From assembly GCA_016787925.1 (NCBI GenBank), contig JAEUSK010000272.1, forward strand, positions 12,668-76,667: DNA of 64,000 nt. The letters are read 5' to 3'. Positions 1-64,000 of the stretch are shown here, one piece after another (position 1 is the stretch's first letter; every line of letters starts with the position of its first letter). The notes under the pieces are model-generated. The model worked only from the letters and a program-made list of their open reading frames with translations, did no database searches and was not told the DNA's origin. A program made the position numbers and the translations under genes. Source of the DNA: a bacterium. Lineage in GTDB: Bacteria; CLD3; SB21.

Positions 1-1366
1 CGGTTTGTGATAATCCGCGTGCAGATTTGTAAAATAAGCAATGACAGGCATGTCTTTCTGATAAAATGTCGCAAAATCGCTTGGTCCGTTTCCATCCTGT
101 TTCAGTGTTAGCGCAAAATTATACGTCTTGTTCTGTTCGTTTATCAGCTGTGTAAAATTAGGTGACGTTCCCATTCCGTGAATAATCAATTGATTTTCTT
201 TAAGACGGCCGACCATGTCGAAATTAAACATCGTTACGGCTTGTGTCAGATCAGTCGTCGGGTGCTCGGCGAAATATTTCGATCCGATCAATCCCATTTC
301 CTCGCCGGTAAAACCTATGAAAAGTAAACTGCGCTTTAATTTCACCGTAGACAATTTCTGCGCTAATTCTAACAGGGCTGTGGTTCCAGACGCATTATCA
401 TCGGCTCCATTATGAATCGCGGGCTCACCCCGATACATGGAATTGCTCCCTCCCATTCCCAGATGGTCAAAATGCGCCCCGATAATTATGTATTCCTTTT
501 TCAATTCCTGATCCGTTCCTTCAAGCCATCCTGCCACGTTTTGAGTTTGTGAACGCTCTACCAGCACTTCCGAGCTTAATTTCACTATCGAGATAGTTTC
601 AAATGAATTCGGTTTCTTTGAATTGTTAATTTTCTTTTGCAGATCGCGAAATTGCTTCTCTGAATAGCCCAAAATTTCCATCGCCGCCTCACGCCGAATG
701 CTCATTGCAGGAATTCCATAATTTCCATGGCCGATTTCGTATTGAAGCCTGACCAAATCGTCCTCGCCGTCTTCGAAACCGGTGACGACCAAAACGCCCT
801 TGGCGCCTTTTTCAGCAGCAAGTCCTACTTTTTTTCTAAGCGGCGCATGATTATTGAAATGGCTGTGCGGATTATCGCCTTCAGGCGTATACCGGAAAAT
901 CAAAATAATTTTATCTTTTACACTAACTTTTTCAAAGTCGTCATATTTCGTATCCGAAGATGAAATACCATAGCCTGCGAAAACAACTTGGCCTTCCAAA
1001 CTCGTATCTGCAGAATACGCCAGCGGGCGGAAATCTTTTTCTAATTCAAATTTCTTTGTTCCAAAAGACAATTCATTCTTTTCACCGGACCTTAATCCGG
1101 TTACTATTTCAAACGCTTGAAAATATTTGTTATCATCGCCGGCAGGCCTTAAGCCGTAGTTCTTGAATTCGTCGGCAATATATTTTGCGGCAATATTGTT
1201 GCCTTCTGCCCCCGAGGCCCTTCCCTTAAGAGAATCCGAAGCAAGAAACTCCACATGATATTTAATTTCCGCCTGCGTAATTTCCGGGTTTGAAAATTCG
1301 TTCCGTTTCGTATTGCATGACAGCACTAAAACAGCCGCCAGAATCAGAAAACGACATTGTAACATG
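1..1366 (-). CDS. M28 family aminopeptidase with PA domain; 3' end runs off the window start (partial)
   Basis: Reverse-strand translation from the ATG at 1366 reads MLQCRFLILAAVLVLSC.. (signal peptide or lipobox) and continues to ..GADDNASG..HADYHKP at position 1 with no stop. HxD/ADDNASG are M28 zinc-ligand motifs. The ORF is absent from the ORF track because it is open at the window edge. Confidence 0.75.
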
Positions 1367-1387
1367 ATAACTCCGGTTAGTTTTTAA

Positions 1388-2449
1388 TTAGAATGCCAGA
1401 TTGTAATTTATTCCAAGACCAAATTGCGTTACGGTCTTGTCGTATCCAAATTCGTTTTTCGTGCCGACCTTCGTAAAATCTAAAGACATTTCGGCGTTCA
1501 AATTATTGATAATTTCATAACTTACGCCTGTTCCAAACTTGGAAGTTGAAAATGACTTATCAAATCCGGGAAAAGTAACTTTTGTGGTTCCTAATCCAAG
1601 AGTCAGGTAGTTCTTGAATCTTTTTGAAATAGTATAAAATCGGATTGATGCGAGGAACGGCACCATTTTTTCATTGGAACCATCCTGGTCGAAATTTTGT
1701 ACTCCAAAGTCAATCCCTATCTGGATCCTTGGCCCAAAAATATAACTGCAGCCAACCATCAAATTTGAACCTCCTTTTACGCCGGCTTCCGAATCGAACT
1801 TGCCTGTCGGAGTTGCCGTGCCGAACAATAACCTGAACGCGAGTCCTTTCGATTTGCTTTTTGCTCCGGCTGTAGTAGATGCCGTCGTTGACTGTGTCTT
1901 GCTTGCCTGCTTATCCTTTTCAGTTGAGGCAGATGATACAGCCGTCTTGCTTTCATCCGGTTTCATTTTCGCTGCATCTTTTTGGAACTGAGAAAAGGAG
2001 TTCGCAATTTGTTTCATTATCTCCAGCAATCCCGCTATTTTACCGTCATAATCTTTGCTATGGGTTTGCACAAGCTGGCCGGTCCGGACATCGATCATCC
2101 GCAGATCGATCGTATACGTGTCGCCTATCAGACCTATGTCACCTGCAATCATATATTCGACGCCGAGTAATTGGCCGACCTGAACCGCGCATTCATTCGT
2201 ATTGCAGTCGTCCGAGAGTATGAATTCCTGCTCTTTAAGTATTTCCTTCATCTTATTGCGCTCGATGACGTTGAAGGTTCTCGTCTGAAACAGCATAGTT
2301 CGAAAACGATTGCTCAACGTCTGGACGTCATCATTGGTGATGGACCCGGTTTTTTGAAATTCCAGCACGGCAACAGCGTTGTTTGCATTTCTTGATTGGG
2401 CAAATGCGCTCAAGCCGCACATAAACAGAATAAGAACGAACTTGTTCAT
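1388..2449 (-). CDS. Outer-membrane protein: signal peptide, CsgG/LpoB-like periplasmic domain, Ser/Thr/Ala/Lys-rich linker and C-terminal OmpA-like beta-barrel
   Basis: Signal peptide MNKFVLILFMCGLSAFAQ. The N-terminal block AVLEF..NVIERNKMKEILKEQEF..IDLRMIDVRTGQ resembles the CsgG/FlgO/LpoB-like fold. A low-complexity STEKDKQASKTQSTTASTTAGAKSK linker follows. The C-terminus shows alternating hydrophobic beta-strands and ends in ..NYNLAF, the terminal Phe typical of OMP barrels. Confidence 0.5.
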   Translation of the reverse strand: MNKFVLILFMCGLSAFAQSRNANNAVAVLEFQKTGSITNDDVQTLSNRFRTMLFQTRTFNVIERNKMKEILKEQEFILSDDCNTNECAVQVGQLLGVEYMIAGDIGLIGDTYTIDLRMIDVRTGQLVQTHSKDYDGKIAGLLEIMKQIANSFSQFQKDAAKMKPDESKTAVSSASTEKDKQASKTQSTTASTTAGAKSKSKGLAFRLLFGTATPTGKFDSEAGVKGGSNLMVGCSYIFGPRIQIGIDFGVQNFDQDGSNEKMVPFLASIRFYTISKRFKNYLTLGLGTTKVTFPGFDKSFSTSKFGTGVSYEIINNLNAEMSLDFTKVGTKNEFGYDKTVTQFGLGINYNLAF

Positions 2450-2844
2450 AAATACCTCTTGTATTTTATTCAGTTGACTGCTTTCTAAGATTGTGATATC
2501 CAGTACTCATTTTGTACCGCATACATCCATCCGATCCGCCACAAACATTTGGCTAAAGTAATACTATTTCAATAAAATCACAAATATTTGTTACTAGTAC
2601 GGTCAAGTTCCGAGCAATTATCTTCCTAAGCTATTAATATAAAAGGGTTGCATTTCACCGCATTGTTAATTAAATTTTATTGCTATGGATTTCACGAGTC
2701 TGTTTTTGGTTTACAACCAGTGAATTGAATTTTATCTGGCGAGAAACAACAACATTTTCTTTGTCTGATCGCCGGGATAGAACATGGTAAACAAGACAAC
2801 TCGCAAGTTTAACTGCTATATTTAAACTACTTACGGGATAAGTC

Positions 2845-4002
2845 ATGAAGTCAAAATATGATGTTGTTGTGATTGGTGCTGGTTGCATCGGGGTCAGTGT
2901 GGCGAGTCACTTAGGCGAGATGGGCTGCACAAATGTGTTAGTCATTGAAAAAGAAAAGATGATTGGAACTGGAGCTACAGCCAAATGCGCCGGAGGTGTG
3001 CGTGCTCAGTTTTCTACACCCATAAATATTCACATGAGTCATTACAGCATAAATGAGTTTGAAAAACTCGACGCGGAATACGGTATACAGTTCGTCCAAT
3101 GCGGTTATCTTTTTGTTGTAAGAACAGAGGAACAAAAGGCACAGTATTTGAGAAATATGGAAATACAGAAAAAATACGGTGTTGACGTTCGTTTTGTGAG
3201 TAAAGACGAAATTTCGAAATTGGCTCCGAATTACGGATTAGAAAAAGTCTTAGGCGGAACTTTTGGGGCGAAAGACGGCCTGGTTGACCCGTACATGATG
3301 GTAGACGCCTATTTCAAGAAATCGCGGAAAATGAATATTGAATTTGAGACCGACATGCCTTGCACAGGACTCAAAGTGTCAAGCGGAAAGATCACACACG
3401 TCGTAACCCCGCGCGGCGAAATTGCATGCGACTATATAGTGAATGCAGCAGGGCCCTTTGCAAAAGAAATCGGCGCTTTCGCCGGCGTAGAAATTCCAAT
3501 TGAGCCGTTACGGCGCATGATCACTACGACGGGTGCCTTGGACTTTATATCCGATGCATTTCCAATGGTCGTGGACGTCACGACAGGCATGTATATGCAT
3601 AAGGAAGGCAACGGCCTTTTGATCGGATTGGCTAATAATGATGAAAAGCCCGGATACGATGAAACGATTGATAATGAGTTTCTCGACACGATGCTCATGA
3701 CCGCGCTCGAAGTCATGCCCTACTTGGAAAACGCCGAGATCAAAACTAAATATCCGGGCACTTGGGCAGGACTATATGAGACCACCCCGGATCATCACAG
3801 CATTATTGACCGTGTGCCCAATCTCAACAATTTTATCATTGCTGGCGGATTCAGCGGCCATGGCCTTATGCACGCTCCCGCCGCCGGCCAGGCTGCCGCA
3901 GAACTCATCGTCAAAGGCAAAAGCGACACATTTGATCTTCAACCTGTGCGTTTTTCCCGATTTGCCGAAGGCGATCTGACCGTGGAAAGAAATGTAATTT
4001 AA
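2845..4002 (+). CDS. FAD-dependent oxidoreductase (DAO family; sarcosine oxidase beta or glycine/D-amino-acid oxidase-like)
   Basis: N-terminal Rossmann motif DVVVIGAGCIGVSVA; 385 aa; overall DAO-family architecture. Confidence 0.7.
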   Translation: MKSKYDVVVIGAGCIGVSVASHLGEMGCTNVLVIEKEKMIGTGATAKCAGGVRAQFSTPINIHMSHYSINEFEKLDAEYGIQFVQCGYLFVVRTEEQKAQYLRNMEIQKKYGVDVRFVSKDEISKLAPNYGLEKVLGGTFGAKDGLVDPYMMVDAYFKKSRKMNIEFETDMPCTGLKVSSGKITHVVTPRGEIACDYIVNAAGPFAKEIGAFAGVEIPIEPLRRMITTTGALDFISDAFPMVVDVTTGMYMHKEGNGLLIGLANNDEKPGYDETIDNEFLDTMLMTALEVMPYLENAEIKTKYPGTWAGLYETTPDHHSIIDRVPNLNNFIIAGGFSGHGLMHAPAAGQAAAELIVKGKSDTFDLQPVRFSRFAEGDLTVERNVI

Positions 4003-4024
4003 AAACCTGAACAAACAGAAGGAC

Positions 4025-5023
4025 TTGAGTCATATGTTCAAAAAGATCGAGCGATTGGTGAAAACATCAAAGAGTTTTGTTTTGACCACACACCTCAATC
4101 CCGACGGGGACGGGCTAGGCAGTGAAGTTGCGATGTATACATTTTTGAAGATGATGAAGAAGAAACCACGAATTATCAATACAAGCCCCGTTCCAAAACA
4201 ATATCGTTTTCTGAATCCGAAAAACGAAATCGAAACTTATGATCCAGTAAAGCATGATCCCGTAATCAAGAAAGCGGACGTGATTATGGTATTAGACATC
4301 AGCGTGTCTAAACGCCTTGACCGCATGCAGCAGGCCGTTATGGCTTCGCCGGCAAAACGCATTTGCATCGATCATCATTTAGATAATGACGGTTTGGGGC
4401 ACCTTAATTGCGTTGACGAAAAATCACCCGCTACTGCTGAGTTGATATACAATTTCATCAAACATTTCAAGGGTAAGCTTAATCTGAAAATCGCCCAAGC
4501 TCTTTACACTGCGCTCATCACCGATACGGGTAACTTTCGTTTCAACGCAACAAGGCCTGCCACACATCTTATCGCTGCGGAACTAATGAAATTGGGCGTC
4601 AAACCGAATGACATTTATGCGGAAGTTTTCGAGCAGGGCAGCAGCGGCGTTATGAAATTATTGGGCCGCGCGCTGGCGCATATTAAGCCGGAATGCGACG
4701 GAGGTATTAACTGGACCTATCTGAAATCTACTGATTTTAGCGAAACGTCTGCTCAGCGCAGCGACACTGAAGGGTTTGTCGACTACACACTCAAAATCGA
4801 AAAATCCAACCTTGGAATCCTCTTCTACGAAACCCAGGAAGGATTCACAAAGGTAAGTCTGCGATCCAAGGGAAATGTGGATGTACAGTCATTCGCTAAA
4901 CAATTCGGCGGAGGCGGACACAAGAATGCGTCGGGTATCACGCTGAAGACTCCTTTTGAACCGACCATGACCGATATGGTAGACAAAGTAAAAAAATATT
5001 ACTCGGCTAAGTACGCCAAGTAG
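4025..5023 (+). CDS. nrnA: DHH/DHHA1 phosphoesterase, NrnA-like (oligoribonuclease / pAp phosphatase)
   Basis: Motifs DGDGLGS, DHH (CIDHHLDNDG) and C-terminal GGGHKNASG (DHHA1). The start may be TTG 4025 or ATG 4034; an RBS-like AGAAGGA lies upstream. Confidence 0.75.
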   Translation: MSHMFKKIERLVKTSKSFVLTTHLNPDGDGLGSEVAMYTFLKMMKKKPRIINTSPVPKQYRFLNPKNEIETYDPVKHDPVIKKADVIMVLDISVSKRLDRMQQAVMASPAKRICIDHHLDNDGLGHLNCVDEKSPATAELIYNFIKHFKGKLNLKIAQALYTALITDTGNFRFNATRPATHLIAAELMKLGVKPNDIYAEVFEQGSSGVMKLLGRALAHIKPECDGGINWTYLKSTDFSETSAQRSDTEGFVDYTLKIEKSNLGILFYETQEGFTKVSLRSKGNVDVQSFAKQFGGGGHKNASGITLKTPFEPTMTDMVDKVKKYYSAKYAK

Positions 5024-5078
5024 TTCATATATTCTCTGCTGTCGATTTGCCCACCGAAATTCACCTTAAAGGAACTGA

Positions 5079-6581
5079 ATGATGGTTATTCATGCTAAAC
5101 ATTCCAAACTTAAACTTTGGAAATCGGAATTGACCTGCGTCTTCTTGACCAAAAATGACGAAACAAACCCATGGTTGAACGAACTTGATGAGATCTATGG
5201 TTCGTTATTTAAGGACCTCATGAAAAGCAGAGAATTTGGCGCCGATGAGGAGTCAATTCACGTTTTACATGGCAATAACAAAACCAAGAGCAAAAGAATA
5301 GGTTTAGTCGGGCTTGGTGAAACGAAGGATCTGGAATGGGACACATTCAGAAAAGCCGCAGCCAAGGCGGTGAAGACTGCACATGCCATCGGCATCGAAA
5401 AAATATCACTGATTTTCCCTTCGCATCTTGTGTCAGAACAATTTGACGAATCAGGACTGGCGCAAGCCGTGGTTGAAGGCGCTCTGCTGGCCGATTACCG
5501 CTACGATAAATATCAGACGGATCAGAAAGCAAAGATAAGCCGGCTGGAAGAATTAACGCTTATTACTTACGTTTCCCCAAGCGACCGTGTATATCAGGGC
5601 GTCCGCGCTGCGGAAGTTATCTGCGATGCGGTGAGTTTCACGCGAGACCTCGCGAATGCTCCCGGTAACGAGTTGACCCCTCGGGAATTGGCAACACGGA
5701 CTGCGCAAATGTGCAGAAAAAATAAGATTAAGATTCAAATCTTTGATGAGAAGAAATTGGCCTTGCTCAAGATGGGCGGGATACTCGGTGTGGCACAAGG
5801 CAGCAGCGAGCCGCCACGCATGATCATCATGGAATACACCGGTGTTAAAGCCAAAAATAGAAAACCGATCGTCCTCGTCGGAAAAGGATTAACTTTTGAT
5901 GCGGGCGGCATATCCATCAAGCCTGCAGCTGATATGGACCGAATGAAATTTGATATGTGCGGCGGCGCTGCCGTGATCGGCGCCATGCAGGCTATTGCAC
6001 ATCTTAAATTGCCCCTCCATGTCGTAGGCATCGTTCCTTCATCGGAAAATCTTCTCGGAAGCAAAGCATTCAAACCCGGCGACGTGCTGACGATGTATTC
6101 CGGCAAAACGGTTGAAGTTCTAAACACCGATGCCGAAGGGCGCCTCATCCTTGCCGATGCGCTCGCCTATGCGCAAAAATACAAGCCGGAAGCAATCATA
6201 GACTTGGCAACACTAACCGGACACTGCGTGATCGCACTCGGATATGCCGGAGCGGGCATGATGGGCAACGACCCTAACGTAAAGAGCCGTCTTATGGACG
6301 CTTCCAAAATTTCATCAGAAAAAGTTTGGGAACTCCCGATGTGGAAAGAATTTGACAAACAAATCAAAAGCCATATAGCCGACATAAAAAATATGGGCGG
6401 CCGACCGGCAGGCGCGATCACTGCGGCCGCATTTCTAAAACATTTTGTCGGCGACTATCCGTGGGTGCACCTTGACATTGCGGGCACTGCGAACAGCGAA
6501 GAAGAACTCCCCTACACGGCGCGTATCTCTTCGACGGGATTCGGTGTAAGGCTTTTGGTCGAAGCTTTACGAAAATGGTAA
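5079..6581 (+). CDS. pepA: Leucyl aminopeptidase (M17)
   Basis: M17 signature NTDAEGRLILADALAYA; GKGLTFDAGGISIKP; 500 aa. Confidence 0.9.
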   Translation: MMVIHAKHSKLKLWKSELTCVFLTKNDETNPWLNELDEIYGSLFKDLMKSREFGADEESIHVLHGNNKTKSKRIGLVGLGETKDLEWDTFRKAAAKAVKTAHAIGIEKISLIFPSHLVSEQFDESGLAQAVVEGALLADYRYDKYQTDQKAKISRLEELTLITYVSPSDRVYQGVRAAEVICDAVSFTRDLANAPGNELTPRELATRTAQMCRKNKIKIQIFDEKKLALLKMGGILGVAQGSSEPPRMIIMEYTGVKAKNRKPIVLVGKGLTFDAGGISIKPAADMDRMKFDMCGGAAVIGAMQAIAHLKLPLHVVGIVPSSENLLGSKAFKPGDVLTMYSGKTVEVLNTDAEGRLILADALAYAQKYKPEAIIDLATLTGHCVIALGYAGAGMMGNDPNVKSRLMDASKISSEKVWELPMWKEFDKQIKSHIADIKNMGGRPAGAITAAAFLKHFVGDYPWVHLDIAGTANSEEELPYTARISSTGFGVRLLVEALRKW

Positions 6582-6585
6582 CTCC

Positions 6586-8121
6586 ATGACTTTTTCTGCT
6601 CAGGATCTGCGGCAATTATCCGAATTGGGAATTTCAAAAGAAAAAGTTCTGTCACAAATCAAATTTTTCAAAAACGGATTTCCATTTGTCACGCTCGTTC
6701 GTCCCTGCACCATTGGTGACGGGCTGTTAACGATTGATCCGCAACAATTCGATTCGCTGATCGTACTTTTCAATCAAGCCGCATCCTGCGGCCGTGTCAT
6801 GAAATTTGTTCCTGCCTCCGGCGCCGCAACCCGCATGTTCCATTCGCTCACCACGGTCTACAATCACTACAAACAATTCCGGGAGTCCCTTATAGGCGAA
6901 AAGACGGACAATCCGGATGTCCATGCTTGTCTTGTTTTTATACAGAATATCGATAAGTTTGCTTTTCACGAAGATATTCGGAACTTAAAACAACTCGTCA
7001 ATGAGAAACGCTATGATGAGATTATGCGATTAACTCTCACTGAAATCGGCCTGAATTATAACGCGCTGCCCAAAGCCCTGATCAAATTTCATCGTTATCA
7101 GGATCATTCGCGAACCGCATTGGAGGAACATTTAGTAGAAGCGCTTTCCTATGCGAGGGATGCACAGCAGACCGCTCGTATACACTTTACCATATCCTCT
7201 GAGCATCGCGATTTATGCAACGCGCTGATCCAATCCGTATTACCCCGTCATGAAAAAACAAACGGCAAATGGGAAATTACGTTTTCGGAACAAAAAAAAT
7301 CTACGGATACTATCGCAGTTGATATGCAGGATGAACCCGTTCGCAGTGAGGACGGTAATCTCTATTTCCGGCCGGCGGGCCACGGAGCACTGTTGGAAAA
7401 TCTGAATGATCTTAATGGCGACATTGTCTTCATTAAGAATATCGATAACGTAGTTCCTGACCATCTCAAAGAGGCAACCTATTTTTATAAAAAACTTCTC
7501 GGCGGTTATCTCATCCAATTGCAGAATCAGGTGTTCCATTATCTTCAGAAAATTTCCCTAAATAATTTTTCAGAAGCTGAAATTAACGACGCCTTTGTTT
7601 TCGCGCAGAAAAAATTATCCATTCCATTCCCTGAAGGTTTTGCCAAATTACCGCCCGGTAAACAGTCTGAAATTTTGTTCGATAAATTGGATCGGCCTAT
7701 CCGCCTATGCGGTATGGTGAAAAACCAGGGAGAACCCGGCGGAGGGCCCTTCTGGATACGTGAAAAAAACGGAGCCGTCTCATTGCAGATTGTTGAAAAA
7801 ACGCAGATCGACGTACAGTCAGAAGAACAGAAACGCATTATGGAGTCGTCCACGCATTTTAATCCGGTGGATCTGGTATGTGGCATTCACGATTATAGGG
7901 GTGGCAACTTTGATCTTCGACAGTTTGCTGACCCTGAAACCGGCTTCATTTCAATTAAATCAAAGGACGGAAAGCCGATCAAAGCTATGGAATTACCAGG
8001 TTTATGGAATGGTGCGATGGCTCATTGGATTACAATTTTTGTTGAGGTTCCGCTCACAACATTTAACCCGGTAAAGACAGTCAATGACCTTCTGCGGCCT
8101 GAACATCAACAAAAGCCTTGA
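6586..8121 (+). CDS. Hypothetical 511 aa protein, possibly DUF4301-like
   Basis: No recognisable catalytic family. Size and N-terminal pattern recall the DUF4301 family. A Gly-rich loop VPASGAATRMF resembles the GxGTR nucleotide-binding loop of sugar nucleotidyltransferases. The ATG lies 4 nt after the pepA stop. Confidence 0.4.
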   Translation: MTFSAQDLRQLSELGISKEKVLSQIKFFKNGFPFVTLVRPCTIGDGLLTIDPQQFDSLIVLFNQAASCGRVMKFVPASGAATRMFHSLTTVYNHYKQFRESLIGEKTDNPDVHACLVFIQNIDKFAFHEDIRNLKQLVNEKRYDEIMRLTLTEIGLNYNALPKALIKFHRYQDHSRTALEEHLVEALSYARDAQQTARIHFTISSEHRDLCNALIQSVLPRHEKTNGKWEITFSEQKKSTDTIAVDMQDEPVRSEDGNLYFRPAGHGALLENLNDLNGDIVFIKNIDNVVPDHLKEATYFYKKLLGGYLIQLQNQVFHYLQKISLNNFSEAEINDAFVFAQKKLSIPFPEGFAKLPPGKQSEILFDKLDRPIRLCGMVKNQGEPGGGPFWIREKNGAVSLQIVEKTQIDVQSEEQKRIMESSTHFNPVDLVCGIHDYRGGNFDLRQFADPETGFISIKSKDGKPIKAMELPGLWNGAMAHWITIFVEVPLTTFNPVKTVNDLLRPEHQQKP

Positions 8122-8419
8122 TTTTCAATACGTATTCGTTTATTTTCGCTTTAAGGGTCTCGTACTCTCGTCAACGTTTGGTTTGAATGATTCATTAGAA
8201 TAAATTGTCAACTAATTTCGAATTAGGCAGAAATTTTTTAAATTACAAAGCCGTCAGCCTAGGCTGACACAATTTTATCAATGGCAAACGCCATAATACT
8301 ATATAAATTGCTCTTTGTATCCATTCCGCGCCCACTGCGGAATGCGGGTTTTATGAATACAGTTTTGTATTTAATTGCAAACCCAGCCTTTCTGCCTATT
8401 CGTACAGAATAGGAAATTC

Positions 8420-9976
8420 ATGAAAAAAGAGATTCTCATCAATTCTACTGCGGCGGAGTCACGTATCGCCATTGTCGAAGAAGGACGTTTAGTCGAGATT
8501 TTTGTCGAACGACCGGAAAAAGAGCGAATGGTCGGCGATATTTATAAAGGACGTGTAGCCAAAGTTCTTCCGGGTATGAAAGCGGCTTTTGTTAATATCG
8601 GCATGAAACAGGATGCTTTCCTGCACTTCTCCGATATCGGCGATAATACCCACGAATATGCCGCAATGGCAGATGACGACGAATCGGATGACGTCGAAGT
8701 GGCCCCGGGAAGCGAAATCCATCAGATCAAGGTTATCCATAATCACGACAGCGGCGGACGTTTTCTGAAAACGGGTCAGGAAATTCTAGTGCAGATTATC
8801 AAAGAACCGATCTATAATAAAGGCGCGCGTGTTACTTCAGAAATCTCGATTCCCGGCCGTTTTACCGTTCTGATTCCCAATGAACCATCCCAAATGATCG
8901 GCATTTCGCGGAAGATTCAAAATGTACACGAAAGAAAGAGATTAAAGAAATTAGCCCGTGACGTGAAACCGGCCGGATTTGGATTAATCATACGTACGAA
9001 TTCTGAAAATAAAGAAGAAGAAATTTTGCGTAATGATATTCAGAATTCTCTCGACACCTGGTATGACGTTGACAAGAAAGCCAAGTCTATGGCGGCGCCC
9101 TCGCTGGTCTATAAAGATATGGAGATGGTGTCGAGCATCATCCGCGATCTTTTTTCGAACGACGTGACCCGCGTGCTTGTTGACGACAAAAAACTGTTCC
9201 GCTCAATCAGCAATTATATTTCAGTTACTACGCCTCAACTGCAGGACCGCATCGAGTATTACGGAGACAGAAAACCTATTTTCGACCATTACAATATCGA
9301 GCAGGATATACAGCAAAGTATCGAAAAGAAAGTGATGACCAAGAACGGCGGTTATATTATTATCGAACATACGGAAGCGCTTGTTTCGGTTGATGTCAAT
9401 AGTGGAAAATTCATGGGCCGCGGATCCTATGAAGACAATTCAATGGCCGTAAACATGATCGCTGCGCGTGAAACCGTTCGTCAGCTTCGACTGCGGGATA
9501 TTGGCGGATTGATTGTCATTGATTTTATTGACTTGCGCGACGAACGAAACAAGAAAAAGCTTTTTGAGGAGATCAAACGCGAACTGCGTAAGGACCGGGC
9601 CAAATTCAGTATTTTGCCGATGGATGAGTACGGCCTGATCGAACTGACGCGCGAACGAATACGCCCGAGTATTTTGTTCTCGTTGAGTGAACCATGCCCC
9701 GCCTGCGCCGGATCGGGCCGCGTCGGGAATCGTACGACATTACACAACAAGATCGATCGATGGGTTCGACGCTATAAAAAAGACCATAAATTTATTTCCA
9801 GATTACAGTTCATGGTTCATCCCGACGTCGTCGATCAACTCGAAATCAAGATTAAGAAAATGAAATGGAAGTACTTTATTTTTGCCGACCTCATCGGTGA
9901 AGAAGAAATGCGTATGGACGAATTTCGTGTCATGACACTGAAGGACGAAGATATCACGGACAATTACGCGGTCTGA
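8420..9976 (+). CDS. rng: Rne/Rng-family ribonuclease (RNase G-like)
   Basis: S1 domain at the N-terminus (GDIYKGRVAKVLPGMKAAFVNIG), catalytic core ..GGLIVIDFIDL.. and a Zn-link CPACAGSG. The likely start is ATG 8420 after AGGAAA, not the upstream in-frame codon at 8375. Confidence 0.85.
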   Translation: MKKEILINSTAAESRIAIVEEGRLVEIFVERPEKERMVGDIYKGRVAKVLPGMKAAFVNIGMKQDAFLHFSDIGDNTHEYAAMADDDESDDVEVAPGSEIHQIKVIHNHDSGGRFLKTGQEILVQIIKEPIYNKGARVTSEISIPGRFTVLIPNEPSQMIGISRKIQNVHERKRLKKLARDVKPAGFGLIIRTNSENKEEEILRNDIQNSLDTWYDVDKKAKSMAAPSLVYKDMEMVSSIIRDLFSNDVTRVLVDDKKLFRSISNYISVTTPQLQDRIEYYGDRKPIFDHYNIEQDIQQSIEKKVMTKNGGYIIIEHTEALVSVDVNSGKFMGRGSYEDNSMAVNMIAARETVRQLRLRDIGGLIVIDFIDLRDERNKKKLFEEIKRELRKDRAKFSILPMDEYGLIELTRERIRPSILFSLSEPCPACAGSGRVGNRTTLHNKIDRWVRRYKKDHKFISRLQFMVHPDVVDQLEIKIKKMKWKYFIFADLIGEEEMRMDEFRVMTLKDEDITDNYAV

Positions 9977-10086
9977 GTTCAGGTCGGTTTTGAAAAAATA
10001 TTTCAAGCCGCGGCAGACTTCACCGTTACTTAACCCTTTGTTTGGTTGCGGATCATGCATCTGATGTATTTCTATAAGCGACAACC

Positions 10087-10854
10087 ATGGCGTTACATTC
10101 AACTATTTTATACGGACCACTGAATACCAGGCGATTAGGATCCTCATTGGGCATAAACCTGCTGCCCGCCAAGCGTAAGATATGCAACTTCGAATGTGTT
10201 TATTGCGAATGCGGATGGACAAACGACACAATAAAGGATAAGCTTCCAACGCATGAAGAGCTGACTTACGAATTTAAGAACAAGTTTATAGAATTAGCCG
10301 GAGCCGGCCGGCCTGTTGATCATATTACGTTTGCGGGAAACGGCGAACCGACGATGCATCCGCAATTTGAACAAATTATAGATACGATGATTGACTTGCG
10401 TAATGAATTTTATCCACAGGCGCGAATAGCAGTGCTTTCCAATGCAACTCGCGTAAGTCATCCTCCGGTATTCCGCGCTTTGCAGCGCATCGAAGATCGT
10501 ATTCTGAAACTGGATGCCGGTACGGAAAAAATGTTTCAGCAGATTGATATCCCCGATAACGGCATGACGCTGGACCGGGTTACCGCAGATATTAAGAAGT
10601 TCGGCGGCAATGTGACCATTCAAACACTTTTTCTGCGCGGCTTTTTCAAAAATCAAGTTATTGACAATACAAGTGAAGAAGAATTGGCGGCGTGGATCGA
10701 ACGCCTCCGTTATATACAGCCGGTAAAAGTAATGATTTACAGTATTGAACGCGAAACTCCGGTTGACCGGTTGACCAAAGTCACAAAAAACGAATTGGAA
10801 GACATTGTTGAAAAATTAAGGCAGAACGGAATATCTGCCGAATCGTACGCATAA
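10087..10854 (+). CDS. Radical SAM protein (COG0731-like) of unknown substrate
   Basis: CNFECVYC (CxxxCxxC) cluster motif after an N-terminal YGPLNTRRLGSSLGIN block; Gly-rich SAM motif FAGNGEPT. Confidence 0.7.
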   Translation: MALHSTILYGPLNTRRLGSSLGINLLPAKRKICNFECVYCECGWTNDTIKDKLPTHEELTYEFKNKFIELAGAGRPVDHITFAGNGEPTMHPQFEQIIDTMIDLRNEFYPQARIAVLSNATRVSHPPVFRALQRIEDRILKLDAGTEKMFQQIDIPDNGMTLDRVTADIKKFGGNVTIQTLFLRGFFKNQVIDNTSEEELAAWIERLRYIQPVKVMIYSIERETPVDRLTKVTKNELEDIVEKLRQNGISAESYA

Positions 10855-10878
10855 ATAAACACTGAAGAAAGCCATTAT

Positions 10879-11709
10879 ATGATTGAAGATACCCAAAGCA
10901 AAAGCGATTCCAGGCAATTACCCATCAGCCGAGTCGGAATAAAGAATATTCAATATCCAATCACTGTGTTTAATTATTCGGGTCATGTGCAGCGAACCAT
11001 TGGTAATTTCGAGATGTACGTGAATTTGCCTCACGACCAAAAAGGCACGCACATGAGCCGCTTTATTGAAATATTGAATGACAACAAAGACGGCATTTCG
11101 CTTGATACAACTTCTCAAATAACCGCCGGTATGAAGAGCGAACTTGAAGCCGAGACGGCATATTTGAAAGTAACGTTTCCCTATTTCGTTGAAAAAGAGG
11201 CGCCGGTAACTCGAACAAAGAGCTTCATGAATTATGCGATCTCAATTCTCTGCGAGTCTGCCGACTCGGACAAGTTGACTTTGACAATTGACGTTCCGGT
11301 TACAACGTTATGCCCGTGTTCCAAATCCATCAGTGAATACGGAGCTCATAATCAAAGGGGTTTGGTTCGCGTGCAAACGCGTTTTGCACACAAGATGTCC
11401 TTGGATTTTGAAAATATAATTAACCGCATTGAAAAAACATCCAGTTGTGAGATCTTTGCATTACTCAAACGCGAAGATGAAAAGTTTGTAACCGAACGCG
11501 CATATGAGAATCCGGTTTTTGTTGAAGATCTTGTCAGGGACATTGCTCTTTCTTTATCTGAAGCGGATGAGATCACATGGTTTAGCGTCGAAGTAACCAA
11601 TTTCGAGAGTATACACAACCATGACGCGTATGCTTTTATTGAAGTAGATAAACAATCGGCGACAAGCATCCGGCAGTCAGAAGCCGTTTTGGCGGAATCC
11701 GTTTCGTAA
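10879..11709 (+). CDS. folE2: GTP cyclohydrolase I type 2 (FolE2/MptA family)
   Basis: N-terminal LPISRVGIKNIQYPI, GTHMSRF, the conserved TLCPCSK cysteine motif; 276 aa. Confidence 0.8.
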   Translation: MIEDTQSKSDSRQLPISRVGIKNIQYPITVFNYSGHVQRTIGNFEMYVNLPHDQKGTHMSRFIEILNDNKDGISLDTTSQITAGMKSELEAETAYLKVTFPYFVEKEAPVTRTKSFMNYAISILCESADSDKLTLTIDVPVTTLCPCSKSISEYGAHNQRGLVRVQTRFAHKMSLDFENIINRIEKTSSCEIFALLKREDEKFVTERAYENPVFVEDLVRDIALSLSEADEITWFSVEVTNFESIHNHDAYAFIEVDKQSATSIRQSEAVLAESVS

Positions 11710-11722
11710 TTCGGGAGCTATT

Positions 11723-12652
11723 ATGCATTTCTATCTACTGGTCTTTCTTACGTTTTTGCCCATGCTCGCATCATGCGCTAAACCGCCTTTCGACGGCGAT
11801 TCTGCGATGCGCTATCTTGAAAAACAGTGTTCGTTCGGACCGCGAAATCCCAATTCAGAAGGCCACAAACAATGCCTGCAGTTTTTGACTGAAGAACTTC
11901 GGAAATATTGTGATCGCGTTGACCACCAGAACTTCGTTTATATCGACAAGAAGGATACTTCGGTGAAACTACACGGGACGAATATTATCGCGTCGATCAA
12001 TTTACAGCCCAAAACTAAAAAGCGCGTTTTATTATCCGCACATTGGGACACGCGGCCGTGGGCCGATAAGGATCCCGATTCAACTAACCGCGATAAGCCG
12101 ATTTTGGGCGCCAATGACGGCGCTTCCGGTGTGGCCGTTCTGCTTGAAATTGCGAAAATAATAAAAGAAAATCCGTTGGATATAGGTGTTGATATTATTT
12201 TGTGGGATCTTGAAGATTATGGCGAACACAATGGAGAACTTTATCCCGATAGCTTGAATCCTTATTGTATCGGTTCCGACTATTTTGCAAAAAACAACAA
12301 GACGTACTGGCCGGCCTATGGAATATTGTTAGATATGGTGGGCGATAAGAATTTGGATATTCCGATTGAAAAAAATTCATACAACCAAGCAAAGGATGTC
12401 GTCAACAAGGTGTGGGATAAGGCTAAGAAATTGGAAAAACCAGCTTTTCGTACGTCGATAGAGGCGGACGTGTTTGACGATCACATTCCCCTATTGCGCA
12501 TCGGCATACCATGTATTAACATTATTGATTTTAATTATCCGGATGCGAGCAACCGGTATCATCATACTCTATCCGATACTCCGGATAAATGCAGCGCGGA
12601 AAGCCTGCAGCAGATTGGTGACGTACTTGTTGAAGTGTTGTATAGCGAATAG
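11723..12652 (+). CDS. Glutaminyl-peptide cyclotransferase-like M28 family protein (secreted)
   Basis: Signal peptide, then HWDTRPWADKDP and GANDGASGVAVLLEIA (M28/QC zinc site); 309 aa. Confidence 0.7.
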   Translation: MHFYLLVFLTFLPMLASCAKPPFDGDSAMRYLEKQCSFGPRNPNSEGHKQCLQFLTEELRKYCDRVDHQNFVYIDKKDTSVKLHGTNIIASINLQPKTKKRVLLSAHWDTRPWADKDPDSTNRDKPILGANDGASGVAVLLEIAKIIKENPLDIGVDIILWDLEDYGEHNGELYPDSLNPYCIGSDYFAKNNKTYWPAYGILLDMVGDKNLDIPIEKNSYNQAKDVVNKVWDKAKKLEKPAFRTSIEADVFDDHIPLLRIGIPCINIIDFNYPDASNRYHHTLSDTPDKCSAESLQQIGDVLVEVLYSE

Positions 12653-12765
12653 TATCGCGATGAATAAGCAAAAGACGTTCTTTCGATAGTCCAAATTCTA
12701 TCATCCCGCGCGTTACATAGCTCCCGAATGTGAAGAAGTAAATCAGGCGTCATGCCAAACCTCTG

Positions 12766-12876
12766 CTAAAGGAAATAGAAAAGAAGCCCGAGTACCACGC
12801 AGGATAAGGCAAACATCACCACGAGCGCCACAAGATCGCCCTTATTTTCCTTTGGATTGGAATTAGGCATAATCAT
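12766..12876 (-). CDS. Candidate 36 aa single-TM small protein (MIMPNSNPKENKGDLVALVVMFALSCVVLGLLFYFL)
   Basis: Seen only in the sequence. GGGGAAAA sits directly upstream of the ATG and the C-terminus is a hydrophobic helix. It lies in a 525 bp intergenic gap. No homology support. Confidence 0.2.
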   Translation of the reverse strand: MIMPNSNPKENKGDLVALVVMFALSCVVLGLLFYFL

Positions 12877-13123
12877 TTTCCCCTAACTTTTATTAAGGTT
12901 TTCTGCTCTCCGAAATGAACTAAAGAATTATGCTTAATTATAAATTCCGAAGAATAAATATACAAGTGTTTTTTTTTGAAATGTGATTTAATGCACAAAA
13001 TGGTATAGATTTTCCATCTTTCAGTTATTCCGCAGTCACAATAAATTTGAATGGTTCGCAGTTCTTAGATATTTCGCCTGCTGAACATGCTTTCAAGAAC
13101 CCCGGCTGTACCTTAGTTTCATT

Positions 13124-13152
13124 TTGCAAAATTTCAAACTTCTCCGTATATT
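13124..13152 (+). promoter_or_regulatory. Sigma70-like promoter candidate (TTGCAA, 17 nt, TATATT) upstream of batA
   Basis: The hexamers and 17 nt spacer were read directly; the site lies about 35 nt upstream of the ATG at 13179. Confidence 0.35.
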
Positions 13153-13178
13153 AGACAACTTGTTTAAGTGGATTACAC

Positions 13179-14204
13179 ATGATCAGATCAGCTTATCCCT
13201 ATTTTTCTTTTCTATTGCTGCTTATTCCGGTGCTGGTATTTATTTTGCTTTATCATGCGCGGAAGCGTAAACAACTTCTTCTTCAAATTGCCGATAGTAA
13301 CCTAATCGAAAAGCTGCTTTCTTCTTATAGTCCCGTCAAAGATAATCTTAAGTCCTGCCTTGTGTTCACGTGTTTTATCATGATTATGCTTGCGCTAATA
13401 GGATTTGAAGTTGGAACGAAGTATGAACAAGTGAAAATCAGCGGCGTGGATATTGTATTTGCTTTAGATGTATCCGCGTCTATGAATGCAGAAGATATCA
13501 AACCCAGCCGGCTTGAGAAAGCCAAACATGAAATTTCTACATTTCTGGACCAACTGCGGGGCGATCGTGTGGCTTTAGTTATTTTTGCAGGACAGGCATT
13601 TATCCAATGCCCTATGACCACCGATTACAGCGCCGTGAGAATGTTTCTTGATGCCGTTACCGTCAATACGACGACGTCGGCAGGAACGAATTTTGCCGAA
13701 GCCCTTGACGTGATTTCCAGTGCGTTTCCCGGCAAACCAGGCGATGAAAAGGCGTCCACGGCCGGGAAGGCGGCGGTCATTTTTTCTGACGGTGAAGACC
13801 ATAACCCGGAATCCTACGGCCTGCTAGAGAACTTGAAGAAACAAAACATCAAAATTTTTGCTGTCGGTATCGGAACGGCCAATGCCGCCCCCATTCCGAT
13901 CTATGACGAAACGGGTACCGTAAAAGACTTTAAGAAAATCAACGGTTCAGTGATCACCACTAGACTTGAAGAAGGTTTTGTAAGTCAGTTAGCAAGCGAG
14001 ACCGGAGGCGCGTACTACGCCGCATCAACCAATGAACTTGAAGTTAAAAAAATATATCAGGAAATTTCCAAACTTGAGAAATCCGAAAATTCAGACTATC
14101 AGTTTACGGAGTTTGAAAATCGATATCAGTGGTTTCTGCTTCTTGCCATTGTCTCTTTGTGCATCGACCTTGTGATACACCGCCGAAAAATAATTAAAGA
14201 ATAA
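13179..14204 (+). CDS. batA: VWA domain protein, BatA-like (aerotolerance family)
   Basis: N-terminal TM, then MIDAS motif DIVFALDVSASM. It pairs with the downstream BatB-like gene. Confidence 0.75.
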   Translation: MIRSAYPYFSFLLLLIPVLVFILLYHARKRKQLLLQIADSNLIEKLLSSYSPVKDNLKSCLVFTCFIMIMLALIGFEVGTKYEQVKISGVDIVFALDVSASMNAEDIKPSRLEKAKHEISTFLDQLRGDRVALVIFAGQAFIQCPMTTDYSAVRMFLDAVTVNTTTSAGTNFAEALDVISSAFPGKPGDEKASTAGKAAVIFSDGEDHNPESYGLLENLKKQNIKIFAVGIGTANAAPIPIYDETGTVKDFKKINGSVITTRLEEGFVSQLASETGGAYYAASTNELEVKKIYQEISKLEKSENSDYQFTEFENRYQWFLLLAIVSLCIDLVIHRRKIIKE

Positions 14205-14206
14205 AC

Positions 14207-15202
14207 ATGTTTAATTCACTTGAATTTGCCGATCCTCATTTTTTCGTCTTATTGATTTTGGTTCCGGTCATTTTGTTTTGGCGGAAAATGAAACTTGCCA
14301 AATCGGCTGTTGTATATTCAAACGTTCAGATTATTAGAGCTGTAAAGCCCTCTCTGCGACAACGAACTCAGCCTGTGTTACACTGGCTTCAAATTCTCAT
14401 TTTAGTTTTACTGATCATAGCCATGGCCAGGCCTCGAACGAGAAATTCACAATCCAGTGTGACATCGGAGGGAATTGACATCATGATGGCGCTGGATGTG
14501 TCTCGCAGTATGCTGATCGAGGACATGGGAAATCTGAACCGTATGGACGCAGCTAAGGATGTAGCCGAACAATTCGTTCGCGGCCGCCAATCCGATCGTG
14601 TTGGACTTGTCATTTTCGCCGGAAAAAGTTTCACGCAGTGCCCTTTGACCGTTGATTACCAAATTCTGACTTCCCTCATTCGACAAGTCTCTATAGGCAT
14701 GGTGGAAGATGGAACCGCAATCGGTATGGGTTTGATCAATTCCATCAATCGCCTCCGTGAAAGCAAATCCAAAAGTAAAGTGATAATTTTATTAACGGAC
14801 GGTCAGAACAACAGAGGGGAAATCGACCCTTTGACTGCGGCACAAATAGCGCAGGCGTTGAATATTCGCGTCTACACGATCGGCGCCGGCAAAGACGGAC
14901 TTGCGCGCATTCCGGTGGACGATCCTTTTTTCGGAAAACAATATGTGACCGCTGAAGTAAAAATTGATGAAGAAACATTGAAAGGGATAGCGGAAATAAC
15001 CGGCGGACAGTATTTTCGCGCTACCAATCTCAAAGCGCTGGAAGAAATCTACGAACAGATCGGACAATTGGAAAAAACAAAAATTGACGTAAAAACCTAT
15101 TTTCGATATGAAGATTTGTATCCGTGGGTTCTAATCCCCGCCCTTTTTCTGCTTTTTTTGCACTTTGTCTTGATCAGATCCATTTTTCTCAAATTACCCT
15201 AA
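14207..15202 (+). CDS. batB: VWA domain protein, BatB-like
   Basis: TM segment, DIMMALDVSRSM (MIDAS) and a C-terminal TM. The ATG lies 2 nt after the batA stop. Confidence 0.75.
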   Translation: MFNSLEFADPHFFVLLILVPVILFWRKMKLAKSAVVYSNVQIIRAVKPSLRQRTQPVLHWLQILILVLLIIAMARPRTRNSQSSVTSEGIDIMMALDVSRSMLIEDMGNLNRMDAAKDVAEQFVRGRQSDRVGLVIFAGKSFTQCPLTVDYQILTSLIRQVSIGMVEDGTAIGMGLINSINRLRESKSKSKVIILLTDGQNNRGEIDPLTAAQIAQALNIRVYTIGAGKDGLARIPVDDPFFGKQYVTAEVKIDEETLKGIAEITGGQYFRATNLKALEEIYEQIGQLEKTKIDVKTYFRYEDLYPWVLIPALFLLFLHFVLIRSIFLKLP

Positions 15203-16617
15203 TGAGACAAACCACAACATACTTTCAAAATCAATTCCTGGAACACTGCCGCAAAAACCATTTCTTTTCCAGCAACGACCGTGTATTGATTGCGGTTTCG
15301 GGCGGTTTAGATTCCATGGCGCTCGTACACCTCATGGGAATTTTGCAGCTTGAGTCAGAAATCACGATAGGCATAGCTCATCTAAACCACCGATTACGCG
15401 GAGCCGCCAGTGATCGGGATGAAGCGTTTGTTAAAAAATTTGCCTTGTCCCGTCTATATCCTTTCCATTGCCAACGAATGGATGTTCGCAAACAGGCTAA
15501 ATTATCGAGGAAATCCATAGAAGAACAAGCGCATGATTTACGTTATGCTTTTTTTGAGAAAACAGCAAGACAGTTTGGTTATAACAAAATCTGCACTGCG
15601 CATCACAGAAGCGACCAGGCTGAAACGATTTTAATGAGGATTATCAAGGGCTCAGGCATGTCCGGGTTGACAGGCATTCGAGAAAAACGCGGTTTGTTTA
15701 TCAGGCCGCTGCTGCTTTTTTCAAAGGCGGACATTAAGAAATACGTTCAGACGGAAAATATCAAGCACGTGAATGACGCATCAAACCGCGATAAGGCTAT
15801 TTTGAGAAACAGAATTCGTCATGATTTGATACCGCTCCTCAAAAAGAAATTCGATCCGCAGATTGAAAAACATCTGATACATCTGGGTCTTATTGCCGAG
15901 GAAATAAAAGCGCACTTCGACCTCGATGCGGAAAAGCAGTATTTACAAGTCTGCAAGGCCGCCGAAGGCAAAATAGTCCTTGAAATTAAAGCGTTTAACC
16001 GGTATCTTCGTGCTCAGCGTCATGCATTAGTTGAATTTTTGTTTTTGAGAGAATTTAATAAGAAGCTGCAGTTTTCTGACTACGAAAAGCTTTACGATCT
16101 CATTCAAACAAAACAAAGCGGCAAGAAAGTCATATTCGGCAATGTCATTTGTCTGAAAACTGCTGATCAAATTGTTTTCCTGACGAAGAACCGGTTGAAC
16201 AGACGCGATTTTTGTTTTACAATTGAAACAGGCCGAGACTACTCCTGGAAAAACCCGAATTTTTCATTTCGGAGTTCGTTTTTGTCCTCTACTCCTGAAC
16301 TCAGAAGCGGTTTTGGCCGCATTGCAAATATTGAATACGTTGACAGGGAGAAGATCAAAGGTCATTTAAGGCTTCGCAATTGGAAAACAGGTGATAAGTT
16401 TAAGCCCATTGGCATGAATGGGTTTAAAAAGCTCAGTGATTTTTTTGTTGATAACAAGATATCGGTCATTGAAAAGAAGAATATTCCACTCCTCTGCGAA
16501 AAAATCGGAACAAAGGAAAATATTATCTGGGTTTGCGGCCTCAGACTAGACGACCGCTACAAAGTCGATAACAGAACACACCACTTACTTAAACTGGAAT
16601 ATAACAGGAATGAATAA
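15202..16617 (+). CDS. tilS: tRNA(Ile)-lysidine synthetase
   Basis: PP-loop SGGLDS. The ATG at 15202 overlaps the batB stop (TAATG). The ORF-track start at 15124 is an upstream extension. Confidence 0.85.
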   Translation: MRQTTTYFQNQFLEHCRKNHFFSSNDRVLIAVSGGLDSMALVHLMGILQLESEITIGIAHLNHRLRGAASDRDEAFVKKFALSRLYPFHCQRMDVRKQAKLSRKSIEEQAHDLRYAFFEKTARQFGYNKICTAHHRSDQAETILMRIIKGSGMSGLTGIREKRGLFIRPLLLFSKADIKKYVQTENIKHVNDASNRDKAILRNRIRHDLIPLLKKKFDPQIEKHLIHLGLIAEEIKAHFDLDAEKQYLQVCKAAEGKIVLEIKAFNRYLRAQRHALVEFLFLREFNKKLQFSDYEKLYDLIQTKQSGKKVIFGNVICLKTADQIVFLTKNRLNRRDFCFTIETGRDYSWKNPNFSFRSSFLSSTPELRSGFGRIANIEYVDREKIKGHLRLRNWKTGDKFKPIGMNGFKKLSDFFVDNKISVIEKKNIPLLCEKIGTKENIIWVCGLRLDDRYKVDNRTHHLLKLEYNRNE

Positions 16618-17152
16618 GACCATAACAACAGACCGGCATCGATTTAAGATCATGATCTCGAAAGAGGATATCGGCAAAGCAGTGCGTCGGCTTGGCAAAA
16701 AAATTACAAAGGACTACAAGAATAAGAACCCCATTCTCGTCGGAATCCTTAATGGTTCGTTTTTGTTTATTGCCGATCTTGTCAGGGAAATTAACACCGA
16801 ATGTGAGATTGATTTTCTGAAAATCGGAAGTTACGGCGATCACATGCAGTCAAGCGGATCCATTCGGCTGGACAAGGATGTAAGCGCCAAATTAACCGGG
16901 CGCCATGTGATCGTGGTTGAGGATATCGTTGACTCCGGGCTGTCCATAACGTTTATAAAACAGCATATTGAAAAAATGAAACCGTCTTCGATTCGGTTTG
17001 TCACGCTGTTGCTAAAAAAAGAAAAAGCGAAGACAGATTTTCCGGTCCACTATGTCGGTTTTGATATTGGAAACGACTTTGTCATTGGCTACGGGCTGGA
17101 TTATGCACAGAGATTCCGACATCTGAAAGATATTTACGTTACCCATGACTAG
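16610..17152 (+). CDS. hpt: Hypoxanthine phosphoribosyltransferase
   Basis: PRPP-binding VIVVEDIVDSGLS; 180 aa; conserved tilS-hpt-ftsH order; 8 nt overlap with tilS. Confidence 0.9.
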   Translation: MNKTITTDRHRFKIMISKEDIGKAVRRLGKKITKDYKNKNPILVGILNGSFLFIADLVREINTECEIDFLKIGSYGDHMQSSGSIRLDKDVSAKLTGRHVIVVEDIVDSGLSITFIKQHIEKMKPSSIRFVTLLLKKEKAKTDFPVHYVGFDIGNDFVIGYGLDYAQRFRHLKDIYVTHD

Positions 17153-17163
17153 AGGAGAAGATA

Positions 17164-19176
17164 TTGATAGATAATCATTTAGCGCTTATGACTTCGGAAG
17201 GTTCGTCCAACAAGAAAACGAAACCTGAAAAGCCGCATTCAGGAAAAAAACGGCCGTCGCCGGAAGGGAATCCGAATTTTAAGAATTCGTTGTCCACTTT
17301 TTTTCTCTGGCTTGCCATTTTTGCAGCATTTTTCTTTTTATATCAGATATTTACCGCCACGAGTGACCGGCACATGGAAATATCTTATTCCAATTACCAA
17401 GCGCTGTTGTCTCAAGACAAAATCGTCAGTATCCACGTTACGGAAAACGAATTACGTGGAATATTAAAGGAAGAAATCAGCTTACCGGTCGACGGAGTGC
17501 CCGTGAAGTTCAGCCAATTCAAGCTCTACCTGCCATTTATTGACAGCAAAATGATCGAAGAATGGAATGCAAAAAACATTAATGTTGAATTTTCAAAAAA
17601 AGGAACCGATTTCTCAACCATATTCATTCAAATGCTTCCGTGGATTATCGCCATTGGTATATTTATTTTTATCTTGAGACGCATGCAGGGCGGCGGGGGT
17701 GCAAAGAATATTTTTTCGTTCGGCAAGAGCCGGGCAAAGATGTCGTCGGATAAAGATCCTCACGTCACATTTTCCGATGTTGCCGGATGTGATGAAGCGA
17801 AGCAAGAATTGCAGGAGATTGTGGATTTTCTAAAAGATCCCGATAAATTCACTCGACTTGGCGGTCGTATACCCAAGGGTGCATTGCTTCTGGGCCCGCC
17901 GGGAACGGGAAAGACATTACTTGCCAGAGCGGTGGCGGGCGAAGCCGAAGTGCCTTTCTTCTCCATCAGCGGTGCCGATTTTGTCGAGATGTTTGTCGGC
18001 GTCGGGGCAGCCCGCGTGCGCGACTTATTTGAACAAGCAAAAAAAAATCACCCTTGTATTATTTTTATAGATGAAATCGATGCGGTAGGACGATCTCGCG
18101 GCGCAGGACTCGGGGGCGGCCACGACGAACGCGAGCAAACGCTGAATCAATTATTAGTTGAAATGGACGGCTTTGATTCAAACGCCGGCATTATTTTAGT
18201 TGCGGCGACAAACCGCCCGGATATACTTGACTCCGCTCTCATGCGCCCGGGCCGTTTTGATCGCCAAATTGTTGTCGACCAACCGGACGTCAATGGCCGC
18301 GAGGAGATCTTGAAAATTCACACAAGAAAGATCCATCTTCATGAAGGCGTTACTCTGAAAAAGATCGCAAAGGGCACACCCGGTTTATCCGGCGCCGATC
18401 TGGAAAATCTGGTTAATGAAGCCGCCCTGCTCGCTGCGCGTCGTAATTCGGATGCCGTTGATAATATCGATTTCGAGAATGCCAAAGATAAAGTCATGAT
18501 GGGCGTTGAACGGAAGAGTATGGTGATTTCCGAAAGTGAAAAGAAAACGACCGCTTATCACGAAGCAGGCCATGCGCTTGTCGCGCGTCTTCTGCCGGAT
18601 TCGGACCCGGTTCACAAAGTAACCATTATTCCACGCGGCCGCGCTCTCGGACTTACACATTATCTCCCGACGGATGACCGGCATTCCTATTCCCGGTCGT
18701 ATATTCAGACCATGCTGACTTACATGCTTGGAGGCCGCGGCGCCGAGAAAATTATATTTAATCACTACACTACCGGTGCGAGCAATGATATCGAACGCGC
18801 AACGATGTTAGCCCGCAAAATGGTCTGCGAATGGGGCATGAGCGACAAACTAGGTCCGGTTGCATTCGGCAAGAAAGAAGAAGAAGTATTCCTCGGAAGA
18901 GAAATTTCCACCGCCAAGAATTATAGCGAAGAAACATCACGTCTCATTGATACCGAAATCAAAGCTATTATCCTTGAGGCGGAGCAAAAAGCTATTCAGC
19001 TGATCAACGAAAATGTCCAGAATTTACATAATATAGCCGCTGCACTTATTGAACGTGAGACACTGGACGCGGAAGACCTGGAACTGATCATGAGCGGACA
19101 AAGTCTGAAACCGCAGGAGACGATTAGTAAATCCAATGGTGAAATCGCTGAAGAGCAGCCGCAAGTCAATTCATAA
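17164..19176 (+). CDS. ftsH: ATP-dependent zinc metalloprotease FtsH
   Basis: Walker [12 protein letters not shown] region, HEAGHA zinc motif, two N-terminal TMs. The start may be TTG 17164 (after AGAGGAGAAG) or ATG 17188. Confidence 0.95.
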
Positions 19177-19237
19177 AAAGGTTATTATTGATAAGGTTGG
19201 CGCGATATATACAGTTTAAAAAGGTCCTTGTTAGAAC

Positions 19238-20944
19238 ATGGAGAATCTAATTCGCTTTTTGTCGGGAGAAGTTCCCGGCGGTTTCTTTCTATATTTCTGC
19301 ATTATTTTCATACTATCTTTTTTCTTCTGGTATATCGTTCGTCATTCACCGGTGGTAAACAAACGAAAATTTTCTATTTTTATGTTTGCTGTACTGGGTT
19401 TTGTCACTTTGACATTTACCGTTCTGCGACTAGCCCGTCCACCCCAGCCTGATGTTATCTACTTAGGCATACTCCCTCTGGAAAATGAAAATACCTCTGC
19501 CGATTCATTACTTCGTAACCAGATCAATAAATATTCCGGTACCGGTTGGGCGGTGGCTGAAGCATCTTCCCGGTATTCCGAGTTATCCTCTCCACAACAT
19601 ATTATTTTTTTGAGGCCGGAATGGCTCGCTAATTCGCACGACAATGACAGTTTAGGCAAAGTATCCGTCTTTGATGAAGCCCATCTATTGGATTGGGCAA
19701 CGCTAATTAAGCTTAAATTCCTCGCAGCCGGCACTTTCAAGGTAACCGCAGACAGCGTGCAGTTAAACATATTGATCTATGAAATGGCCACAAGAAAATC
19801 CATACGTCAAATTTCAATATCTATTCCGCTAACATCTGAAAAAGAATGGGCTGAACATCTTTCATCCGCATCCATTACGCTCTCGAAAATACTGTATCAA
19901 TATGTTGATGAGCAATTAGACGAAACAACCGTAGATAAAAAAACGTTCTTGACACCCGGATTAGTAAATTACTCACGTGGAAAATATCTTCTTGCGCACA
20001 AATTAGTTGATTCGTCGTTGTCCGCATTTCAATTGGCACTTAAAAGCGACAGCGCCGGCATATTGAACTGGTATGGGATGGGCATCGCTCACGGTGAATT
20101 GATGCTGCGGACAAAAGACAACAAGACGTATCAGTTTCATCAGTACCGAACTGAATACTATTTGAAAAAAGCAGGCCAAATCGACGAAACTTTTCAACCG
20201 TCCGTTTCCGCCCTTGCTAAATATTACATGTTTTTCAAACCGGAACCTCGGTATCTTGACGCTGAGATCGCTCTGATCGGAGCGAACGAATTATACAATA
20301 AAGATTATAACGTATACTACGTCTTGAGCTATATGCAAAAACTGCGCTGGGAGTCGTTTGGATTATCTTCGAAGGAAGAGGTTCTTCAAAAGGCCATCCG
20401 GCTTAATCCCGGCGGTTTTGACAGTTACATCAATCTGGGCAAATCGTACATCGAGCTCAGCAAACCGCATGATAGCCGCGCGAAATTGGCTATGGATAAT
20501 TACAGCGTCGCCCACCAGCTTCGCCCAATTGACTTTGAGGCCATAACCGGCATGGTGCTGGCATGTGACTATGTCGGCATGTATGACCGCGCGCTCAAAC
20601 TCCTGGAATTCGCCGAAAAAATTCATCCGGGCAATGCGGATGTATACTACAATTTGGGTATTATTAATTACCATATCGGAGTGAGCTTCAAACCGAAGCG
20701 GAAAAAGAAGGAAGAGCACGCTCAATATTTGATCGCCGAAGCGTACTTCAAAAAAGCTATTCAAATGAAACCCAATCATGGATATGCTTATATGTATTTG
20801 GCAAAAATTTATGCTGAGTCCAAGAATGACCATGGTGCAATCGAGGCCCTTCGAATGGTAATGAAGCTGCTTGACCGGGAAGACAAATACCGTGAAGAGG
20901 CAAGACGTAAACTAAATGAATTTTTCCCAGATGTCGAAGGATAA
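19238..20944 (+). CDS. Membrane-anchored tetratricopeptide-repeat protein
   Basis: Two N-terminal TM helices, then repeated TPR-like (W/Y-rich) helical repeats; 568 aa. Confidence 0.6.
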   Translation: MENLIRFLSGEVPGGFFLYFCIIFILSFFFWYIVRHSPVVNKRKFSIFMFAVLGFVTLTFTVLRLARPPQPDVIYLGILPLENENTSADSLLRNQINKYSGTGWAVAEASSRYSELSSPQHIIFLRPEWLANSHDNDSLGKVSVFDEAHLLDWATLIKLKFLAAGTFKVTADSVQLNILIYEMATRKSIRQISISIPLTSEKEWAEHLSSASITLSKILYQYVDEQLDETTVDKKTFLTPGLVNYSRGKYLLAHKLVDSSLSAFQLALKSDSAGILNWYGMGIAHGELMLRTKDNKTYQFHQYRTEYYLKKAGQIDETFQPSVSALAKYYMFFKPEPRYLDAEIALIGANELYNKDYNVYYVLSYMQKLRWESFGLSSKEEVLQKAIRLNPGGFDSYINLGKSYIELSKPHDSRAKLAMDNYSVAHQLRPIDFEAITGMVLACDYVGMYDRALKLLEFAEKIHPGNADVYYNLGIINYHIGVSFKPKRKKKEEHAQYLIAEAYFKKAIQMKPNHGYAYMYLAKIYAESKNDHGAIEALRMVMKLLDREDKYREEARRKLNEFFPDVEG

Positions 20945-21764
20945 CCGTACTGACCAATTTTACGCGGATTGTTTAAGCCGTGTTTACATCATGGGCGTAC
21001 TAAACGTTACGCCTGATTCATTTTCAGATGGCGGTAAGTTTTACTCTCCCGAAGCGGCAATGGCGCATGCCGTGCAGTTAAAAGAAGACGGCGCAGATAT
21101 TTTGGACGTCGGAGGCGAATCGACTCGGCCGGGAGCGGATCCGGTATCACTGCAGGAGGAATTAGACCGTACAATTCCGATTATTGAAAAAATATCAAAA
21201 TCTCTCGACGTACTGATTTCAATTGACACTTATAAATCGAAAGTTGCAGATGAGGCCATGCGATCAGGCGCTCACATCATCAACGATATCAGCGGATTAA
21301 CTTTTGACCATAATATGATGGCAACCGCAGTAAGACATGACGCCGCCCTGGTAATCATGCATATAAAAGGCACTCCAAAAAATATGCAGACAAACCCGCA
21401 ATATGGAGACGCGGTCAGTGAAATAAAAACCTTTCTGTTTCAGGCATCTGAAAAGGCAAAGAAAAACGGGGTTAAAAAAATCATAATTGATCCCGGTTTG
21501 GGATTTGGAAAAAGATTTGAAGATAATTTTCTGATTTTGAACCAGCTTGAACATCTTAAATCACTCGGCTATCCCCTATTGATCGGATCTTCAAGAAAAT
21601 CGTACCTCGGCAAACCGTTTAATGCTGCGCCGTTAGACCGTATGGAGGGTACGATAGTGTCTAATATTATTGCTATGCAAAAAGGAGCCAATATATTGAG
21701 GGTGCACGATGTAAAACCTATTCGGCGCGCGGTGACTATTGCAGAAAAAATTATGAAGGCGTGA
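20931..21764 (+). CDS. folP: Dihydropteroate synthase
   Basis: GVLNVTPDSFSDGG signature and pterin-binding core. Candidate starts are 20916, 20931 and 20991; all overlap the TPR gene end or sit close to it. Confidence 0.85.
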   Translation: MSKDNRTDQFYADCLSRVYIMGVLNVTPDSFSDGGKFYSPEAAMAHAVQLKEDGADILDVGGESTRPGADPVSLQEELDRTIPIIEKISKSLDVLISIDTYKSKVADEAMRSGAHIINDISGLTFDHNMMATAVRHDAALVIMHIKGTPKNMQTNPQYGDAVSEIKTFLFQASEKAKKNGVKKIIIDPGLGFGKRFEDNFLILNQLEHLKSLGYPLLIGSSRKSYLGKPFNAAPLDRMEGTIVSNIIAMQKGANILRVHDVKPIRRAVTIAEKIMKA

Positions 21765-21766
21765 TC

Positions 21767-22609
21767 ATGCAGGAAGAATTATTTAAATTCTGGATCATAC
21801 CGGTAACATGGATTGATATACTTGATATCACCGTTGTTACTGTTATTTTCTATCGCGCTTATCTTGTCATACAAGGCACGACTGCTTCCCGTATGTTGAT
21901 GGGCTTGATCCTTATCTTGATCGTATCGATCGCCGTACAGGCGCTTAATATGAGCGGCATGATATGGCTGGTCGATCAGATCAGAACTGTCTGGGTTATT
22001 GCATTTGTAATCATATTCCAGCCTGAATTGCGGCGGATGCTTACGTTTTTCGGGCAAAGCGGATTCCTGCGCAACATAATTAAATTAGGTATACCCGCTT
22101 ATGTACATGAAGTCATCAAGACTTGTGAGCACTTGTCCAAACGCCGTTCAGGTGCCATTATTGCACTGGAGAGATCGACGGGCCTGAAGAATATCATTGA
22201 GACAGGCGTATCTTTAGAAGCAAAAATTTCTCAACAACTATTGTTATCCATATTTAACCCGAGGTCACCTCTCCACGACGGGGCTGTCGTCATCGAAAAT
22301 GACCAGGTGTCTGCCGCCAAATGCCTTTTGCCTTTGAGTCAAAATCCGTACATCGAATCATCACTCGGAACCCGACACCGCGCCGCCTTGGGGTTATCCG
22401 AGCAATCGGACGCTATTGTGATCGTCATTTCAGAAGAGACAGGCAAGATTTCCGTAGCCTACAAAGGAACGCTGAATCGCAACATATCAGTCGCTGAACT
22501 CCAGGGCTTTATAGAGGAAGTCCTCAAATCTGGCAAAACACGCGGTCTATGGCGAAAGACGACTAACGCCGGCAAGAGACAGCCCCTTACAAACGTTGCG
22601 TTTAAATAG
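21767..22609 (+). CDS. cdaA: Diadenylate cyclase CdaA (membrane-bound DAC domain)
   Basis: Three N-terminal TMs, then DAC motifs HDGAVVI, GTRHRAALGLSE and IVISEETG. Overlaps the folP stop (GTG 21761 or ATG 21767). Confidence 0.85.
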   Translation: MQEELFKFWIIPVTWIDILDITVVTVIFYRAYLVIQGTTASRMLMGLILILIVSIAVQALNMSGMIWLVDQIRTVWVIAFVIIFQPELRRMLTFFGQSGFLRNIIKLGIPAYVHEVIKTCEHLSKRRSGAIIALERSTGLKNIIETGVSLEAKISQQLLLSIFNPRSPLHDGAVVIENDQVSAAKCLLPLSQNPYIESSLGTRHRAALGLSEQSDAIVIVISEETGKISVAYKGTLNRNISVAELQGFIEEVLKSGKTRGLWRKTTNAGKRQPLTNVAFK

Positions 22610-22707
22610 GAAAATATAGACTAAAACCCCCAAATATTGTATAATAACAAACAGAAAAACGGGTTTAGAATTAGTTCTTATCGAGTTATGACAGAATTAT
22701 TTGTAAC

Positions 22708-22738
22708 GCCCTGCAAGTTGCTCCTTGTAGGGTTTTTT
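22708..22738 (+). terminator. Rho-independent terminator after cdaA
   Basis: GCCCTGCAAG, loop TTGCTC, CTTGTAGGG stem (one G.U pair), followed by TTTTTT. Confidence 0.5.
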
Positions 22739-22774
22739 GTGATACTCCGGACGCTTGTATCTCAGGAATAAAAT

Positions 22775-25700
22775 ATGAATTTAAGAGATAGATTTACCAT
22801 TATTGCTGTTGTGCTGGTTACTTGCACTGCTTTTTGTAAAGCTCAAGCCGTATATCCGCAAATTCAGTCCAAGCAAGATTATGTCAAATCCGTCTCTGAA
22901 AAAGAGGGCGAATTAGTTTACACATTCAATTTTGTTACGCCGGATATCGACCGGGTGGAAGTGAATGGTGAAACGCACCAACGTCTTACAGCCCCGCTTT
23001 TTGAGTACATGCAGGAGGAAGGGGCTCCGCAATTACCCAAAATAAGCTACCTCATTGAATTACCTGAAGGGTCACCGCAGGCCTTCGTAACGCATACTGA
23101 GCGCGTGTTTCTGCCGGTACAGTCTATTATGTTCAGCGGCGAGAACTTACCCACGGACGGTTCAGTGCCCGGATATCGCAAGCAAATCGCTAAAACATTC
23201 AACGCTGCCGGAGGTTGGTATCCAAGAAGCCTGGTTGAGTTAAGTTATCTCGGAAAAATGCGGGAAATTCCGTTATACCGATTAACCGTCTATCCATACC
23301 GATACCATGCAGCAAAACATCAGGTTGAGTTCAACAAAAACATAACCGTTAGGATTACCTACTCAACATCCAAAAAAGTGCAGGTTTATGAGAGCAATAC
23401 TTCTGAGATCAATGAAATACTTGATTCCGAACTGATCAACGTAAAGCAGGCCAAAAAATCACGGTATTTAAAAAATAAAACTATTTCAAAAAATTCCTCT
23501 GAGGCAACTTTTGCAAATGCTCCACAAGCCCATAAACAATCGATAAAAATCCTTGTTAACAGGAATGGTATTTACAAAGTTACGTATGATTACTTAAAAG
23601 AAAAAACAGGATTGGATTTTTCCGGAATCGATCCAAGAAACTTTCGTTTGTTTAATCTCGGGCTGGAAGTGCCGATATATTATCGCAGTCAGGAAAAAGA
23701 CAAATTTAGTTCCGGGGATTACTTTGAATTCTACGGTGAAAAATACCTAGCAAAGTTTAACAAGAATCTGCGCGATATTCCGCAAAGTATCGGACATTAT
23801 CTGGACCCGTGGAGCGACGATAACGTTTATTTCCTCAGCTGGGGACAAAAGCCCGGCATTCGGCTCATAGAGGAAAACGGAGGCGTAATTCTCCCACGGA
23901 AATCCGATTCACTTAGTTCGAATCAATTTACCGTTACGAAACATTTCGAAGAAGATAATATTCGTCTTGATATCAAAAACATAAACCTGATTCAACCGGC
24001 TGTAGTCGAGGATATTTGGGCATTCGACGGAGGAATTGCAAACCTGATTTCCAGTCAATCCCAAAAGGATTATGAATTTACTATCGAAAAATTGTCTTCT
24101 TCATCACTGAATCAGGTACTTCGCATTAATTTACAGGGCATCAGCACCAACAACCACACTGTTGATATTAAAATCAACGGTATTGGGATTACAACAAGTT
24201 TAGTCTGGACCGGCCCGAGCAAATTTCAGGCGGACATCCCGATAGCCAACATTTCATCAAATCCGCTTAAAGAGGGTGTTAATAAACTCACTATCAGTAC
24301 GCCGGTCACCTCAAACCCGGCCTTGTTGGACAAGTTTGCATTAAATTGGTTTGAAATCACTTACAAGAGAAAATATCAAGCAGAAAAAGACTACATTGAG
24401 TTTCGCGTTGGTGACGAAAGTTTTACCACTCTAAAAGAATTTAGGATCGAGAAATTTACTGACCCGGACATCAGCCTTTATAAGAAAGGCGTAAGCCGGA
24501 TGGTCAATTGGGATTTGAAAACCAACAGCGGCTCCCAAAAGGACACATCCTATTTTCTGGTTTTTCAGGATGAAGTGAGTATAAGCGGAATTGAATATAT
24601 CGCAGTGAGTGAATCCGCAAAACTCTTACCGAAGGATGCAATTCTTGACAAACCATCTGTCTTGGCCTCCGGATATCATAACGCGCGTTATCTGATTATT
24701 GCGCCGAAACTGCTGAAAGATGCGGCATTGCGGTTGGAAGATTATCGCAGATCGAAAGGTTTATCGGTAGAATCCGTTGATATAGAGGATATTTATGATG
24801 AATTCAATTTTGGCATAAAAAGTCCGTATGCAATACGGGATTTTCTCCGTTTTACTTATGTCAGCCCTAATTGGCATGGCAGCCAGGGTTCTCCACTCTA
24901 CATCATGTTAATCGGCGATGCATCCGCCGCTCCAAAAGCCATTAGTAATAATAACGATTTCATCCCTGTCCAGTTTATCCAAACTAAGACCTATGGTCCG
25001 GCCGCAAGTGATTACTGGTACAGTCTGGCGGACGATTTGGATATTTTGCCCGATTTTTTTGTCGGCCGTCTCCCGGTCTCCACCACCACACAACTCGACG
25101 CGGTCATAGACAAGATCATTACTTACGAACAATCAAATTTATCCGGTTCCTGGAAAAACAAAGTGCTTTATATAGGCGGGCAAAGCGATAACCGCGGTGT
25201 GGTTCAAAACATCAGTAGTATACCAGTTGATGTCTTTCGTTTTCAAGCTACCAGCATTATCAACTCGCGAATGCCGCAAAGTTTCTCACCGGATAGGGTT
25301 TATGTTTTTCCCATCCGAGATCAATTCTACGGAAACTTTGCTCAGGTCGTAAAAGGATTTGAAGAGGGCAATCTACTTACTGCTTATATTGGGCATGGCG
25401 GAGGCGGTATCTGGGGCGACCTGGATTCTGTTTCAGGAAAACCACTTTTGAATCTTACCCAAGTAAATGAGCTAAAAACTAATCCAGGACGCTACCCCCT
25501 TGTTCTCAGTATGACCTGCTTTGTTGGTGCGTTTGACAACCCGAATTCACTCGGTGAATTGCTGCTCACCAAACCTTATGGCGGTGCGATTGGCGTCATA
25601 GCATCCAGTGGAACCGGCTGGATCATCGGTGATTTTCAGCTTCTCGATCAATCTATAAATGCCTTTTTGAAGCCGGGCAATTCAGTCGGTGAAGCGGTGA

Positions 25701-27961
25701 CGCAGGGGAAAATAAACTATCTATTGCAGCAAGGCATTACTGATTATGAAGTCAGCGGAGCCGGCAATACGTTGACCACCGGCGCCGTGCCCCAAAGCAT
25801 GGTTTTTCAATTTAATTATTTGGGCGATCCGGCATTGAGATTAAAAACTCCGGTGAAAAGAACTTTTTCTCTATCCAATTACAGTCCATCTAAAACATCG
25901 GTCATATCGGTTTCAGGCGCGGCGGGATTTTCAAGCGGAACAGGAACCGCGCAAATTTATCAAATGCGTCAGGTTGTCGATTCAGTTGCCAATGGCGCAA
26001 ACAAACCTTCATTCGTTGATGTGGATACCGTCGATTTCCTGATCTCAGGTGGAAGTTACTTATTTGATGTTAACTTGGGCAATATCCCGTCCTCAGTTTT
26101 ACAAGACGGCATTACGGGAATCAGAATATACGCCGAATCGTACGATGGCCGATATGCGTTCAACGGACAGGATAATTTTACTATTAATGGCGCTTATATT
26201 TCACAAATTCAACTGCTGCCACCGATCCCCACAAGTTCCGACACCGTAAGATTTTCTGCAGTAGCAAGCGATCCGGATACAGTGAGACTCGTGACGGTCA
26301 CATATGATCGCACGGGCTCCGTCACGGAAAACGTAACCGATACACTTTTCTTGTCTCAAGATAATACTTATATCAGCCGTGGCAGCGGACCATTTATCGA
26401 AAATGATCTGATTACGTATCGGATAAAAGTCAAAGACAGTTTGGGCGATTCGACGATTTCAGATTTACAGGAAGTTCGAATTCTCGCCGGACTCGATCTC
26501 AAAATGGAGCAAGTGAACAGTCCAGGCGATCAAACCACGTCTATTTTTTTGGGTGGCACAAATCAGACAAATATTAATGCAGTAGTTCAAAATGCAGGAT
26601 ACAGACCCGCTTCAAATGTAAAAATACGCTTTTATGACGGCGATCCTCGTGTTGCCGGGATTTTTCTTGGCGAAGCTGATCTAACGATTGGCGGTTCTGT
26701 TCCAAACGCCGGAAAGATCGCAGTGGACACGGTCGCGATAGCCTCAACGCTGGGTAATGGTTCACATAATGTATTTGTTTGGATAGATCCTGATTCACTC
26801 ACTGCAGACATTAATCGATTCAATAATCTCGGATTTCGGGCGCTGACGTTGAGTACATTTAACGTTACACCAACCGCAGGAACGACATACGACGGAATAC
26901 AGAATGATACCGTTTCTGTCGACAATAGTTTTTTTATAAATGCGCCTGCCAATGCCGTGAGTCAAAATTCAACGTTGTCCATAAATAGAAAAACCAATAT
27001 CCTGATCAATGACCAACCCGATCTCAGTTTTGCATATCCGAAAGGCTATGCAACTCCTCAGGCTTATGATGTGACGTTATCTCATCCGCTTGTGAATTCA
27101 AAGTCAATTATGGTTCAATTTGATTATGACACAACGCTCTACCCTGCCGCCATGTTTTATCACGATTCTCTGAATATCTATGTGTGGAATTCGGGCAACC
27201 GAAAATGGAATATCGTAAATTCAGAAAAATTGATTCAAAACGGAACTATATCCGTCGAGGTTTCTGAGCAAGTTGATATCGGCATTTTTACGCTCATGAT
27301 AAATCGCGACCGTTTATCGCCTGTTATCGAGCCAACCGTCGAAGGTCAGTATTTTTCTCAAGGCTCGATCGCGCCGAAAAATCCGAAGATTTCCGCAATT
27401 ATCTATGACCGAAACGGAGTTAGTCTCAACCGTAAACATTATAACATTGAATTAAACGGACAGCGGCTTGATTCAACAAAAATAATTCTCCCTGATTCAT
27501 TGGCTAATTCAAACGTAGTTACTCTTACGCTTATCAATGATCAAAACTTTAACGCCGGCGCCAACAGCATAACTTTTCAGGTTTCCGACGTGAACGGGAA
27601 TGTGAGCGCACCGGACACGCTTCGCTTCAAAGTCGTCAGCGGTTTTGATATTAAGGTTTTAGGAAATTTTCCGAATCCATTCACCAATGTGACTACGTTC
27701 GCGTTTCGAATCGAAGCATCGGAACAATTGGATAATCTCGAGATCGGCATATACACGGTATCAGGAAGACGTATCAAGAAAATTACGCCCGAGGACATCA
27801 CAAGTCAGATACTAAACTCCGTGGGCTACCACGAAGTTCAGTGGGACGCCACGGACGATAACGGGCGTGACATTGCCAACGGAATTTATTTTTACCGGAT
27901 CAGGGGAAAGCTGAATGGAAAAATTGTAGAAAAGAAAGGTAAACTGGCTTATTTTAGATAA
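22775..27961 (+). CDS. porU: PorU-like C25 (gingipain-family) cysteine peptidase, 1728 aa, with T9SS C-terminal sorting domain
   Basis: Signal peptide. The central C25 domain has MLIGDASAAPK..DYWYS..FFVGRLPV..IITYE, catalytic His in YIGHGGGGIWGD and Cys in LSMTCFVGAF. The C-terminal approx. 80 aa (GNFPNPFTNVTTFAFRI..IYTVSGRRIKKI..YHEVQWDATDDNGRDIANGIYFYRI) is a type-A T9SS CTD. A PorV-like gene follows immediately. Confidence 0.65.
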   Translation: MNLRDRFTIIAVVLVTCTAFCKAQAVYPQIQSKQDYVKSVSEKEGELVYTFNFVTPDIDRVEVNGETHQRLTAPLFEYMQEEGAPQLPKISYLIELPEGSPQAFVTHTERVFLPVQSIMFSGENLPTDGSVPGYRKQIAKTFNAAGGWYPRSLVELSYLGKMREIPLYRLTVYPYRYHAAKHQVEFNKNITVRITYSTSKKVQVYESNTSEINEILDSELINVKQAKKSRYLKNKTISKNSSEATFANAPQAHKQSIKILVNRNGIYKVTYDYLKEKTGLDFSGIDPRNFRLFNLGLEVPIYYRSQEKDKFSSGDYFEFYGEKYLAKFNKNLRDIPQSIGHYLDPWSDDNVYFLSWGQKPGIRLIEENGGVILPRKSDSLSSNQFTVTKHFEEDNIRLDIKNINLIQPAVVEDIWAFDGGIANLISSQSQKDYEFTIEKLSSSSLNQVLRINLQGISTNNHTVDIKINGIGITTSLVWTGPSKFQADIPIANISSNPLKEGVNKLTISTPVTSNPALLDKFALNWFEITYKRKYQAEKDYIEFRVGDESFTTLKEFRIEKFTDPDISLYKKGVSRMVNWDLKTNSGSQKDTSYFLVFQDEVSISGIEYIAVSESAKLLPKDAILDKPSVLASGYHNARYLIIAPKLLKDAALRLEDYRRSKGLSVESVDIEDIYDEFNFGIKSPYAIRDFLRFTYVSPNWHGSQGSPLYIMLIGDASAAPKAISNNNDFIPVQFIQTKTYGPAASDYWYSLADDLDILPDFFVGRLPVSTTTQLDAVIDKIITYEQSNLSGSWKNKVLYIGGQSDNRGVVQNISSIPVDVFRFQATSIINSRMPQSFSPDRVYVFPIRDQFYGNFAQVVKGFEEGNLLTAYIGHGGGGIWGDLDSVSGKPLLNLTQVNELKTNPGRYPLVLSMTCFVGAFDNPNSLGELLLTKPYGGAIGVIASSGTGWIIGDFQLLDQSINAFLKPGNSVGEAVTQGKINYLLQQGITDYEVSGAGNTLTTGAVPQSMVFQFNYLGDPALRLKTPVKRTFSLSNYSPSKTSVISVSGAAGFSSGTGTAQIYQMRQVVDSVANGANKPSFVDVDTVDFLISGGSYLFDVNLGNIPSSVLQDGITGIRIYAESYDGRYAFNGQDNFTINGAYISQIQLLPPIPTSSDTVRFSAVASDPDTVRLVTVTYDRTGSVTENVTDTLFLSQDNTYISRGSGPFIENDLITYRIKVKDSLGDSTISDLQEVRILAGLDLKMEQVNSPGDQTTSIFLGGTNQTNINAVVQNAGYRPASNVKIRFYDGDPRVAGIFLGEADLTIGGSVPNAGKIAVDTVAIASTLGNGSHNVFVWIDPDSLTADINRFNNLGFRALTLSTFNVTPTAGTTYDGIQNDTVSVDNSFFINAPANAVSQNSTLSINRKTNILINDQPDLSFAYPKGYATPQAYDVTLSHPLVNSKSIMVQFDYDTTLYPAAMFYHDSLNIYVWNSGNRKWNIVNSEKLIQNGTISVEVSEQVDIGIFTLMINRDRLSPVIEPTVEGQYFSQGSIAPKNPKISAIIYDRNGVSLNRKHYNIELNGQRLDSTKIILPDSLANSNVVTLTLINDQNFNAGANSITFQVSDVNGNVSAPDTLRFKVVSGFDIKVLGNFPNPFTNVTTFAFRIEASEQLDNLEIGIYTVSGRRIKKITPEDITSQILNSVGYHEVQWDATDDNGRDIANGIYFYRIRGKLNGKIVEKKGKLAYFR

Positions 27962-27962
27962 T

Positions 27963-29018
27963 ATGAAATACCGTATTCTATATACCCTTTTACTAATGGT
28001 CACCATGCAGGCCGTTGCCATTGCAGGCGATGGTACACGGCGTTATGCCAATGCGTTTCTGGAGATACCTCTCGGTGCCCGCGCAGCCGGGATTGGCAAT
28101 GCTTACGTAGCAGTGGCTAACGACGGAACGGCATTTTTCTGGAATCCGGCAGGTGTTGCCCTCATGCACAAACGTGAGGTCACGATGATGTATGCCAACC
28201 AATTCGACGGCCTTGGCCAGTATAATTTTGTCGGATATTCTCATCAGTTATCATCAGCATATGCGTTCTCGATCGGCTGGATTCGCTATAATGTTGGTGA
28301 TATTCCTGAAACAAGTGCATTAGGAGGCTCATACAATGATCATGGCAACCCCGATTATGATTTCAGCCAATATTTTCACGGACGTTTTAGTTACGCAGAC
28401 CATGCGTTGTTCTTCTCATTTGCAAGAATGAATCAAATTAAGTTAAATTTGGGATGGTTATATAGTGAATTTCCAATGCAGATACCGATTGGAATAAATT
28501 TCAAAGTCATTCAGGGCGGCACAAGCGGCATTTCAGGCAAGAACGGTGTAGTAACAAAAGATGTTAACAAATCAGGCATCGGCGTAGATTTGGGAACCAT
28601 GATCATGTTCGGCATAAGCGATCTCGCCGAATCCCCGAATCTGGGCGACTTTGCGATGGGGCTTCATATTCAGGATGTTACTGTAACTGGCGTTCGCTAC
28701 AATGCTGTTTCTTCGTCAACACGGGCGCGTGACATTGTTAAGCCAAACTTAAAGTTCGGTATGTCGTACCTTCACCCAGTACGCACGTTAAAGAGCAATA
28801 TATTGTTTTCTTATGAAAGTAATACACGTTACGGCGGAGATAAACATTTCGGGCTGGAATGGGACTATATGAAAACAGTTGCCCTTAGATTAGGCAGAGA
28901 TGATAAGCTTATCACCTACGGCGCAGGAATAGCGTTATGGCAAATTCGCCTGGATTATGCACTTTCCAATCATGCGTTAGGAAATGTTCACCGCATCAGC
29001 GCTGCGTATAAATTTTAA
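27963..29018 (+). CDS. porV: PorV/PorQ-family (LptO-like) outer-membrane beta-barrel
   Basis: Signal peptide, then the family N-terminal motif AFLEIPLGARAAGIGNAYVAVANDGTAFFWNPAGVA. Terminal ..SAAYKF. The ATG sits 1 nt after the porU stop. Confidence 0.55.
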   Translation: MKYRILYTLLLMVTMQAVAIAGDGTRRYANAFLEIPLGARAAGIGNAYVAVANDGTAFFWNPAGVALMHKREVTMMYANQFDGLGQYNFVGYSHQLSSAYAFSIGWIRYNVGDIPETSALGGSYNDHGNPDYDFSQYFHGRFSYADHALFFSFARMNQIKLNLGWLYSEFPMQIPIGINFKVIQGGTSGISGKNGVVTKDVNKSGIGVDLGTMIMFGISDLAESPNLGDFAMGLHIQDVTVTGVRYNAVSSSTRARDIVKPNLKFGMSYLHPVRTLKSNILFSYESNTRYGGDKHFGLEWDYMKTVALRLGRDDKLITYGAGIALWQIRLDYALSNHALGNVHRISAAYKF

Positions 29019-29914
29019 TGGAGTCCAAGTTGACTAACAATAATTCTCTTCTCATTTCAACCGCCATAATACTATGTTTTTCACTTTTCCACATCTCCTG
29101 TCCGGATGAGGTCAATCCACCGGAACCGCGTCCTGGCGGCGTAAAGATAAAGGCGCACAATGGGACCACATTTCAAGCCGAAACCGGACTCCGCCCACTG
29201 GAAGGAATCGAAGAAAGAATTCGAATTGAGTGGTCGCCATTGACCAGCAATGAAAATAATATCATTGAAGAATATCTTATTTATCGGTCAAACGGCATTG
29301 ACAGCCCGTACGTTCAGATCGGAAACCGGCTGGTTGATTTTGCGGAAGAGGACAGTTTTTTTATAGATGAAAATGTGTTTGAAGACGTGACTTACAGATA
29401 TTTTATCTTCGCGCGAAATTCCAAAGACAAAATTACGGACACATCCGCCTATTTTGGAAATAGTGATTACATAAAATCAATCAGACTCGGACATAAGGTG
29501 GAAAATTTGGGCCCTCCACCGGCGGATACGGCTAATACGAAACCAAAATTCACTTGGTGTTTAGGAATTGGACTGGTGCCCATAAAATATATTGTTAAAT
29601 TAGCAACATTGACCGGCCAGATAATTTGGATTGCCGAGAAGCAGCCGGGAACGTTTGACGGGGATTGTTTTAATCAGGATAATCATGAGTATCTTACATT
29701 TCACAACGCTTCCTATTCTGCAGACGATAGTTTACAAATTAAGACAACTCCGTTTGTTACCGTTCATTACGTAAATCAGTCTTTTTTTGATGCAGGCCGG
29801 CTTCGAAAGGGTAACGCTTACTCGTGGCGAGTTGACTGCATATACGACGGTGCAGAATCCAAATCGCGATGGACTACGTTTTCCGTTACAAAAGATTACA
29901 TAAATCCAAACTAA
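29018..29914 (+). CDS. Secreted or lipoprotein tandem Fn3-like protein of unknown function
   Basis: Signal peptide ending ..SLFHISC, then two Fn3-like modules (W..Y.Y patterns). The start overlaps the porV stop (TAATG), so the gene is co-transcribed with porUV. Confidence 0.4.
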   Translation: MESKLTNNNSLLISTAIILCFSLFHISCPDEVNPPEPRPGGVKIKAHNGTTFQAETGLRPLEGIEERIRIEWSPLTSNENNIIEEYLIYRSNGIDSPYVQIGNRLVDFAEEDSFFIDENVFEDVTYRYFIFARNSKDKITDTSAYFGNSDYIKSIRLGHKVENLGPPPADTANTKPKFTWCLGIGLVPIKYIVKLATLTGQIIWIAEKQPGTFDGDCFNQDNHEYLTFHNASYSADDSLQIKTTPFVTVHYVNQSFFDAGRLRKGNAYSWRVDCIYDGAESKSRWTTFSVTKDYINPN

Positions 29915-29946
29915 CTAGTACCTATAATTCTAATCAGATATACACT

Positions 29947-30924
29947 ATGAAAATAATGGACATCATACGGGAAAAGGCGCGCCAGAAAAAGTGCCGTATC
30001 GTTTTACCCGAAGGCGAAGAAGACAGGACAATTCAAGCCTTAAGAATAATTCAAGAAGCACAAACAGCAAAACCACTACTGTTAGGTGATGCCGACAAGA
30101 TCCGACAGAGGGCATATGAACTCAGCATTGATATCCCCTCTTCTGTTTCGATAATTGATCCCAAAAAGTCTGAAAAAACATCAGACATGGCGAGCGAACT
30201 TTTTACCATGCGCAAGGCCAAAGGCATGACTTATGAACAGTCCAAGACAGCTATGCAGAGCGTTCTCTATTACGGATCTATGATGGTCAAACGGGGCGAA
30301 GTTGACGGTATGGTCGGAGGTGCAGTTCACACAACAGCCGACGTCTTGCGTTCCGCTATACACTGCGTGGGAACTGCGCCCGGAATCAGTACCGTCTCCA
30401 GTATATTCATGATGATCCTTCCGGAGGGACGCGTTTTAACCTACGGCGATTGCGCGGTCATGCCCTATCCTGATCCTAATCAGCTGGCGGATATTGCCGT
30501 TGCGTCTGCTGACAGCCACTTGCAGCTCACCGGCGAAGAACCGATAGTTGCGCTCCTGTCTTTTTCAACAAAAGGAAGTGCAAATCACGAGGCCGTTGAT
30601 AAAGTGACTCAGGCTTTGGGAATTGCAAAAAAGAAACGTCCCGATCTCAAGATCGATGGAGAAATGCAATTTGATGCGGCTTTTGTGGAGTCCATCGGAC
30701 AGCGGAAGTCGCCGGGCAGTCCGGTTGCGGGAAAAGCAAATGTCTATATTTTTCCTAATTTAGACGCCGGCAATATTTGCTATAAAGTTACTGAGCGAAT
30801 TGGGAAAGCACAGGCGGTAGGGCCGGTTATTCAGGGATTAGCAAAACCTATTAACGATCTCTCAAGAGGGTGCAGCGCCCAGGACATCGCCGACGTAGTA
30901 GCTATTTGCTGCGTGAAAGTCTAG
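29947..30924 (+). CDS. pta: Phosphate acetyltransferase (short form)
   Basis: PTA_PTB fold; the approx. 325 aa start at MKIMDII fits the length of single-domain Pta. The ORF-track start at 29869 is an upstream extension. Confidence 0.8.
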   Translation: MKIMDIIREKARQKKCRIVLPEGEEDRTIQALRIIQEAQTAKPLLLGDADKIRQRAYELSIDIPSSVSIIDPKKSEKTSDMASELFTMRKAKGMTYEQSKTAMQSVLYYGSMMVKRGEVDGMVGGAVHTTADVLRSAIHCVGTAPGISTVSSIFMMILPEGRVLTYGDCAVMPYPDPNQLADIAVASADSHLQLTGEEPIVALLSFSTKGSANHEAVDKVTQALGIAKKKRPDLKIDGEMQFDAAFVESIGQRKSPGSPVAGKANVYIFPNLDAGNICYKVTERIGKAQAVGPVIQGLAKPINDLSRGCSAQDIADVVAICCVKV

Positions 30925-32921
30925 CTGGCGCTGGCTTTTATATTACTTTTGTCCAACATTTGCATACCGCCGGTGCGTCGCCGTTCTATCATCATTTTGG
31001 CCTTGGCTGCAATGCTGACCGGATCTATCCCAACGCGTTGGTAAAGTGTATTGCATTCGCCGTGCTCAACAAACTGATCCGGAAGACCCATGCGCTCGAC
31101 TTGCAGTGCTGCGATTTTATCTGTAAATCTTTTTTCCTTTTTTGATCCTTTTTCAATAAACGGTATTGAATATATCGTCTCCAAAACACCGCTGCCAAAT
31201 CCTCCGATCATAACGTTATCCTCTACCGTAATAATATCTTCGAATTTTCGGCAAATTTCCGTAAGCATCTCCTCATCCAACGGCTTAATAAAACGCGCAT
31301 TAACTACCTGCATAGTATATCCGTCCTGAAGAAGAATTTTGGATGCTTGAATTGCGTGGTCTACCATTGGCCCGACGGCAATGACGGCAATATCATTCCC
31401 TTCCTGAATCGTTTCAGATTTTCCTACTTTAATACGTTCAAACTCATCTTTTATTGTCACACCAAGTCCATTGCCACGAGGAAAACGCATGGCGATGGGT
31501 CCATCATTATAATGAATTCCTGTGTAAACCATATCCTTTAGTTCGTTCTCGTCTTTTGGAGACATGATCACCATGCCTTGAATACATCGCAGATAAGAAA
31601 GGTCAAGTGAACCGTGATGCGTCGGTCCGTCAGCACCAACAAGTCCGGCACGGTCTAAACAGAAGAAAACCGGAATATTCTGGATCGCCACATCATGAAT
31701 GATTTGATCATAAGCTCTCTGCAGGAATGAGGAATAAATAGCCACGACCGGCTTTAAACCGCTCAACGCCATTCCGGCCGACATCGTTACAGCATGTTGC
31801 TCTGCAATGCCAACGTCAAAAAACCGTTCGGGCATTTCCTTAGCCAAATATTTTAACCCTGTACCATCGGCCATCGCTGCCGTAATTCCAACCACATTTG
31901 GATTCATCCGGCACATCTTAACAACTGTTTTTCCGAACACATCTGTATAACTTGGAGCAGATTTAATTTCAACGGCGCCCGCTTCAGCTTTCTTAGGGGG
32001 GCTTACGGCATGAAACTTATTTGCATTCACTTTGTACTTTTCAACGTCTTGTTCCTCCAGTGGCATGCCCTTCCCCTTTTTGGTCAGAGCATGAATCAAG
32101 ATAGGGCCTTTCAGGTTTTTTACATCGTGTAGCAATTTGATCAGGCGCGGCAGGTCATGCCCGTCAATCGGCCCAAAGTAGCGGAATCCCAAGCTTTCAA
32201 AAAAATGCCCTGGAACCAATATCGATTTTACCCCTTCGTCGAGTTTAGCCAACCCCTGTCTTACTTTGTCGCCAAGATCATGAAATTTACCGAGCGCATT
32301 CCATATTTCGTCTTTCACTTTATTATACATCGGTGTGGAAATCAAATCGGTGAGATAATTGGACAGCGCACCAACGTTGGTTGAAATGGACATCATGTTG
32401 TCGTTGAGGATGACAATCATGTCGGTTTTCAGCATTCCTGCGTTGTTCATCGCTTCAAATGCCATGCCGCCGGTGAGCGATCCGTCGCCGATAACCGAAA
32501 CCACTTTATGATCCTGTTGCAGCCGGTCGCGCGCAATAGCCATACCCACCGCAGCAGAAATAGACGTACTGGCATGTCCTGCACCGAACGCGTCATACTC
32601 GCTTTCGTGAATCTTACAAAATCCGCTTAAGCCATCCAACTGTCGAATGGTGTGAAATCGATCTTTGCGCCCCGTAAGCAATTTATGCACATACGCCTGG
32701 TGGCCCACGTCCCAAATGATCTTGTCGGCAGGCGCGTTAAAAATATAATGTAATGCAACGGTGATTTCTACGACCCCGAGGCTGGGCGCTAAGTGTCCGC
32801 CGATTCTTGTAATTTCATCAATAACATGTTGCCGCAATTCATGAGATAACTGTACTAATTCTTCAATTGAAAGTTTTTTCAGGTCGTTTGGAACATTGAC
32901 CCGATCGAAAACTTTTCCCAT
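30921..32921 (-). CDS. dxs: 1-deoxy-D-xylulose-5-phosphate synthase
   Basis: ThDP motif GGHLAPSLGVVE..GDG..N, transketolase-like domains. The preferred start MGKVFDRVNVPNDLKKL (32921) is preceded by GAAGGGGAA. Overlaps the pta stop convergently by 4 nt. Confidence 0.9.
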   Translation of the reverse strand: MGKVFDRVNVPNDLKKLSIEELVQLSHELRQHVIDEITRIGGHLAPSLGVVEITVALHYIFNAPADKIIWDVGHQAYVHKLLTGRKDRFHTIRQLDGLSGFCKIHESEYDAFGAGHASTSISAAVGMAIARDRLQQDHKVVSVIGDGSLTGGMAFEAMNNAGMLKTDMIVILNDNMMSISTNVGALSNYLTDLISTPMYNKVKDEIWNALGKFHDLGDKVRQGLAKLDEGVKSILVPGHFFESLGFRYFGPIDGHDLPRLIKLLHDVKNLKGPILIHALTKKGKGMPLEEQDVEKYKVNANKFHAVSPPKKAEAGAVEIKSAPSYTDVFGKTVVKMCRMNPNVVGITAAMADGTGLKYLAKEMPERFFDVGIAEQHAVTMSAGMALSGLKPVVAIYSSFLQRAYDQIIHDVAIQNIPVFFCLDRAGLVGADGPTHHGSLDLSYLRCIQGMVIMSPKDENELKDMVYTGIHYNDGPIAMRFPRGNGLGVTIKDEFERIKVGKSETIQEGNDIAVIAVGPMVDHAIQASKILLQDGYTMQVVNARFIKPLDEEMLTEICRKFEDIITVEDNVMIGGFGSGVLETIYSIPFIEKGSKKEKRFTDKIAALQVERMGLPDQFVEHGECNTLYQRVGIDPVSIAAKAKMMIERRRTGGMQMLDKSNIKASAS

Positions 32922-33150
32922 ATATTCCCCTTCTAACATATTCACATAATGTTTTAAACCGTAGCAAAAGTAAGCATTTAACGGTACGTAGTCAATGAAA
33001 AATTTAGCTCTCGTTATTCGAAAACCGGCAATAGACGGCGATTTATGATGGTTCATTGTTTATTTATATTGCCTCGTAAAGTAATAATTGTTAGATTCTT
33101 CCAGCCCATCTGCATCCCTATATAATCTGTCAAATAAATTGGAGTCTACG

Positions 33151-34395
33151 ATGACGCCGATCTCTTCAACTCTTTTCAGAAAAACTATTTCGATCATCCT
33201 AGCCGGCGGGCAGGGCGAACGCTTATACCCTCTTACGAAAGACCGTTCTAAACCGGCAGTTCCTTTCGGCGGCAAATACCGCGTTATCGACTTTACTCTT
33301 TCGAATGTTATAAATTCGGGTTTTCGCAAGGTTTATCTTGTTACGCAATACAAATCACAGTCGTTAGACACTCACATACGAGAAGGCTGGAGTTTCTTAA
33401 ACGGCGAGTTGGGTGAATTTATTTACTCGATTCCTCCGCAATTTCGAACCGCAAACCACTGGTACCAAGGTACGGCTGATGCGATATTTCAGAATTTACA
33501 TATTTTGCAGGATGAAAGGCCGGAACATATCGTCATCCTTTCAGGAGATCATATTTATAAAATGGATTACCTGAAAATGCTTCAGTATCACATTGCAAAA
33601 AAAGCCGATCTGACCATCGCGGGCATAGAAGTTGAAAAAAATCTGGCGCATCAGTTTGGTGTCATGGTGGTCGATGACTCCAATGAGATCATCGAATACC
33701 AGGAAAAGCCACAGGAACCGAAGCCGCTTCCGCATAAGGAGGACACTTGTTATGTAAATATGGGCATCTACATTTTTAACGCCGAGTCCATCGCCCGTGT
33801 ACTCATCGACGATGCAAAGAAAAAAGACTCACAACATGATTTCGGCAAGAACATAATCCCATCTATGCTTGGAAATTACAAAGTTCAGGCATACAATTTT
33901 GAAGATGAGAATAAGACGGCGCGTCCCTATTGGCGCGACATTGGTACGATTGATAGTTATTATGAATCCAGCATGGATCTAGTTTCCGTTTCACCCGTAT
34001 TTAATTTGTATGATTTTGACTGGCCAATTAGAACTTATCAGGGACAGTATCCACCGGCCAAGAATGTATTTTCTGAAAGCTTTGAAGGGGGCCGTATGGG
34101 AACGGCCATTGATTCACTTGTATCCGGCGGATGTATTATCTCAGGCGGAAAGGTCGAACGATGTCTCTTGTCGCCAAACGTCCGTATTCACAGCTATTCT
34201 CACGTAGAAGAATCTATCCTGTTCAATAATGTGAGCGTGGGGCGCCATGCAAAGATCCGCAAGGCAATTATAGACAAAAACGTTAAGATTCCTGAAAACT
34301 TTGAAATTGGCTACAATATCGAGGAAGATAAGAAAAAATTCTTTGTCACGCCGTCCGGAATTGTCGTGGTTTCAAAGAACACACAGCTCCTCTAG
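33151..34395 (+). CDS. glgC: Glucose-1-phosphate adenylyltransferase
   Basis: ILAGGQGERLYPLT..KPAVPFGG.YRVIDF..SN; left-handed beta-helix C-terminus. ATG 33151 follows GGAG; the ORF-track start at 33088 is an extension. Confidence 0.85.
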   Translation: MTPISSTLFRKTISIILAGGQGERLYPLTKDRSKPAVPFGGKYRVIDFTLSNVINSGFRKVYLVTQYKSQSLDTHIREGWSFLNGELGEFIYSIPPQFRTANHWYQGTADAIFQNLHILQDERPEHIVILSGDHIYKMDYLKMLQYHIAKKADLTIAGIEVEKNLAHQFGVMVVDDSNEIIEYQEKPQEPKPLPHKEDTCYVNMGIYIFNAESIARVLIDDAKKKDSQHDFGKNIIPSMLGNYKVQAYNFEDENKTARPYWRDIGTIDSYYESSMDLVSVSPVFNLYDFDWPIRTYQGQYPPAKNVFSESFEGGRMGTAIDSLVSGGCIISGGKVERCLLSPNVRIHSYSHVEESILFNNVSVGRHAKIRKAIIDKNVKIPENFEIGYNIEEDKKKFFVTPSGIVVVSKNTQLL

Positions 34396-34889
34396 ATCTT
34401 TTTCGCACCGAGTAGAACGATTGCGTGCGCGACGACTCCCTCGCCTGCACCCACAAAGCCTAATCCTTCAGATGTGGTTGCTTTGATTGAAACTGCATCA
34501 CTGTTCAAACCCAGAACTTCCGCGATATTCTTTTTCATCTGCTCTACATACGGCGCGATTTTAGGATTCTGTAAAATGATCGTGGAATCAACATTGATCA
34601 CTGAGAAACCTCTTGATTGAATAAGTATATTCGTCTTTGATAAAAGAGACAGACTTGAGATATCTTTGAAACGCAGATCAGTGTCCGGAAAGTGCTGGCC
34701 GATGTCACCCAATGCTAAAGCGCCAAGCATAGCGTCACAGATCGCGTGCAGCAAGACATCAGCATCGGAATGTCCCAGAATTCCCTTTTCCCAGGGAATT
34801 TCAACTCCGCCAATAATCATTTTTCTGCCATCGACCAGTCGATGCACATCGTATCCCTGGCCAACTCTGATATTCACGTAATTATTCAT
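34392..34889 (-). CDS. ispF: 2-C-methyl-D-erythritol 2,4-cyclodiphosphate synthase
   Basis: GQGYDVHRL..HSDADV..HA..DA motifs; 165 aa. Confidence 0.9.
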   Translation of the reverse strand: MNNYVNIRVGQGYDVHRLVDGRKMIIGGVEIPWEKGILGHSDADVLLHAICDAMLGALALGDIGQHFPDTDLRFKDISSLSLLSKTNILIQSRGFSVINVDSTIILQNPKIAPYVEQMKKNIAEVLGLNSDAVSIKATTSEGLGFVGAGEGVVAHAIVLLGAKKI

Positions 34890-37402
34890 TCCTGATAAGC
34901 CTTCAGAATAAGAACCTCGGATGTCTTCTCTATTTCATCAATGTCCATTGTGACTTTTTTGTATTGTCCGTTCAGCCACAATTTTGTTTGATCGTAATAA
35001 TGATCACTATAAGGTTGTCCGCTTTGACCCAGAGTTAGGATGGTCAGAGGGTGCGACGGATCATTCATGCTAACGATTCTTCGCATAGAAGCGCCCAGCA
35101 ATGTTTTGAATTGAGGATCCGAATAATGATACTCTGTATTATTGACCGTGGTCGTGTTGCCCCCCATGGCATACGTTCCAACATTAAACAAATAATCCAG
35201 CGGTTTCTGTTTACCGAGCGGATGTTCAAAAGTAAGGCTATGTAATTTTCCCCAAGTCCAGCCGCCGGGTTCTCTCCCAAGTCGTTCACTCAGCAAGTCC
35301 ACTGCATCTCTGAGCGACTTCCGAATAATTTCATCGCGGTTTTCAATTTCCTTTGTGCGAACATCATCCCACCATAATGACGATTTGTTGATTAAAAGCT
35401 GACTCGTAACACGCGTCGGTATATTCGACAGCTTAATGAATGACTCAAATAAAGACTCACCCAGCTCATCTTTATAGAGATGTGTCAATAATTTTTGAAA
35501 AAACACATTAAAAATCGCGGCTCCGCGACTGTCGTGCGCCATTTTCAAGTCCCAATGCTTCAGAAAAAGATAGGACTCCCTGTATTGATAGTTTACGGCA
35601 TCTTTTGATCCTGTGTACATGAATAATGAATCATCTTTACAAGCTTCAAGAATATAGGGAACCACTTCCTTTGCATGAAATGAATAGTGGTCTTTCTGTA
35701 AGACCTGGAAGTCTTCTACGCTGAATTTCGCTTTTGCACTGAGGTATTGATCGATTCTTTTTATTCGCGACGGATGCTCCCAATAGTTGGATACAAAATA
35801 TGATGCCCAAGTTCCGCTGATTTTGTTATTCGCCGACGCCAGATATCCGCCATCCGGATTAAAACTGTACGGCAAATACTCGAATAGCACTGTACCATTC
35901 CAGTCATTCAGCATGGTTGTCCCGTCCATCATAGCGATTCCATTTCCGCTTCGCCGAATAGGTATTCCGGACATACATTGGTAACCGATGTTCCCGTCTT
36001 TGTCGGCATAAACTACATTTAAACCCGGTACCTTGTAAGTCTTGGACGCTTCACGAAACTCCGGCCAGTCCCTCGCCACATTCATCTTCCAAAAAGCAGT
36101 GACTTCCCCGCTCGCATCATGCCCGAGCCATCGAACGGAAACGGCGTCCGTTAGATCGTTTGAAATATCATATATGCCATTCACAATCGGGCCACGGTGT
36201 GTGAATGGAATTGAAAACACTACGGAAATCGAGTCTTTAATTGCTATTTCCTCAGTTGTCCACTTTAATTTTTCCCATTTTCCGTCGATCAGATACAAAC
36301 TATCTTTAATTTTTTCTTTATAAAAATCAGCGTCATCGCACATGACGTTGGTCACACCCCACGCAATATCGCGGTTATTTCCTATAACAACAAACGGCGA
36401 TCCGGGCAGCGCAAAACCTGTCACGTCCCAGCCGTCGGCTTTTAAATGCATTTCGTACCACGTGCTTGGCACACCGTGGCCTAAGTGCGGATCATTAGCC
36501 AATATGGGTTTACCACTAATCGAACGGGCGCCGCTTACTACCCAATTATTGCTTCCAATAGTAAATCCGGTGCTGCCGATCAAATCTTTAACAAACAAGT
36601 TTGCATTCACAAATTCATCCAAGATTCCGGAATAGTGATGCCCTCGGTTGCTGACAAAAGCGTTCATGTCATATCGGCCTTCCGCAGCAGTTTTAGGCAT
36701 TGTGCTCATCAAAATCCCGCTTGGCGGATCTTTAACAATTACTGGCGCATCGTTGGGGAATTGAGGCAATATATCTTGTGTTTTTTGGAAACCTACGCTG
36801 TCGAGAATCTTGTCATATGTCACATCTACATACCATCCCATGCTTAATTGCCACGCCATTAACCTCGCAATGCCAACACTGTTCTCGATCTTCCAGTCTC
36901 TTGGCGAAAACCCGAGCAGAACAAACTCGATAGGGTAATTATCCTGATTTGAATGTATGAACATGTTGACGCCGTCTGCATAAGATTGGAGCAATGCGCG
37001 CGTTCGTTCATCAAGGCTGTCTGTTATCATCTTTGCAGTACGCGCAAATCCAATGGTTCGCAGGGCTTTATCTGCTGAAAGAGTTCGCGAACCAAGAACT
37101 TCTGACAGGCATCCTTCTGACACTCTTCGCAGAAAATCCATCTGCCACAACCGGTCCTGCGCCTGCGCATACCCTGCCGCAAACATCAAATCATTCTCGT
37201 TTGCCGCAACGATATGAGGAACGCTGAACGAATCACGAATAATCTTAACGTCGGACTTTAGCCCGTATAGGCGTATTTCGCCTTTAACTTGCGGCTGGGA
37301 ACCCATAATTAGAAAATAGCCGGTAACGACAATCCCAATAAGAAGAATGCCTATGAACATAATAATGCCCCAGACAATTCTTTTTTTTCTTGTCAATTCC
37401 AT
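34886..37402 (-). CDS. Penicillin/AHL-acylase family protein (S45 Ntn-hydrolase), membrane-anchored
   Basis: N-terminal TM. GSNNWVVSG contains the Ser N-terminal nucleophile of the beta subunit after autoproteolysis. 838 aa. Its 3' end overlaps the ispF start by 4 nt. Confidence 0.7.
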   Translation of the reverse strand: MELTRKKRIVWGIIMFIGILLIGIVVTGYFLIMGSQPQVKGEIRLYGLKSDVKIIRDSFSVPHIVAANENDLMFAAGYAQAQDRLWQMDFLRRVSEGCLSEVLGSRTLSADKALRTIGFARTAKMITDSLDERTRALLQSYADGVNMFIHSNQDNYPIEFVLLGFSPRDWKIENSVGIARLMAWQLSMGWYVDVTYDKILDSVGFQKTQDILPQFPNDAPVIVKDPPSGILMSTMPKTAAEGRYDMNAFVSNRGHHYSGILDEFVNANLFVKDLIGSTGFTIGSNNWVVSGARSISGKPILANDPHLGHGVPSTWYEMHLKADGWDVTGFALPGSPFVVIGNNRDIAWGVTNVMCDDADFYKEKIKDSLYLIDGKWEKLKWTTEEIAIKDSISVVFSIPFTHRGPIVNGIYDISNDLTDAVSVRWLGHDASGEVTAFWKMNVARDWPEFREASKTYKVPGLNVVYADKDGNIGYQCMSGIPIRRSGNGIAMMDGTTMLNDWNGTVLFEYLPYSFNPDGGYLASANNKISGTWASYFVSNYWEHPSRIKRIDQYLSAKAKFSVEDFQVLQKDHYSFHAKEVVPYILEACKDDSLFMYTGSKDAVNYQYRESYLFLKHWDLKMAHDSRGAAIFNVFFQKLLTHLYKDELGESLFESFIKLSNIPTRVTSQLLINKSSLWWDDVRTKEIENRDEIIRKSLRDAVDLLSERLGREPGGWTWGKLHSLTFEHPLGKQKPLDYLFNVGTYAMGGNTTTVNNTEYHYSDPQFKTLLGASMRRIVSMNDPSHPLTILTLGQSGQPYSDHYYDQTKLWLNGQYKKVTMDIDEIEKTSEVLILKAYQE

Positions 37403-37406
37403 GTTA

Positions 37407-39914
37407 TTAACCCTGTACTTCTTTACGGCGTTTAATGACCACAGAAATGATACTTATGATCATGATCCCAGTCACACTATAAAAAGAAATGGCAGTAACC
37501 CAAATCCCCAATCTGAATTCGGCAGGTTCAAATCTGAATTCGATGACATGCTCTCCCGGCGGAACCTGAACCGAGCGTAATACATAATTAGATTTGAAAA
37601 TTTCAGTTTCTTGTCCATCGACAAACGCTTTCCAACCGTGCGGATAATATACTTCACTCAAAACTAATTGCGAAGGCTTGTCGACGTAGGCCTTAACAGT
37701 GATACGATCAGTTGTAAACTCTGTGATTTCTGCAGAACTCGAATCAAAAGGCTCTACCGCAAGGTGCGGTTTTTTTTCAAGAATTACGGTTTCTGCGGGA
37801 TTAAACGATTCGGAATTCAATAAACCAAATATAGCCGGCTTGTCTGCTTCTACGACTATCTGTTTCACAAAAAACGCTCGTGGAAGCCTGTTCTTATTTT
37901 CATATATAAGCGTTTTATTCGCTTCATCCAATTTACTCAGGAAAAACCCTTTGCCTTGCGGGAGCTGGCCGTTCGCTATCAAGTATTTCACATTAAGCAT
38001 ATTCACCACGTTCATATTGACCGGGAATTGCGGGTCGGCGCCTTTATAAAGCGCAAAATCAATGATATCCTGGTAAATCCTCATCTTCGCCGGACTATAG
38101 CCGCCGACGCTCTGCAGACCGTAATAAGTCCATACCGGCGAGCCTGACTGAGCGTGTTCTAGTAGCGAAAATATCCTGAAATTGGTGGTGTCAGATCTCA
38201 AAAAGCGGATAGTCTCGGTCTCCTGAAATTCATAAGTCATCCCGGCGCGGGCCTGAGGGCGCAATATTTTCTTATTTAAGCTAAGAGTATCAAATACCAG
38301 GACGATCAGCAAGACGGACATTGCAATCGAATAAGATATTTTTTCACGCAGATAGAAATATATCATGGATAGAATGATCTCGAGCATGATGGCAAATTTT
38401 ACAAAACCGCCACTCAACGCATCGAACCGCAACTGCTTCAATTGAGCTATCTGGGGGGCGCTGTAGCGCTTCACATCGTCCTCCGCCAGGAGTGAGAACG
38501 CATTGGAAAAACCGCTTTTAAATATGGTTGCAATGATTAAGAGCACACCGATACCTGCCATGAAGTACAAAACAGCCTTCTCAAACGTCTTACGTTTTTT
38601 TTGCTCCTCAGCTGTAGGATTAAAAATATAATCAAGTCCATAACATGCAAGCAGCGAGACCGTAAAAGCAAATATTGACAAAATCATGGAAGGGACACGA
38701 AACTTACTAAAAAACGGCAAGACGCTCAGCATCAATTGGAAAAGTGGTTCAAAAAACCTGCCAAACGAGATGAGCAATGCGAAAACGGACGTTGCGAACA
38801 GAAATTTGGTCATCATGTTGCGCCGATAGATAACTCCAACTATCGCGGCAATCATCGGCAAAAGGCCAAAATAAAATGCGGAAGAGGTAAATGTCATCCA
38901 ACCCCAGTAATAGGGACTTTCAAGTCCAAAAAAAGTCGGAATAAAGAAAGTAATAGACTCCAGAGGATGAAAAGACCACATCGTGATATAATCAAACGTC
39001 ATTCCGCCTCCTGCCGCCATTGCCGTTGATTCGCTTAAAGCCGGCGGGACAGCGCGCATCGTAACATCGGAATAAACATATAATGAAAAATAATTAACTG
39101 CTCCAAACGCAAGCCCAACCAGCATTGCGGCAGCTAACCCAAACCCGTTCTTTATAAGGCCCGCTTTGTCCGTTCTATACTTGTCAATTATTAGGAACAC
39201 AAAATAAATTCCGAGCATCAGGAAAGCATAATAAATGATCTGAGTGTGTCCCGGATCAAGAAAAAAAGTTCCCATGATAAAACCCATTATCGACCAATTT
39301 AATATGTTTCGATCTTTGAAGAATCGAAAAACGCTCCACATTACGAGCGGAATATACGCGATTGTCTTAACTTTTCCGCCATGACCTGCTGCTACAGAAG
39401 CGACGAAAAAATTGCAGAACATATACGCAATCGCCGCCACCAGCGCGATCAAAGGACTGAATCCAAGTTGCCGGGCAAGCAGAAACATGAATACACCGGC
39501 AAAAAAGAAAATGGCTACTTCCCATGAATTATCACGATTAAAAAAAGCAATATTCACTGCCCAATTAACATAAGTCATAGGATTGACATAGGCCTGATAT
39601 TTATAAATTGGTATATGCGCCGGATCGCTGTACATACCGCTGGCAAAATTAGGCATCCCGGAAAACGTATACGGAAACCATAGAGGCATCGAACCTTCTT
39701 TTTCAATAAGACTTTGCGCAGCTCTAGAATTACTAATGCTTGCGGATATATCACCACCGGTTGTAAAGACTTTGTTCTGCAATACATAATCGCTAAACAA
39801 AAAAAGAACCAAAGCGTACAAAAACAATACCGCCAGCGCATCCTTCTGCCAACTATTCAGAACCGGCGTCGTTTGTCCCTTATCCGTTTTTAGTTTGAGA
39901 TTCGGTTTTGCCAT
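37407..39914 (-). CDS. YfhO-family polytopic membrane protein (GT-C-type glycosyltransferase-like)
   Basis: More than 12 TM helices with a C-terminal soluble domain. Size and topology match YfhO/DUF2723-type GT-C transferases. The probable start MAKPNLK is at 39914; the ORF-track start at 40016 is an upstream in-frame Met. 4 nt gap to the acylase. Confidence 0.5.
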   Translation of the reverse strand: MAKPNLKLKTDKGQTTPVLNSWQKDALAVLFLYALVLFLFSDYVLQNKVFTTGGDISASISNSRAAQSLIEKEGSMPLWFPYTFSGMPNFASGMYSDPAHIPIYKYQAYVNPMTYVNWAVNIAFFNRDNSWEVAIFFFAGVFMFLLARQLGFSPLIALVAAIAYMFCNFFVASVAAGHGGKVKTIAYIPLVMWSVFRFFKDRNILNWSIMGFIMGTFFLDPGHTQIIYYAFLMLGIYFVFLIIDKYRTDKAGLIKNGFGLAAAMLVGLAFGAVNYFSLYVYSDVTMRAVPPALSESTAMAAGGGMTFDYITMWSFHPLESITFFIPTFFGLESPYYWGWMTFTSSAFYFGLLPMIAAIVGVIYRRNMMTKFLFATSVFALLISFGRFFEPLFQLMLSVLPFFSKFRVPSMILSIFAFTVSLLACYGLDYIFNPTAEEQKKRKTFEKAVLYFMAGIGVLLIIATIFKSGFSNAFSLLAEDDVKRYSAPQIAQLKQLRFDALSGGFVKFAIMLEIILSMIYFYLREKISYSIAMSVLLIVLVFDTLSLNKKILRPQARAGMTYEFQETETIRFLRSDTTNFRIFSLLEHAQSGSPVWTYYGLQSVGGYSPAKMRIYQDIIDFALYKGADPQFPVNMNVVNMLNVKYLIANGQLPQGKGFFLSKLDEANKTLIYENKNRLPRAFFVKQIVVEADKPAIFGLLNSESFNPAETVILEKKPHLAVEPFDSSSAEITEFTTDRITVKAYVDKPSQLVLSEVYYPHGWKAFVDGQETEIFKSNYVLRSVQVPPGEHVIEFRFEPAEFRLGIWVTAISFYSVTGIMIISIISVVIKRRKEVQG

Positions 39915-40065
39915 GATGATTCCAATAAATGTGGGAGAGTTATTCGGGAAAAAAGTAATTAAAAATTCAATGAATATCAAAATGTATTTTCGTGTCAAAC
40001 TTGAACAAATCTTCATAAAGGGCTATATTCAGACTAGATAACAAAAGACAATCCCCATTAGCTAT

Positions 40066-41112
40066 ATGTATTTGAGAAGCCCTTTATACGATATTCTGAA
40101 AACTCAAGGCGCAGTATTTAAAAGTTACGATGAATTCCTATTTGAACTCCCCGCCCATTTTGTATCTATACAGCAGGAATACCGGTCTTTGAAGCAGGCG
40201 TGCGTGTGTATTGATTTTTCGTACTACGGCAGTATTAAACTAACCGGGAAGCATGCACAGGATTTCCTGAACAGAATGTCAACCAATAATCTAAAAAACC
40301 TAAATATCAACGAATTTACATCTACTGTATTGACAAATGACAAAGGCCGGATCATTGACTTGATCGTTGTGTATCGTTTAGTAGACGGGCTTTTGATAAC
40401 TACTTCACCACAGAATCATATTAACATCATCGCTTGGCTGGAAAAGTACATCATAATGGATGATGTCAAGATAGAAAATCTTTCGTCCAAAATCATTCAA
40501 CTCGGATTGATAGGTCCACGAAGTGCCGACGTTCTGATCACGATGACCGCAATGGATCCGCCTAAACAAAATCATGTTGTCCAATTTTTGATCGCCGGGA
40601 ATAGTATTTATGTCGCACGTTCACACCAACTCGATGAAGGATTCCTTCTCGTAACCGATATTTCCGGGATCGATGCCTTGTGGAATTTATTTGTTGCGCA
40701 AGATATCGGCGTGTGCGGAATGGACGCATACTTAGCCGCCCGCATCGAACAGAGGAAACCGATTTTCCGGCGAGAACTTACCGATAAATATAATCCGCTG
40801 GAAGCGGGGCTGGCACAAGCCGTCAGCTTCAATAAGGGTTGTTATATCGGACAGGAAGTTATTGCGCGACTGGACAGTTATAATAAAATTCAAAAACACT
40901 TGGTTCTCCTCAAATCTGAAGAACCTGTTTCTCTCGGCAGTAAAATTACAGCAGGTAACCAAGAAATTGGCATTGTTACCAGCAGTTCATACTCATACAG
41001 CAACAAACAAAACCTGGCATTAGGGTATGTAAAAACTGAATTTACATCTGGAACGGCGTCATTTACGATATTTACGGATGGCAAACTTATTCATGCAGAA
41101 ATTTGCCCGTAA
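40066..41112 (+). CDS. ygfZ: YgfZ/GcvT-family folate-binding protein
   Basis: Conserved KGCYIGQE motif; aminomethyltransferase-like fold; 348 aa. Confidence 0.7.
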   Translation: MYLRSPLYDILKTQGAVFKSYDEFLFELPAHFVSIQQEYRSLKQACVCIDFSYYGSIKLTGKHAQDFLNRMSTNNLKNLNINEFTSTVLTNDKGRIIDLIVVYRLVDGLLITTSPQNHINIIAWLEKYIIMDDVKIENLSSKIIQLGLIGPRSADVLITMTAMDPPKQNHVVQFLIAGNSIYVARSHQLDEGFLLVTDISGIDALWNLFVAQDIGVCGMDAYLAARIEQRKPIFRRELTDKYNPLEAGLAQAVSFNKGCYIGQEVIARLDSYNKIQKHLVLLKSEEPVSLGSKITAGNQEIGIVTSSSYSYSNKQNLALGYVKTEFTSGTASFTIFTDGKLIHAEICP

Positions 41113-41125
41113 ATTCAAAAATAAC

Positions 41126-41154
41126 TTGACAATGAGAATTAAATTCTTTATTAT
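41126..41154 (+). promoter_or_regulatory. Sigma70-like promoter for the HU gene (TTGACA, 17 nt, TATTAT)
   Basis: Consensus -35 hexamer, 17 nt spacer, near-consensus -10. AGGAGAG RBS before ATG 41190. Confidence 0.45.
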
Positions 41155-41189
41155 TCGGGAGTTGGGACACCTGACTTTAGGAGAGATAA

Positions 41190-41501
41190 ATGAAAACAAT
41201 GACAAAAAAAGACGTATCGAAACGCGTTGCGGACAAATTGAACGATAAGGTTCATAACGTTGAACATACTGTAGATATTGTCTTTGAATCCATTCGAGAA
41301 ATTCTTTCTGAGGCTGATCCCGACGTTCGCATTGAGATCCGCGATTTCGGTGTGTTTGAAGTAAAAACCACCAAAGCAAAGCCAAAAGCCAGAAATCCTA
41401 AGACCGGCGAAATTATATACGTTCCTCCGCGTCGGAAAACACACTTCAAACCGGGCAAACTCCTTAAAGAAGTTCTGAAACAACCGTTGAAGGATATTTA
41501 A
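41190..41501 (+). CDS. hup: HU/IHF-family DNA-binding protein
   Basis: RNPKTGE..VP.R..FKPGK arm motif; 103 aa. Confidence 0.85.
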   Translation: MKTMTKKDVSKRVADKLNDKVHNVEHTVDIVFESIREILSEADPDVRIEIRDFGVFEVKTTKAKPKARNPKTGEIIYVPPRRKTHFKPGKLLKEVLKQPLKDI

Positions 41502-41521
41502 TTTTTAATAAAAAAAAGTTT

Positions 41522-41558
41522 AAAAGCCATGGCCTATCAGTCATGGCTTTTGTTTTTT
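41522..41558 (+). terminator. Rho-independent terminator after the HU gene
   Basis: Perfect 10 bp stem AAAAGCCATG/CATGGCTTTT with a 10 nt loop, followed by a T-run (TGTTTTTT). Confidence 0.55.
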
Positions 41559-41560
41559 GT

Positions 41561-41980
41561 ATGAACCAAGGTAGAATTTTAGCCATTGACTATGGTGAAC
41601 GCAGGATTGGACTTGCATTATCTGATCCGATGCAAATCATTGCATCAGGATTGACCACGATTCAGGTCCAGAACGAAAACTCGGCAATTCAGAAAATAAA
41701 AAAACTTGTGGGCGAACATGAGGTGATTCTGGTTGTAATGGGCAACCCGCTCGACAAAAACGGCAGTGAAGGTGCCAAGGCGCGCCAAGTTAAAATATTC
41801 GCAGAAAAACTGCGGCAACAAATTCCAGTAAATATTGCCTTCTGGGATGAACGAATGTCATCGGTAACAGCCCAGAAAATGCTGATCGAGACCGAATCCA
41901 AGAAAAAACGCCGAACTAAGGAAAAAATTGACGAATTAGCTGCCGTGGTGATCTTGCGCCACTATCTTGACGCGAACTGA
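41561..41980 (+). CDS. ruvX: Holliday-junction resolvase-like YqgF/RuvX
   Basis: ILAIDYGERRIGLALSD. The start MNQGR at 41561 is preferred because the 41543 extension overlaps the terminator. Confidence 0.85.
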   Translation: MNQGRILAIDYGERRIGLALSDPMQIIASGLTTIQVQNENSAIQKIKKLVGEHEVILVVMGNPLDKNGSEGAKARQVKIFAEKLRQQIPVNIAFWDERMSSVTAQKMLIETESKKKRRTKEKIDELAAVVILRHYLDAN

Positions 41981-41987
41981 ACAGCGG

Positions 41988-42440
41988 TCAACTTAATTTT
42001 GTCTTTACCATATCCTGAATCTTTTTTCCATCGGCCTGGCCTTTTACTTTCTGCATGACTGCCGACATCACCTTACCCATGTCCTTTACCGATTGCGCTC
42101 CGACCTCTTTGATCGTCGCTTCAATAATCGATAACAACTCATTTTCATCGAGAGGTTTAGGCAGATACTCGGAAATGATCGCCAGCTCCTGCTTTTCTTG
42201 GTCGGCCATGTCTTGACGTCCGCCTTTTTCATAAAGTTCGATCGCCTCTTTCCGTCGCTTTGCCTCGGCCAGCAAAAATGATATCCCGTCATCAGGAGTG
42301 AAGTTATTCCCTTTTTCAATGACCACTTTCTGAAGACTTGCTTTCATCATGCGAATCGTGTCAAGTCTCATTTTGTCACCGCTTTTCATGGCGTTCTTCA
42401 GGTCGGCATTCAGTTTGTCGATCATGTCATTTTGGACCAT
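41988..42440 (-). CDS. yqeY: GatB/YqeY domain protein
   Basis: Full-length match to the YqeY family (150 aa, ..LSIIEATIKEVGAQSVKDMGKVM..). Confidence 0.8.
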   Translation of the reverse strand: MVQNDMIDKLNADLKNAMKSGDKMRLDTIRMMKASLQKVVIEKGNNFTPDDGISFLLAEAKRRKEAIELYEKGGRQDMADQEKQELAIISEYLPKPLDENELLSIIEATIKEVGAQSVKDMGKVMSAVMQKVKGQADGKKIQDMVKTKLS

Positions 42441-42468
42441 AGATATTCCTCTGTATTAGTTTGATGTG

Positions 42469-45400
42469 TTACGATGGTATTTCATGCGGTTTAAACGGCA
42501 GTGAAAATGTAAACTCAGTCCATTCGCCTTCAAGACTCTCGTATGAGATGGTCCCATGATGCTTCTCAATGATGCTATAGCTGATTGAGAGCCCTAATCC
42601 CGTACCTTGACCGACCGGTTTAGTAGTGTAAAAAGGATCGAAGACTTTCGATTTCACTTGATTTGAAATTCCTAGCCCATTGTCTCTTACAGTAACAATA
42701 ATACCACCCTTATGGTCATTTTTTGTAACAATATCAATGCGGCCCAGTATCTGAGAAGAGCCGTGGTTTGCATATTTTGTTTCTATTGCTTGTGCCGCGT
42801 TGATCAGAAGATTAAGGATTACTTGGTTGATCTGATTGATATAACAATAAATCAGGTTGGTCGCATGATAGTCTTTGTGGATTAAGAGTACATGTTTGTA
42901 CTGATTCATAAAAAGCTTTACCGTAGTATCAATCGAGTCGTTGATATTCACCTCATTGAGTTCCACTTCATCCAAGCGTGAAAAATTGCGCAGATCAAGC
43001 ACTATGTTGCGAATTCTATCTGCCGCATTTTTAATGCTGGCCAACAATGTATCGAGGTCTGATATAACAAATGCGTAATCAATCTCTTTCTTGAATTCGC
43101 TGAGTTCTCCCAGAAATTCTATATTATTAACATATTTTTCTTCATACTTTACAATAATCTTGCGCAAGACGTTTACATAGTCTTCAATATAAACTACATT
43201 ACCGGCCAGCACTGATGTCGGATTATTAATTTCATGCGCAACGCCGGCAACCAATTGTCCCAATGCTGCCATTTTTTCGGACTGGACAAGCTGCGTTTGA
43301 GTTTGTTTTAGTTTTTCCAATATACTCTCTAGTTCTTCCTTTTGATGAACGATCTCTGAGGTTCGTTTTTGAACTTCAGCCTCAAGGTATTCATTGCGCA
43401 TTCGAATCCGCTCCAGATTAAGATTAACGCGGATACGATAAACGGTATATGATAGGTAGCCAAGAGAAACGATCACCAGCAAAATAAAAAATGGACTCAT
43501 CCAGATGGGCGCAGGGACCGTAAAACGGACAACCGCCGCCGTTGCACTTTCAACATTCACGCTGTTTTTCATTTTTACGCTGAAAGTGTAATGGCCAGGA
43601 CTAAGGTTGGTATAACGGACTTCGTTTTTTCGCGATGGAGCAGACCATTCCTTATCAAACCCCTCAAGCATGTATTGATACGTATTGTCCTTTTCATTGA
43701 TAAATGATAATCCGGCAAATTGAAACACGATATTTTTACTGTTAACTTCTTTGAGTAACTCGCTTTCGTCCGGCGAATGACGGCTCAATTTCACGATCGA
43801 GTCATTAGCGATGATCCGTTCGATGTAAACTAGCGGTGAAACTTTGGAGTGAACAATCGAGTCTTCTGAATACCGGGTGAGTCCTCCAAAATGTGCGATC
43901 CATATATTGCGACTTGAATCAATAAACAAGCTGTTGTTCGTAGTTGGATCGTCGACCCTCAGGCCACGCCCTTTATTCAGCAATCTCTCAAGCTCCGGTG
44001 ACGACGCGTGATGATTGAATCGTCCGTAGCCCTTACTCCCTATCCAAAGCCGATCGCTTCTGTAGTCGTATTCGATGACCGGAACAATGTTATCAGCAAG
44101 GCCCAGGCCTTTGGCCTTGTAATTAGTGAATGCCGAGCCGTCAAATTTTGAAAAGCCCATATCGGTTCCAACCCAGTAGGCCCCCTCTCCGTCCTGCGTC
44201 ACTACGTTAACCGTATTGTCCTGCAGCCCGTCGGACGTAACCCATATTCTAAATTTCAGCGAATCTAGTTTTTCTTTGTTATCGATCCGAGCAAGCCCTC
44301 CGTTGATTCCAAGCCAAATGTCGTTTTGTTTGTCAACAAAAACACACCAGATCTGGTTACCCGGCAGCCCGGTTTTATTGTCATAAAAATAGCTTCTTCC
44401 TTTATTATGAACGATCAGACCGTTCAGAGTCCCGAACCACATAGTGTTATTAGCATCTTCCGCAATATCCAAGATGGGCGATTCGCTAATGTGATAGATT
44501 TCCTCACGATCCGTGACAATACCGTTGCGGTAGGTAAATAAATTCCTCTCGGCCCCTATCCAAAGAGTTTCCTTGCTGTCGTTTTTCAATGACCAAACGG
44601 TGTTGCCGGATTTTATCCAATCCTTAGAAATGGGAACTAGTCTTTCGCCGTCAAACATATCCACGCCGTTGTCGGTACCGATATAAATATTTCCCCGCGT
44701 ATCTCCCGTAACGGCATTGGCCACATTTGCAGAAAGTCCTTCCTTCATAGTGAAGTTATAGATATTTTGATACGGTATTTTAAAACATCCTCCTCCGTCT
44801 GTTCCAACCCAAATAGTGCCCTCTCTGTCTTCCAGAATCGAATGGCAACTGTTCGTAGACACATTCTCGTCAACAAAATAATTTGTCAATTTATTATTAG
44901 TGTCCCATTTACAAAGGCCCGCATCGGTTGTAATCCAAAGTGATGAATCGGACGCAAAAACCATGGCGTGAATATTGGGATCTACTAATCCGTCTTTGGC
45001 CGTGAGACGCGATATATACTTGGAATAGTCAGACGCTTTAGCGGTAATGAACGCATTATGGTCAAATACAATCAGCCCTTTATTAGAGCCGACAATGATG
45101 CGCCCTTTGCTGTCCGCTACAATATCGGCATAGTCTTGGATACCGATAACCGCAAAATTCATGAAATGATCCGTATTGCTTTCGTTTGAATGCGTCAACA
45201 ACGTAAATCCGTTTTTTCCGGAAAACCATACATCACCGTTTCGGTCAGTGTACGCGTTACGATACGAATTACTTGCCAAGCCGTCTTTTTCCGTATAGGA
45301 TGTAAATTTTCTTCCATCAAATTTTGTGACCCCACCATAACTCGTCGTGAACCAGTAATTCCCTCGACGATCTTTCGTCATTTCAAATACTGTTCCCTGA

Positions 45401-45774
45401 CCTAACCCGTCACGGCTGGTATAATTCACAAACGTGTTACCGTCAAAAACAGAAACGCCGTCCTCCGTACACAACCATATTTTTCCGTCATCATCCGCAA
45501 ACACACTGCGGACGACGTTACTAATCAGTCCATCGTCCTTACTGTACACGGTAAATTCGATGCCGTTGTATTTAGCAACCCCGCCGGCTGTAGCAAACCA
45601 TAAATATCCGCTTCGATCCTGAACAATATCCCATACTTGCGCATGCGGAAATCCTTCGTTGATCGTATAGTACCTAAAATAAAGTTGCTGCGCTTCCACA
45701 GTGTTACTTGAAACACTCTGGAGAAGAGCAACTACCAGAATAGCATGCCTCAGAATTTGAAATACCCGTTTCAT
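42469..45774 (-). CDS. Sensor histidine kinase with periplasmic two-component-regulator beta-propeller repeats, single TM, HisKA and HATPase domains; no receiver domain
   Basis: Signal peptide; many approx. 40 aa repeats (..G.WFGT..GL..) typical of Reg_prop/Y_Y_Y sensors; TM VIVSLGYLSYTVY; coiled coil; H-box VAGVAHEINNP; G-boxes DNGLGI and GTGLGLSIS. 1101 aa. Confidence 0.75.
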   Translation of the reverse strand: MKRVFQILRHAILVVALLQSVSSNTVEAQQLYFRYYTINEGFPHAQVWDIVQDRSGYLWFATAGGVAKYNGIEFTVYSKDDGLISNVVRSVFADDDGKIWLCTEDGVSVFDGNTFVNYTSRDGLGQGTVFEMTKDRRGNYWFTTSYGGVTKFDGRKFTSYTEKDGLASNSYRNAYTDRNGDVWFSGKNGFTLLTHSNESNTDHFMNFAVIGIQDYADIVADSKGRIIVGSNKGLIVFDHNAFITAKASDYSKYISRLTAKDGLVDPNIHAMVFASDSSLWITTDAGLCKWDTNNKLTNYFVDENVSTNSCHSILEDREGTIWVGTDGGGCFKIPYQNIYNFTMKEGLSANVANAVTGDTRGNIYIGTDNGVDMFDGERLVPISKDWIKSGNTVWSLKNDSKETLWIGAERNLFTYRNGIVTDREEIYHISESPILDIAEDANNTMWFGTLNGLIVHNKGRSYFYDNKTGLPGNQIWCVFVDKQNDIWLGINGGLARIDNKEKLDSLKFRIWVTSDGLQDNTVNVVTQDGEGAYWVGTDMGFSKFDGSAFTNYKAKGLGLADNIVPVIEYDYRSDRLWIGSKGYGRFNHHASSPELERLLNKGRGLRVDDPTTNNSLFIDSSRNIWIAHFGGLTRYSEDSIVHSKVSPLVYIERIIANDSIVKLSRHSPDESELLKEVNSKNIVFQFAGLSFINEKDNTYQYMLEGFDKEWSAPSRKNEVRYTNLSPGHYTFSVKMKNSVNVESATAAVVRFTVPAPIWMSPFFILLVIVSLGYLSYTVYRIRVNLNLERIRMRNEYLEAEVQKRTSEIVHQKEELESILEKLKQTQTQLVQSEKMAALGQLVAGVAHEINNPTSVLAGNVVYIEDYVNVLRKIIVKYEEKYVNNIEFLGELSEFKKEIDYAFVISDLDTLLASIKNAADRIRNIVLDLRNFSRLDEVELNEVNINDSIDTTVKLFMNQYKHVLLIHKDYHATNLIYCYINQINQVILNLLINAAQAIETKYANHGSSQILGRIDIVTKNDHKGGIIVTVRDNGLGISNQVKSKVFDPFYTTKPVGQGTGLGLSISYSIIEKHHGTISYESLEGEWTEFTFSLPFKPHEIPS

Positions 45775-45951
45775 GATTTATGCATGTTCAAAGGATGGTT
45801 CAACAACGCGGAAATGATTGTTTCAATTGAAATGTGTTAAAAATATACTTTTTTCAGAATATAAATGCAAAGAAAACATTATTGAATATGTCCGGAAAAA
45901 GTCTTACATATTATCAGATTTTTAACTGCAATTAAACTTTTGAGGTTAGAT

Positions 45952-47322
45952 ATGGAAAGCGTTATTTCATTTATTAATTCAAACAGAGAACGATATGTCG
46001 AAGAACTTAAAGATTTTCTTAGAATCCCAAGCATTAGTACGAACCCGGAAAACAAAGCGGACGTGGCGCGATGCGCTCAGTATGTGTCAGATCAAATGAA
46101 TAAATCTGGCCTGCAAAATATTCAGATTATCCCGACGCAGGGACACCCTGTTGTTTATGGCGAATGGCTTGGTGCACCGGGCAAACCTACTATCCTGTAT
46201 TACGGCCATTACGACGTTCAGCCTGTTGACCCGCTGAATTTATGGTCCAGCGGCCCGTTCGAGCCAACGATCAAAGACGGCTATATATATGCGCGCGGCT
46301 CGTCCGACGATAAAGGGCAAGTGTTCCTCAACCTGAAAAGCGTAGAAGCCCACATGAAGATCAACGGAAAACTTCCGGTGAATATTAAATTCATGATTGA
46401 AGGTGAAGAAGAAATTGGCAGCGTAAATCTGGAGAATTTTATCACATCGCACAAAGAACTGCTCAAAGCTGATGTGGTTTTGGTGTCTGATACTTCTTTC
46501 TTTGACGATGAAATGCCCTCCATTGCATACGGCCTGCGGGGATTGTGTTATATGCAGATTGACCTTACTGGGCCTAACCGCGATTTGCATTCGGGCGTTT
46601 ATGGAGGCGCGGTCGCTAATCCGATCAACGAACTGGCGAATATTATTTCAAAATTAAAGGACAAGAACGGAAAAATCACGATTCCAGGATTTTACGATAA
46701 GGTTCGGCCATTGACAAAAGCTGAACGTGATGCTTACAAGAAATTACCCTTCGCAAAAAAAGCATACTTCAAAGACTTAGGCATAAAAGAGACTTTCGGT
46801 GAAAAAGGATATTCCATTTTAGAACAGGTCAGCGGCCGCCCATGCCTGGACTGTAATGGCATTTGGGGTGGATTTCAAGGCGAAGGCGCCAAGACGGTAC
46901 TGCCGTCCAAGGCAAGCGCCAAAATCAGCATGAGATTAGTTCCTAATCAGACGCCACACCAGACCGCGAAGTTATTTGAGCGTTACGTAAAGAAATTATG
47001 CCCTAAGACCATGCAGATCAAAGTGACAGAACTTCATGGCGGATACCCTGCTATTACTGATATCACAACCAAAGAGATTATTGCTGCGAGTAATGCGCTG
47101 CACAAGGTGTTCAAGAAAAAACCTTTGTTTGCACGAGAAGGCGGATCGATTCCTGTCATTGCGTCGTTTGAACGTCTGTTGGGCCTAAAATCGGTTCTGA
47201 TGGGGTTTGGATTGGACACGGATGCGATCCATTCGCCTAATGAACGCTTCAAATTGGATAACTTCCATCGTGGTATTCTAAGCGTGGCATTATTCTACGA
47301 CGAACTTGCAAAAATGAGTTAG
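45952..47322 (+). CDS. M20-family metallopeptidase (dipeptidase-like)
   Basis: HYDVQP..GSSDDKG (metal-binding Asp/His), EGEEEIGS, dimerisation domain. ATG 45952 follows GAGG. Confidence 0.7.
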   Translation: MESVISFINSNRERYVEELKDFLRIPSISTNPENKADVARCAQYVSDQMNKSGLQNIQIIPTQGHPVVYGEWLGAPGKPTILYYGHYDVQPVDPLNLWSSGPFEPTIKDGYIYARGSSDDKGQVFLNLKSVEAHMKINGKLPVNIKFMIEGEEEIGSVNLENFITSHKELLKADVVLVSDTSFFDDEMPSIAYGLRGLCYMQIDLTGPNRDLHSGVYGGAVANPINELANIISKLKDKNGKITIPGFYDKVRPLTKAERDAYKKLPFAKKAYFKDLGIKETFGEKGYSILEQVSGRPCLDCNGIWGGFQGEGAKTVLPSKASAKISMRLVPNQTPHQTAKLFERYVKKLCPKTMQIKVTELHGGYPAITDITTKEIIAASNALHKVFKKKPLFAREGGSIPVIASFERLLGLKSVLMGFGLDTDAIHSPNERFKLDNFHRGILSVALFYDELAKMS

Positions 47323-47340
47323 CCTTATTAATACATTAAA

Positions 47341-47371
47341 AGAGACGGCCTTTCAGCCGTCTCTTTTTTTG
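47341..47371 (+). terminator. Rho-independent terminator after the M20 peptidase gene
   Basis: AGAGACGGC, loop CTTTCA, GCCGTCTCT (9 bp perfect stem), followed by TTTTTTT. Confidence 0.6.
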
Positions 47372-47398
47372 CCTTTTCAAACTTAATTCGATAATTCT

Positions 47399-48916
47399 AT
47401 GACCCATGTTGAAATCAACGGACACGATCTGACGCTGGATACGATCGAGGAGATTTTTCAGGAAAACCTGACCATTAAACTCAGTGACTCTTCCGTAACG
47501 CAAATTACCAAATCACGAGAAATCATTGAACGAATTGTTCAGTCGGGCAACGTGGTATATGGCGTAAACACCGGCTTTGGAAAATTCAGCGATGTGAAAA
47601 TCTCTGAAGATAAAATTGACATACTGCAGGAAAACCTTGTCAAAAGCCATGCTGCGGGAATTGGTAATCCTTTTTCGGATGATATTGTAAAAATCATGCT
47701 TTTGCTCAAGGCCAATGGCCTCGCCAAAGGCTATTCAGGAGTACGGCTGGAAGTGGTTAACACTTTAGTTGAGATGTTCAATCAAGGCATCATACCTATC
47801 ATACCTGAAAAAGGATCGGTTGGTTCCAGCGGCGACCTGGCTCCCCTTGCGCACCTTGCGCTGGTCATGATCGGCCAAGGTGAAGCTTTTTACCACGGAA
47901 AGCGTATTCACGGCGCGGATGCGATGCAGCTCGCAGGTATCCCCATTCTGAAATTACGTTCCAAGGAAGGCTTGGCAATATTAAACGGAACTCAAACCAT
48001 GACCGCCGTTGCCTGTGTCAACCTGATCCGTGCATTTAATATTCTCGAATGTGCCGATATATTGGGTGCCATGAGTACAGAAGTGTTGTTGTGCACGCGA
48101 TCGGCGTTTGATGAACGAATTCACGCTGCACGCAACCAGGAAGGACAAATTATTTCAGCAGAGAATCTTCGGACATTGCTCAAAGACAGCCCGCTAATTC
48201 ATTCCCATGCCGACTGCAAAAAAGTTCAGGATGCATACAGCGTTCGCTGCATGCCACAGGTGCACGGCGCCAGCAGAGATGCGGTGCATCATGTTAAACA
48301 GGTCGTTGAACGTGAAATTAATGCCGCCACCGACAATCCGCTGATCTTTGTTGAAAACGGCGAGGTCTTATCCGGAGGTAATTTTCACGGACAGCCGGTT
48401 GCGATTGTGATGGACTTTCTGGCCATAGCCATGAGTGAGATTGGAAATATTTCCGAGCGGCGAACGGCGTGGATGATGGATTCCAATTTAAGCGACGGCC
48501 TGCCCGCATTTCTCGCAAAAGACGGCGGCCTCAATTCCGGCTACATGATCGCGCAGTACGCCGCCGCCGCGCTCGTTTCTGAAAACAAGTCCCTATGCCA
48601 TCCTGCGAGCGTGGACTCAATTCCAACGTCCGCCAATAAGGAAGATCACGTCAGCATGGGTACTATCGGCGCGCGAAAATGTCTTCAGATCATTGAAAAC
48701 GTTGAGGCGATTCTCGCTATCGAATGGCTGTGCGCAGCTCAGGCCGGCGATTTCCGCAAACCTGTTGATTTTGCGCCGCGCACAAAACGTGCACATGTTC
48801 TTCTGCGTCAGCACGTCCCGTCTCTCGACAAAGACCGTGTGACAAGTCACGATATTCAGATTGCGACTGAGCTATTGAGGAAAAAAAGTTTGGTAGAAGA
48901 AGTGTGGGATAGATAA
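47399..48916 (+). CDS. hutH: Histidine ammonia-lyase family (MIO-dependent aromatic amino-acid ammonia-lyase)
   Basis: GSVGSSGDLAPLAH (MIO-forming triad, here Ser-Ser-Gly); 505 aa. No hutU or hutI nearby. Confidence 0.75.
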   Translation: MTHVEINGHDLTLDTIEEIFQENLTIKLSDSSVTQITKSREIIERIVQSGNVVYGVNTGFGKFSDVKISEDKIDILQENLVKSHAAGIGNPFSDDIVKIMLLLKANGLAKGYSGVRLEVVNTLVEMFNQGIIPIIPEKGSVGSSGDLAPLAHLALVMIGQGEAFYHGKRIHGADAMQLAGIPILKLRSKEGLAILNGTQTMTAVACVNLIRAFNILECADILGAMSTEVLLCTRSAFDERIHAARNQEGQIISAENLRTLLKDSPLIHSHADCKKVQDAYSVRCMPQVHGASRDAVHHVKQVVEREINAATDNPLIFVENGEVLSGGNFHGQPVAIVMDFLAIAMSEIGNISERRTAWMMDSNLSDGLPAFLAKDGGLNSGYMIAQYAAAALVSENKSLCHPASVDSIPTSANKEDHVSMGTIGARKCLQIIENVEAILAIEWLCAAQAGDFRKPVDFAPRTKRAHVLLRQHVPSLDKDRVTSHDIQIATELLRKKSLVEEVWDR

Positions 48917-48919
48917 AAA

Positions 48920-49849
48920 TTATGATTTAACCGAATCAAATAAATCAAGCAGTCTTTCAAGATCATCATTTGAATAATAGTCAATTTCGACCGTGCCGCC
49001 GTTTTCCCGATGTTTTAACTTCACTTTCGTGCCTAATTTCAATCTCAGCCGGCTCTCTATTTCAGCGATATGCGGATCAGATTCGCTGACTTGTTCGATC
49101 TCAAATTTTGAAGAAGACGGCTTCCCCGATTTTTTGTTCTGTGCTTCCAGGAAATGTTTTACCGCTTCCTCAGTTTTCCTGACCGAAAAGTAACCGCTAA
49201 CAACCTGCTTCCAAACCTTGATCTGAACTGCAAAATTGGGTAAAGCAACCAGCGCCCTGCCGTGGCCGATCGTAATCTCTTCTTTTCGTAAACTGTCCTG
49301 AATTTCCGGCGGTAATTTTAACAAACGGATAATATTAGTAATGGTTGTGCGATCCTTACCAATCTTTTTTGCAACTTCATCCTGTGTCAGTTTACAGACG
49401 TCTATTAACTGCTGATAACCTACGGCCAATTCGATCGGATTAAGTTTTTCACGCTGAACATTTTCAATGATGGCCAGTTCCAGCATTTCCTCATCCGTAA
49501 CATCTTCCCGAATGTATGCCGGAAGTGACTCCAGGTTAGCCATTTTTGATGCGCGAAAACGGCGTTCTCCGGCGATGAGTTCGAACCCGTGTGCAGTTTT
49601 TCGTACCGTAATGGGCTGAATAATCCCGTTTTGAAGAATCGAATTTTTTAATTCCTCAAGCGCTTGCGGTTCAAACTCCTTCCTGGGCTGATACGGATTA
49701 GGCCTGATCATGTAAATTGGAATTTCACTGACGGATACATTTTCAGCGGATTTGAGCGTGCCGTCGGGCCGAAGATTTGCTACCGGAATTAATGCGCTAA
49801 GGCCTTTTCCAAGGCCGGTATTTTTCTTATTTGAAAAATTTTGTGACAT
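48920..49849 (-). CDS. parB: Chromosome partitioning protein ParB/Spo0J
   Basis: GLGKGLSALI box, HTH, ParB N-terminal domain; 309 aa. Confidence 0.9.
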   Translation of the reverse strand: MSQNFSNKKNTGLGKGLSALIPVANLRPDGTLKSAENVSVSEIPIYMIRPNPYQPRKEFEPQALEELKNSILQNGIIQPITVRKTAHGFELIAGERRFRASKMANLESLPAYIREDVTDEEMLELAIIENVQREKLNPIELAVGYQQLIDVCKLTQDEVAKKIGKDRTTITNIIRLLKLPPEIQDSLRKEEITIGHGRALVALPNFAVQIKVWKQVVSGYFSVRKTEEAVKHFLEAQNKKSGKPSSSKFEIEQVSESDPHIAEIESRLRLKLGTKVKLKHRENGGTVEIDYYSNDDLERLLDLFDSVKS

Positions 49850-49922
49850 ATCTAATTATTGGGTCCAAACTTGAATTGTTCAACGACCGTTACTTGATTT
49901 AGCTTGAATATGGCTGTATTGT

Positions 49923-50702
49923 TTACACCGGATGCGGCGTGAGCACGTTATGGATGACCTCTTTAGCCAAGCCCATGTAGTCTTGAGCTCCAACGGATGC
50001 GGGATCGTAAATAATGATAGGTTTTCCGTAACTCGGAGCTTCGCCTAGTTTAATATTACGATGAATCACATTTTTGAAAACTTTATCTTTAAAATATTCT
50101 TTGACTTCTGAAACAACCTGATTGGATAAATTAAGGCGGCTGTCAAACATGGTCAATAATACGCCTTCAATCGTCAGAGCGGTATTCAGGTGACGCTGCA
50201 CAAGCCGAATCGTATTAAGTAACTGCCTTAGTCCCTCAAGCGCATAATATTCACATTGTATCGGTATCAGCACCGTATCCGATCCGGTTAGTGCGTTTAA
50301 GGTTAATAATCCCAACGAAGGCGGACAGTCGATCAGTATGAACTCATATTTATCTCGTACCGGTGTGACCGCATGAAGAAACATTTGCTCACGATCCTCC
50401 AGATTGACCAGTTCCACCTCAGCGCCGACCAGACGAATATGCGCAGGAATCAGATCCATGTTCGGCATCATGGTCTTGAGTATGGCTTCATTGATACTCA
50501 TATTGTGGATTAACATCTCATACGTACTTTTATCAATAGACTCGAGGTCAAATCCAAGGCCGGTGGTAGAATTGGCCTGAGGATCCATATCGATGATCAA
50601 TGTCCTTTTACCCGCATGCGCCAACGATGAAGCCAGATTAATGGCCGTCGTGGTTTTACCAACGCCGCCCTTTTGATTGGCTATGGAAATAATTCTCCCC
50701 AA
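49923..50702 (-). CDS. parA: Chromosome partitioning ATPase ParA/Soj
   Basis: Deviant Walker A KGGVGKTT. TTG start after GGAG. Confidence 0.9.
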   Translation of the reverse strand: MGRIISIANQKGGVGKTTTAINLASSLAHAGKRTLIIDMDPQANSTTGLGFDLESIDKSTYEMLIHNMSINEAILKTMMPNMDLIPAHIRLVGAEVELVNLEDREQMFLHAVTPVRDKYEFILIDCPPSLGLLTLNALTGSDTVLIPIQCEYYALEGLRQLLNTIRLVQRHLNTALTIEGVLLTMFDSRLNLSNQVVSEVKEYFKDKVFKNVIHRNIKLGEAPSYGKPIIIYDPASVGAQDYMGLAKEVIHNVLTPHPV

Positions 50703-50798
50703 TACGTTCTCCGTAAATTAACCGAAATGTGAAACACCATCAGAATGTTTCACGAAATTATGTGCAATAATAGACAAAGCGATTAATAAATACAACTC

Positions 50799-52331
50799 TT
50801 AATTTCCACTAATTCCAAGCGCTGGAAAGATCGAATGCGTTAAGCCGGAGTTAATTAAGTCAATGATCCATGCCGGATAAGCGCCTGCGAGAACGATCGT
50901 TAGCATCAGTACTGAAAGCGCAAATACTTCGCGCTTATCGGTATCAACCAAATGATGAAAATGTTCGTTTTTGAGCAGTGCCGCCGTATGATCTCCGAAA
51001 AATATGCGCTGCACGGCTCTAAGAACATAGATCGCCGTGAATACCACCCCGGTTAGACAAATTAACGCGATATATTTCATAGCAGGACTTGGAACCCCTG
51101 CGACACCTGCGGAGAATGCGCCTGTCAATACCAGTAATTCCGATACAAATCCCGACAACCCGGGTAACCCAAGTCCGGTCATTCCTGCAAAACCAAACGC
51201 AACGGCTGTAAAAGGCATGACCTTGGCCAGCCCTCCCATTTCCGTGATTTGCCGTGAGTGCAGCTTACCGTATACAACACCGACCAGCGCGAAAAGTAGA
51301 GCCGTCATGATGCCGTGAGCAAACATCTGATACACAGCCCCGTTTATTCCGGCAGGGGTCAGAGTACAAATACCCAGTGTCACAATACCAAGATGCGATA
51401 CGGATGAATATGCAATAATATACTTGAGGTCGGTTTGCCGCATGGCTGATAAGGAACCGTACACAATATTTATTACAGTCAGGCATGCAAAAAATAACGA
51501 CCATTCGTGCGCACCATAAGGCATAAATTGTAACCCGATTCTGATAATCCCATATCCGCCGAGTTTCATTAAAACACCCGCATGCAACATGCTTACCGCA
51601 GAAGGCGCCGAAGCATGTCCATCCGGAGACCATGTGTGAACAGGCCACAAACCGCCGATTGTTCCAAACCCGACAAAAATCATGGGATAGAAAATGTATT
51701 GCCAGCTCTCGTCGACAGTAAAATTCTTCATTAAAAAATCGTAGTCAAAACTCCATACGCCGGTTGCCGCATGGGCCTGTACGTAAACGCCAAAAATAGG
51801 AATAATTAGCAACGCGCTTCCCAGCATGAGATAAAGAGTCAGCTTCATAGCAGAGTATTCTTTTTTGCCTGTTCCCCAAATTCCGATGAGTAAATACATG
51901 GGCAATACGGCAAGTTCATAAAACACGAGAAACAAGAACATGTCAAATGAAACAAAAACGCCGAAAACGCCGGAAACCAACAAAAGAAGTAATGCAAAAA
52001 ATTCTTTTTGCCGCTCCTTAATTTCCCAGGAAATCAAACACCCTGTAAATATCGTGATGGAGGTCAGCAAAAGCATCGCAATACTCACGCCGTCAGCAGC
52101 AAGGTGAAAATGCATGCCTAATCGTTCCACCCACGGAATATTCAGTTCAAAGTTTCTGGGATTGGAAGGATCATATAAAATATATGCGACCACAGATAAA
52201 ACCACTGTGAGCAGGGAGGCAAACGACGACAACATGCGCGGGCCCGTAGCGTCTTCGGCAGGCATCAGCATTATTATGATAGAGGCTATAGCCGGCAAAG
52301 CGATAATGGCTGGTAATAAATAACTTTCCAC
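50799..52331 (-). CDS. nuoM: NADH-quinone oxidoreductase antiporter-like subunit, NuoM-type
   Basis: HTWSPDGHASAP..LMKLGGYGIIR matches the NuoM (chain 4) motif rather than the NuoN or NuoL motif; 510 aa; 14 TM. Confidence 0.7.
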   Translation of the reverse strand: MESYLLPAIIALPAIASIIIMLMPAEDATGPRMLSSFASLLTVVLSVVAYILYDPSNPRNFELNIPWVERLGMHFHLAADGVSIAMLLLTSITIFTGCLISWEIKERQKEFFALLLLLVSGVFGVFVSFDMFLFLVFYELAVLPMYLLIGIWGTGKKEYSAMKLTLYLMLGSALLIIPIFGVYVQAHAATGVWSFDYDFLMKNFTVDESWQYIFYPMIFVGFGTIGGLWPVHTWSPDGHASAPSAVSMLHAGVLMKLGGYGIIRIGLQFMPYGAHEWSLFFACLTVINIVYGSLSAMRQTDLKYIIAYSSVSHLGIVTLGICTLTPAGINGAVYQMFAHGIMTALLFALVGVVYGKLHSRQITEMGGLAKVMPFTAVAFGFAGMTGLGLPGLSGFVSELLVLTGAFSAGVAGVPSPAMKYIALICLTGVVFTAIYVLRAVQRIFFGDHTAALLKNEHFHHLVDTDKREVFALSVLMLTIVLAGAYPAWIIDLINSGLTHSIFPALGISGN

Positions 52332-52352
52332 TTGTCAATTCCTATGGTTAGA

Positions 52353-54410
52353 TTATTCTGAACTAAAACTTACATTGTAAACAGCAAAACCCTTTCGCGC
52401 GTCATTCGCGGCGTTACGGTTATATCCAAATTGAATAACGTTCTGACCGGGTTGAAACCACTTTGCATCCAGTTCCGCAACAACCGTTTCGCGCTGATTT
52501 GTCAGGCACTTTGAAATATAGGCAGAATGCGCGTTGTTAATGACTACAAAAGCTTCCCGATCGTCGTCAATGGCCTCACCATCCACGAATATCTTTACCT
52601 TCAATTTACCGCCAAGATCAGGCATGTTAATGGGAAATTGCTGTGAAGCCTGCGTTTCCGGAGATTTGCCAAGTTCGAATACAAATGATTTTGGCGGTTC
52701 GGGCGCGTCATGATCCCAACTGAAAACCTGAACCGTTCCGTCCGTACATGCATCAAAGTGATACGTTAGATTTTTCATAACGTAATCCCGCACGCGCGGG
52801 TCTGTCATGACATTATAGAAATAATAATCGGCAAAGACCCAGCCTCTTTTGAACCGTTGCGTCGTTTCCACAAAATTTTCATATGTCGTGCCGTTCGGCG
52901 CCGTTGTCTCTATTTTTTCATTGGATATATACCGCTTTACATACTCGCTGTAGTGCATTTGCCGAAACCATAAGGAACTGTCAATACCGAGGTAATGATT
53001 AGTTCCTGACGGCATCGTTGAAAAGATGATATCATCCTTTTGGATTTTCGCCTTTACATTTTGTGAAGCTTCCCGCCAATTCGAGAAAAACCAGTTGGAT
53101 ATTTCACCCCGCGCCACCATACCATGGCGTTGGGGTCGAATTAGTGCTCTTAAATCTTTTATCGGAGCAAATGAAATCAGAACAGCAACCGTTCCTAAAA
53201 TAACCGCGATATTGATTACAGCCCTTTGAGCCAACGAAGGCGGGAGTAAATACAAACCAATCACCCGCCAGATTCCATACACTGCAACCCCCGCTCCAAT
53301 CAAAAAAAACGGGTAAATGAATATCAAATATCGCGTCGTGGCCGGGTCATAAAATACAAAACTCATTAACATCAGCGGAACAATAAAAAGTGAAATCAAA
53401 AAAACAGCAGACTTTCTTTGGACAAAAAATGCAACGATTAAGCCGATAAAACCGAGCCACCAGTAATTTGGAAAATCAACCTTAAAGACCGACATATAAA
53501 TATTAAATACTTTGGCAGGATCCGCAGATGCCCACATTTGGAAAATAATGTCCCATCGCGGGATGAACCACAAAACACCTTCCTCATGCATGACCAGGCC
53601 GGCCACGGGCCGTATGATATCCGCCATAAACGGCGTATAGAATAAAAACATAAAAAGCAAAGTCCCATAAAGTATCCAACTGTATTTATTCGTAAAACGG
53701 CCATCCTTTTTTTGATATAAATTCCATAAGGCCATTGCGGAACCGTACGCCATGAACGTAAAAATAAAAAAGAAAGTGAGCTGGTGATTGAGCAATGACG
53801 CCAGTAAAGCAAACGGGAATAATAAAAGATATTTTTTTTGAATTCCGTTACGGTCAAACCAATTCGCCGAATTTCCGGATCTGCCGCCTTCAAGCGCAAG
53901 CCAAAAGACAATAATGAGAAGCAAATAAAATAATTCAAAACTTGCGTAGTTACGGCTGACTCTGGACCAGAACACTGAATAGACGGACACGGTTGCAAGC
54001 CCCGCAGCAATGGTCCCAATGAACCGGTTAAACAAGATCTTGCCGAGAAAATATGTTGCAGGGATAACCAGCGTGCCGAGAATAACGCTGACCATCCGCG
54101 CAGAATAGTCACTGATGCCGAATATCGAATAATTTAAGAAAACTAAAACCGTCAGAAAAATCCCGTTGTTGTCGTGATGACTCAGGATAGATTTACCCTG
54201 AAAAACGCCCGCCGCCTGATCGGGAATTATGAATTCATCAGTCCATAAACTTAGAAAATCCAATTGAAATTCTCGTAGTAAGAATCCTACGATCATTAGA
54301 ACGACGACAAAATACACGGCATACTTTTCAAACCATTCCGATAACGGAAAAGTGTTAATCGGTATCTCCGTCGTCTTCAGAGTAACTTTTTTTGTAACCG
54401 TTTTTTTCAT
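52353..54410 (-). CDS. GT-C-fold membrane glycosyltransferase (GT39/GT83, ArnT/PMT-like) with C-terminal periplasmic domain
   Basis: Approx. 12 TM helices, an acidic DE motif in the first periplasmic loop (LWTDEFIIPD), and an approx. 230 aa soluble C-terminal domain. 685 aa. Confidence 0.6.
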   Translation of the reverse strand: MKKTVTKKVTLKTTEIPINTFPLSEWFEKYAVYFVVVLMIVGFLLREFQLDFLSLWTDEFIIPDQAAGVFQGKSILSHHDNNGIFLTVLVFLNYSIFGISDYSARMVSVILGTLVIPATYFLGKILFNRFIGTIAAGLATVSVYSVFWSRVSRNYASFELFYLLLIIVFWLALEGGRSGNSANWFDRNGIQKKYLLLFPFALLASLLNHQLTFFFIFTFMAYGSAMALWNLYQKKDGRFTNKYSWILYGTLLFMFLFYTPFMADIIRPVAGLVMHEEGVLWFIPRWDIIFQMWASADPAKVFNIYMSVFKVDFPNYWWLGFIGLIVAFFVQRKSAVFLISLFIVPLMLMSFVFYDPATTRYLIFIYPFFLIGAGVAVYGIWRVIGLYLLPPSLAQRAVINIAVILGTVAVLISFAPIKDLRALIRPQRHGMVARGEISNWFFSNWREASQNVKAKIQKDDIIFSTMPSGTNHYLGIDSSLWFRQMHYSEYVKRYISNEKIETTAPNGTTYENFVETTQRFKRGWVFADYYFYNVMTDPRVRDYVMKNLTYHFDACTDGTVQVFSWDHDAPEPPKSFVFELGKSPETQASQQFPINMPDLGGKLKVKIFVDGEAIDDDREAFVVINNAHSAYISKCLTNQRETVVAELDAKWFQPGQNVIQFGYNRNAANDARKGFAVYNVSFSSE

Positions 54411-54444
54411 TAATTATATTGTTTTCTGAACCAAAAAAACAAAC

Positions 54445-55212
54445 TCAAGGCAACCTCTCCATCTTGCGATAACGATCAGAAATAACATACTGCCAGATCA
54501 GCTCCAAATATCCTCGAATCGTCCGGAATATCTTATTTCCGGACATCCCCTGTTTATTGTCATAGCGCAGAATCAGGGGAATCTCAGCAGTTTTCCGCGT
54601 GAGGTTGCCCATCTTCAGGAGCAGGCTGCAAATAGAAGCAAAGCCCCTGCCTTCAATAAGCCTGTCGCCATAACGGTCAAAACTTGATTTGATCAGTCCG
54701 ACGCGGCACGCCCGGTAAAAAATAGAATAGTCTTTCACATTGGGCAACCCAACGAGAATACGCATGATCCATGAAACACCGTAGCTGAAAATCTGCCGTG
54801 TCCATGGACAGCCTATCATCCCGCCGTTCCCTTCAAATCGGGATGCAATCACTATATCATCACCCGACTCAATTCGCCGGATCATCTCCGGTATCAGGCG
54901 CGGATCCTGTGTGTTATCAGAATCCAACACAACACAAATATCTTTTTCCGGTTCTTTGCTGTCTTCAATAATAAACTTAAATCCTTTTTTGAAAACTTCC
55001 GTCACACCCTGATTCTGCGGGAACGTAATCAACTTGAGATCGAGTTCAGATATGAACGAACGAGCGACTTCGCTCGTGCGATCCTTGCTGCCGTCGTCCA
55101 CCACGACAACGCGGAAAGGATCTCTGCTTGACGCGGAGATTTCTTTAAGAATCGGGAGAACTTCCTGAAGCCCGTTTTCCTCATTATAGGACGGCAGCAA
55201 TATGTAAATCAT
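54445..55212 (-). CDS. GT2 polyprenyl-phosphate sugar transferase (ArnC / DPM-synthase-like)
   Basis: ILLPSYNEE..VVVVDDGSKD..DSD (DxD) GT-A motifs; 255 aa; no TM tail. Confidence 0.7.
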   Translation of the reverse strand: MIYILLPSYNEENGLQEVLPILKEISASSRDPFRVVVVDDGSKDRTSEVARSFISELDLKLITFPQNQGVTEVFKKGFKFIIEDSKEPEKDICVVLDSDNTQDPRLIPEMIRRIESGDDIVIASRFEGNGGMIGCPWTRQIFSYGVSWIMRILVGLPNVKDYSIFYRACRVGLIKSSFDRYGDRLIEGRGFASICSLLLKMGNLTRKTAEIPLILRYDNKQGMSGNKIFRTIRGYLELIWQYVISDRYRKMERLP

Positions 55213-56172
55213 TTACCACTCACACTTATTCAGGTTTTGCTTACGCAGCCATTCGTAATACTCACGAAGTCCCGTCTCCAGTTCTATCTCCGGCTGATAC
55301 CCAAGAATTTTTTTTGCAAGGTCCACTGACGCAACGCGGCGCGTAACGGAATCCCAATTCCGTCGTTCGTGATGAACGACTCTTGATTTCGAATCGGTAA
55401 TCCTGAGTATCATTTGAACAAGATCCTTAATTTTTGTTTCACGGCCTGACGCAATATTGATAACCTTCCCACTCGCAGTTTCCGTTTCCGCCGCAAGAAT
55501 TGTAGCTCGAACGGAGTCTTTCACAAAATTAAAATCACGCGTCTCTTCTCCCGTACCGGTAATAATAATATCCTCATTACGCATGGCTTTTGCCAGAAAA
55601 TTGGCGATTACATTGCGATATTTGCCGGGATACTCATTCGGCCCGAAAACGTTAAAATACCTAAGGGTTACTGTATTTAGCCCGTGATGGTGGTTAAAAA
55701 ATCGAACGTATCTTTCGCCGAGCAATTTGGTAATGGCATAAGGCGTATCCAGGCTATATTCCTGGCACTTTTCATCCAGTGGCTCATTGCGATCCCCATA
55801 GACGCACGACGACGAAGTGTATACAAATTTTTTGACTTTATTCTCAACCGAACGAAGTAGTATTTTTAAAGTGCCCATGCCGTTAACCTGCAGATCGCGT
55901 TGCGGAAAATCTACCGAGTTTTGATTGGCAAAATTAGCCGCAAGATGAAAAACGACATCAGTCGATTCGGAAATCGCTTGCCGTAAGTCTTCAGCCGACT
56001 CCACACTGCCCTGTATGAAGCGGACATTGGGCCGCATGACAATATTTTCAACATGCCCGGAAGAGAGATTATCAAGAACCGTGATACGGTTGCCGGAATC
56101 CTCGGAAAGCCGATTAACCATGCTGCTGCCGATGGCCCCGGCGCCACCCGTTACGAGAATGTTTTTTGTCAT
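55213..56172 (-). CDS. NAD-dependent sugar-nucleotide epimerase/dehydratase or decarboxylase (SDR, UXS/ArnA-C-like)
   Basis: VTGGAGAIGS Rossmann motif, catalytic YAITK (YxxxK), SSSCVYG. The stop abuts the GT2 start. Confidence 0.7.
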   Translation of the reverse strand: MTKNILVTGGAGAIGSSMVNRLSEDSGNRITVLDNLSSGHVENIVMRPNVRFIQGSVESAEDLRQAISESTDVVFHLAANFANQNSVDFPQRDLQVNGMGTLKILLRSVENKVKKFVYTSSSCVYGDRNEPLDEKCQEYSLDTPYAITKLLGERYVRFFNHHHGLNTVTLRYFNVFGPNEYPGKYRNVIANFLAKAMRNEDIIITGTGEETRDFNFVKDSVRATILAAETETASGKVINIASGRETKIKDLVQMILRITDSKSRVVHHERRNWDSVTRRVASVDLAKKILGYQPEIELETGLREYYEWLRKQNLNKCEW

Positions 56173-56212
56173 TTTGTGTTGGTTTTTTATCTATTTCAAT
56201 GGTTGTTCACAG

Positions 56213-57844
56213 CTATAATTTTATTTTTTCAAAAACATACATCGCAAATCGCCGGTCAGTAGATATAAACTGCTGCTGCATTTTAAAATTTGGATTATTT
56301 ACAATATCTTCCTGCTGAACATTGCTTGAAAGACGCCAACTGTAGTGCGAGTCCCATAAAACGATCCCTCCTACCGGCAACGCATCCAATTTTTCTTTGC
56401 GCATTTCATAGTACGCTCCCTCTTTTGACGGCGCCGTGTAAAAATTATAATTGTCATAAAAGAAAAACCATGAATGCGCAACCATCGTCTTCGGCGAATT
56501 GGCTTTCAAGTTAGCATTATAATATTCATAACAATTCCGTACGGCTTGCTGTTCCGGCGCAAGCTGCAGCGGTTTTTCTTTTGACAGTGTGTACCAGCAT
56601 GAGCCCAGTGCCACTGCAGTTAACATAATTAGTTTTGTTTCCTTGCCCTGTATCTTCAGAAATTGATTTAGTACAAAGAAAAAGAGTAACAGCAGAACTA
56701 ACAAAAACTTTGAATACTCACGTAATGGCAATCCTGTGGCCGGGTTGACGACTGAAAAGCTGCCAAATAGTTCCACTGAATAGTATACCAAAACTATGAC
56801 CGTAACAACAACAAGTGAAATGGTATTAAAAGTCCGGTCTTTGTCATTTCCGCTCACAAACCACTTATTGAATCCTTGCAGAGCCATGAGCGCCATGACG
56901 GGCGCAATCGCAACAAAATGTCGGAGAAATCCGGCATGCGCCACATTTCCCTTCCAGTACATATAGACGTGCGCTGCAAATATGACGACGACTGAAAAAT
57001 TGATAATAGTTACACTTTTATTCTTCACGTCATGCGCAAGCTGCAGCAGCATAAAAGCGAATACGATGGGCCCGGCAATAAAAATAAATGTCTGAAAATA
57101 GTGATCGAAGGGCCCGTTGGCGTACTGTCCGTGTGCAAAACTTTTTGAAGCGGTAAGTAAATACAAAATGTCGCCCGTTACAATCATACCGGCGATTTGA
57201 TAAAGCACTAAGCCGAATCCGAGCAGTAATATCGGAACGTATTTTTTTTCTTGGTACAAAAGCCATGCAAATATGGGAAGGATCAATATAAGCTCACTGC
57301 GAGCCAAAGGAACCATGGATAAGACTATAGCCGCCCCATTCCAGTTCTTTTTGTAAAACCAAAACAATCCCAACGCCAAGAAAAAAGCCGCTAATGGTTC
57401 CGTACAAAGACTAAAACTGGTAATAAAGAAAAACGGCTGGGCAATAGTAAAAACGATTGCTATCCATGCGTTTTGAATTTCTGCAGCAACGGCCGCTTTA
57501 TAAACAAAATAACATGTCCCAACTGTTAAAACAGCCGTGATAGCAGCGCAATACCAGTATCCCGCTTGTGCAGGAAGGACAAAAAACAAAATCGCAAGCG
57601 GTCTCCCCCAGAAATTCAGAATAAAATCGGGCTTAACCCATGCCGCCTGCGCCATGAAATAGCGGTTAATACTATCGTCGTCATAAGGCCTTGGAGAATT
57701 GACCAGCCAGTAAAATATAACAACGCCTACAATGGCAAGAAAAGCCCAGACTGATTTTTCCGAAAGTTCGAATGCATCCGAAAACGTTTTTGGATTTTTA
57801 ATCGGCGGGGTGGAAGAAGATTTTTTTTTTACTGCGTTTGCCAT
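56213..57844 (-). CDS. GT-C-fold membrane glycosyltransferase (ArnT/PMT-like), second copy
   Basis: Polytopic (approx. 11 TM) with the acidic loop motif RPYDDDSINRY after TM1 and a C-terminal soluble domain. Starts 9 nt after the nuoL stop. Confidence 0.55.
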   Translation of the reverse strand: MANAVKKKSSSTPPIKNPKTFSDAFELSEKSVWAFLAIVGVVIFYWLVNSPRPYDDDSINRYFMAQAAWVKPDFILNFWGRPLAILFFVLPAQAGYWYCAAITAVLTVGTCYFVYKAAVAAEIQNAWIAIVFTIAQPFFFITSFSLCTEPLAAFFLALGLFWFYKKNWNGAAIVLSMVPLARSELILILPIFAWLLYQEKKYVPILLLGFGLVLYQIAGMIVTGDILYLLTASKSFAHGQYANGPFDHYFQTFIFIAGPIVFAFMLLQLAHDVKNKSVTIINFSVVVIFAAHVYMYWKGNVAHAGFLRHFVAIAPVMALMALQGFNKWFVSGNDKDRTFNTISLVVVTVIVLVYYSVELFGSFSVVNPATGLPLREYSKFLLVLLLLFFFVLNQFLKIQGKETKLIMLTAVALGSCWYTLSKEKPLQLAPEQQAVRNCYEYYNANLKANSPKTMVAHSWFFFYDNYNFYTAPSKEGAYYEMRKEKLDALPVGGIVLWDSHYSWRLSSNVQQEDIVNNPNFKMQQQFISTDRRFAMYVFEKIKL

Positions 57845-57853
57845 TTCATACGA

Positions 57854-59836
57854 TTATTGAATCATCTGTGCAAGAATGCCGGGAACTTTCATGTACAGAA
57901 AACCTAAAACAAACAAAAGCCCGACAAAGACGACTAAAATGTAATTCTGTAACTTTCCGCTTTGAACGGGCTGTAAGACTAAACCGAAACGCGTCGTCAT
58001 AAAACCGACCAGATCAACCGAGCCATCCACAATGTGACGATCAAACCATGCGCATCCGGCAGCAATCCTGAATAGAATATTATTGAGTATCCATGACCAC
58101 ACTTCATCAATGTACCATTTATTTTCAAGATGCGTATAAAGTTTTCCCAATTTAGCGCGTAACGGATCATGCGCTTCGCTCGTCCATTCCGCAGGACGTT
58201 TGGCGTATAAAACAAATGCAGAAACGATGCCAAGGCCGGCAACCAGCACGGAAATTCCGGCTATGGATAAATGAAACACCGCCTCATGATTCCACTCCGG
58301 ATTCAAAAATGCCGCATAACTTGTTATGTTAAGTGTATGTGCGATATCATGATTTCCTATTAGCCCTGCGAATACCGACAGGGTCGCCAAAACGATCAGT
58401 GGAAATGTCATGCTGAACTCCGATTCATGCGGATGAGCCGATGCCGGAGTCTTGCCCCAAAATGCAACGAGACACAAACGAAACATATAAAATGCGGTGA
58501 GAAATGCTCCCGCTAAAGCGACGCCGAACAAAATATACCCGTGCACCGTCCCTACTTCCATACAGAGCGCTAATATCTCATCTTTACTCCAGAAGCCCGC
58601 AAACGGCGGAATTCCTGACAGCGCGATCGTCCCTATAATAAACGTCCAAACCGTAATTTTCATTTTTGATTTAAGTCCGCCCATCTCCCAAATATTATTA
58701 GTATGCATCGCGTGAATAACGCTGCCGGCGCCAAGGAAGAGAAGAGCTTTGAAGAATGCATGGGTGAATAAGTGAAAAGTTCCTGCCGTCTGCCCCATCA
58801 AGGCAAGATCGCTTCCTGCGTGTCCGTTGCTGGTGTTAGATAACCCGATACTGCCGCCGATGCCTAAAGCGAGCATCATATACCCTAATTGGCTTAGCGT
58901 CGAGAATGCGAGTATACGTTTAATATCATGTTGAGCAACCGCTATGGTCGCCGAAAAGAGCGCCGTAAAGCCGCCGATATAAGCCACCCACAACATGGTG
59001 TCCGGCGTTTGCGCAAAAATCATAATAGCGCGTGCCACAAGAAAAATTCCGGCGACGACCATCGTCGCGGCGTGGATCAAGGCGGACACAGGCGTAGGTC
59101 CTTCCATGGCGTCCGGCAGCCAGATATGCAGCGGAAATTGGCCGCTCTTGCCCATGGCGCCGAAAAAAATCAGAAACGGAAAAATCCGCGCCAGAAATTC
59201 CGTCGTTTCCCCATACAGCGTTTGAATTTCTGCAAAGTTAAATGTTCCGAAATAACCCCAGCAGATCACGACCGCCATAAAAAAGCCAAGGTCGCCGGCG
59301 CGAGTAACTGAAAATGCTTTCTTTGCTGCGTCCGCCGCTGTTTTCTTGGTATAGTAATAACCAATCAGAAGATACGAGCATAATCCGACCAGTTCCCAGA
59401 ATATGAACATCTGTAACATGTTGTCGGACAAAACCAACCCAAGCATTGAAAACGTAAATAACGACAGATAGGAAAAAAACCGCGACTTACCGTCCTCATG
59501 CTTCATATAACCTAGTGAGTAGATATGAACAAGCATGGTTACCGTTGTTACGACGATCAGCATCATGACGGATAACGGATCAAGAAACACACCGACGCTG
59601 ACATTCAGGGCTTTGCCGAGAGGAATCCACTGAATATTCAACATCTGAGCGCTTCCTGCACCGGCGAGCATTTCCATTGTGACACGAATGGATAAGTAAA
59701 ACGAAGCCACGACCACTGCAACTGAAATGAAAGCCGTAAGATCTCTATATTTTTGCGTGAACAAGACCGTGAAAATAAACGAGAATAAAGGCAGCGCAGG
59801 TATGAGCCAGGCTAATTCATAATATGTTGGATTCAC
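57854..59836 (-). CDS. nuoL: NADH-quinone oxidoreductase subunit L
   Basis: GKSGQFPLHIWLPDAMEGPTPVSALIHAATMV; 660 aa with a long horizontal helix region. Confidence 0.9.
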   Translation of the reverse strand: MNPTYYELAWLIPALPLFSFIFTVLFTQKYRDLTAFISVAVVVASFYLSIRVTMEMLAGAGSAQMLNIQWIPLGKALNVSVGVFLDPLSVMMLIVVTTVTMLVHIYSLGYMKHEDGKSRFFSYLSLFTFSMLGLVLSDNMLQMFIFWELVGLCSYLLIGYYYTKKTAADAAKKAFSVTRAGDLGFFMAVVICWGYFGTFNFAEIQTLYGETTEFLARIFPFLIFFGAMGKSGQFPLHIWLPDAMEGPTPVSALIHAATMVVAGIFLVARAIMIFAQTPDTMLWVAYIGGFTALFSATIAVAQHDIKRILAFSTLSQLGYMMLALGIGGSIGLSNTSNGHAGSDLALMGQTAGTFHLFTHAFFKALLFLGAGSVIHAMHTNNIWEMGGLKSKMKITVWTFIIGTIALSGIPPFAGFWSKDEILALCMEVGTVHGYILFGVALAGAFLTAFYMFRLCLVAFWGKTPASAHPHESEFSMTFPLIVLATLSVFAGLIGNHDIAHTLNITSYAAFLNPEWNHEAVFHLSIAGISVLVAGLGIVSAFVLYAKRPAEWTSEAHDPLRAKLGKLYTHLENKWYIDEVWSWILNNILFRIAAGCAWFDRHIVDGSVDLVGFMTTRFGLVLQPVQSGKLQNYILVVFVGLLFVLGFLYMKVPGILAQMIQ

Positions 59837-59924
59837 AGAAACTCCTCGTCAACTAAGATCAAATATCTCGTGTCGGTGAAACACTATTATAACACGGCCA
59901 CACCGAACAAGACAATTATATAGG

Positions 59925-60236
59925 TTAATTTTTCAGCGTATTTAATCCGCCGATTTCTAAATTTTTGAAGTTCTTATATACCGACATCACGATCGCAAGC
60001 CCGACTGCAGCTTCAGCCGCCGCCACCGTCATAATGAAAATAACAAACACCTGACCGGTGACCTGCTCCGGATAGAGAAAACGATTAAATGCGACTGCGG
60101 TCAAATTAATGGAGTTGAAAAGAATCTCAATTGAGATCAGCATAAGGATAACCGATCGGCGGACCATCACGCCGACCATACCAATCGCAAATAAAATAAA
60201 ACTCAAAACCAAATAATGATAAATTCCGATTTCCAT
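59925..60236 (-). CDS. nuoK: NADH-quinone oxidoreductase subunit K
   Basis: 103 aa, three TM; ..EAAVGLAI.. motif. Confidence 0.85.
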   Translation of the reverse strand: MEIGIYHYLVLSFILFAIGMVGVMVRRSVILMLISIEILFNSINLTAVAFNRFLYPEQVTGQVFVIFIMTVAAAEAAVGLAIVMSVYKNFKNLEIGGLNTLKN

Positions 60237-60249
60237 GATTCACCTTTTT

Positions 60250-60837
60250 CTAAACATGCATCTCTTCAGTTTCTTTAACATGATTTTTGACCGCGCTGCT
60301 CTCATCGTCCACAAACGATTCCTGAACGTATAGTTTGCGATCGTCCTGCTTGGCAATATGCAGCGCGCCGATCAACGCGACTAATAACAAAATGGATACC
60401 ACGTCAAATGCCAGAATAAAGTCTGACAACAGCGCTGTACCGATTGCGCCGAGCATGTCCGGCGGTAATGAGCCGGATTCGGTCACCACTCCGCCCCACC
60501 CGCCTCTTAAAACAACGGATATGATCAAACTTAAAAAGCCCAGCGTTGCAAGCGATGAAATCCAAAGTTGACTATTGAATTTTTGTCTTGTTTCATCGTT
60601 GATCCGCGTGGTGAGCATGATTGCAAACACAATCAGCATCGTAATCGCTCCAATATATACCAGCACCTGTACTACAGCCAAAAATTCTGCGTCGAGCGTG
60701 ATAAATAAAGCCGCAAGACAAAACAACATCCCGGCCATAAAGGTGGCCGACTTAAAAATATTCTTATGCAGAATAGTGGCCAGAGCCAGCGCGACGGCTA
60801 ATATTCCAAACACATAAAATGCAACGGCATGTCCCAT
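60250..60837 (-). CDS. nuoJ: NADH-quinone oxidoreductase subunit J
   Basis: 195 aa, five TM; N-terminal conserved region typical of ND6. Confidence 0.8.
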   Translation of the reverse strand: MGHAVAFYVFGILAVALALATILHKNIFKSATFMAGMLFCLAALFITLDAEFLAVVQVLVYIGAITMLIVFAIMLTTRINDETRQKFNSQLWISSLATLGFLSLIISVVLRGGWGGVVTESGSLPPDMLGAIGTALLSDFILAFDVVSILLLVALIGALHIAKQDDRKLYVQESFVDDESSAVKNHVKETEEMHV

Positions 60838-60852
60838 AATATCAATTCCTCA

Positions 60853-61461
60853 TCAAGATTGAGCGGGCGTATTTTCCGCAGCTTTGGCAGCCGCTTTCTT
60901 CAAACGCTCTTCGTATTCTTTTTTATTTATAACTTCCACTATTTCCCGTTCCCTCGGTGAAATGATCGGCTTATATTCCGCGCCGGTTTGTCTTCGGCTT
61001 TCTTCATAAAGGTCATTGTTGTGCTTCATATCCTTGACCAGTATCATGTCCATAGCGGCGCGGTCATACATGGACACGTCATAATCGTGCGACATCACGA
61101 TGGCGTCAAAATTACAGGCCTCTATGCAGAGATTGCAAAATTCACACTTCACATAATCCAGGATAAATTCCTTGGCAATTCGTTTTTTTGTCGGATCAGG
61201 ATGTTTTTCATTCGTCACCTGAATACATGACACGGGACAAACTACTACGCACGCCATACACGCAACGCATTTTGTGTAGCTTGAAAATTCGCCTTCCGTT
61301 TCATACATCATCTTTACGTAACCGATATAGCGGTCGGCAAGCTGTTTACGATCTTCAGGATATTCAACGGTCGTTTTTGTTTTGAACATGTATTTGAAGG
61401 TCACGCCTAAACCAACTAACAAATTCCAAAAACCGGACAATATGCTGATTAAATATTTCAC
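60853..61461 (-). CDS. nuoI: NADH-quinone oxidoreductase subunit I (2x[4Fe-4S])
   Basis: Two ferredoxin motifs: CVACMACVVVCP and CEFCNLCIEACN. Confidence 0.85.
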   Translation of the reverse strand: MKYLISILSGFWNLLVGLGVTFKYMFKTKTTVEYPEDRKQLADRYIGYVKMMYETEGEFSSYTKCVACMACVVVCPVSCIQVTNEKHPDPTKKRIAKEFILDYVKCEFCNLCIEACNFDAIVMSHDYDVSMYDRAAMDMILVKDMKHNNDLYEESRRQTGAEYKPIISPREREIVEVINKKEYEERLKKAAAKAAENTPAQS

Positions 61462-61486
61462 GGTAATTAATCCTCGACTTTCAATA

Positions 61487-62467
61487 TTATTTTAAGATCA
61501 AAACGACGGCGCCCGTCGCAACCAGGTTAATAAACGCCAATGGTAACAGCACCTTCCAACCGAATCCCATAAGATGATCAACCCGCATACGGGGGAAAGT
61601 CCATCGAAACCACATCATTAAAAAGATCATGAGATACACTTTTATCATAAACACGGTAATATGAATCCATGCCGGAATGATGGAATTATCAACAAAAGGA
61701 ACAAGCCAGCCGCCTAAGAACAATAATACGATCAAACAGCACGACACGAGCATCGCGGCATATTCACCCAAAAAGAAAAACGCAAACTTAAGTCCGGTAT
61801 ACTCCGTGTGAAAGCCGGCAACCAGCTCTGATTCTGCTTCCGGCAAATCAAACGGCGCTCGGTTAGCTTCCGCAGTTCCTGCGATCAGAAACAGAATAAA
61901 TCCTAACGGCTGGTATACGATAAACCAGGTTTGATTAGCCTGCATCGTCACGATCTCGCGCATGGATAAAGAGCCCGCAATCAGAAACACGCCCAACACG
62001 GCGGTAATCATCGGCACCTCATACGAAACCATTTGCGCAGCCGACCGCATTGCTCCGATCAGGGCATAACGGCTGTTCGATCCATAACCCGCCCAAATGA
62101 TAGAAAATATCACGGAACTTCCGAGCGCAAAAATATATACTGCGCCCATGTCCAAATCACGAATACCGATGGTGTTGGCGATCGGAACCGTAACAAAAGC
62201 GGCAAACGGCGCAACAAAGGCCAATATCGGCGCGAGAAAATAAATGACCTTGTCCGATTGGTCGTTACGAATATTTTCTTTTAGAATCAGTTTCACGATA
62301 TCCGCCGTCGTCTGGAATAAACCAAACGGGCCGACACGATTGGGGCCCAATCGTGACTGCATCCATGCCGATACTTTTCGTTCCATATAAACCAGAATCA
62401 ACGCGTTGAGAGCGATGACTGAAAAAAGAACCACGACCCCGATAATTCCAAACAACAAAATTTCCAT
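61487..62467 (-). CDS. nuoH: NADH-quinone oxidoreductase subunit H
   Basis: ..YMERKVSAWMQSRLGPNRVGPFGLFQ.. ND1 signature; 326 aa. Confidence 0.9.
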   Translation of the reverse strand: MEILLFGIIGVVVLFSVIALNALILVYMERKVSAWMQSRLGPNRVGPFGLFQTTADIVKLILKENIRNDQSDKVIYFLAPILAFVAPFAAFVTVPIANTIGIRDLDMGAVYIFALGSSVIFSIIWAGYGSNSRYALIGAMRSAAQMVSYEVPMITAVLGVFLIAGSLSMREIVTMQANQTWFIVYQPLGFILFLIAGTAEANRAPFDLPEAESELVAGFHTEYTGLKFAFFFLGEYAAMLVSCCLIVLLFLGGWLVPFVDNSIIPAWIHITVFMIKVYLMIFLMMWFRWTFPRMRVDHLMGFGWKVLLPLAFINLVATGAVVLILK

Positions 62468-62514
62468 AACCGATTACTTTTTTACTTCACTTAAGTTTTA
62501 CCCATTAGATTAAT

Positions 62515-63786
62515 TTATCTGTCCACATCCCCAAGTACAATATCTACGCTTCCTAAAATCGCAACAAGGTCGGCTATCTTCCAGCCGACGGTCATCAGCG
62601 GCAGAATCGAAAGATTCGAAAAACTTGGCGTACGGTATTTCACGCGGTTAGGCTTGGTGCTGCCGTCCGACTCCATATACACGCCGTATTCCCCGCGCGG
62701 CGCTTCCTGACGAACATAGACATCGCCGACCGGCGGCTTAATATTGCGGGCAAGTTTTTTTACTTTGTAATCTCCCTCCGGCAATCCGTCCAAAGCCTGA
62801 ATGACGATCTTGGCTGACTCTACCATCTCATCCATACGCACGCGAAAACGGTCGAAACAATCTCCGTTATAATAAACAGGAATATCAAAATCAAATTTCG
62901 GATAAACGGAATACGGTTCTTCTTTTCGCAAGTCCCAGGGCATGCCGCACGCCTTGAGCATCGGGCCTGTGACGCCGTAACTGATCGCCTCTTCCAACGT
63001 TATCGCCCCTACGCCGCGGGTACGTTCGAGAAAAATCGGATTACCGGTGATCAGATTATGATAATCTTCCAGTTTTGCAGGAAGAATATCCAGAAACTCC
63101 CGTACCAATTTATCAAATTTAGGGGTTATATCTTCGGCCACGCCGCCGACGCGAATGTAGCCGTAAGTCAACCGGCTTCCGCAGATTTCTTCGAACATAT
63201 CCAGAATTAATTCTCGTTCACGAAAACCATACAAAAAAGCGGTTACAGCGCCGATATCTGCGCCAAATGCGCCCATCCACATTAGGTGGGAAGCGATACG
63301 ATTGAGTTCCGACACGATCACGCGTAAATATTCCGCGCGTTCCGGCACTTCGATCTTGGCCAATTTCTCGACAGCCACCGCTACGCCCCAATTGGCGTTC
63401 ATAGAACCCAAATAGTCCATGCGATCCGTAAACGGAACGATCTGTTGGTAACTGCGGCTTTCGGATATTTTTTCAAATGTACGGTGCAGGTATCCCAGAT
63501 CAGGATCGCAGCGTTTAATCACTTCGCCTTCCAACGCTACCACGAGACGTAAAACACCGTGCGTGCTGGGGTGCTGCGGCCCGACATTGAGGAGGAACTC
63601 TTCCATTTTAAGTTCGCTCTCGGGACTCTCGCGTAATATCTGTCTTTTTCTTCCCGGGATCTGATCGATCAGCGGTGAATCTGTGCGAAATTGTTTGGAT
63701 GACAGATTCGAAGGCTCTTTTTTTATTTGAGTGTCATGAGACATAATACGTTGTAACTCTCCATGTTCGCCGCCACCGGGTGGCAA
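62515..63786 (-). CDS. nuoD: NADH-quinone oxidoreductase subunit D (49 kDa)
   Basis: LNVGPQHPSTHGVLRL N-terminal signature. Directly upstream of nuoH with no nuoE, nuoF or nuoG between them. The true start may be the internal ATG (MSHDT.., approx. 63744). Confidence 0.9.
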   Translation of the reverse strand: MPPGGGEHGELQRIMSHDTQIKKEPSNLSSKQFRTDSPLIDQIPGRKRQILRESPESELKMEEFLLNVGPQHPSTHGVLRLVVALEGEVIKRCDPDLGYLHRTFEKISESRSYQQIVPFTDRMDYLGSMNANWGVAVAVEKLAKIEVPERAEYLRVIVSELNRIASHLMWMGAFGADIGAVTAFLYGFRERELILDMFEEICGSRLTYGYIRVGGVAEDITPKFDKLVREFLDILPAKLEDYHNLITGNPIFLERTRGVGAITLEEAISYGVTGPMLKACGMPWDLRKEEPYSVYPKFDFDIPVYYNGDCFDRFRVRMDEMVESAKIVIQALDGLPEGDYKVKKLARNIKPPVGDVYVRQEAPRGEYGVYMESDGSTKPNRVKYRTPSFSNLSILPLMTVGWKIADLVAILGSVDIVLGDVDR

Positions 63787-63795
63787 CGGTAGTAA

Positions 63796-64000
63796 TTATT
63801 TGAAATCCGGCTTCTTCACAAAAAATCCAGGCCGTTCGTAATCTTTTCGTAAACCGTGGCCGACAAAATCCGGCGGCGTTAAAATACGCCTTTGATCCGG
63901 ATGCCCCTCGAAATTTACTCCCATCAGGTCATACACTTCTCTCTCAGTCCAGTTTGCGCTTTCCCACCAATGGGTCAACGTGGCGATGGACGGATTCTTT
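63796..64000 (-). CDS. nuoC: NADH-quinone oxidoreductase subunit C (30 kDa), C-terminal part; 5' end beyond the window
   Basis: ..[37 protein letters not shown].. matches the NuoC C-terminal region. The ORF runs open to position 64000. Confidence 0.8.

Follow-up and report, generated by a model that had tools for sequence, protein, structure and literature searches.

A four-gene glycosylation cassette between nuoL and nuoM in the complex I operon of an uncultured Bacteroidota clade

Several described systems combine the types of enzymes considered here. The Arn pathway (ArnA/ArnB/ArnC/ArnD/ArnT) of Enterobacteria and Burkholderia places L-Ara4N on lipid A. Mycobacterial PpgS (Rv3631)/Rv3779 and Francisella FlmF2/FlmK join polyprenyl-phosphate-GalNAc/GalN donors to GT-C transferases; in these systems, a short GT2 makes a polyprenyl-phosphate amino-sugar, and the GT-C decorates an envelope glycan or lipid A. 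Gtr modules (GtrA/GtrB/GtrC) and CsbB/GtcA/YfhO of Firmicutes consist of a GT2 synthase of undecaprenyl-phosphate-sugar, a flippase, and a polytopic transferase, and such three-component cassettes are portable and decorate pre-formed surface glycans. As for the genomic setting, foreign ORFs are known in the nuo/nqo clusters of Paracoccus denitrificans and Rhodobacter capsulatus (URFs) and of Rhodothermus marinus (pcd and nhaD). We know of no interrupted nuo/nqo cluster that carries a glycosylation module, nor of one in which the interruption is coupled with a missing nuoN, and a literature search on interrupted nuo operons, glycosyltransferases between nuoL and nuoM, and missing nuoN found nothing relevant.

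The window analyzed here is a 64-kb stretch of DNA with 5.5 kb between nuoL and nuoM. The claim of an earlier note that four same-strand genes lie in this interval proved correct in every coordinate and gap (Table 1). The gaps along nuoL, GTC543, SDR, GT2, GTC685, and nuoM are exactly 9, 40, 0, 34, and 21 nt, with the ATG of GT2 immediately abutting the stop codon of SDR. The same gene order is found in three independent assemblies (L010, L006, and L005) at protein identities of 69-97%; thus, the arrangement is neither chance nor an assembly artefact.

Table 1. Features in and around the nuoL–nuoM interval (positions in the window)
Feature	Position	Strand	Remark
nuoL, 660 aa	57854..59836	(-)	upstream boundary of the insert
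GTC543, 543-aa GT-C-fold glycosyltransferase, unmodelled family	56213..57844	(-)	constant anchor gene of the insert
SDR, 319-aa probable extended-SDR nucleotide-sugar epimerase, WbmF/Mth375 type	55213..56172	(-)	PF01370, 6pmh
GT2, 255 aa, candidate DPMS-like polyprenyl-phosphate sugar synthase	54445..55212	(-)	PF00535, 5mlz
GTC685, 685-aa GT-C-fold transferase, probably of the PMT_2 (GT39/GT83-like) clan	52353..54410	(-)	
nuoM, 510 aa	50799..52331	(-)	downstream boundary, last gene of the operon
Inverted repeat GTGAAACA-N9-TGTTTCAC	50729..50753	(-)	conserved; in the 96-nt nuoM-parA gap

Compared with the Arn pathway, the cassette has no aminotransferase, formyltransferase, deformylase, or ArnE/F flippase, its SDR is WbmF/Mth375-like rather than an ArnA decarboxylase (62 bits, ArnA cut-off 777), its GT2 is without the pair of C-terminal TM helices found in ArnC, and it encodes two GT-Cs rather than a single one; moreover, it sits in the nuo operon, whereas Arn belongs to a PmrA-regulated operon. 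Like the PpgS and FlmF2 systems, it pairs a short DPMS-like GT2 with a PMT_2/ArnT-like GT-C, and its GT2 matches the PpgS model NF058614, albeit weakly (E = 1.4e-9; 38 bits, cut-off 370), but a NaxD-like deacetylase is absent. As with Gtr modules, the SDR-GT2-GTC685 trio changes genomic context (window vs. L023), although no gene for a GtrA/GtcA-type small flippase is present here, the transferases are classical GT-Cs with DE or DDD loop-1 motifs, and an SDR is added. The interrupted nuo/nqo clusters set a precedent, in that unrelated non-subunit genes have become fixed and co-transcribed there in a complex I operon; the inserts are, in contrast, small URFs, a pterin dehydratase, or an antiporter.

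The inserted enzymes

GTC543 has a GT-C fold, comprising an N-terminal module of ~11-13 TM segments with a long extracytoplasmic loop 1. This first extracytoplasmic loop carries the conserved acidic catalytic motif, Y54-D55-D56-D57, which directly follows TM1, recurs in 90% or more of 34 homologues, and, as we infer from the Lys-rich N-terminus, lies on the periplasmic side. No Pfam or NCBIfam model, including PF13231, PF02366, and the ArnT models, matches GTC543 even at E ≤ 10. The family amounts to at least 2,044 clusters at 50% identity and has no Pfam or NCBIfam model; its wider members are likewise without a PMT_2/ArnT match, and one of them matches GT87. Many wider members, though not GTC543 itself, carry TPR repeats, a trait of GT-C enzymes that act on proteins. 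A distant relative (in L028) is found among GT2, GT4, and GT9 genes; the 257-aa gene beside it was considered as the conserved unk257 of the lineage and rejected (BLASTP E = 1.5). The idea that GTC543 is a divergent NuoN or another antiporter-like subunit was rejected as well, given that it has no similarity to NuoL or NuoM, shows the GT-C fold, and also stands at loci without nuo genes; with this fold instead of an antiporter-like one, it cannot replace NuoN.

SDR belongs to the epimerase family PF01370 (E = 1.8e-54) and has no predicted TM segment. Among solved structures, Mth375 is the closest (6pmh; E = 1.7e-81, full length), with human UXS structures at ~1e-29. Common to SDR and 6pmh in the alignment are GGAGAIG, SSC, YAITK (YxxxK), YFNVFGP, PGKYRNV, and ETRDF, and NFANQ is shared with Mth375 too; the motifs agree with those given in PMC12820599. 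SDR is hence assigned, on sequence grounds, as a probable WbmF/Mth375-type extended-SDR epimerase, a class in which Mth375 itself has a putative activity. An ArnA-C/UXS decarboxylase is not what the scores indicate, as that against UDP-xylose synthase, like that against ArnA, is low (83 vs. 294 bits).

GT2 matches PF00535 (82.5 bits, E = 4.2e-23) and has a DSD motif (DxD) at residues 97-99. Its best solved relative is the Dol-P-Man synthase of P. furiosus (5mlz; E = 1.6e-19, residues 3-241), followed by GtrB (5ekp) and ArnC, and it possesses the GT-A catalytic domain of DPMS/GtrB/ArnC-type polyprenyl-phosphate glycosyltransferases. Matches in NCBIfam (PgfS, PpgS, Dol-P-hexose transferase, and ArnC) are weak, and the equivalog scores fall far under the cut-off, with ArnC at 36 vs. 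529 bits and PpgS as above. No TM-like segment, and hence no C-terminal membrane anchor, is predicted in its 255 aa, a feature that likens it to the TM-less DPM1/PpgS-type enzymes. GT2 is a candidate polyprenyl-phosphate sugar synthase, and the sugar, the acceptor, and the polyprenyl-phosphate donor of the pathway are suggested by family resemblance.

GTC685 also combines the GT-C fold with a loop-1 motif, in this case Asp-Glu, and bears a C-terminal periplasmic alpha/beta domain plus a CBM-like beta-sandwich. Its score against PF13231 is 16.5 bits (cut-off 26.1), that of its 53%-identical orthologue in L021 is 28.7, and many homologues carry this domain. Neither GTC685 nor GTC543 matches the ArnT NCBIfam models; the likeness to ArnT is at the fold level only, and ArnT 5f15 and ArnC 9bhc are among the solved structures matched. 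The four gene identities proposed in the earlier note thus hold up, in the form of two GT-C membrane transferases, an extended-SDR UDP-sugar epimerase, and a GT2 near DPMS/GtrB/ArnC, which makes the proposed logic from nucleotide-sugar via polyprenyl-P-sugar to a periplasmic acceptor reasonable. With regard to the profiles that it had named, the GT2 family (PF00535) is recovered, and the ArnA and UDP-xylose synthase equivalogs are not.

Complex I genes and related loci

Both boundary genes are genuine. NuoL scores 656 bits against the equivalog NF005141 (cut-off 556), the alignment covering profile positions 3-611 of 615, and its lateral-helix C-terminal region is thus kept; NuoM scores 462 bits against TIGR01972 (NDH_I_M; cut-off 264) and only 138 bits against the NDH_I_N model. 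Upstream of nuoL are nuoD, H, I, J, and K. Each of the nine nuo ORFs for which a curated threshold is available is full-length and exceeds it, nuoD on equivalog models only, its TIGR01962 match being split into two stretches. Identity across the lineage is 78-97% for NuoM and 81-97% for NuoD, vs. 46-92% for GTC543; in L017, nuoM is broken into two ORFs. The third antiporter-like gene, nuoN, was not detected by tblastn anywhere in the 64 kb of the window or in any related locus, the 12 nuo-bearing ones included, an absence that the earlier note had overlooked, and the window does not show the canonical 11-subunit nuoABCDHIJKLMN layout. This layout, with nuoL adjoining nuoM and L, M, and N contiguous, is present in the outgroup operons L029 and L030.

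GTC543 directly follows nuoL in all 12 nuo-bearing related loci (gaps of -10 to 16 nt), and in none of them are nuoL and nuoM adjacent; the insertion, which the earlier note thought might be either lineage-wide or strain-specific, is thus not strain-specific. GTC543 is in fact found in every lineage member examined, down to 46% identity. What comes behind it varies: SDR-GT2-GTC685 in the window, L010, L006, and L005; GT2-methyltransferase-GTC683, the last being the orthologue of GTC685 mentioned above, in L021; and a lone methyltransferase in L003, L011, L017, L018, L025, and L026. A methyltransferase similarity to UbiG (E = 2e-11, below cut-off) was dismissed as a link to quinones, being generic class-I methyltransferase likeness. 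At least four genomes at species level share the trio (69-97% identity), and it also occurs elsewhere, in L023, as SDR (45% identical), GT2, and GTC682 (49% identical), within an LPS-like glycan cluster containing an ArnC-like GT2, a heptosyltransferase-like GT9, a GT4, and a methyltransferase.

Six relatives (L001, L009, L012, L014, L015, and L019/L020) have no nuo gene within 10 kb. Their gene order is HisK-unk257-(PMT_2)-GTC543-MTase-ParA-ParB, at the same site as in the nuo-bearing loci, and their GTC543 copies retain the invariant residues, which suggests independence from complex I unless these relatives encode a complex I elsewhere. We infer loss of nuo rather than gain from a mechanistic argument; against this direction, an NJ tree (unrooted or midpoint-rooted) puts the nuo-less loci at its base. 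In L001, the 570-aa PMT_2 gene upstream of GTC543 was rejected as an orthologue of GTC685, the match being local (127 residues, E = 1e-4).

Pathway, history, and rival explanations

The four genes probably encode an ordinary polyprenyl-phosphate-sugar pathway of the envelope that is carried on the complex I transcript but does not serve complex I. In such a pathway, the WbmF/Mth375-type SDR would turn a UDP-sugar into its epimer, and the TM-less GT2 would load the epimer sugar onto undecaprenyl phosphate at the cytoplasmic face. The lipid-linked sugar would then be flipped, the cassette itself containing no flippase gene, and passed by GTC685 to a periplasm-facing glycan, while GTC543 may perform a second transfer of a lipid-linked sugar to the same or another acceptor. 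LPS, lipooligosaccharide, or a different surface polysaccharide is predicted as the likeliest acceptor of GTC685 because of the CBM-like periplasmic domain and the LPS-type neighbours of its orthologue elsewhere. Historically, an ancestral operon with canonical nuoA-N may have received GTC543 and a methyltransferase, which became fixed in the nuoL-nuoM interval at an early stage of this Bacteroidota clade; the position behind GTC543 would have become a slot of glycosylation-gene turnover, in which the portable SDR-GT2-GT-C trio displaced the methyltransferase in the sub-clade of the window. The arrangement would last because the inserted genes and nuoM need one promoter and not through any mutual need of glycosylation and respiration. 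Compared across relatives, the cassette in this clade of uncultured Bacteroidota suggests a long-frozen shared transcription unit, not a working link between glycosylation and respiration.

The earlier note had instead seen a functional unit co-regulated with the respiratory chain, a view left unsupported by the variable genes of the slot, the retention of GTC543 in nuo-less loci, and the trio in L023. Its stronger form, that GTC543 (here the whole cassette) glycosylates a periplasmic loop of the membrane arm or assembles or stabilizes a nuoN-less complex I, with co-transcription securing stoichiometric co-production, is quite unlikely. It could draw on the constant position of GTC543 next to nuoL, on the TPR repeats of many wider family members, and on the restriction of both the insertion and the nuoN absence to this lineage, the nearest outgroups having contiguous nuoL-M-N; however, the six nuo-less relatives keep GTC543 intact with all invariant residues, distant family members reside in LPS-type glycan clusters, and GTC543, a GT-C protein lacking a TPR domain, cannot stand in for NuoN. 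That GTC543 is a dedicated partner of the nuoN-less complex I, glycosylating or scaffolding its membrane arm while the variable genes tune the sugar, is highly improbable; if true, it would give the respiratory chain a physical tie to lipid-linked sugar transfer. It should be noted that the retention of GTC543 between nuoL and nuoM over ~50% divergence of its own protein is unusual for inert hitch-hiking and could reflect selection for co-expression. That every entrant of the slot is glycosylation-related fits a functional island, without explaining its place in nuo.

A recent passenger, that is, a transient cassette acquired horizontally by one strain or species, is unlikely too. The differing slot contents of the sub-clades and the confinement of the trio to one of them, modified in L021 and portable as a block in L023, would agree with it, and of the two signs of a passenger named in the earlier note, the genes are indeed found elsewhere (the trio in L023), but contiguous nuoL-nuoM is seen only in outgroups and not in close relatives. 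For GTC543, the idea is largely refuted by its presence throughout the lineage; the trio, for its part, is held across species-level genomes, GC and GC3 of the cassette are indistinguishable from those of host genes, and no mobile-element genes or repeats flank it. It is very unlikely that the nuo genes are a decaying or non-functional remnant, with the operon serving mainly as a promoter for glycosylation genes. Although nuoN is missing from the window and the 12 loci, the locus is devoid of nuo genes in some relatives, and nuoM is split in L017, the Nuo proteins are better conserved than GTC543 and their scorable ORFs are full-length and above thresholds (nuoD with the restriction given above), which points to purifying selection; in addition, the C-terminal region of NuoL is complete, and nuoN may be encoded elsewhere.

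The enzymes of the favored envelope pathway are familiar, consisting of a polyprenyl-phosphate-sugar pathway and GT-C transferases. What is new is a lineage-wide slot for glycosylation genes between nuoL and nuoM, in one of the most conserved operons of bacteria, an anchor gene from a large uncharacterized GT-C family without a Pfam or NCBIfam model, and a host operon without nuoN, a gene present in its nearest outgroups. Should the coupling be merely transcriptional, the locus is a clean natural case of an operon insertion that froze in place while its genes turned over as modules, and a caution against inferring function from operon membership; if it is true coupling, envelope glycosylation would be tied to respiratory complex assembly, which would be unprecedented.

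The probable transcription unit and its downstream end

Co-transcription of the cassette with nuo, as the earlier note had proposed, is plausible, given that spacing is tight or overlapping in all relatives (in L021, the genes overlap) and that none of the five nuoL-to-nuoM gaps contains a terminator-like hairpin. The Bacteroidetes-type TAnnTTTG motif has no match in these gaps, and a scan for sigma-70 promoters and terminators returned consensus-level matches only, mostly within coding sequence; neither outcome is decisive. Going downstream, no intergenic hairpin appears until past nuoM (50753-50729), where it corresponds to the inverted repeat in Table 1. This repeat occurs once per locus in 11 distinct related loci (13 locus records) and in the window. 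It sits immediately ahead of parA in every case, and its arms are conserved whereas its loop varies. It is likely the end of the transcription unit and/or a predicted ParB-type binding site.

Gene order and identity of the cassette

The minus-strand ORF listing of the window exactly matches the map of the earlier note, which had placed four same-strand genes between nuoL and nuoM with gaps of 9, 40, 0, 34 and 21 nt, and the four gene calls made there are also borne out. Directly after nuoL stands the anchor gene GTC543, encoding a GT-C-fold glycosyltransferase, followed by a trio composed of an SDR protein, a GT2 glycosyltransferase and GTC685, a GT-C-fold transferase of the PMT_2 clan. The GT2, in which no TM helix is predicted, is nearest to Pyrococcus Dol-P-Man synthase and next to GtrB and ArnC, while the SDR is nearest over its full length (E 1.7e-81) to Mth375, a candidate nucleotide-sugar epimerase of the WbmF type (PMC12820599). 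Of the pathway proposed earlier, the logic leading from UDP-sugar through polyprenyl-P-sugar to a periplasmic acceptor may reasonably be predicted from these protein families. Against the equivalog-level NCBIfam models, the 319-aa protein does not qualify as ArnA- or UXS-like.

The genes upstream of nuoL are nuoD, H, I, J and K; the window edge falls ~200 nt past the nuoD start, leaving nuoA-C outside view, and these are seen in relatives. Given that no nuoE, F or G lies between nuoD and nuoH in the window, the operon is of the 11-subunit type. Downstream of nuoM are parA and parB, with hutH and an M20 peptidase gene on the opposite strand.

Coordinates of features in the window and in related loci (L-numbers)
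Feature	Locus	Position	Strand	Basis
nuoL	window	57854-59836	-	ORF listing; above curated NCBIfam threshold
543-aa ORF (GTC543)	window	56213-57844	-	ORF listing
319-aa ORF (SDR)	window	55213-56172	-	ORF listing
255-aa ORF (GT2)	window	54445-55212	-	ORF listing
685-aa ORF (GTC685)	window	52353-54410	-	ORF listing
nuoM	window	50799-52331	-	ORF listing; above curated NCBIfam threshold
nuoK-nuoL gap	window	59837-59924		
Inverted repeat	window	50729-50753		
Inverted repeat	L003	14045-14069		
Inverted repeat	L010	12450-12474		
Inverted repeat	L018	11678-11702		
Inverted repeat	L025	14010-14035		
Inverted repeat	L014	12335		
869-aa membrane protein	window	37407-40016	-	
1,728-aa C25 peptidase	window	22775-27961	+	
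nuoM in two ORFs	L017	12080-13608		
Slot methyltransferase	L003	11639-12421		

The cassette genes also occur outside nuo. In L023, a conventional glycan cluster, a GTC685 orthologue (49% identical) lies beside its own SDR (45% identical) and GT2, together with an ArnC-like GT2, a heptosyltransferase-like GT9, a GT4 and a methyltransferase; the SDR-GT2-GT-C trio is thus shown to be a portable module. Another GTC685 relative stands alone (L024). The GTC543 family comprises 2,044 clusters at 50% identity (E <=1e-3), 515 of them with E <=1e-30; many members carry C-terminal TPR repeats, no PMT_2 match was found among those examined, and a distant member, in L028, lies among GT2, GT4 and GT9 genes. 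The contexts of L023 and L028 suggest decoration of an envelope glycan, probably of the LPS type. Separately, an 869-aa membrane protein in the window has a C-terminal match to YfhO (PF09586, E 6.7e-10), another family of GT-C-type glycosyltransferases, which gives the window a third candidate lipid-linked-sugar transferase ~12 kb from the cassette.

Related loci and the origin of the insertion

Searching for the GTC543 family and scanning a genome collection yielded about 18 distinct loci, most of them from MAGs labelled uncultured Bacteroidota. All share a backbone of HisK, unk257 (a conserved 257-aa gene), GTC543, ParA and ParB, and four layouts occur between unk257 and ParA. Type A has nuoA-L, GTC543-SDR-GT2-GTC685 and nuoM (window, L010, L006, L005); type B has nuoA-L, GTC543-methyltransferase and nuoM (L003, L011, L017, L018, L025, L026); type C is without nuo and reads unk257-(PMT_2)-GTC543-methyltransferase (L001, L009, L012, L014, L015, L019/L020); and type D (L021) has nuoA-L, GTC543-GT2-methyltransferase-GTC683 and nuoM, its GT-C being 53% identical to GTC685. 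GTC543 is the sole constant gene of the insert, with the SDR, GT2 and GTC685 representing one of several alternative fillings. The earlier note had asked whether the interruption is lineage-wide or strain-specific; it is found across the whole lineage and, judged by these neighbourhoods, is old.

The slot methyltransferase, of which every type B and type C locus has an orthologue, has UbiG as its top NCBIfam match (E 2e-11, below cut-off), probably reflecting generic class-I methyltransferase similarity, though a quinone-related O-methyltransferase beside complex I genes might merit attention. In L017, nuoM is broken into two ORFs that overlap, either by a frameshift (an incipient pseudogene) or by assembly error.

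In the window and in L003, L006, L010, L011, L017, L018, L021, L025 and L026, nuoM is the last gene of the complex I operon; nuoN, the third antiporter-like gene, is absent after nuoM, across the 64-kb window and within 10 kb at every related locus. Since NuoL fully retains its C-terminal region, nuoN is probably encoded elsewhere in the genome. P0222, a 762-aa NuoM-like protein from a 3.8-kb metagenome contig, scores 698 bits, much above expectation from its 48% identity, and might derive from this lineage as a fusion or a frameshifted chimera.

At the two closest outgroup loci, L029 and L030, the operon is canonical nuoABCDHIJKLMN, in which nuoL adjoins nuoM and nuoN overlaps nuoM, and NuoM identity falls from at least 80% within the lineage to at most 57% outside it. 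By this comparison, both the insertion and the absence of nuoN are derived in this clade. Identical flanks (HisK-unk257 and ParAB) enclose nuo-bearing and nuo-less versions alike, and in type C loci GTC543, with all invariant residues kept, and the methyltransferase sit tight against unk257 with 6-nt gaps or overlaps, a picture that resembles a clean loss of complex I in which the embedded genes were kept. In the simplest mechanical path, GTC543-methyltransferase would have inserted once into an operon already at the site, and some lineages would then have lost the nuo genes on either side by deletion. The alternative, gain, has parts of one operon inserted beside the pair, but needs two separate insertions precisely flanking it. 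A midpoint-rooted NJ tree puts the nuo-less loci basal, so the direction may be either loss or gain.

Transcription and regulatory signals

Cassette gaps are short in the window and the L021 genes overlap, no terminator-like hairpin was found in the five nuoL-nuoM gaps by a window scan, the first intergenic hairpin lying 3' of nuoM, and GC and GC3 of the cassette match those of adjoining genes; on these grounds, cassette and nuo are likely carried on one transcript. The unusually long 88-nt nuoK-nuoL gap holds the region's best sigma-70-like promoter match (TTGTCT-18-TATAAT, extended -10 TG, 10/12), which is probably not conserved, given that the L021 spacer is only 6 nt.

An inverted repeat, GTGAAACA-N9-TGTTTCAC, occurs in the nuoM-parA intergenic region of the window and, exactly once per locus and always just 5' of parA, in the tabulated loci and others, the arms being conserved and the loop variable. 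Its two arms are the half-sites that make up the canonical parS palindrome (TGTTTCAC|GTGAAACA), with their order exchanged, and no canonical parS was found in the window. The repeat could be a binding site for ParB or a regulator, a terminator, or both.

Readings of the arrangement

Foreign ORFs are known in nuo/nqo clusters of Paracoccus, Rhodobacter and Rhodothermus. A literature search found no published glycosylation genes inside a nuo operon and no nuo operon without nuoN. The components are of known kinds, and the new variation lies in how they are arranged and in the unmodelled GT-C family.

On balance, an ordinary lipid-linked-sugar pathway decorating an envelope glycan, which an early insertion would have locked into the nuo transcription unit, is somewhat favoured. 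The slot after GTC543 would exchange glycosylation genes, and the tie to respiration would be one of common transcription, not common function. The main rival, a real partnership of GTC543 with an unusual nuoN-less complex I, is kept alive by the invariant position of GTC543 and by the coincidence of insertion and nuoN absence as two lineage-specific changes, but the nuo-less relatives argue against it; the finding would be of high interest only if coupling to complex I were true. For the anchor gene, constant across the lineage, a recent passenger insertion is refuted; for the trio, that reading fits only in part. It is unlikely that the nuo genes are a decaying remnant, since the Nuo proteins are more conserved than the glycosylation proteins.

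Elsewhere in the window, a gene for a gingipain-like C25 peptidase that carries a propeptide and, at its C terminus, an Ig-like (FlgD_ig) domain, followed by one for a UPF0164-like protein, is consistent with a secreted Bacteroidota (FCB group) protease.
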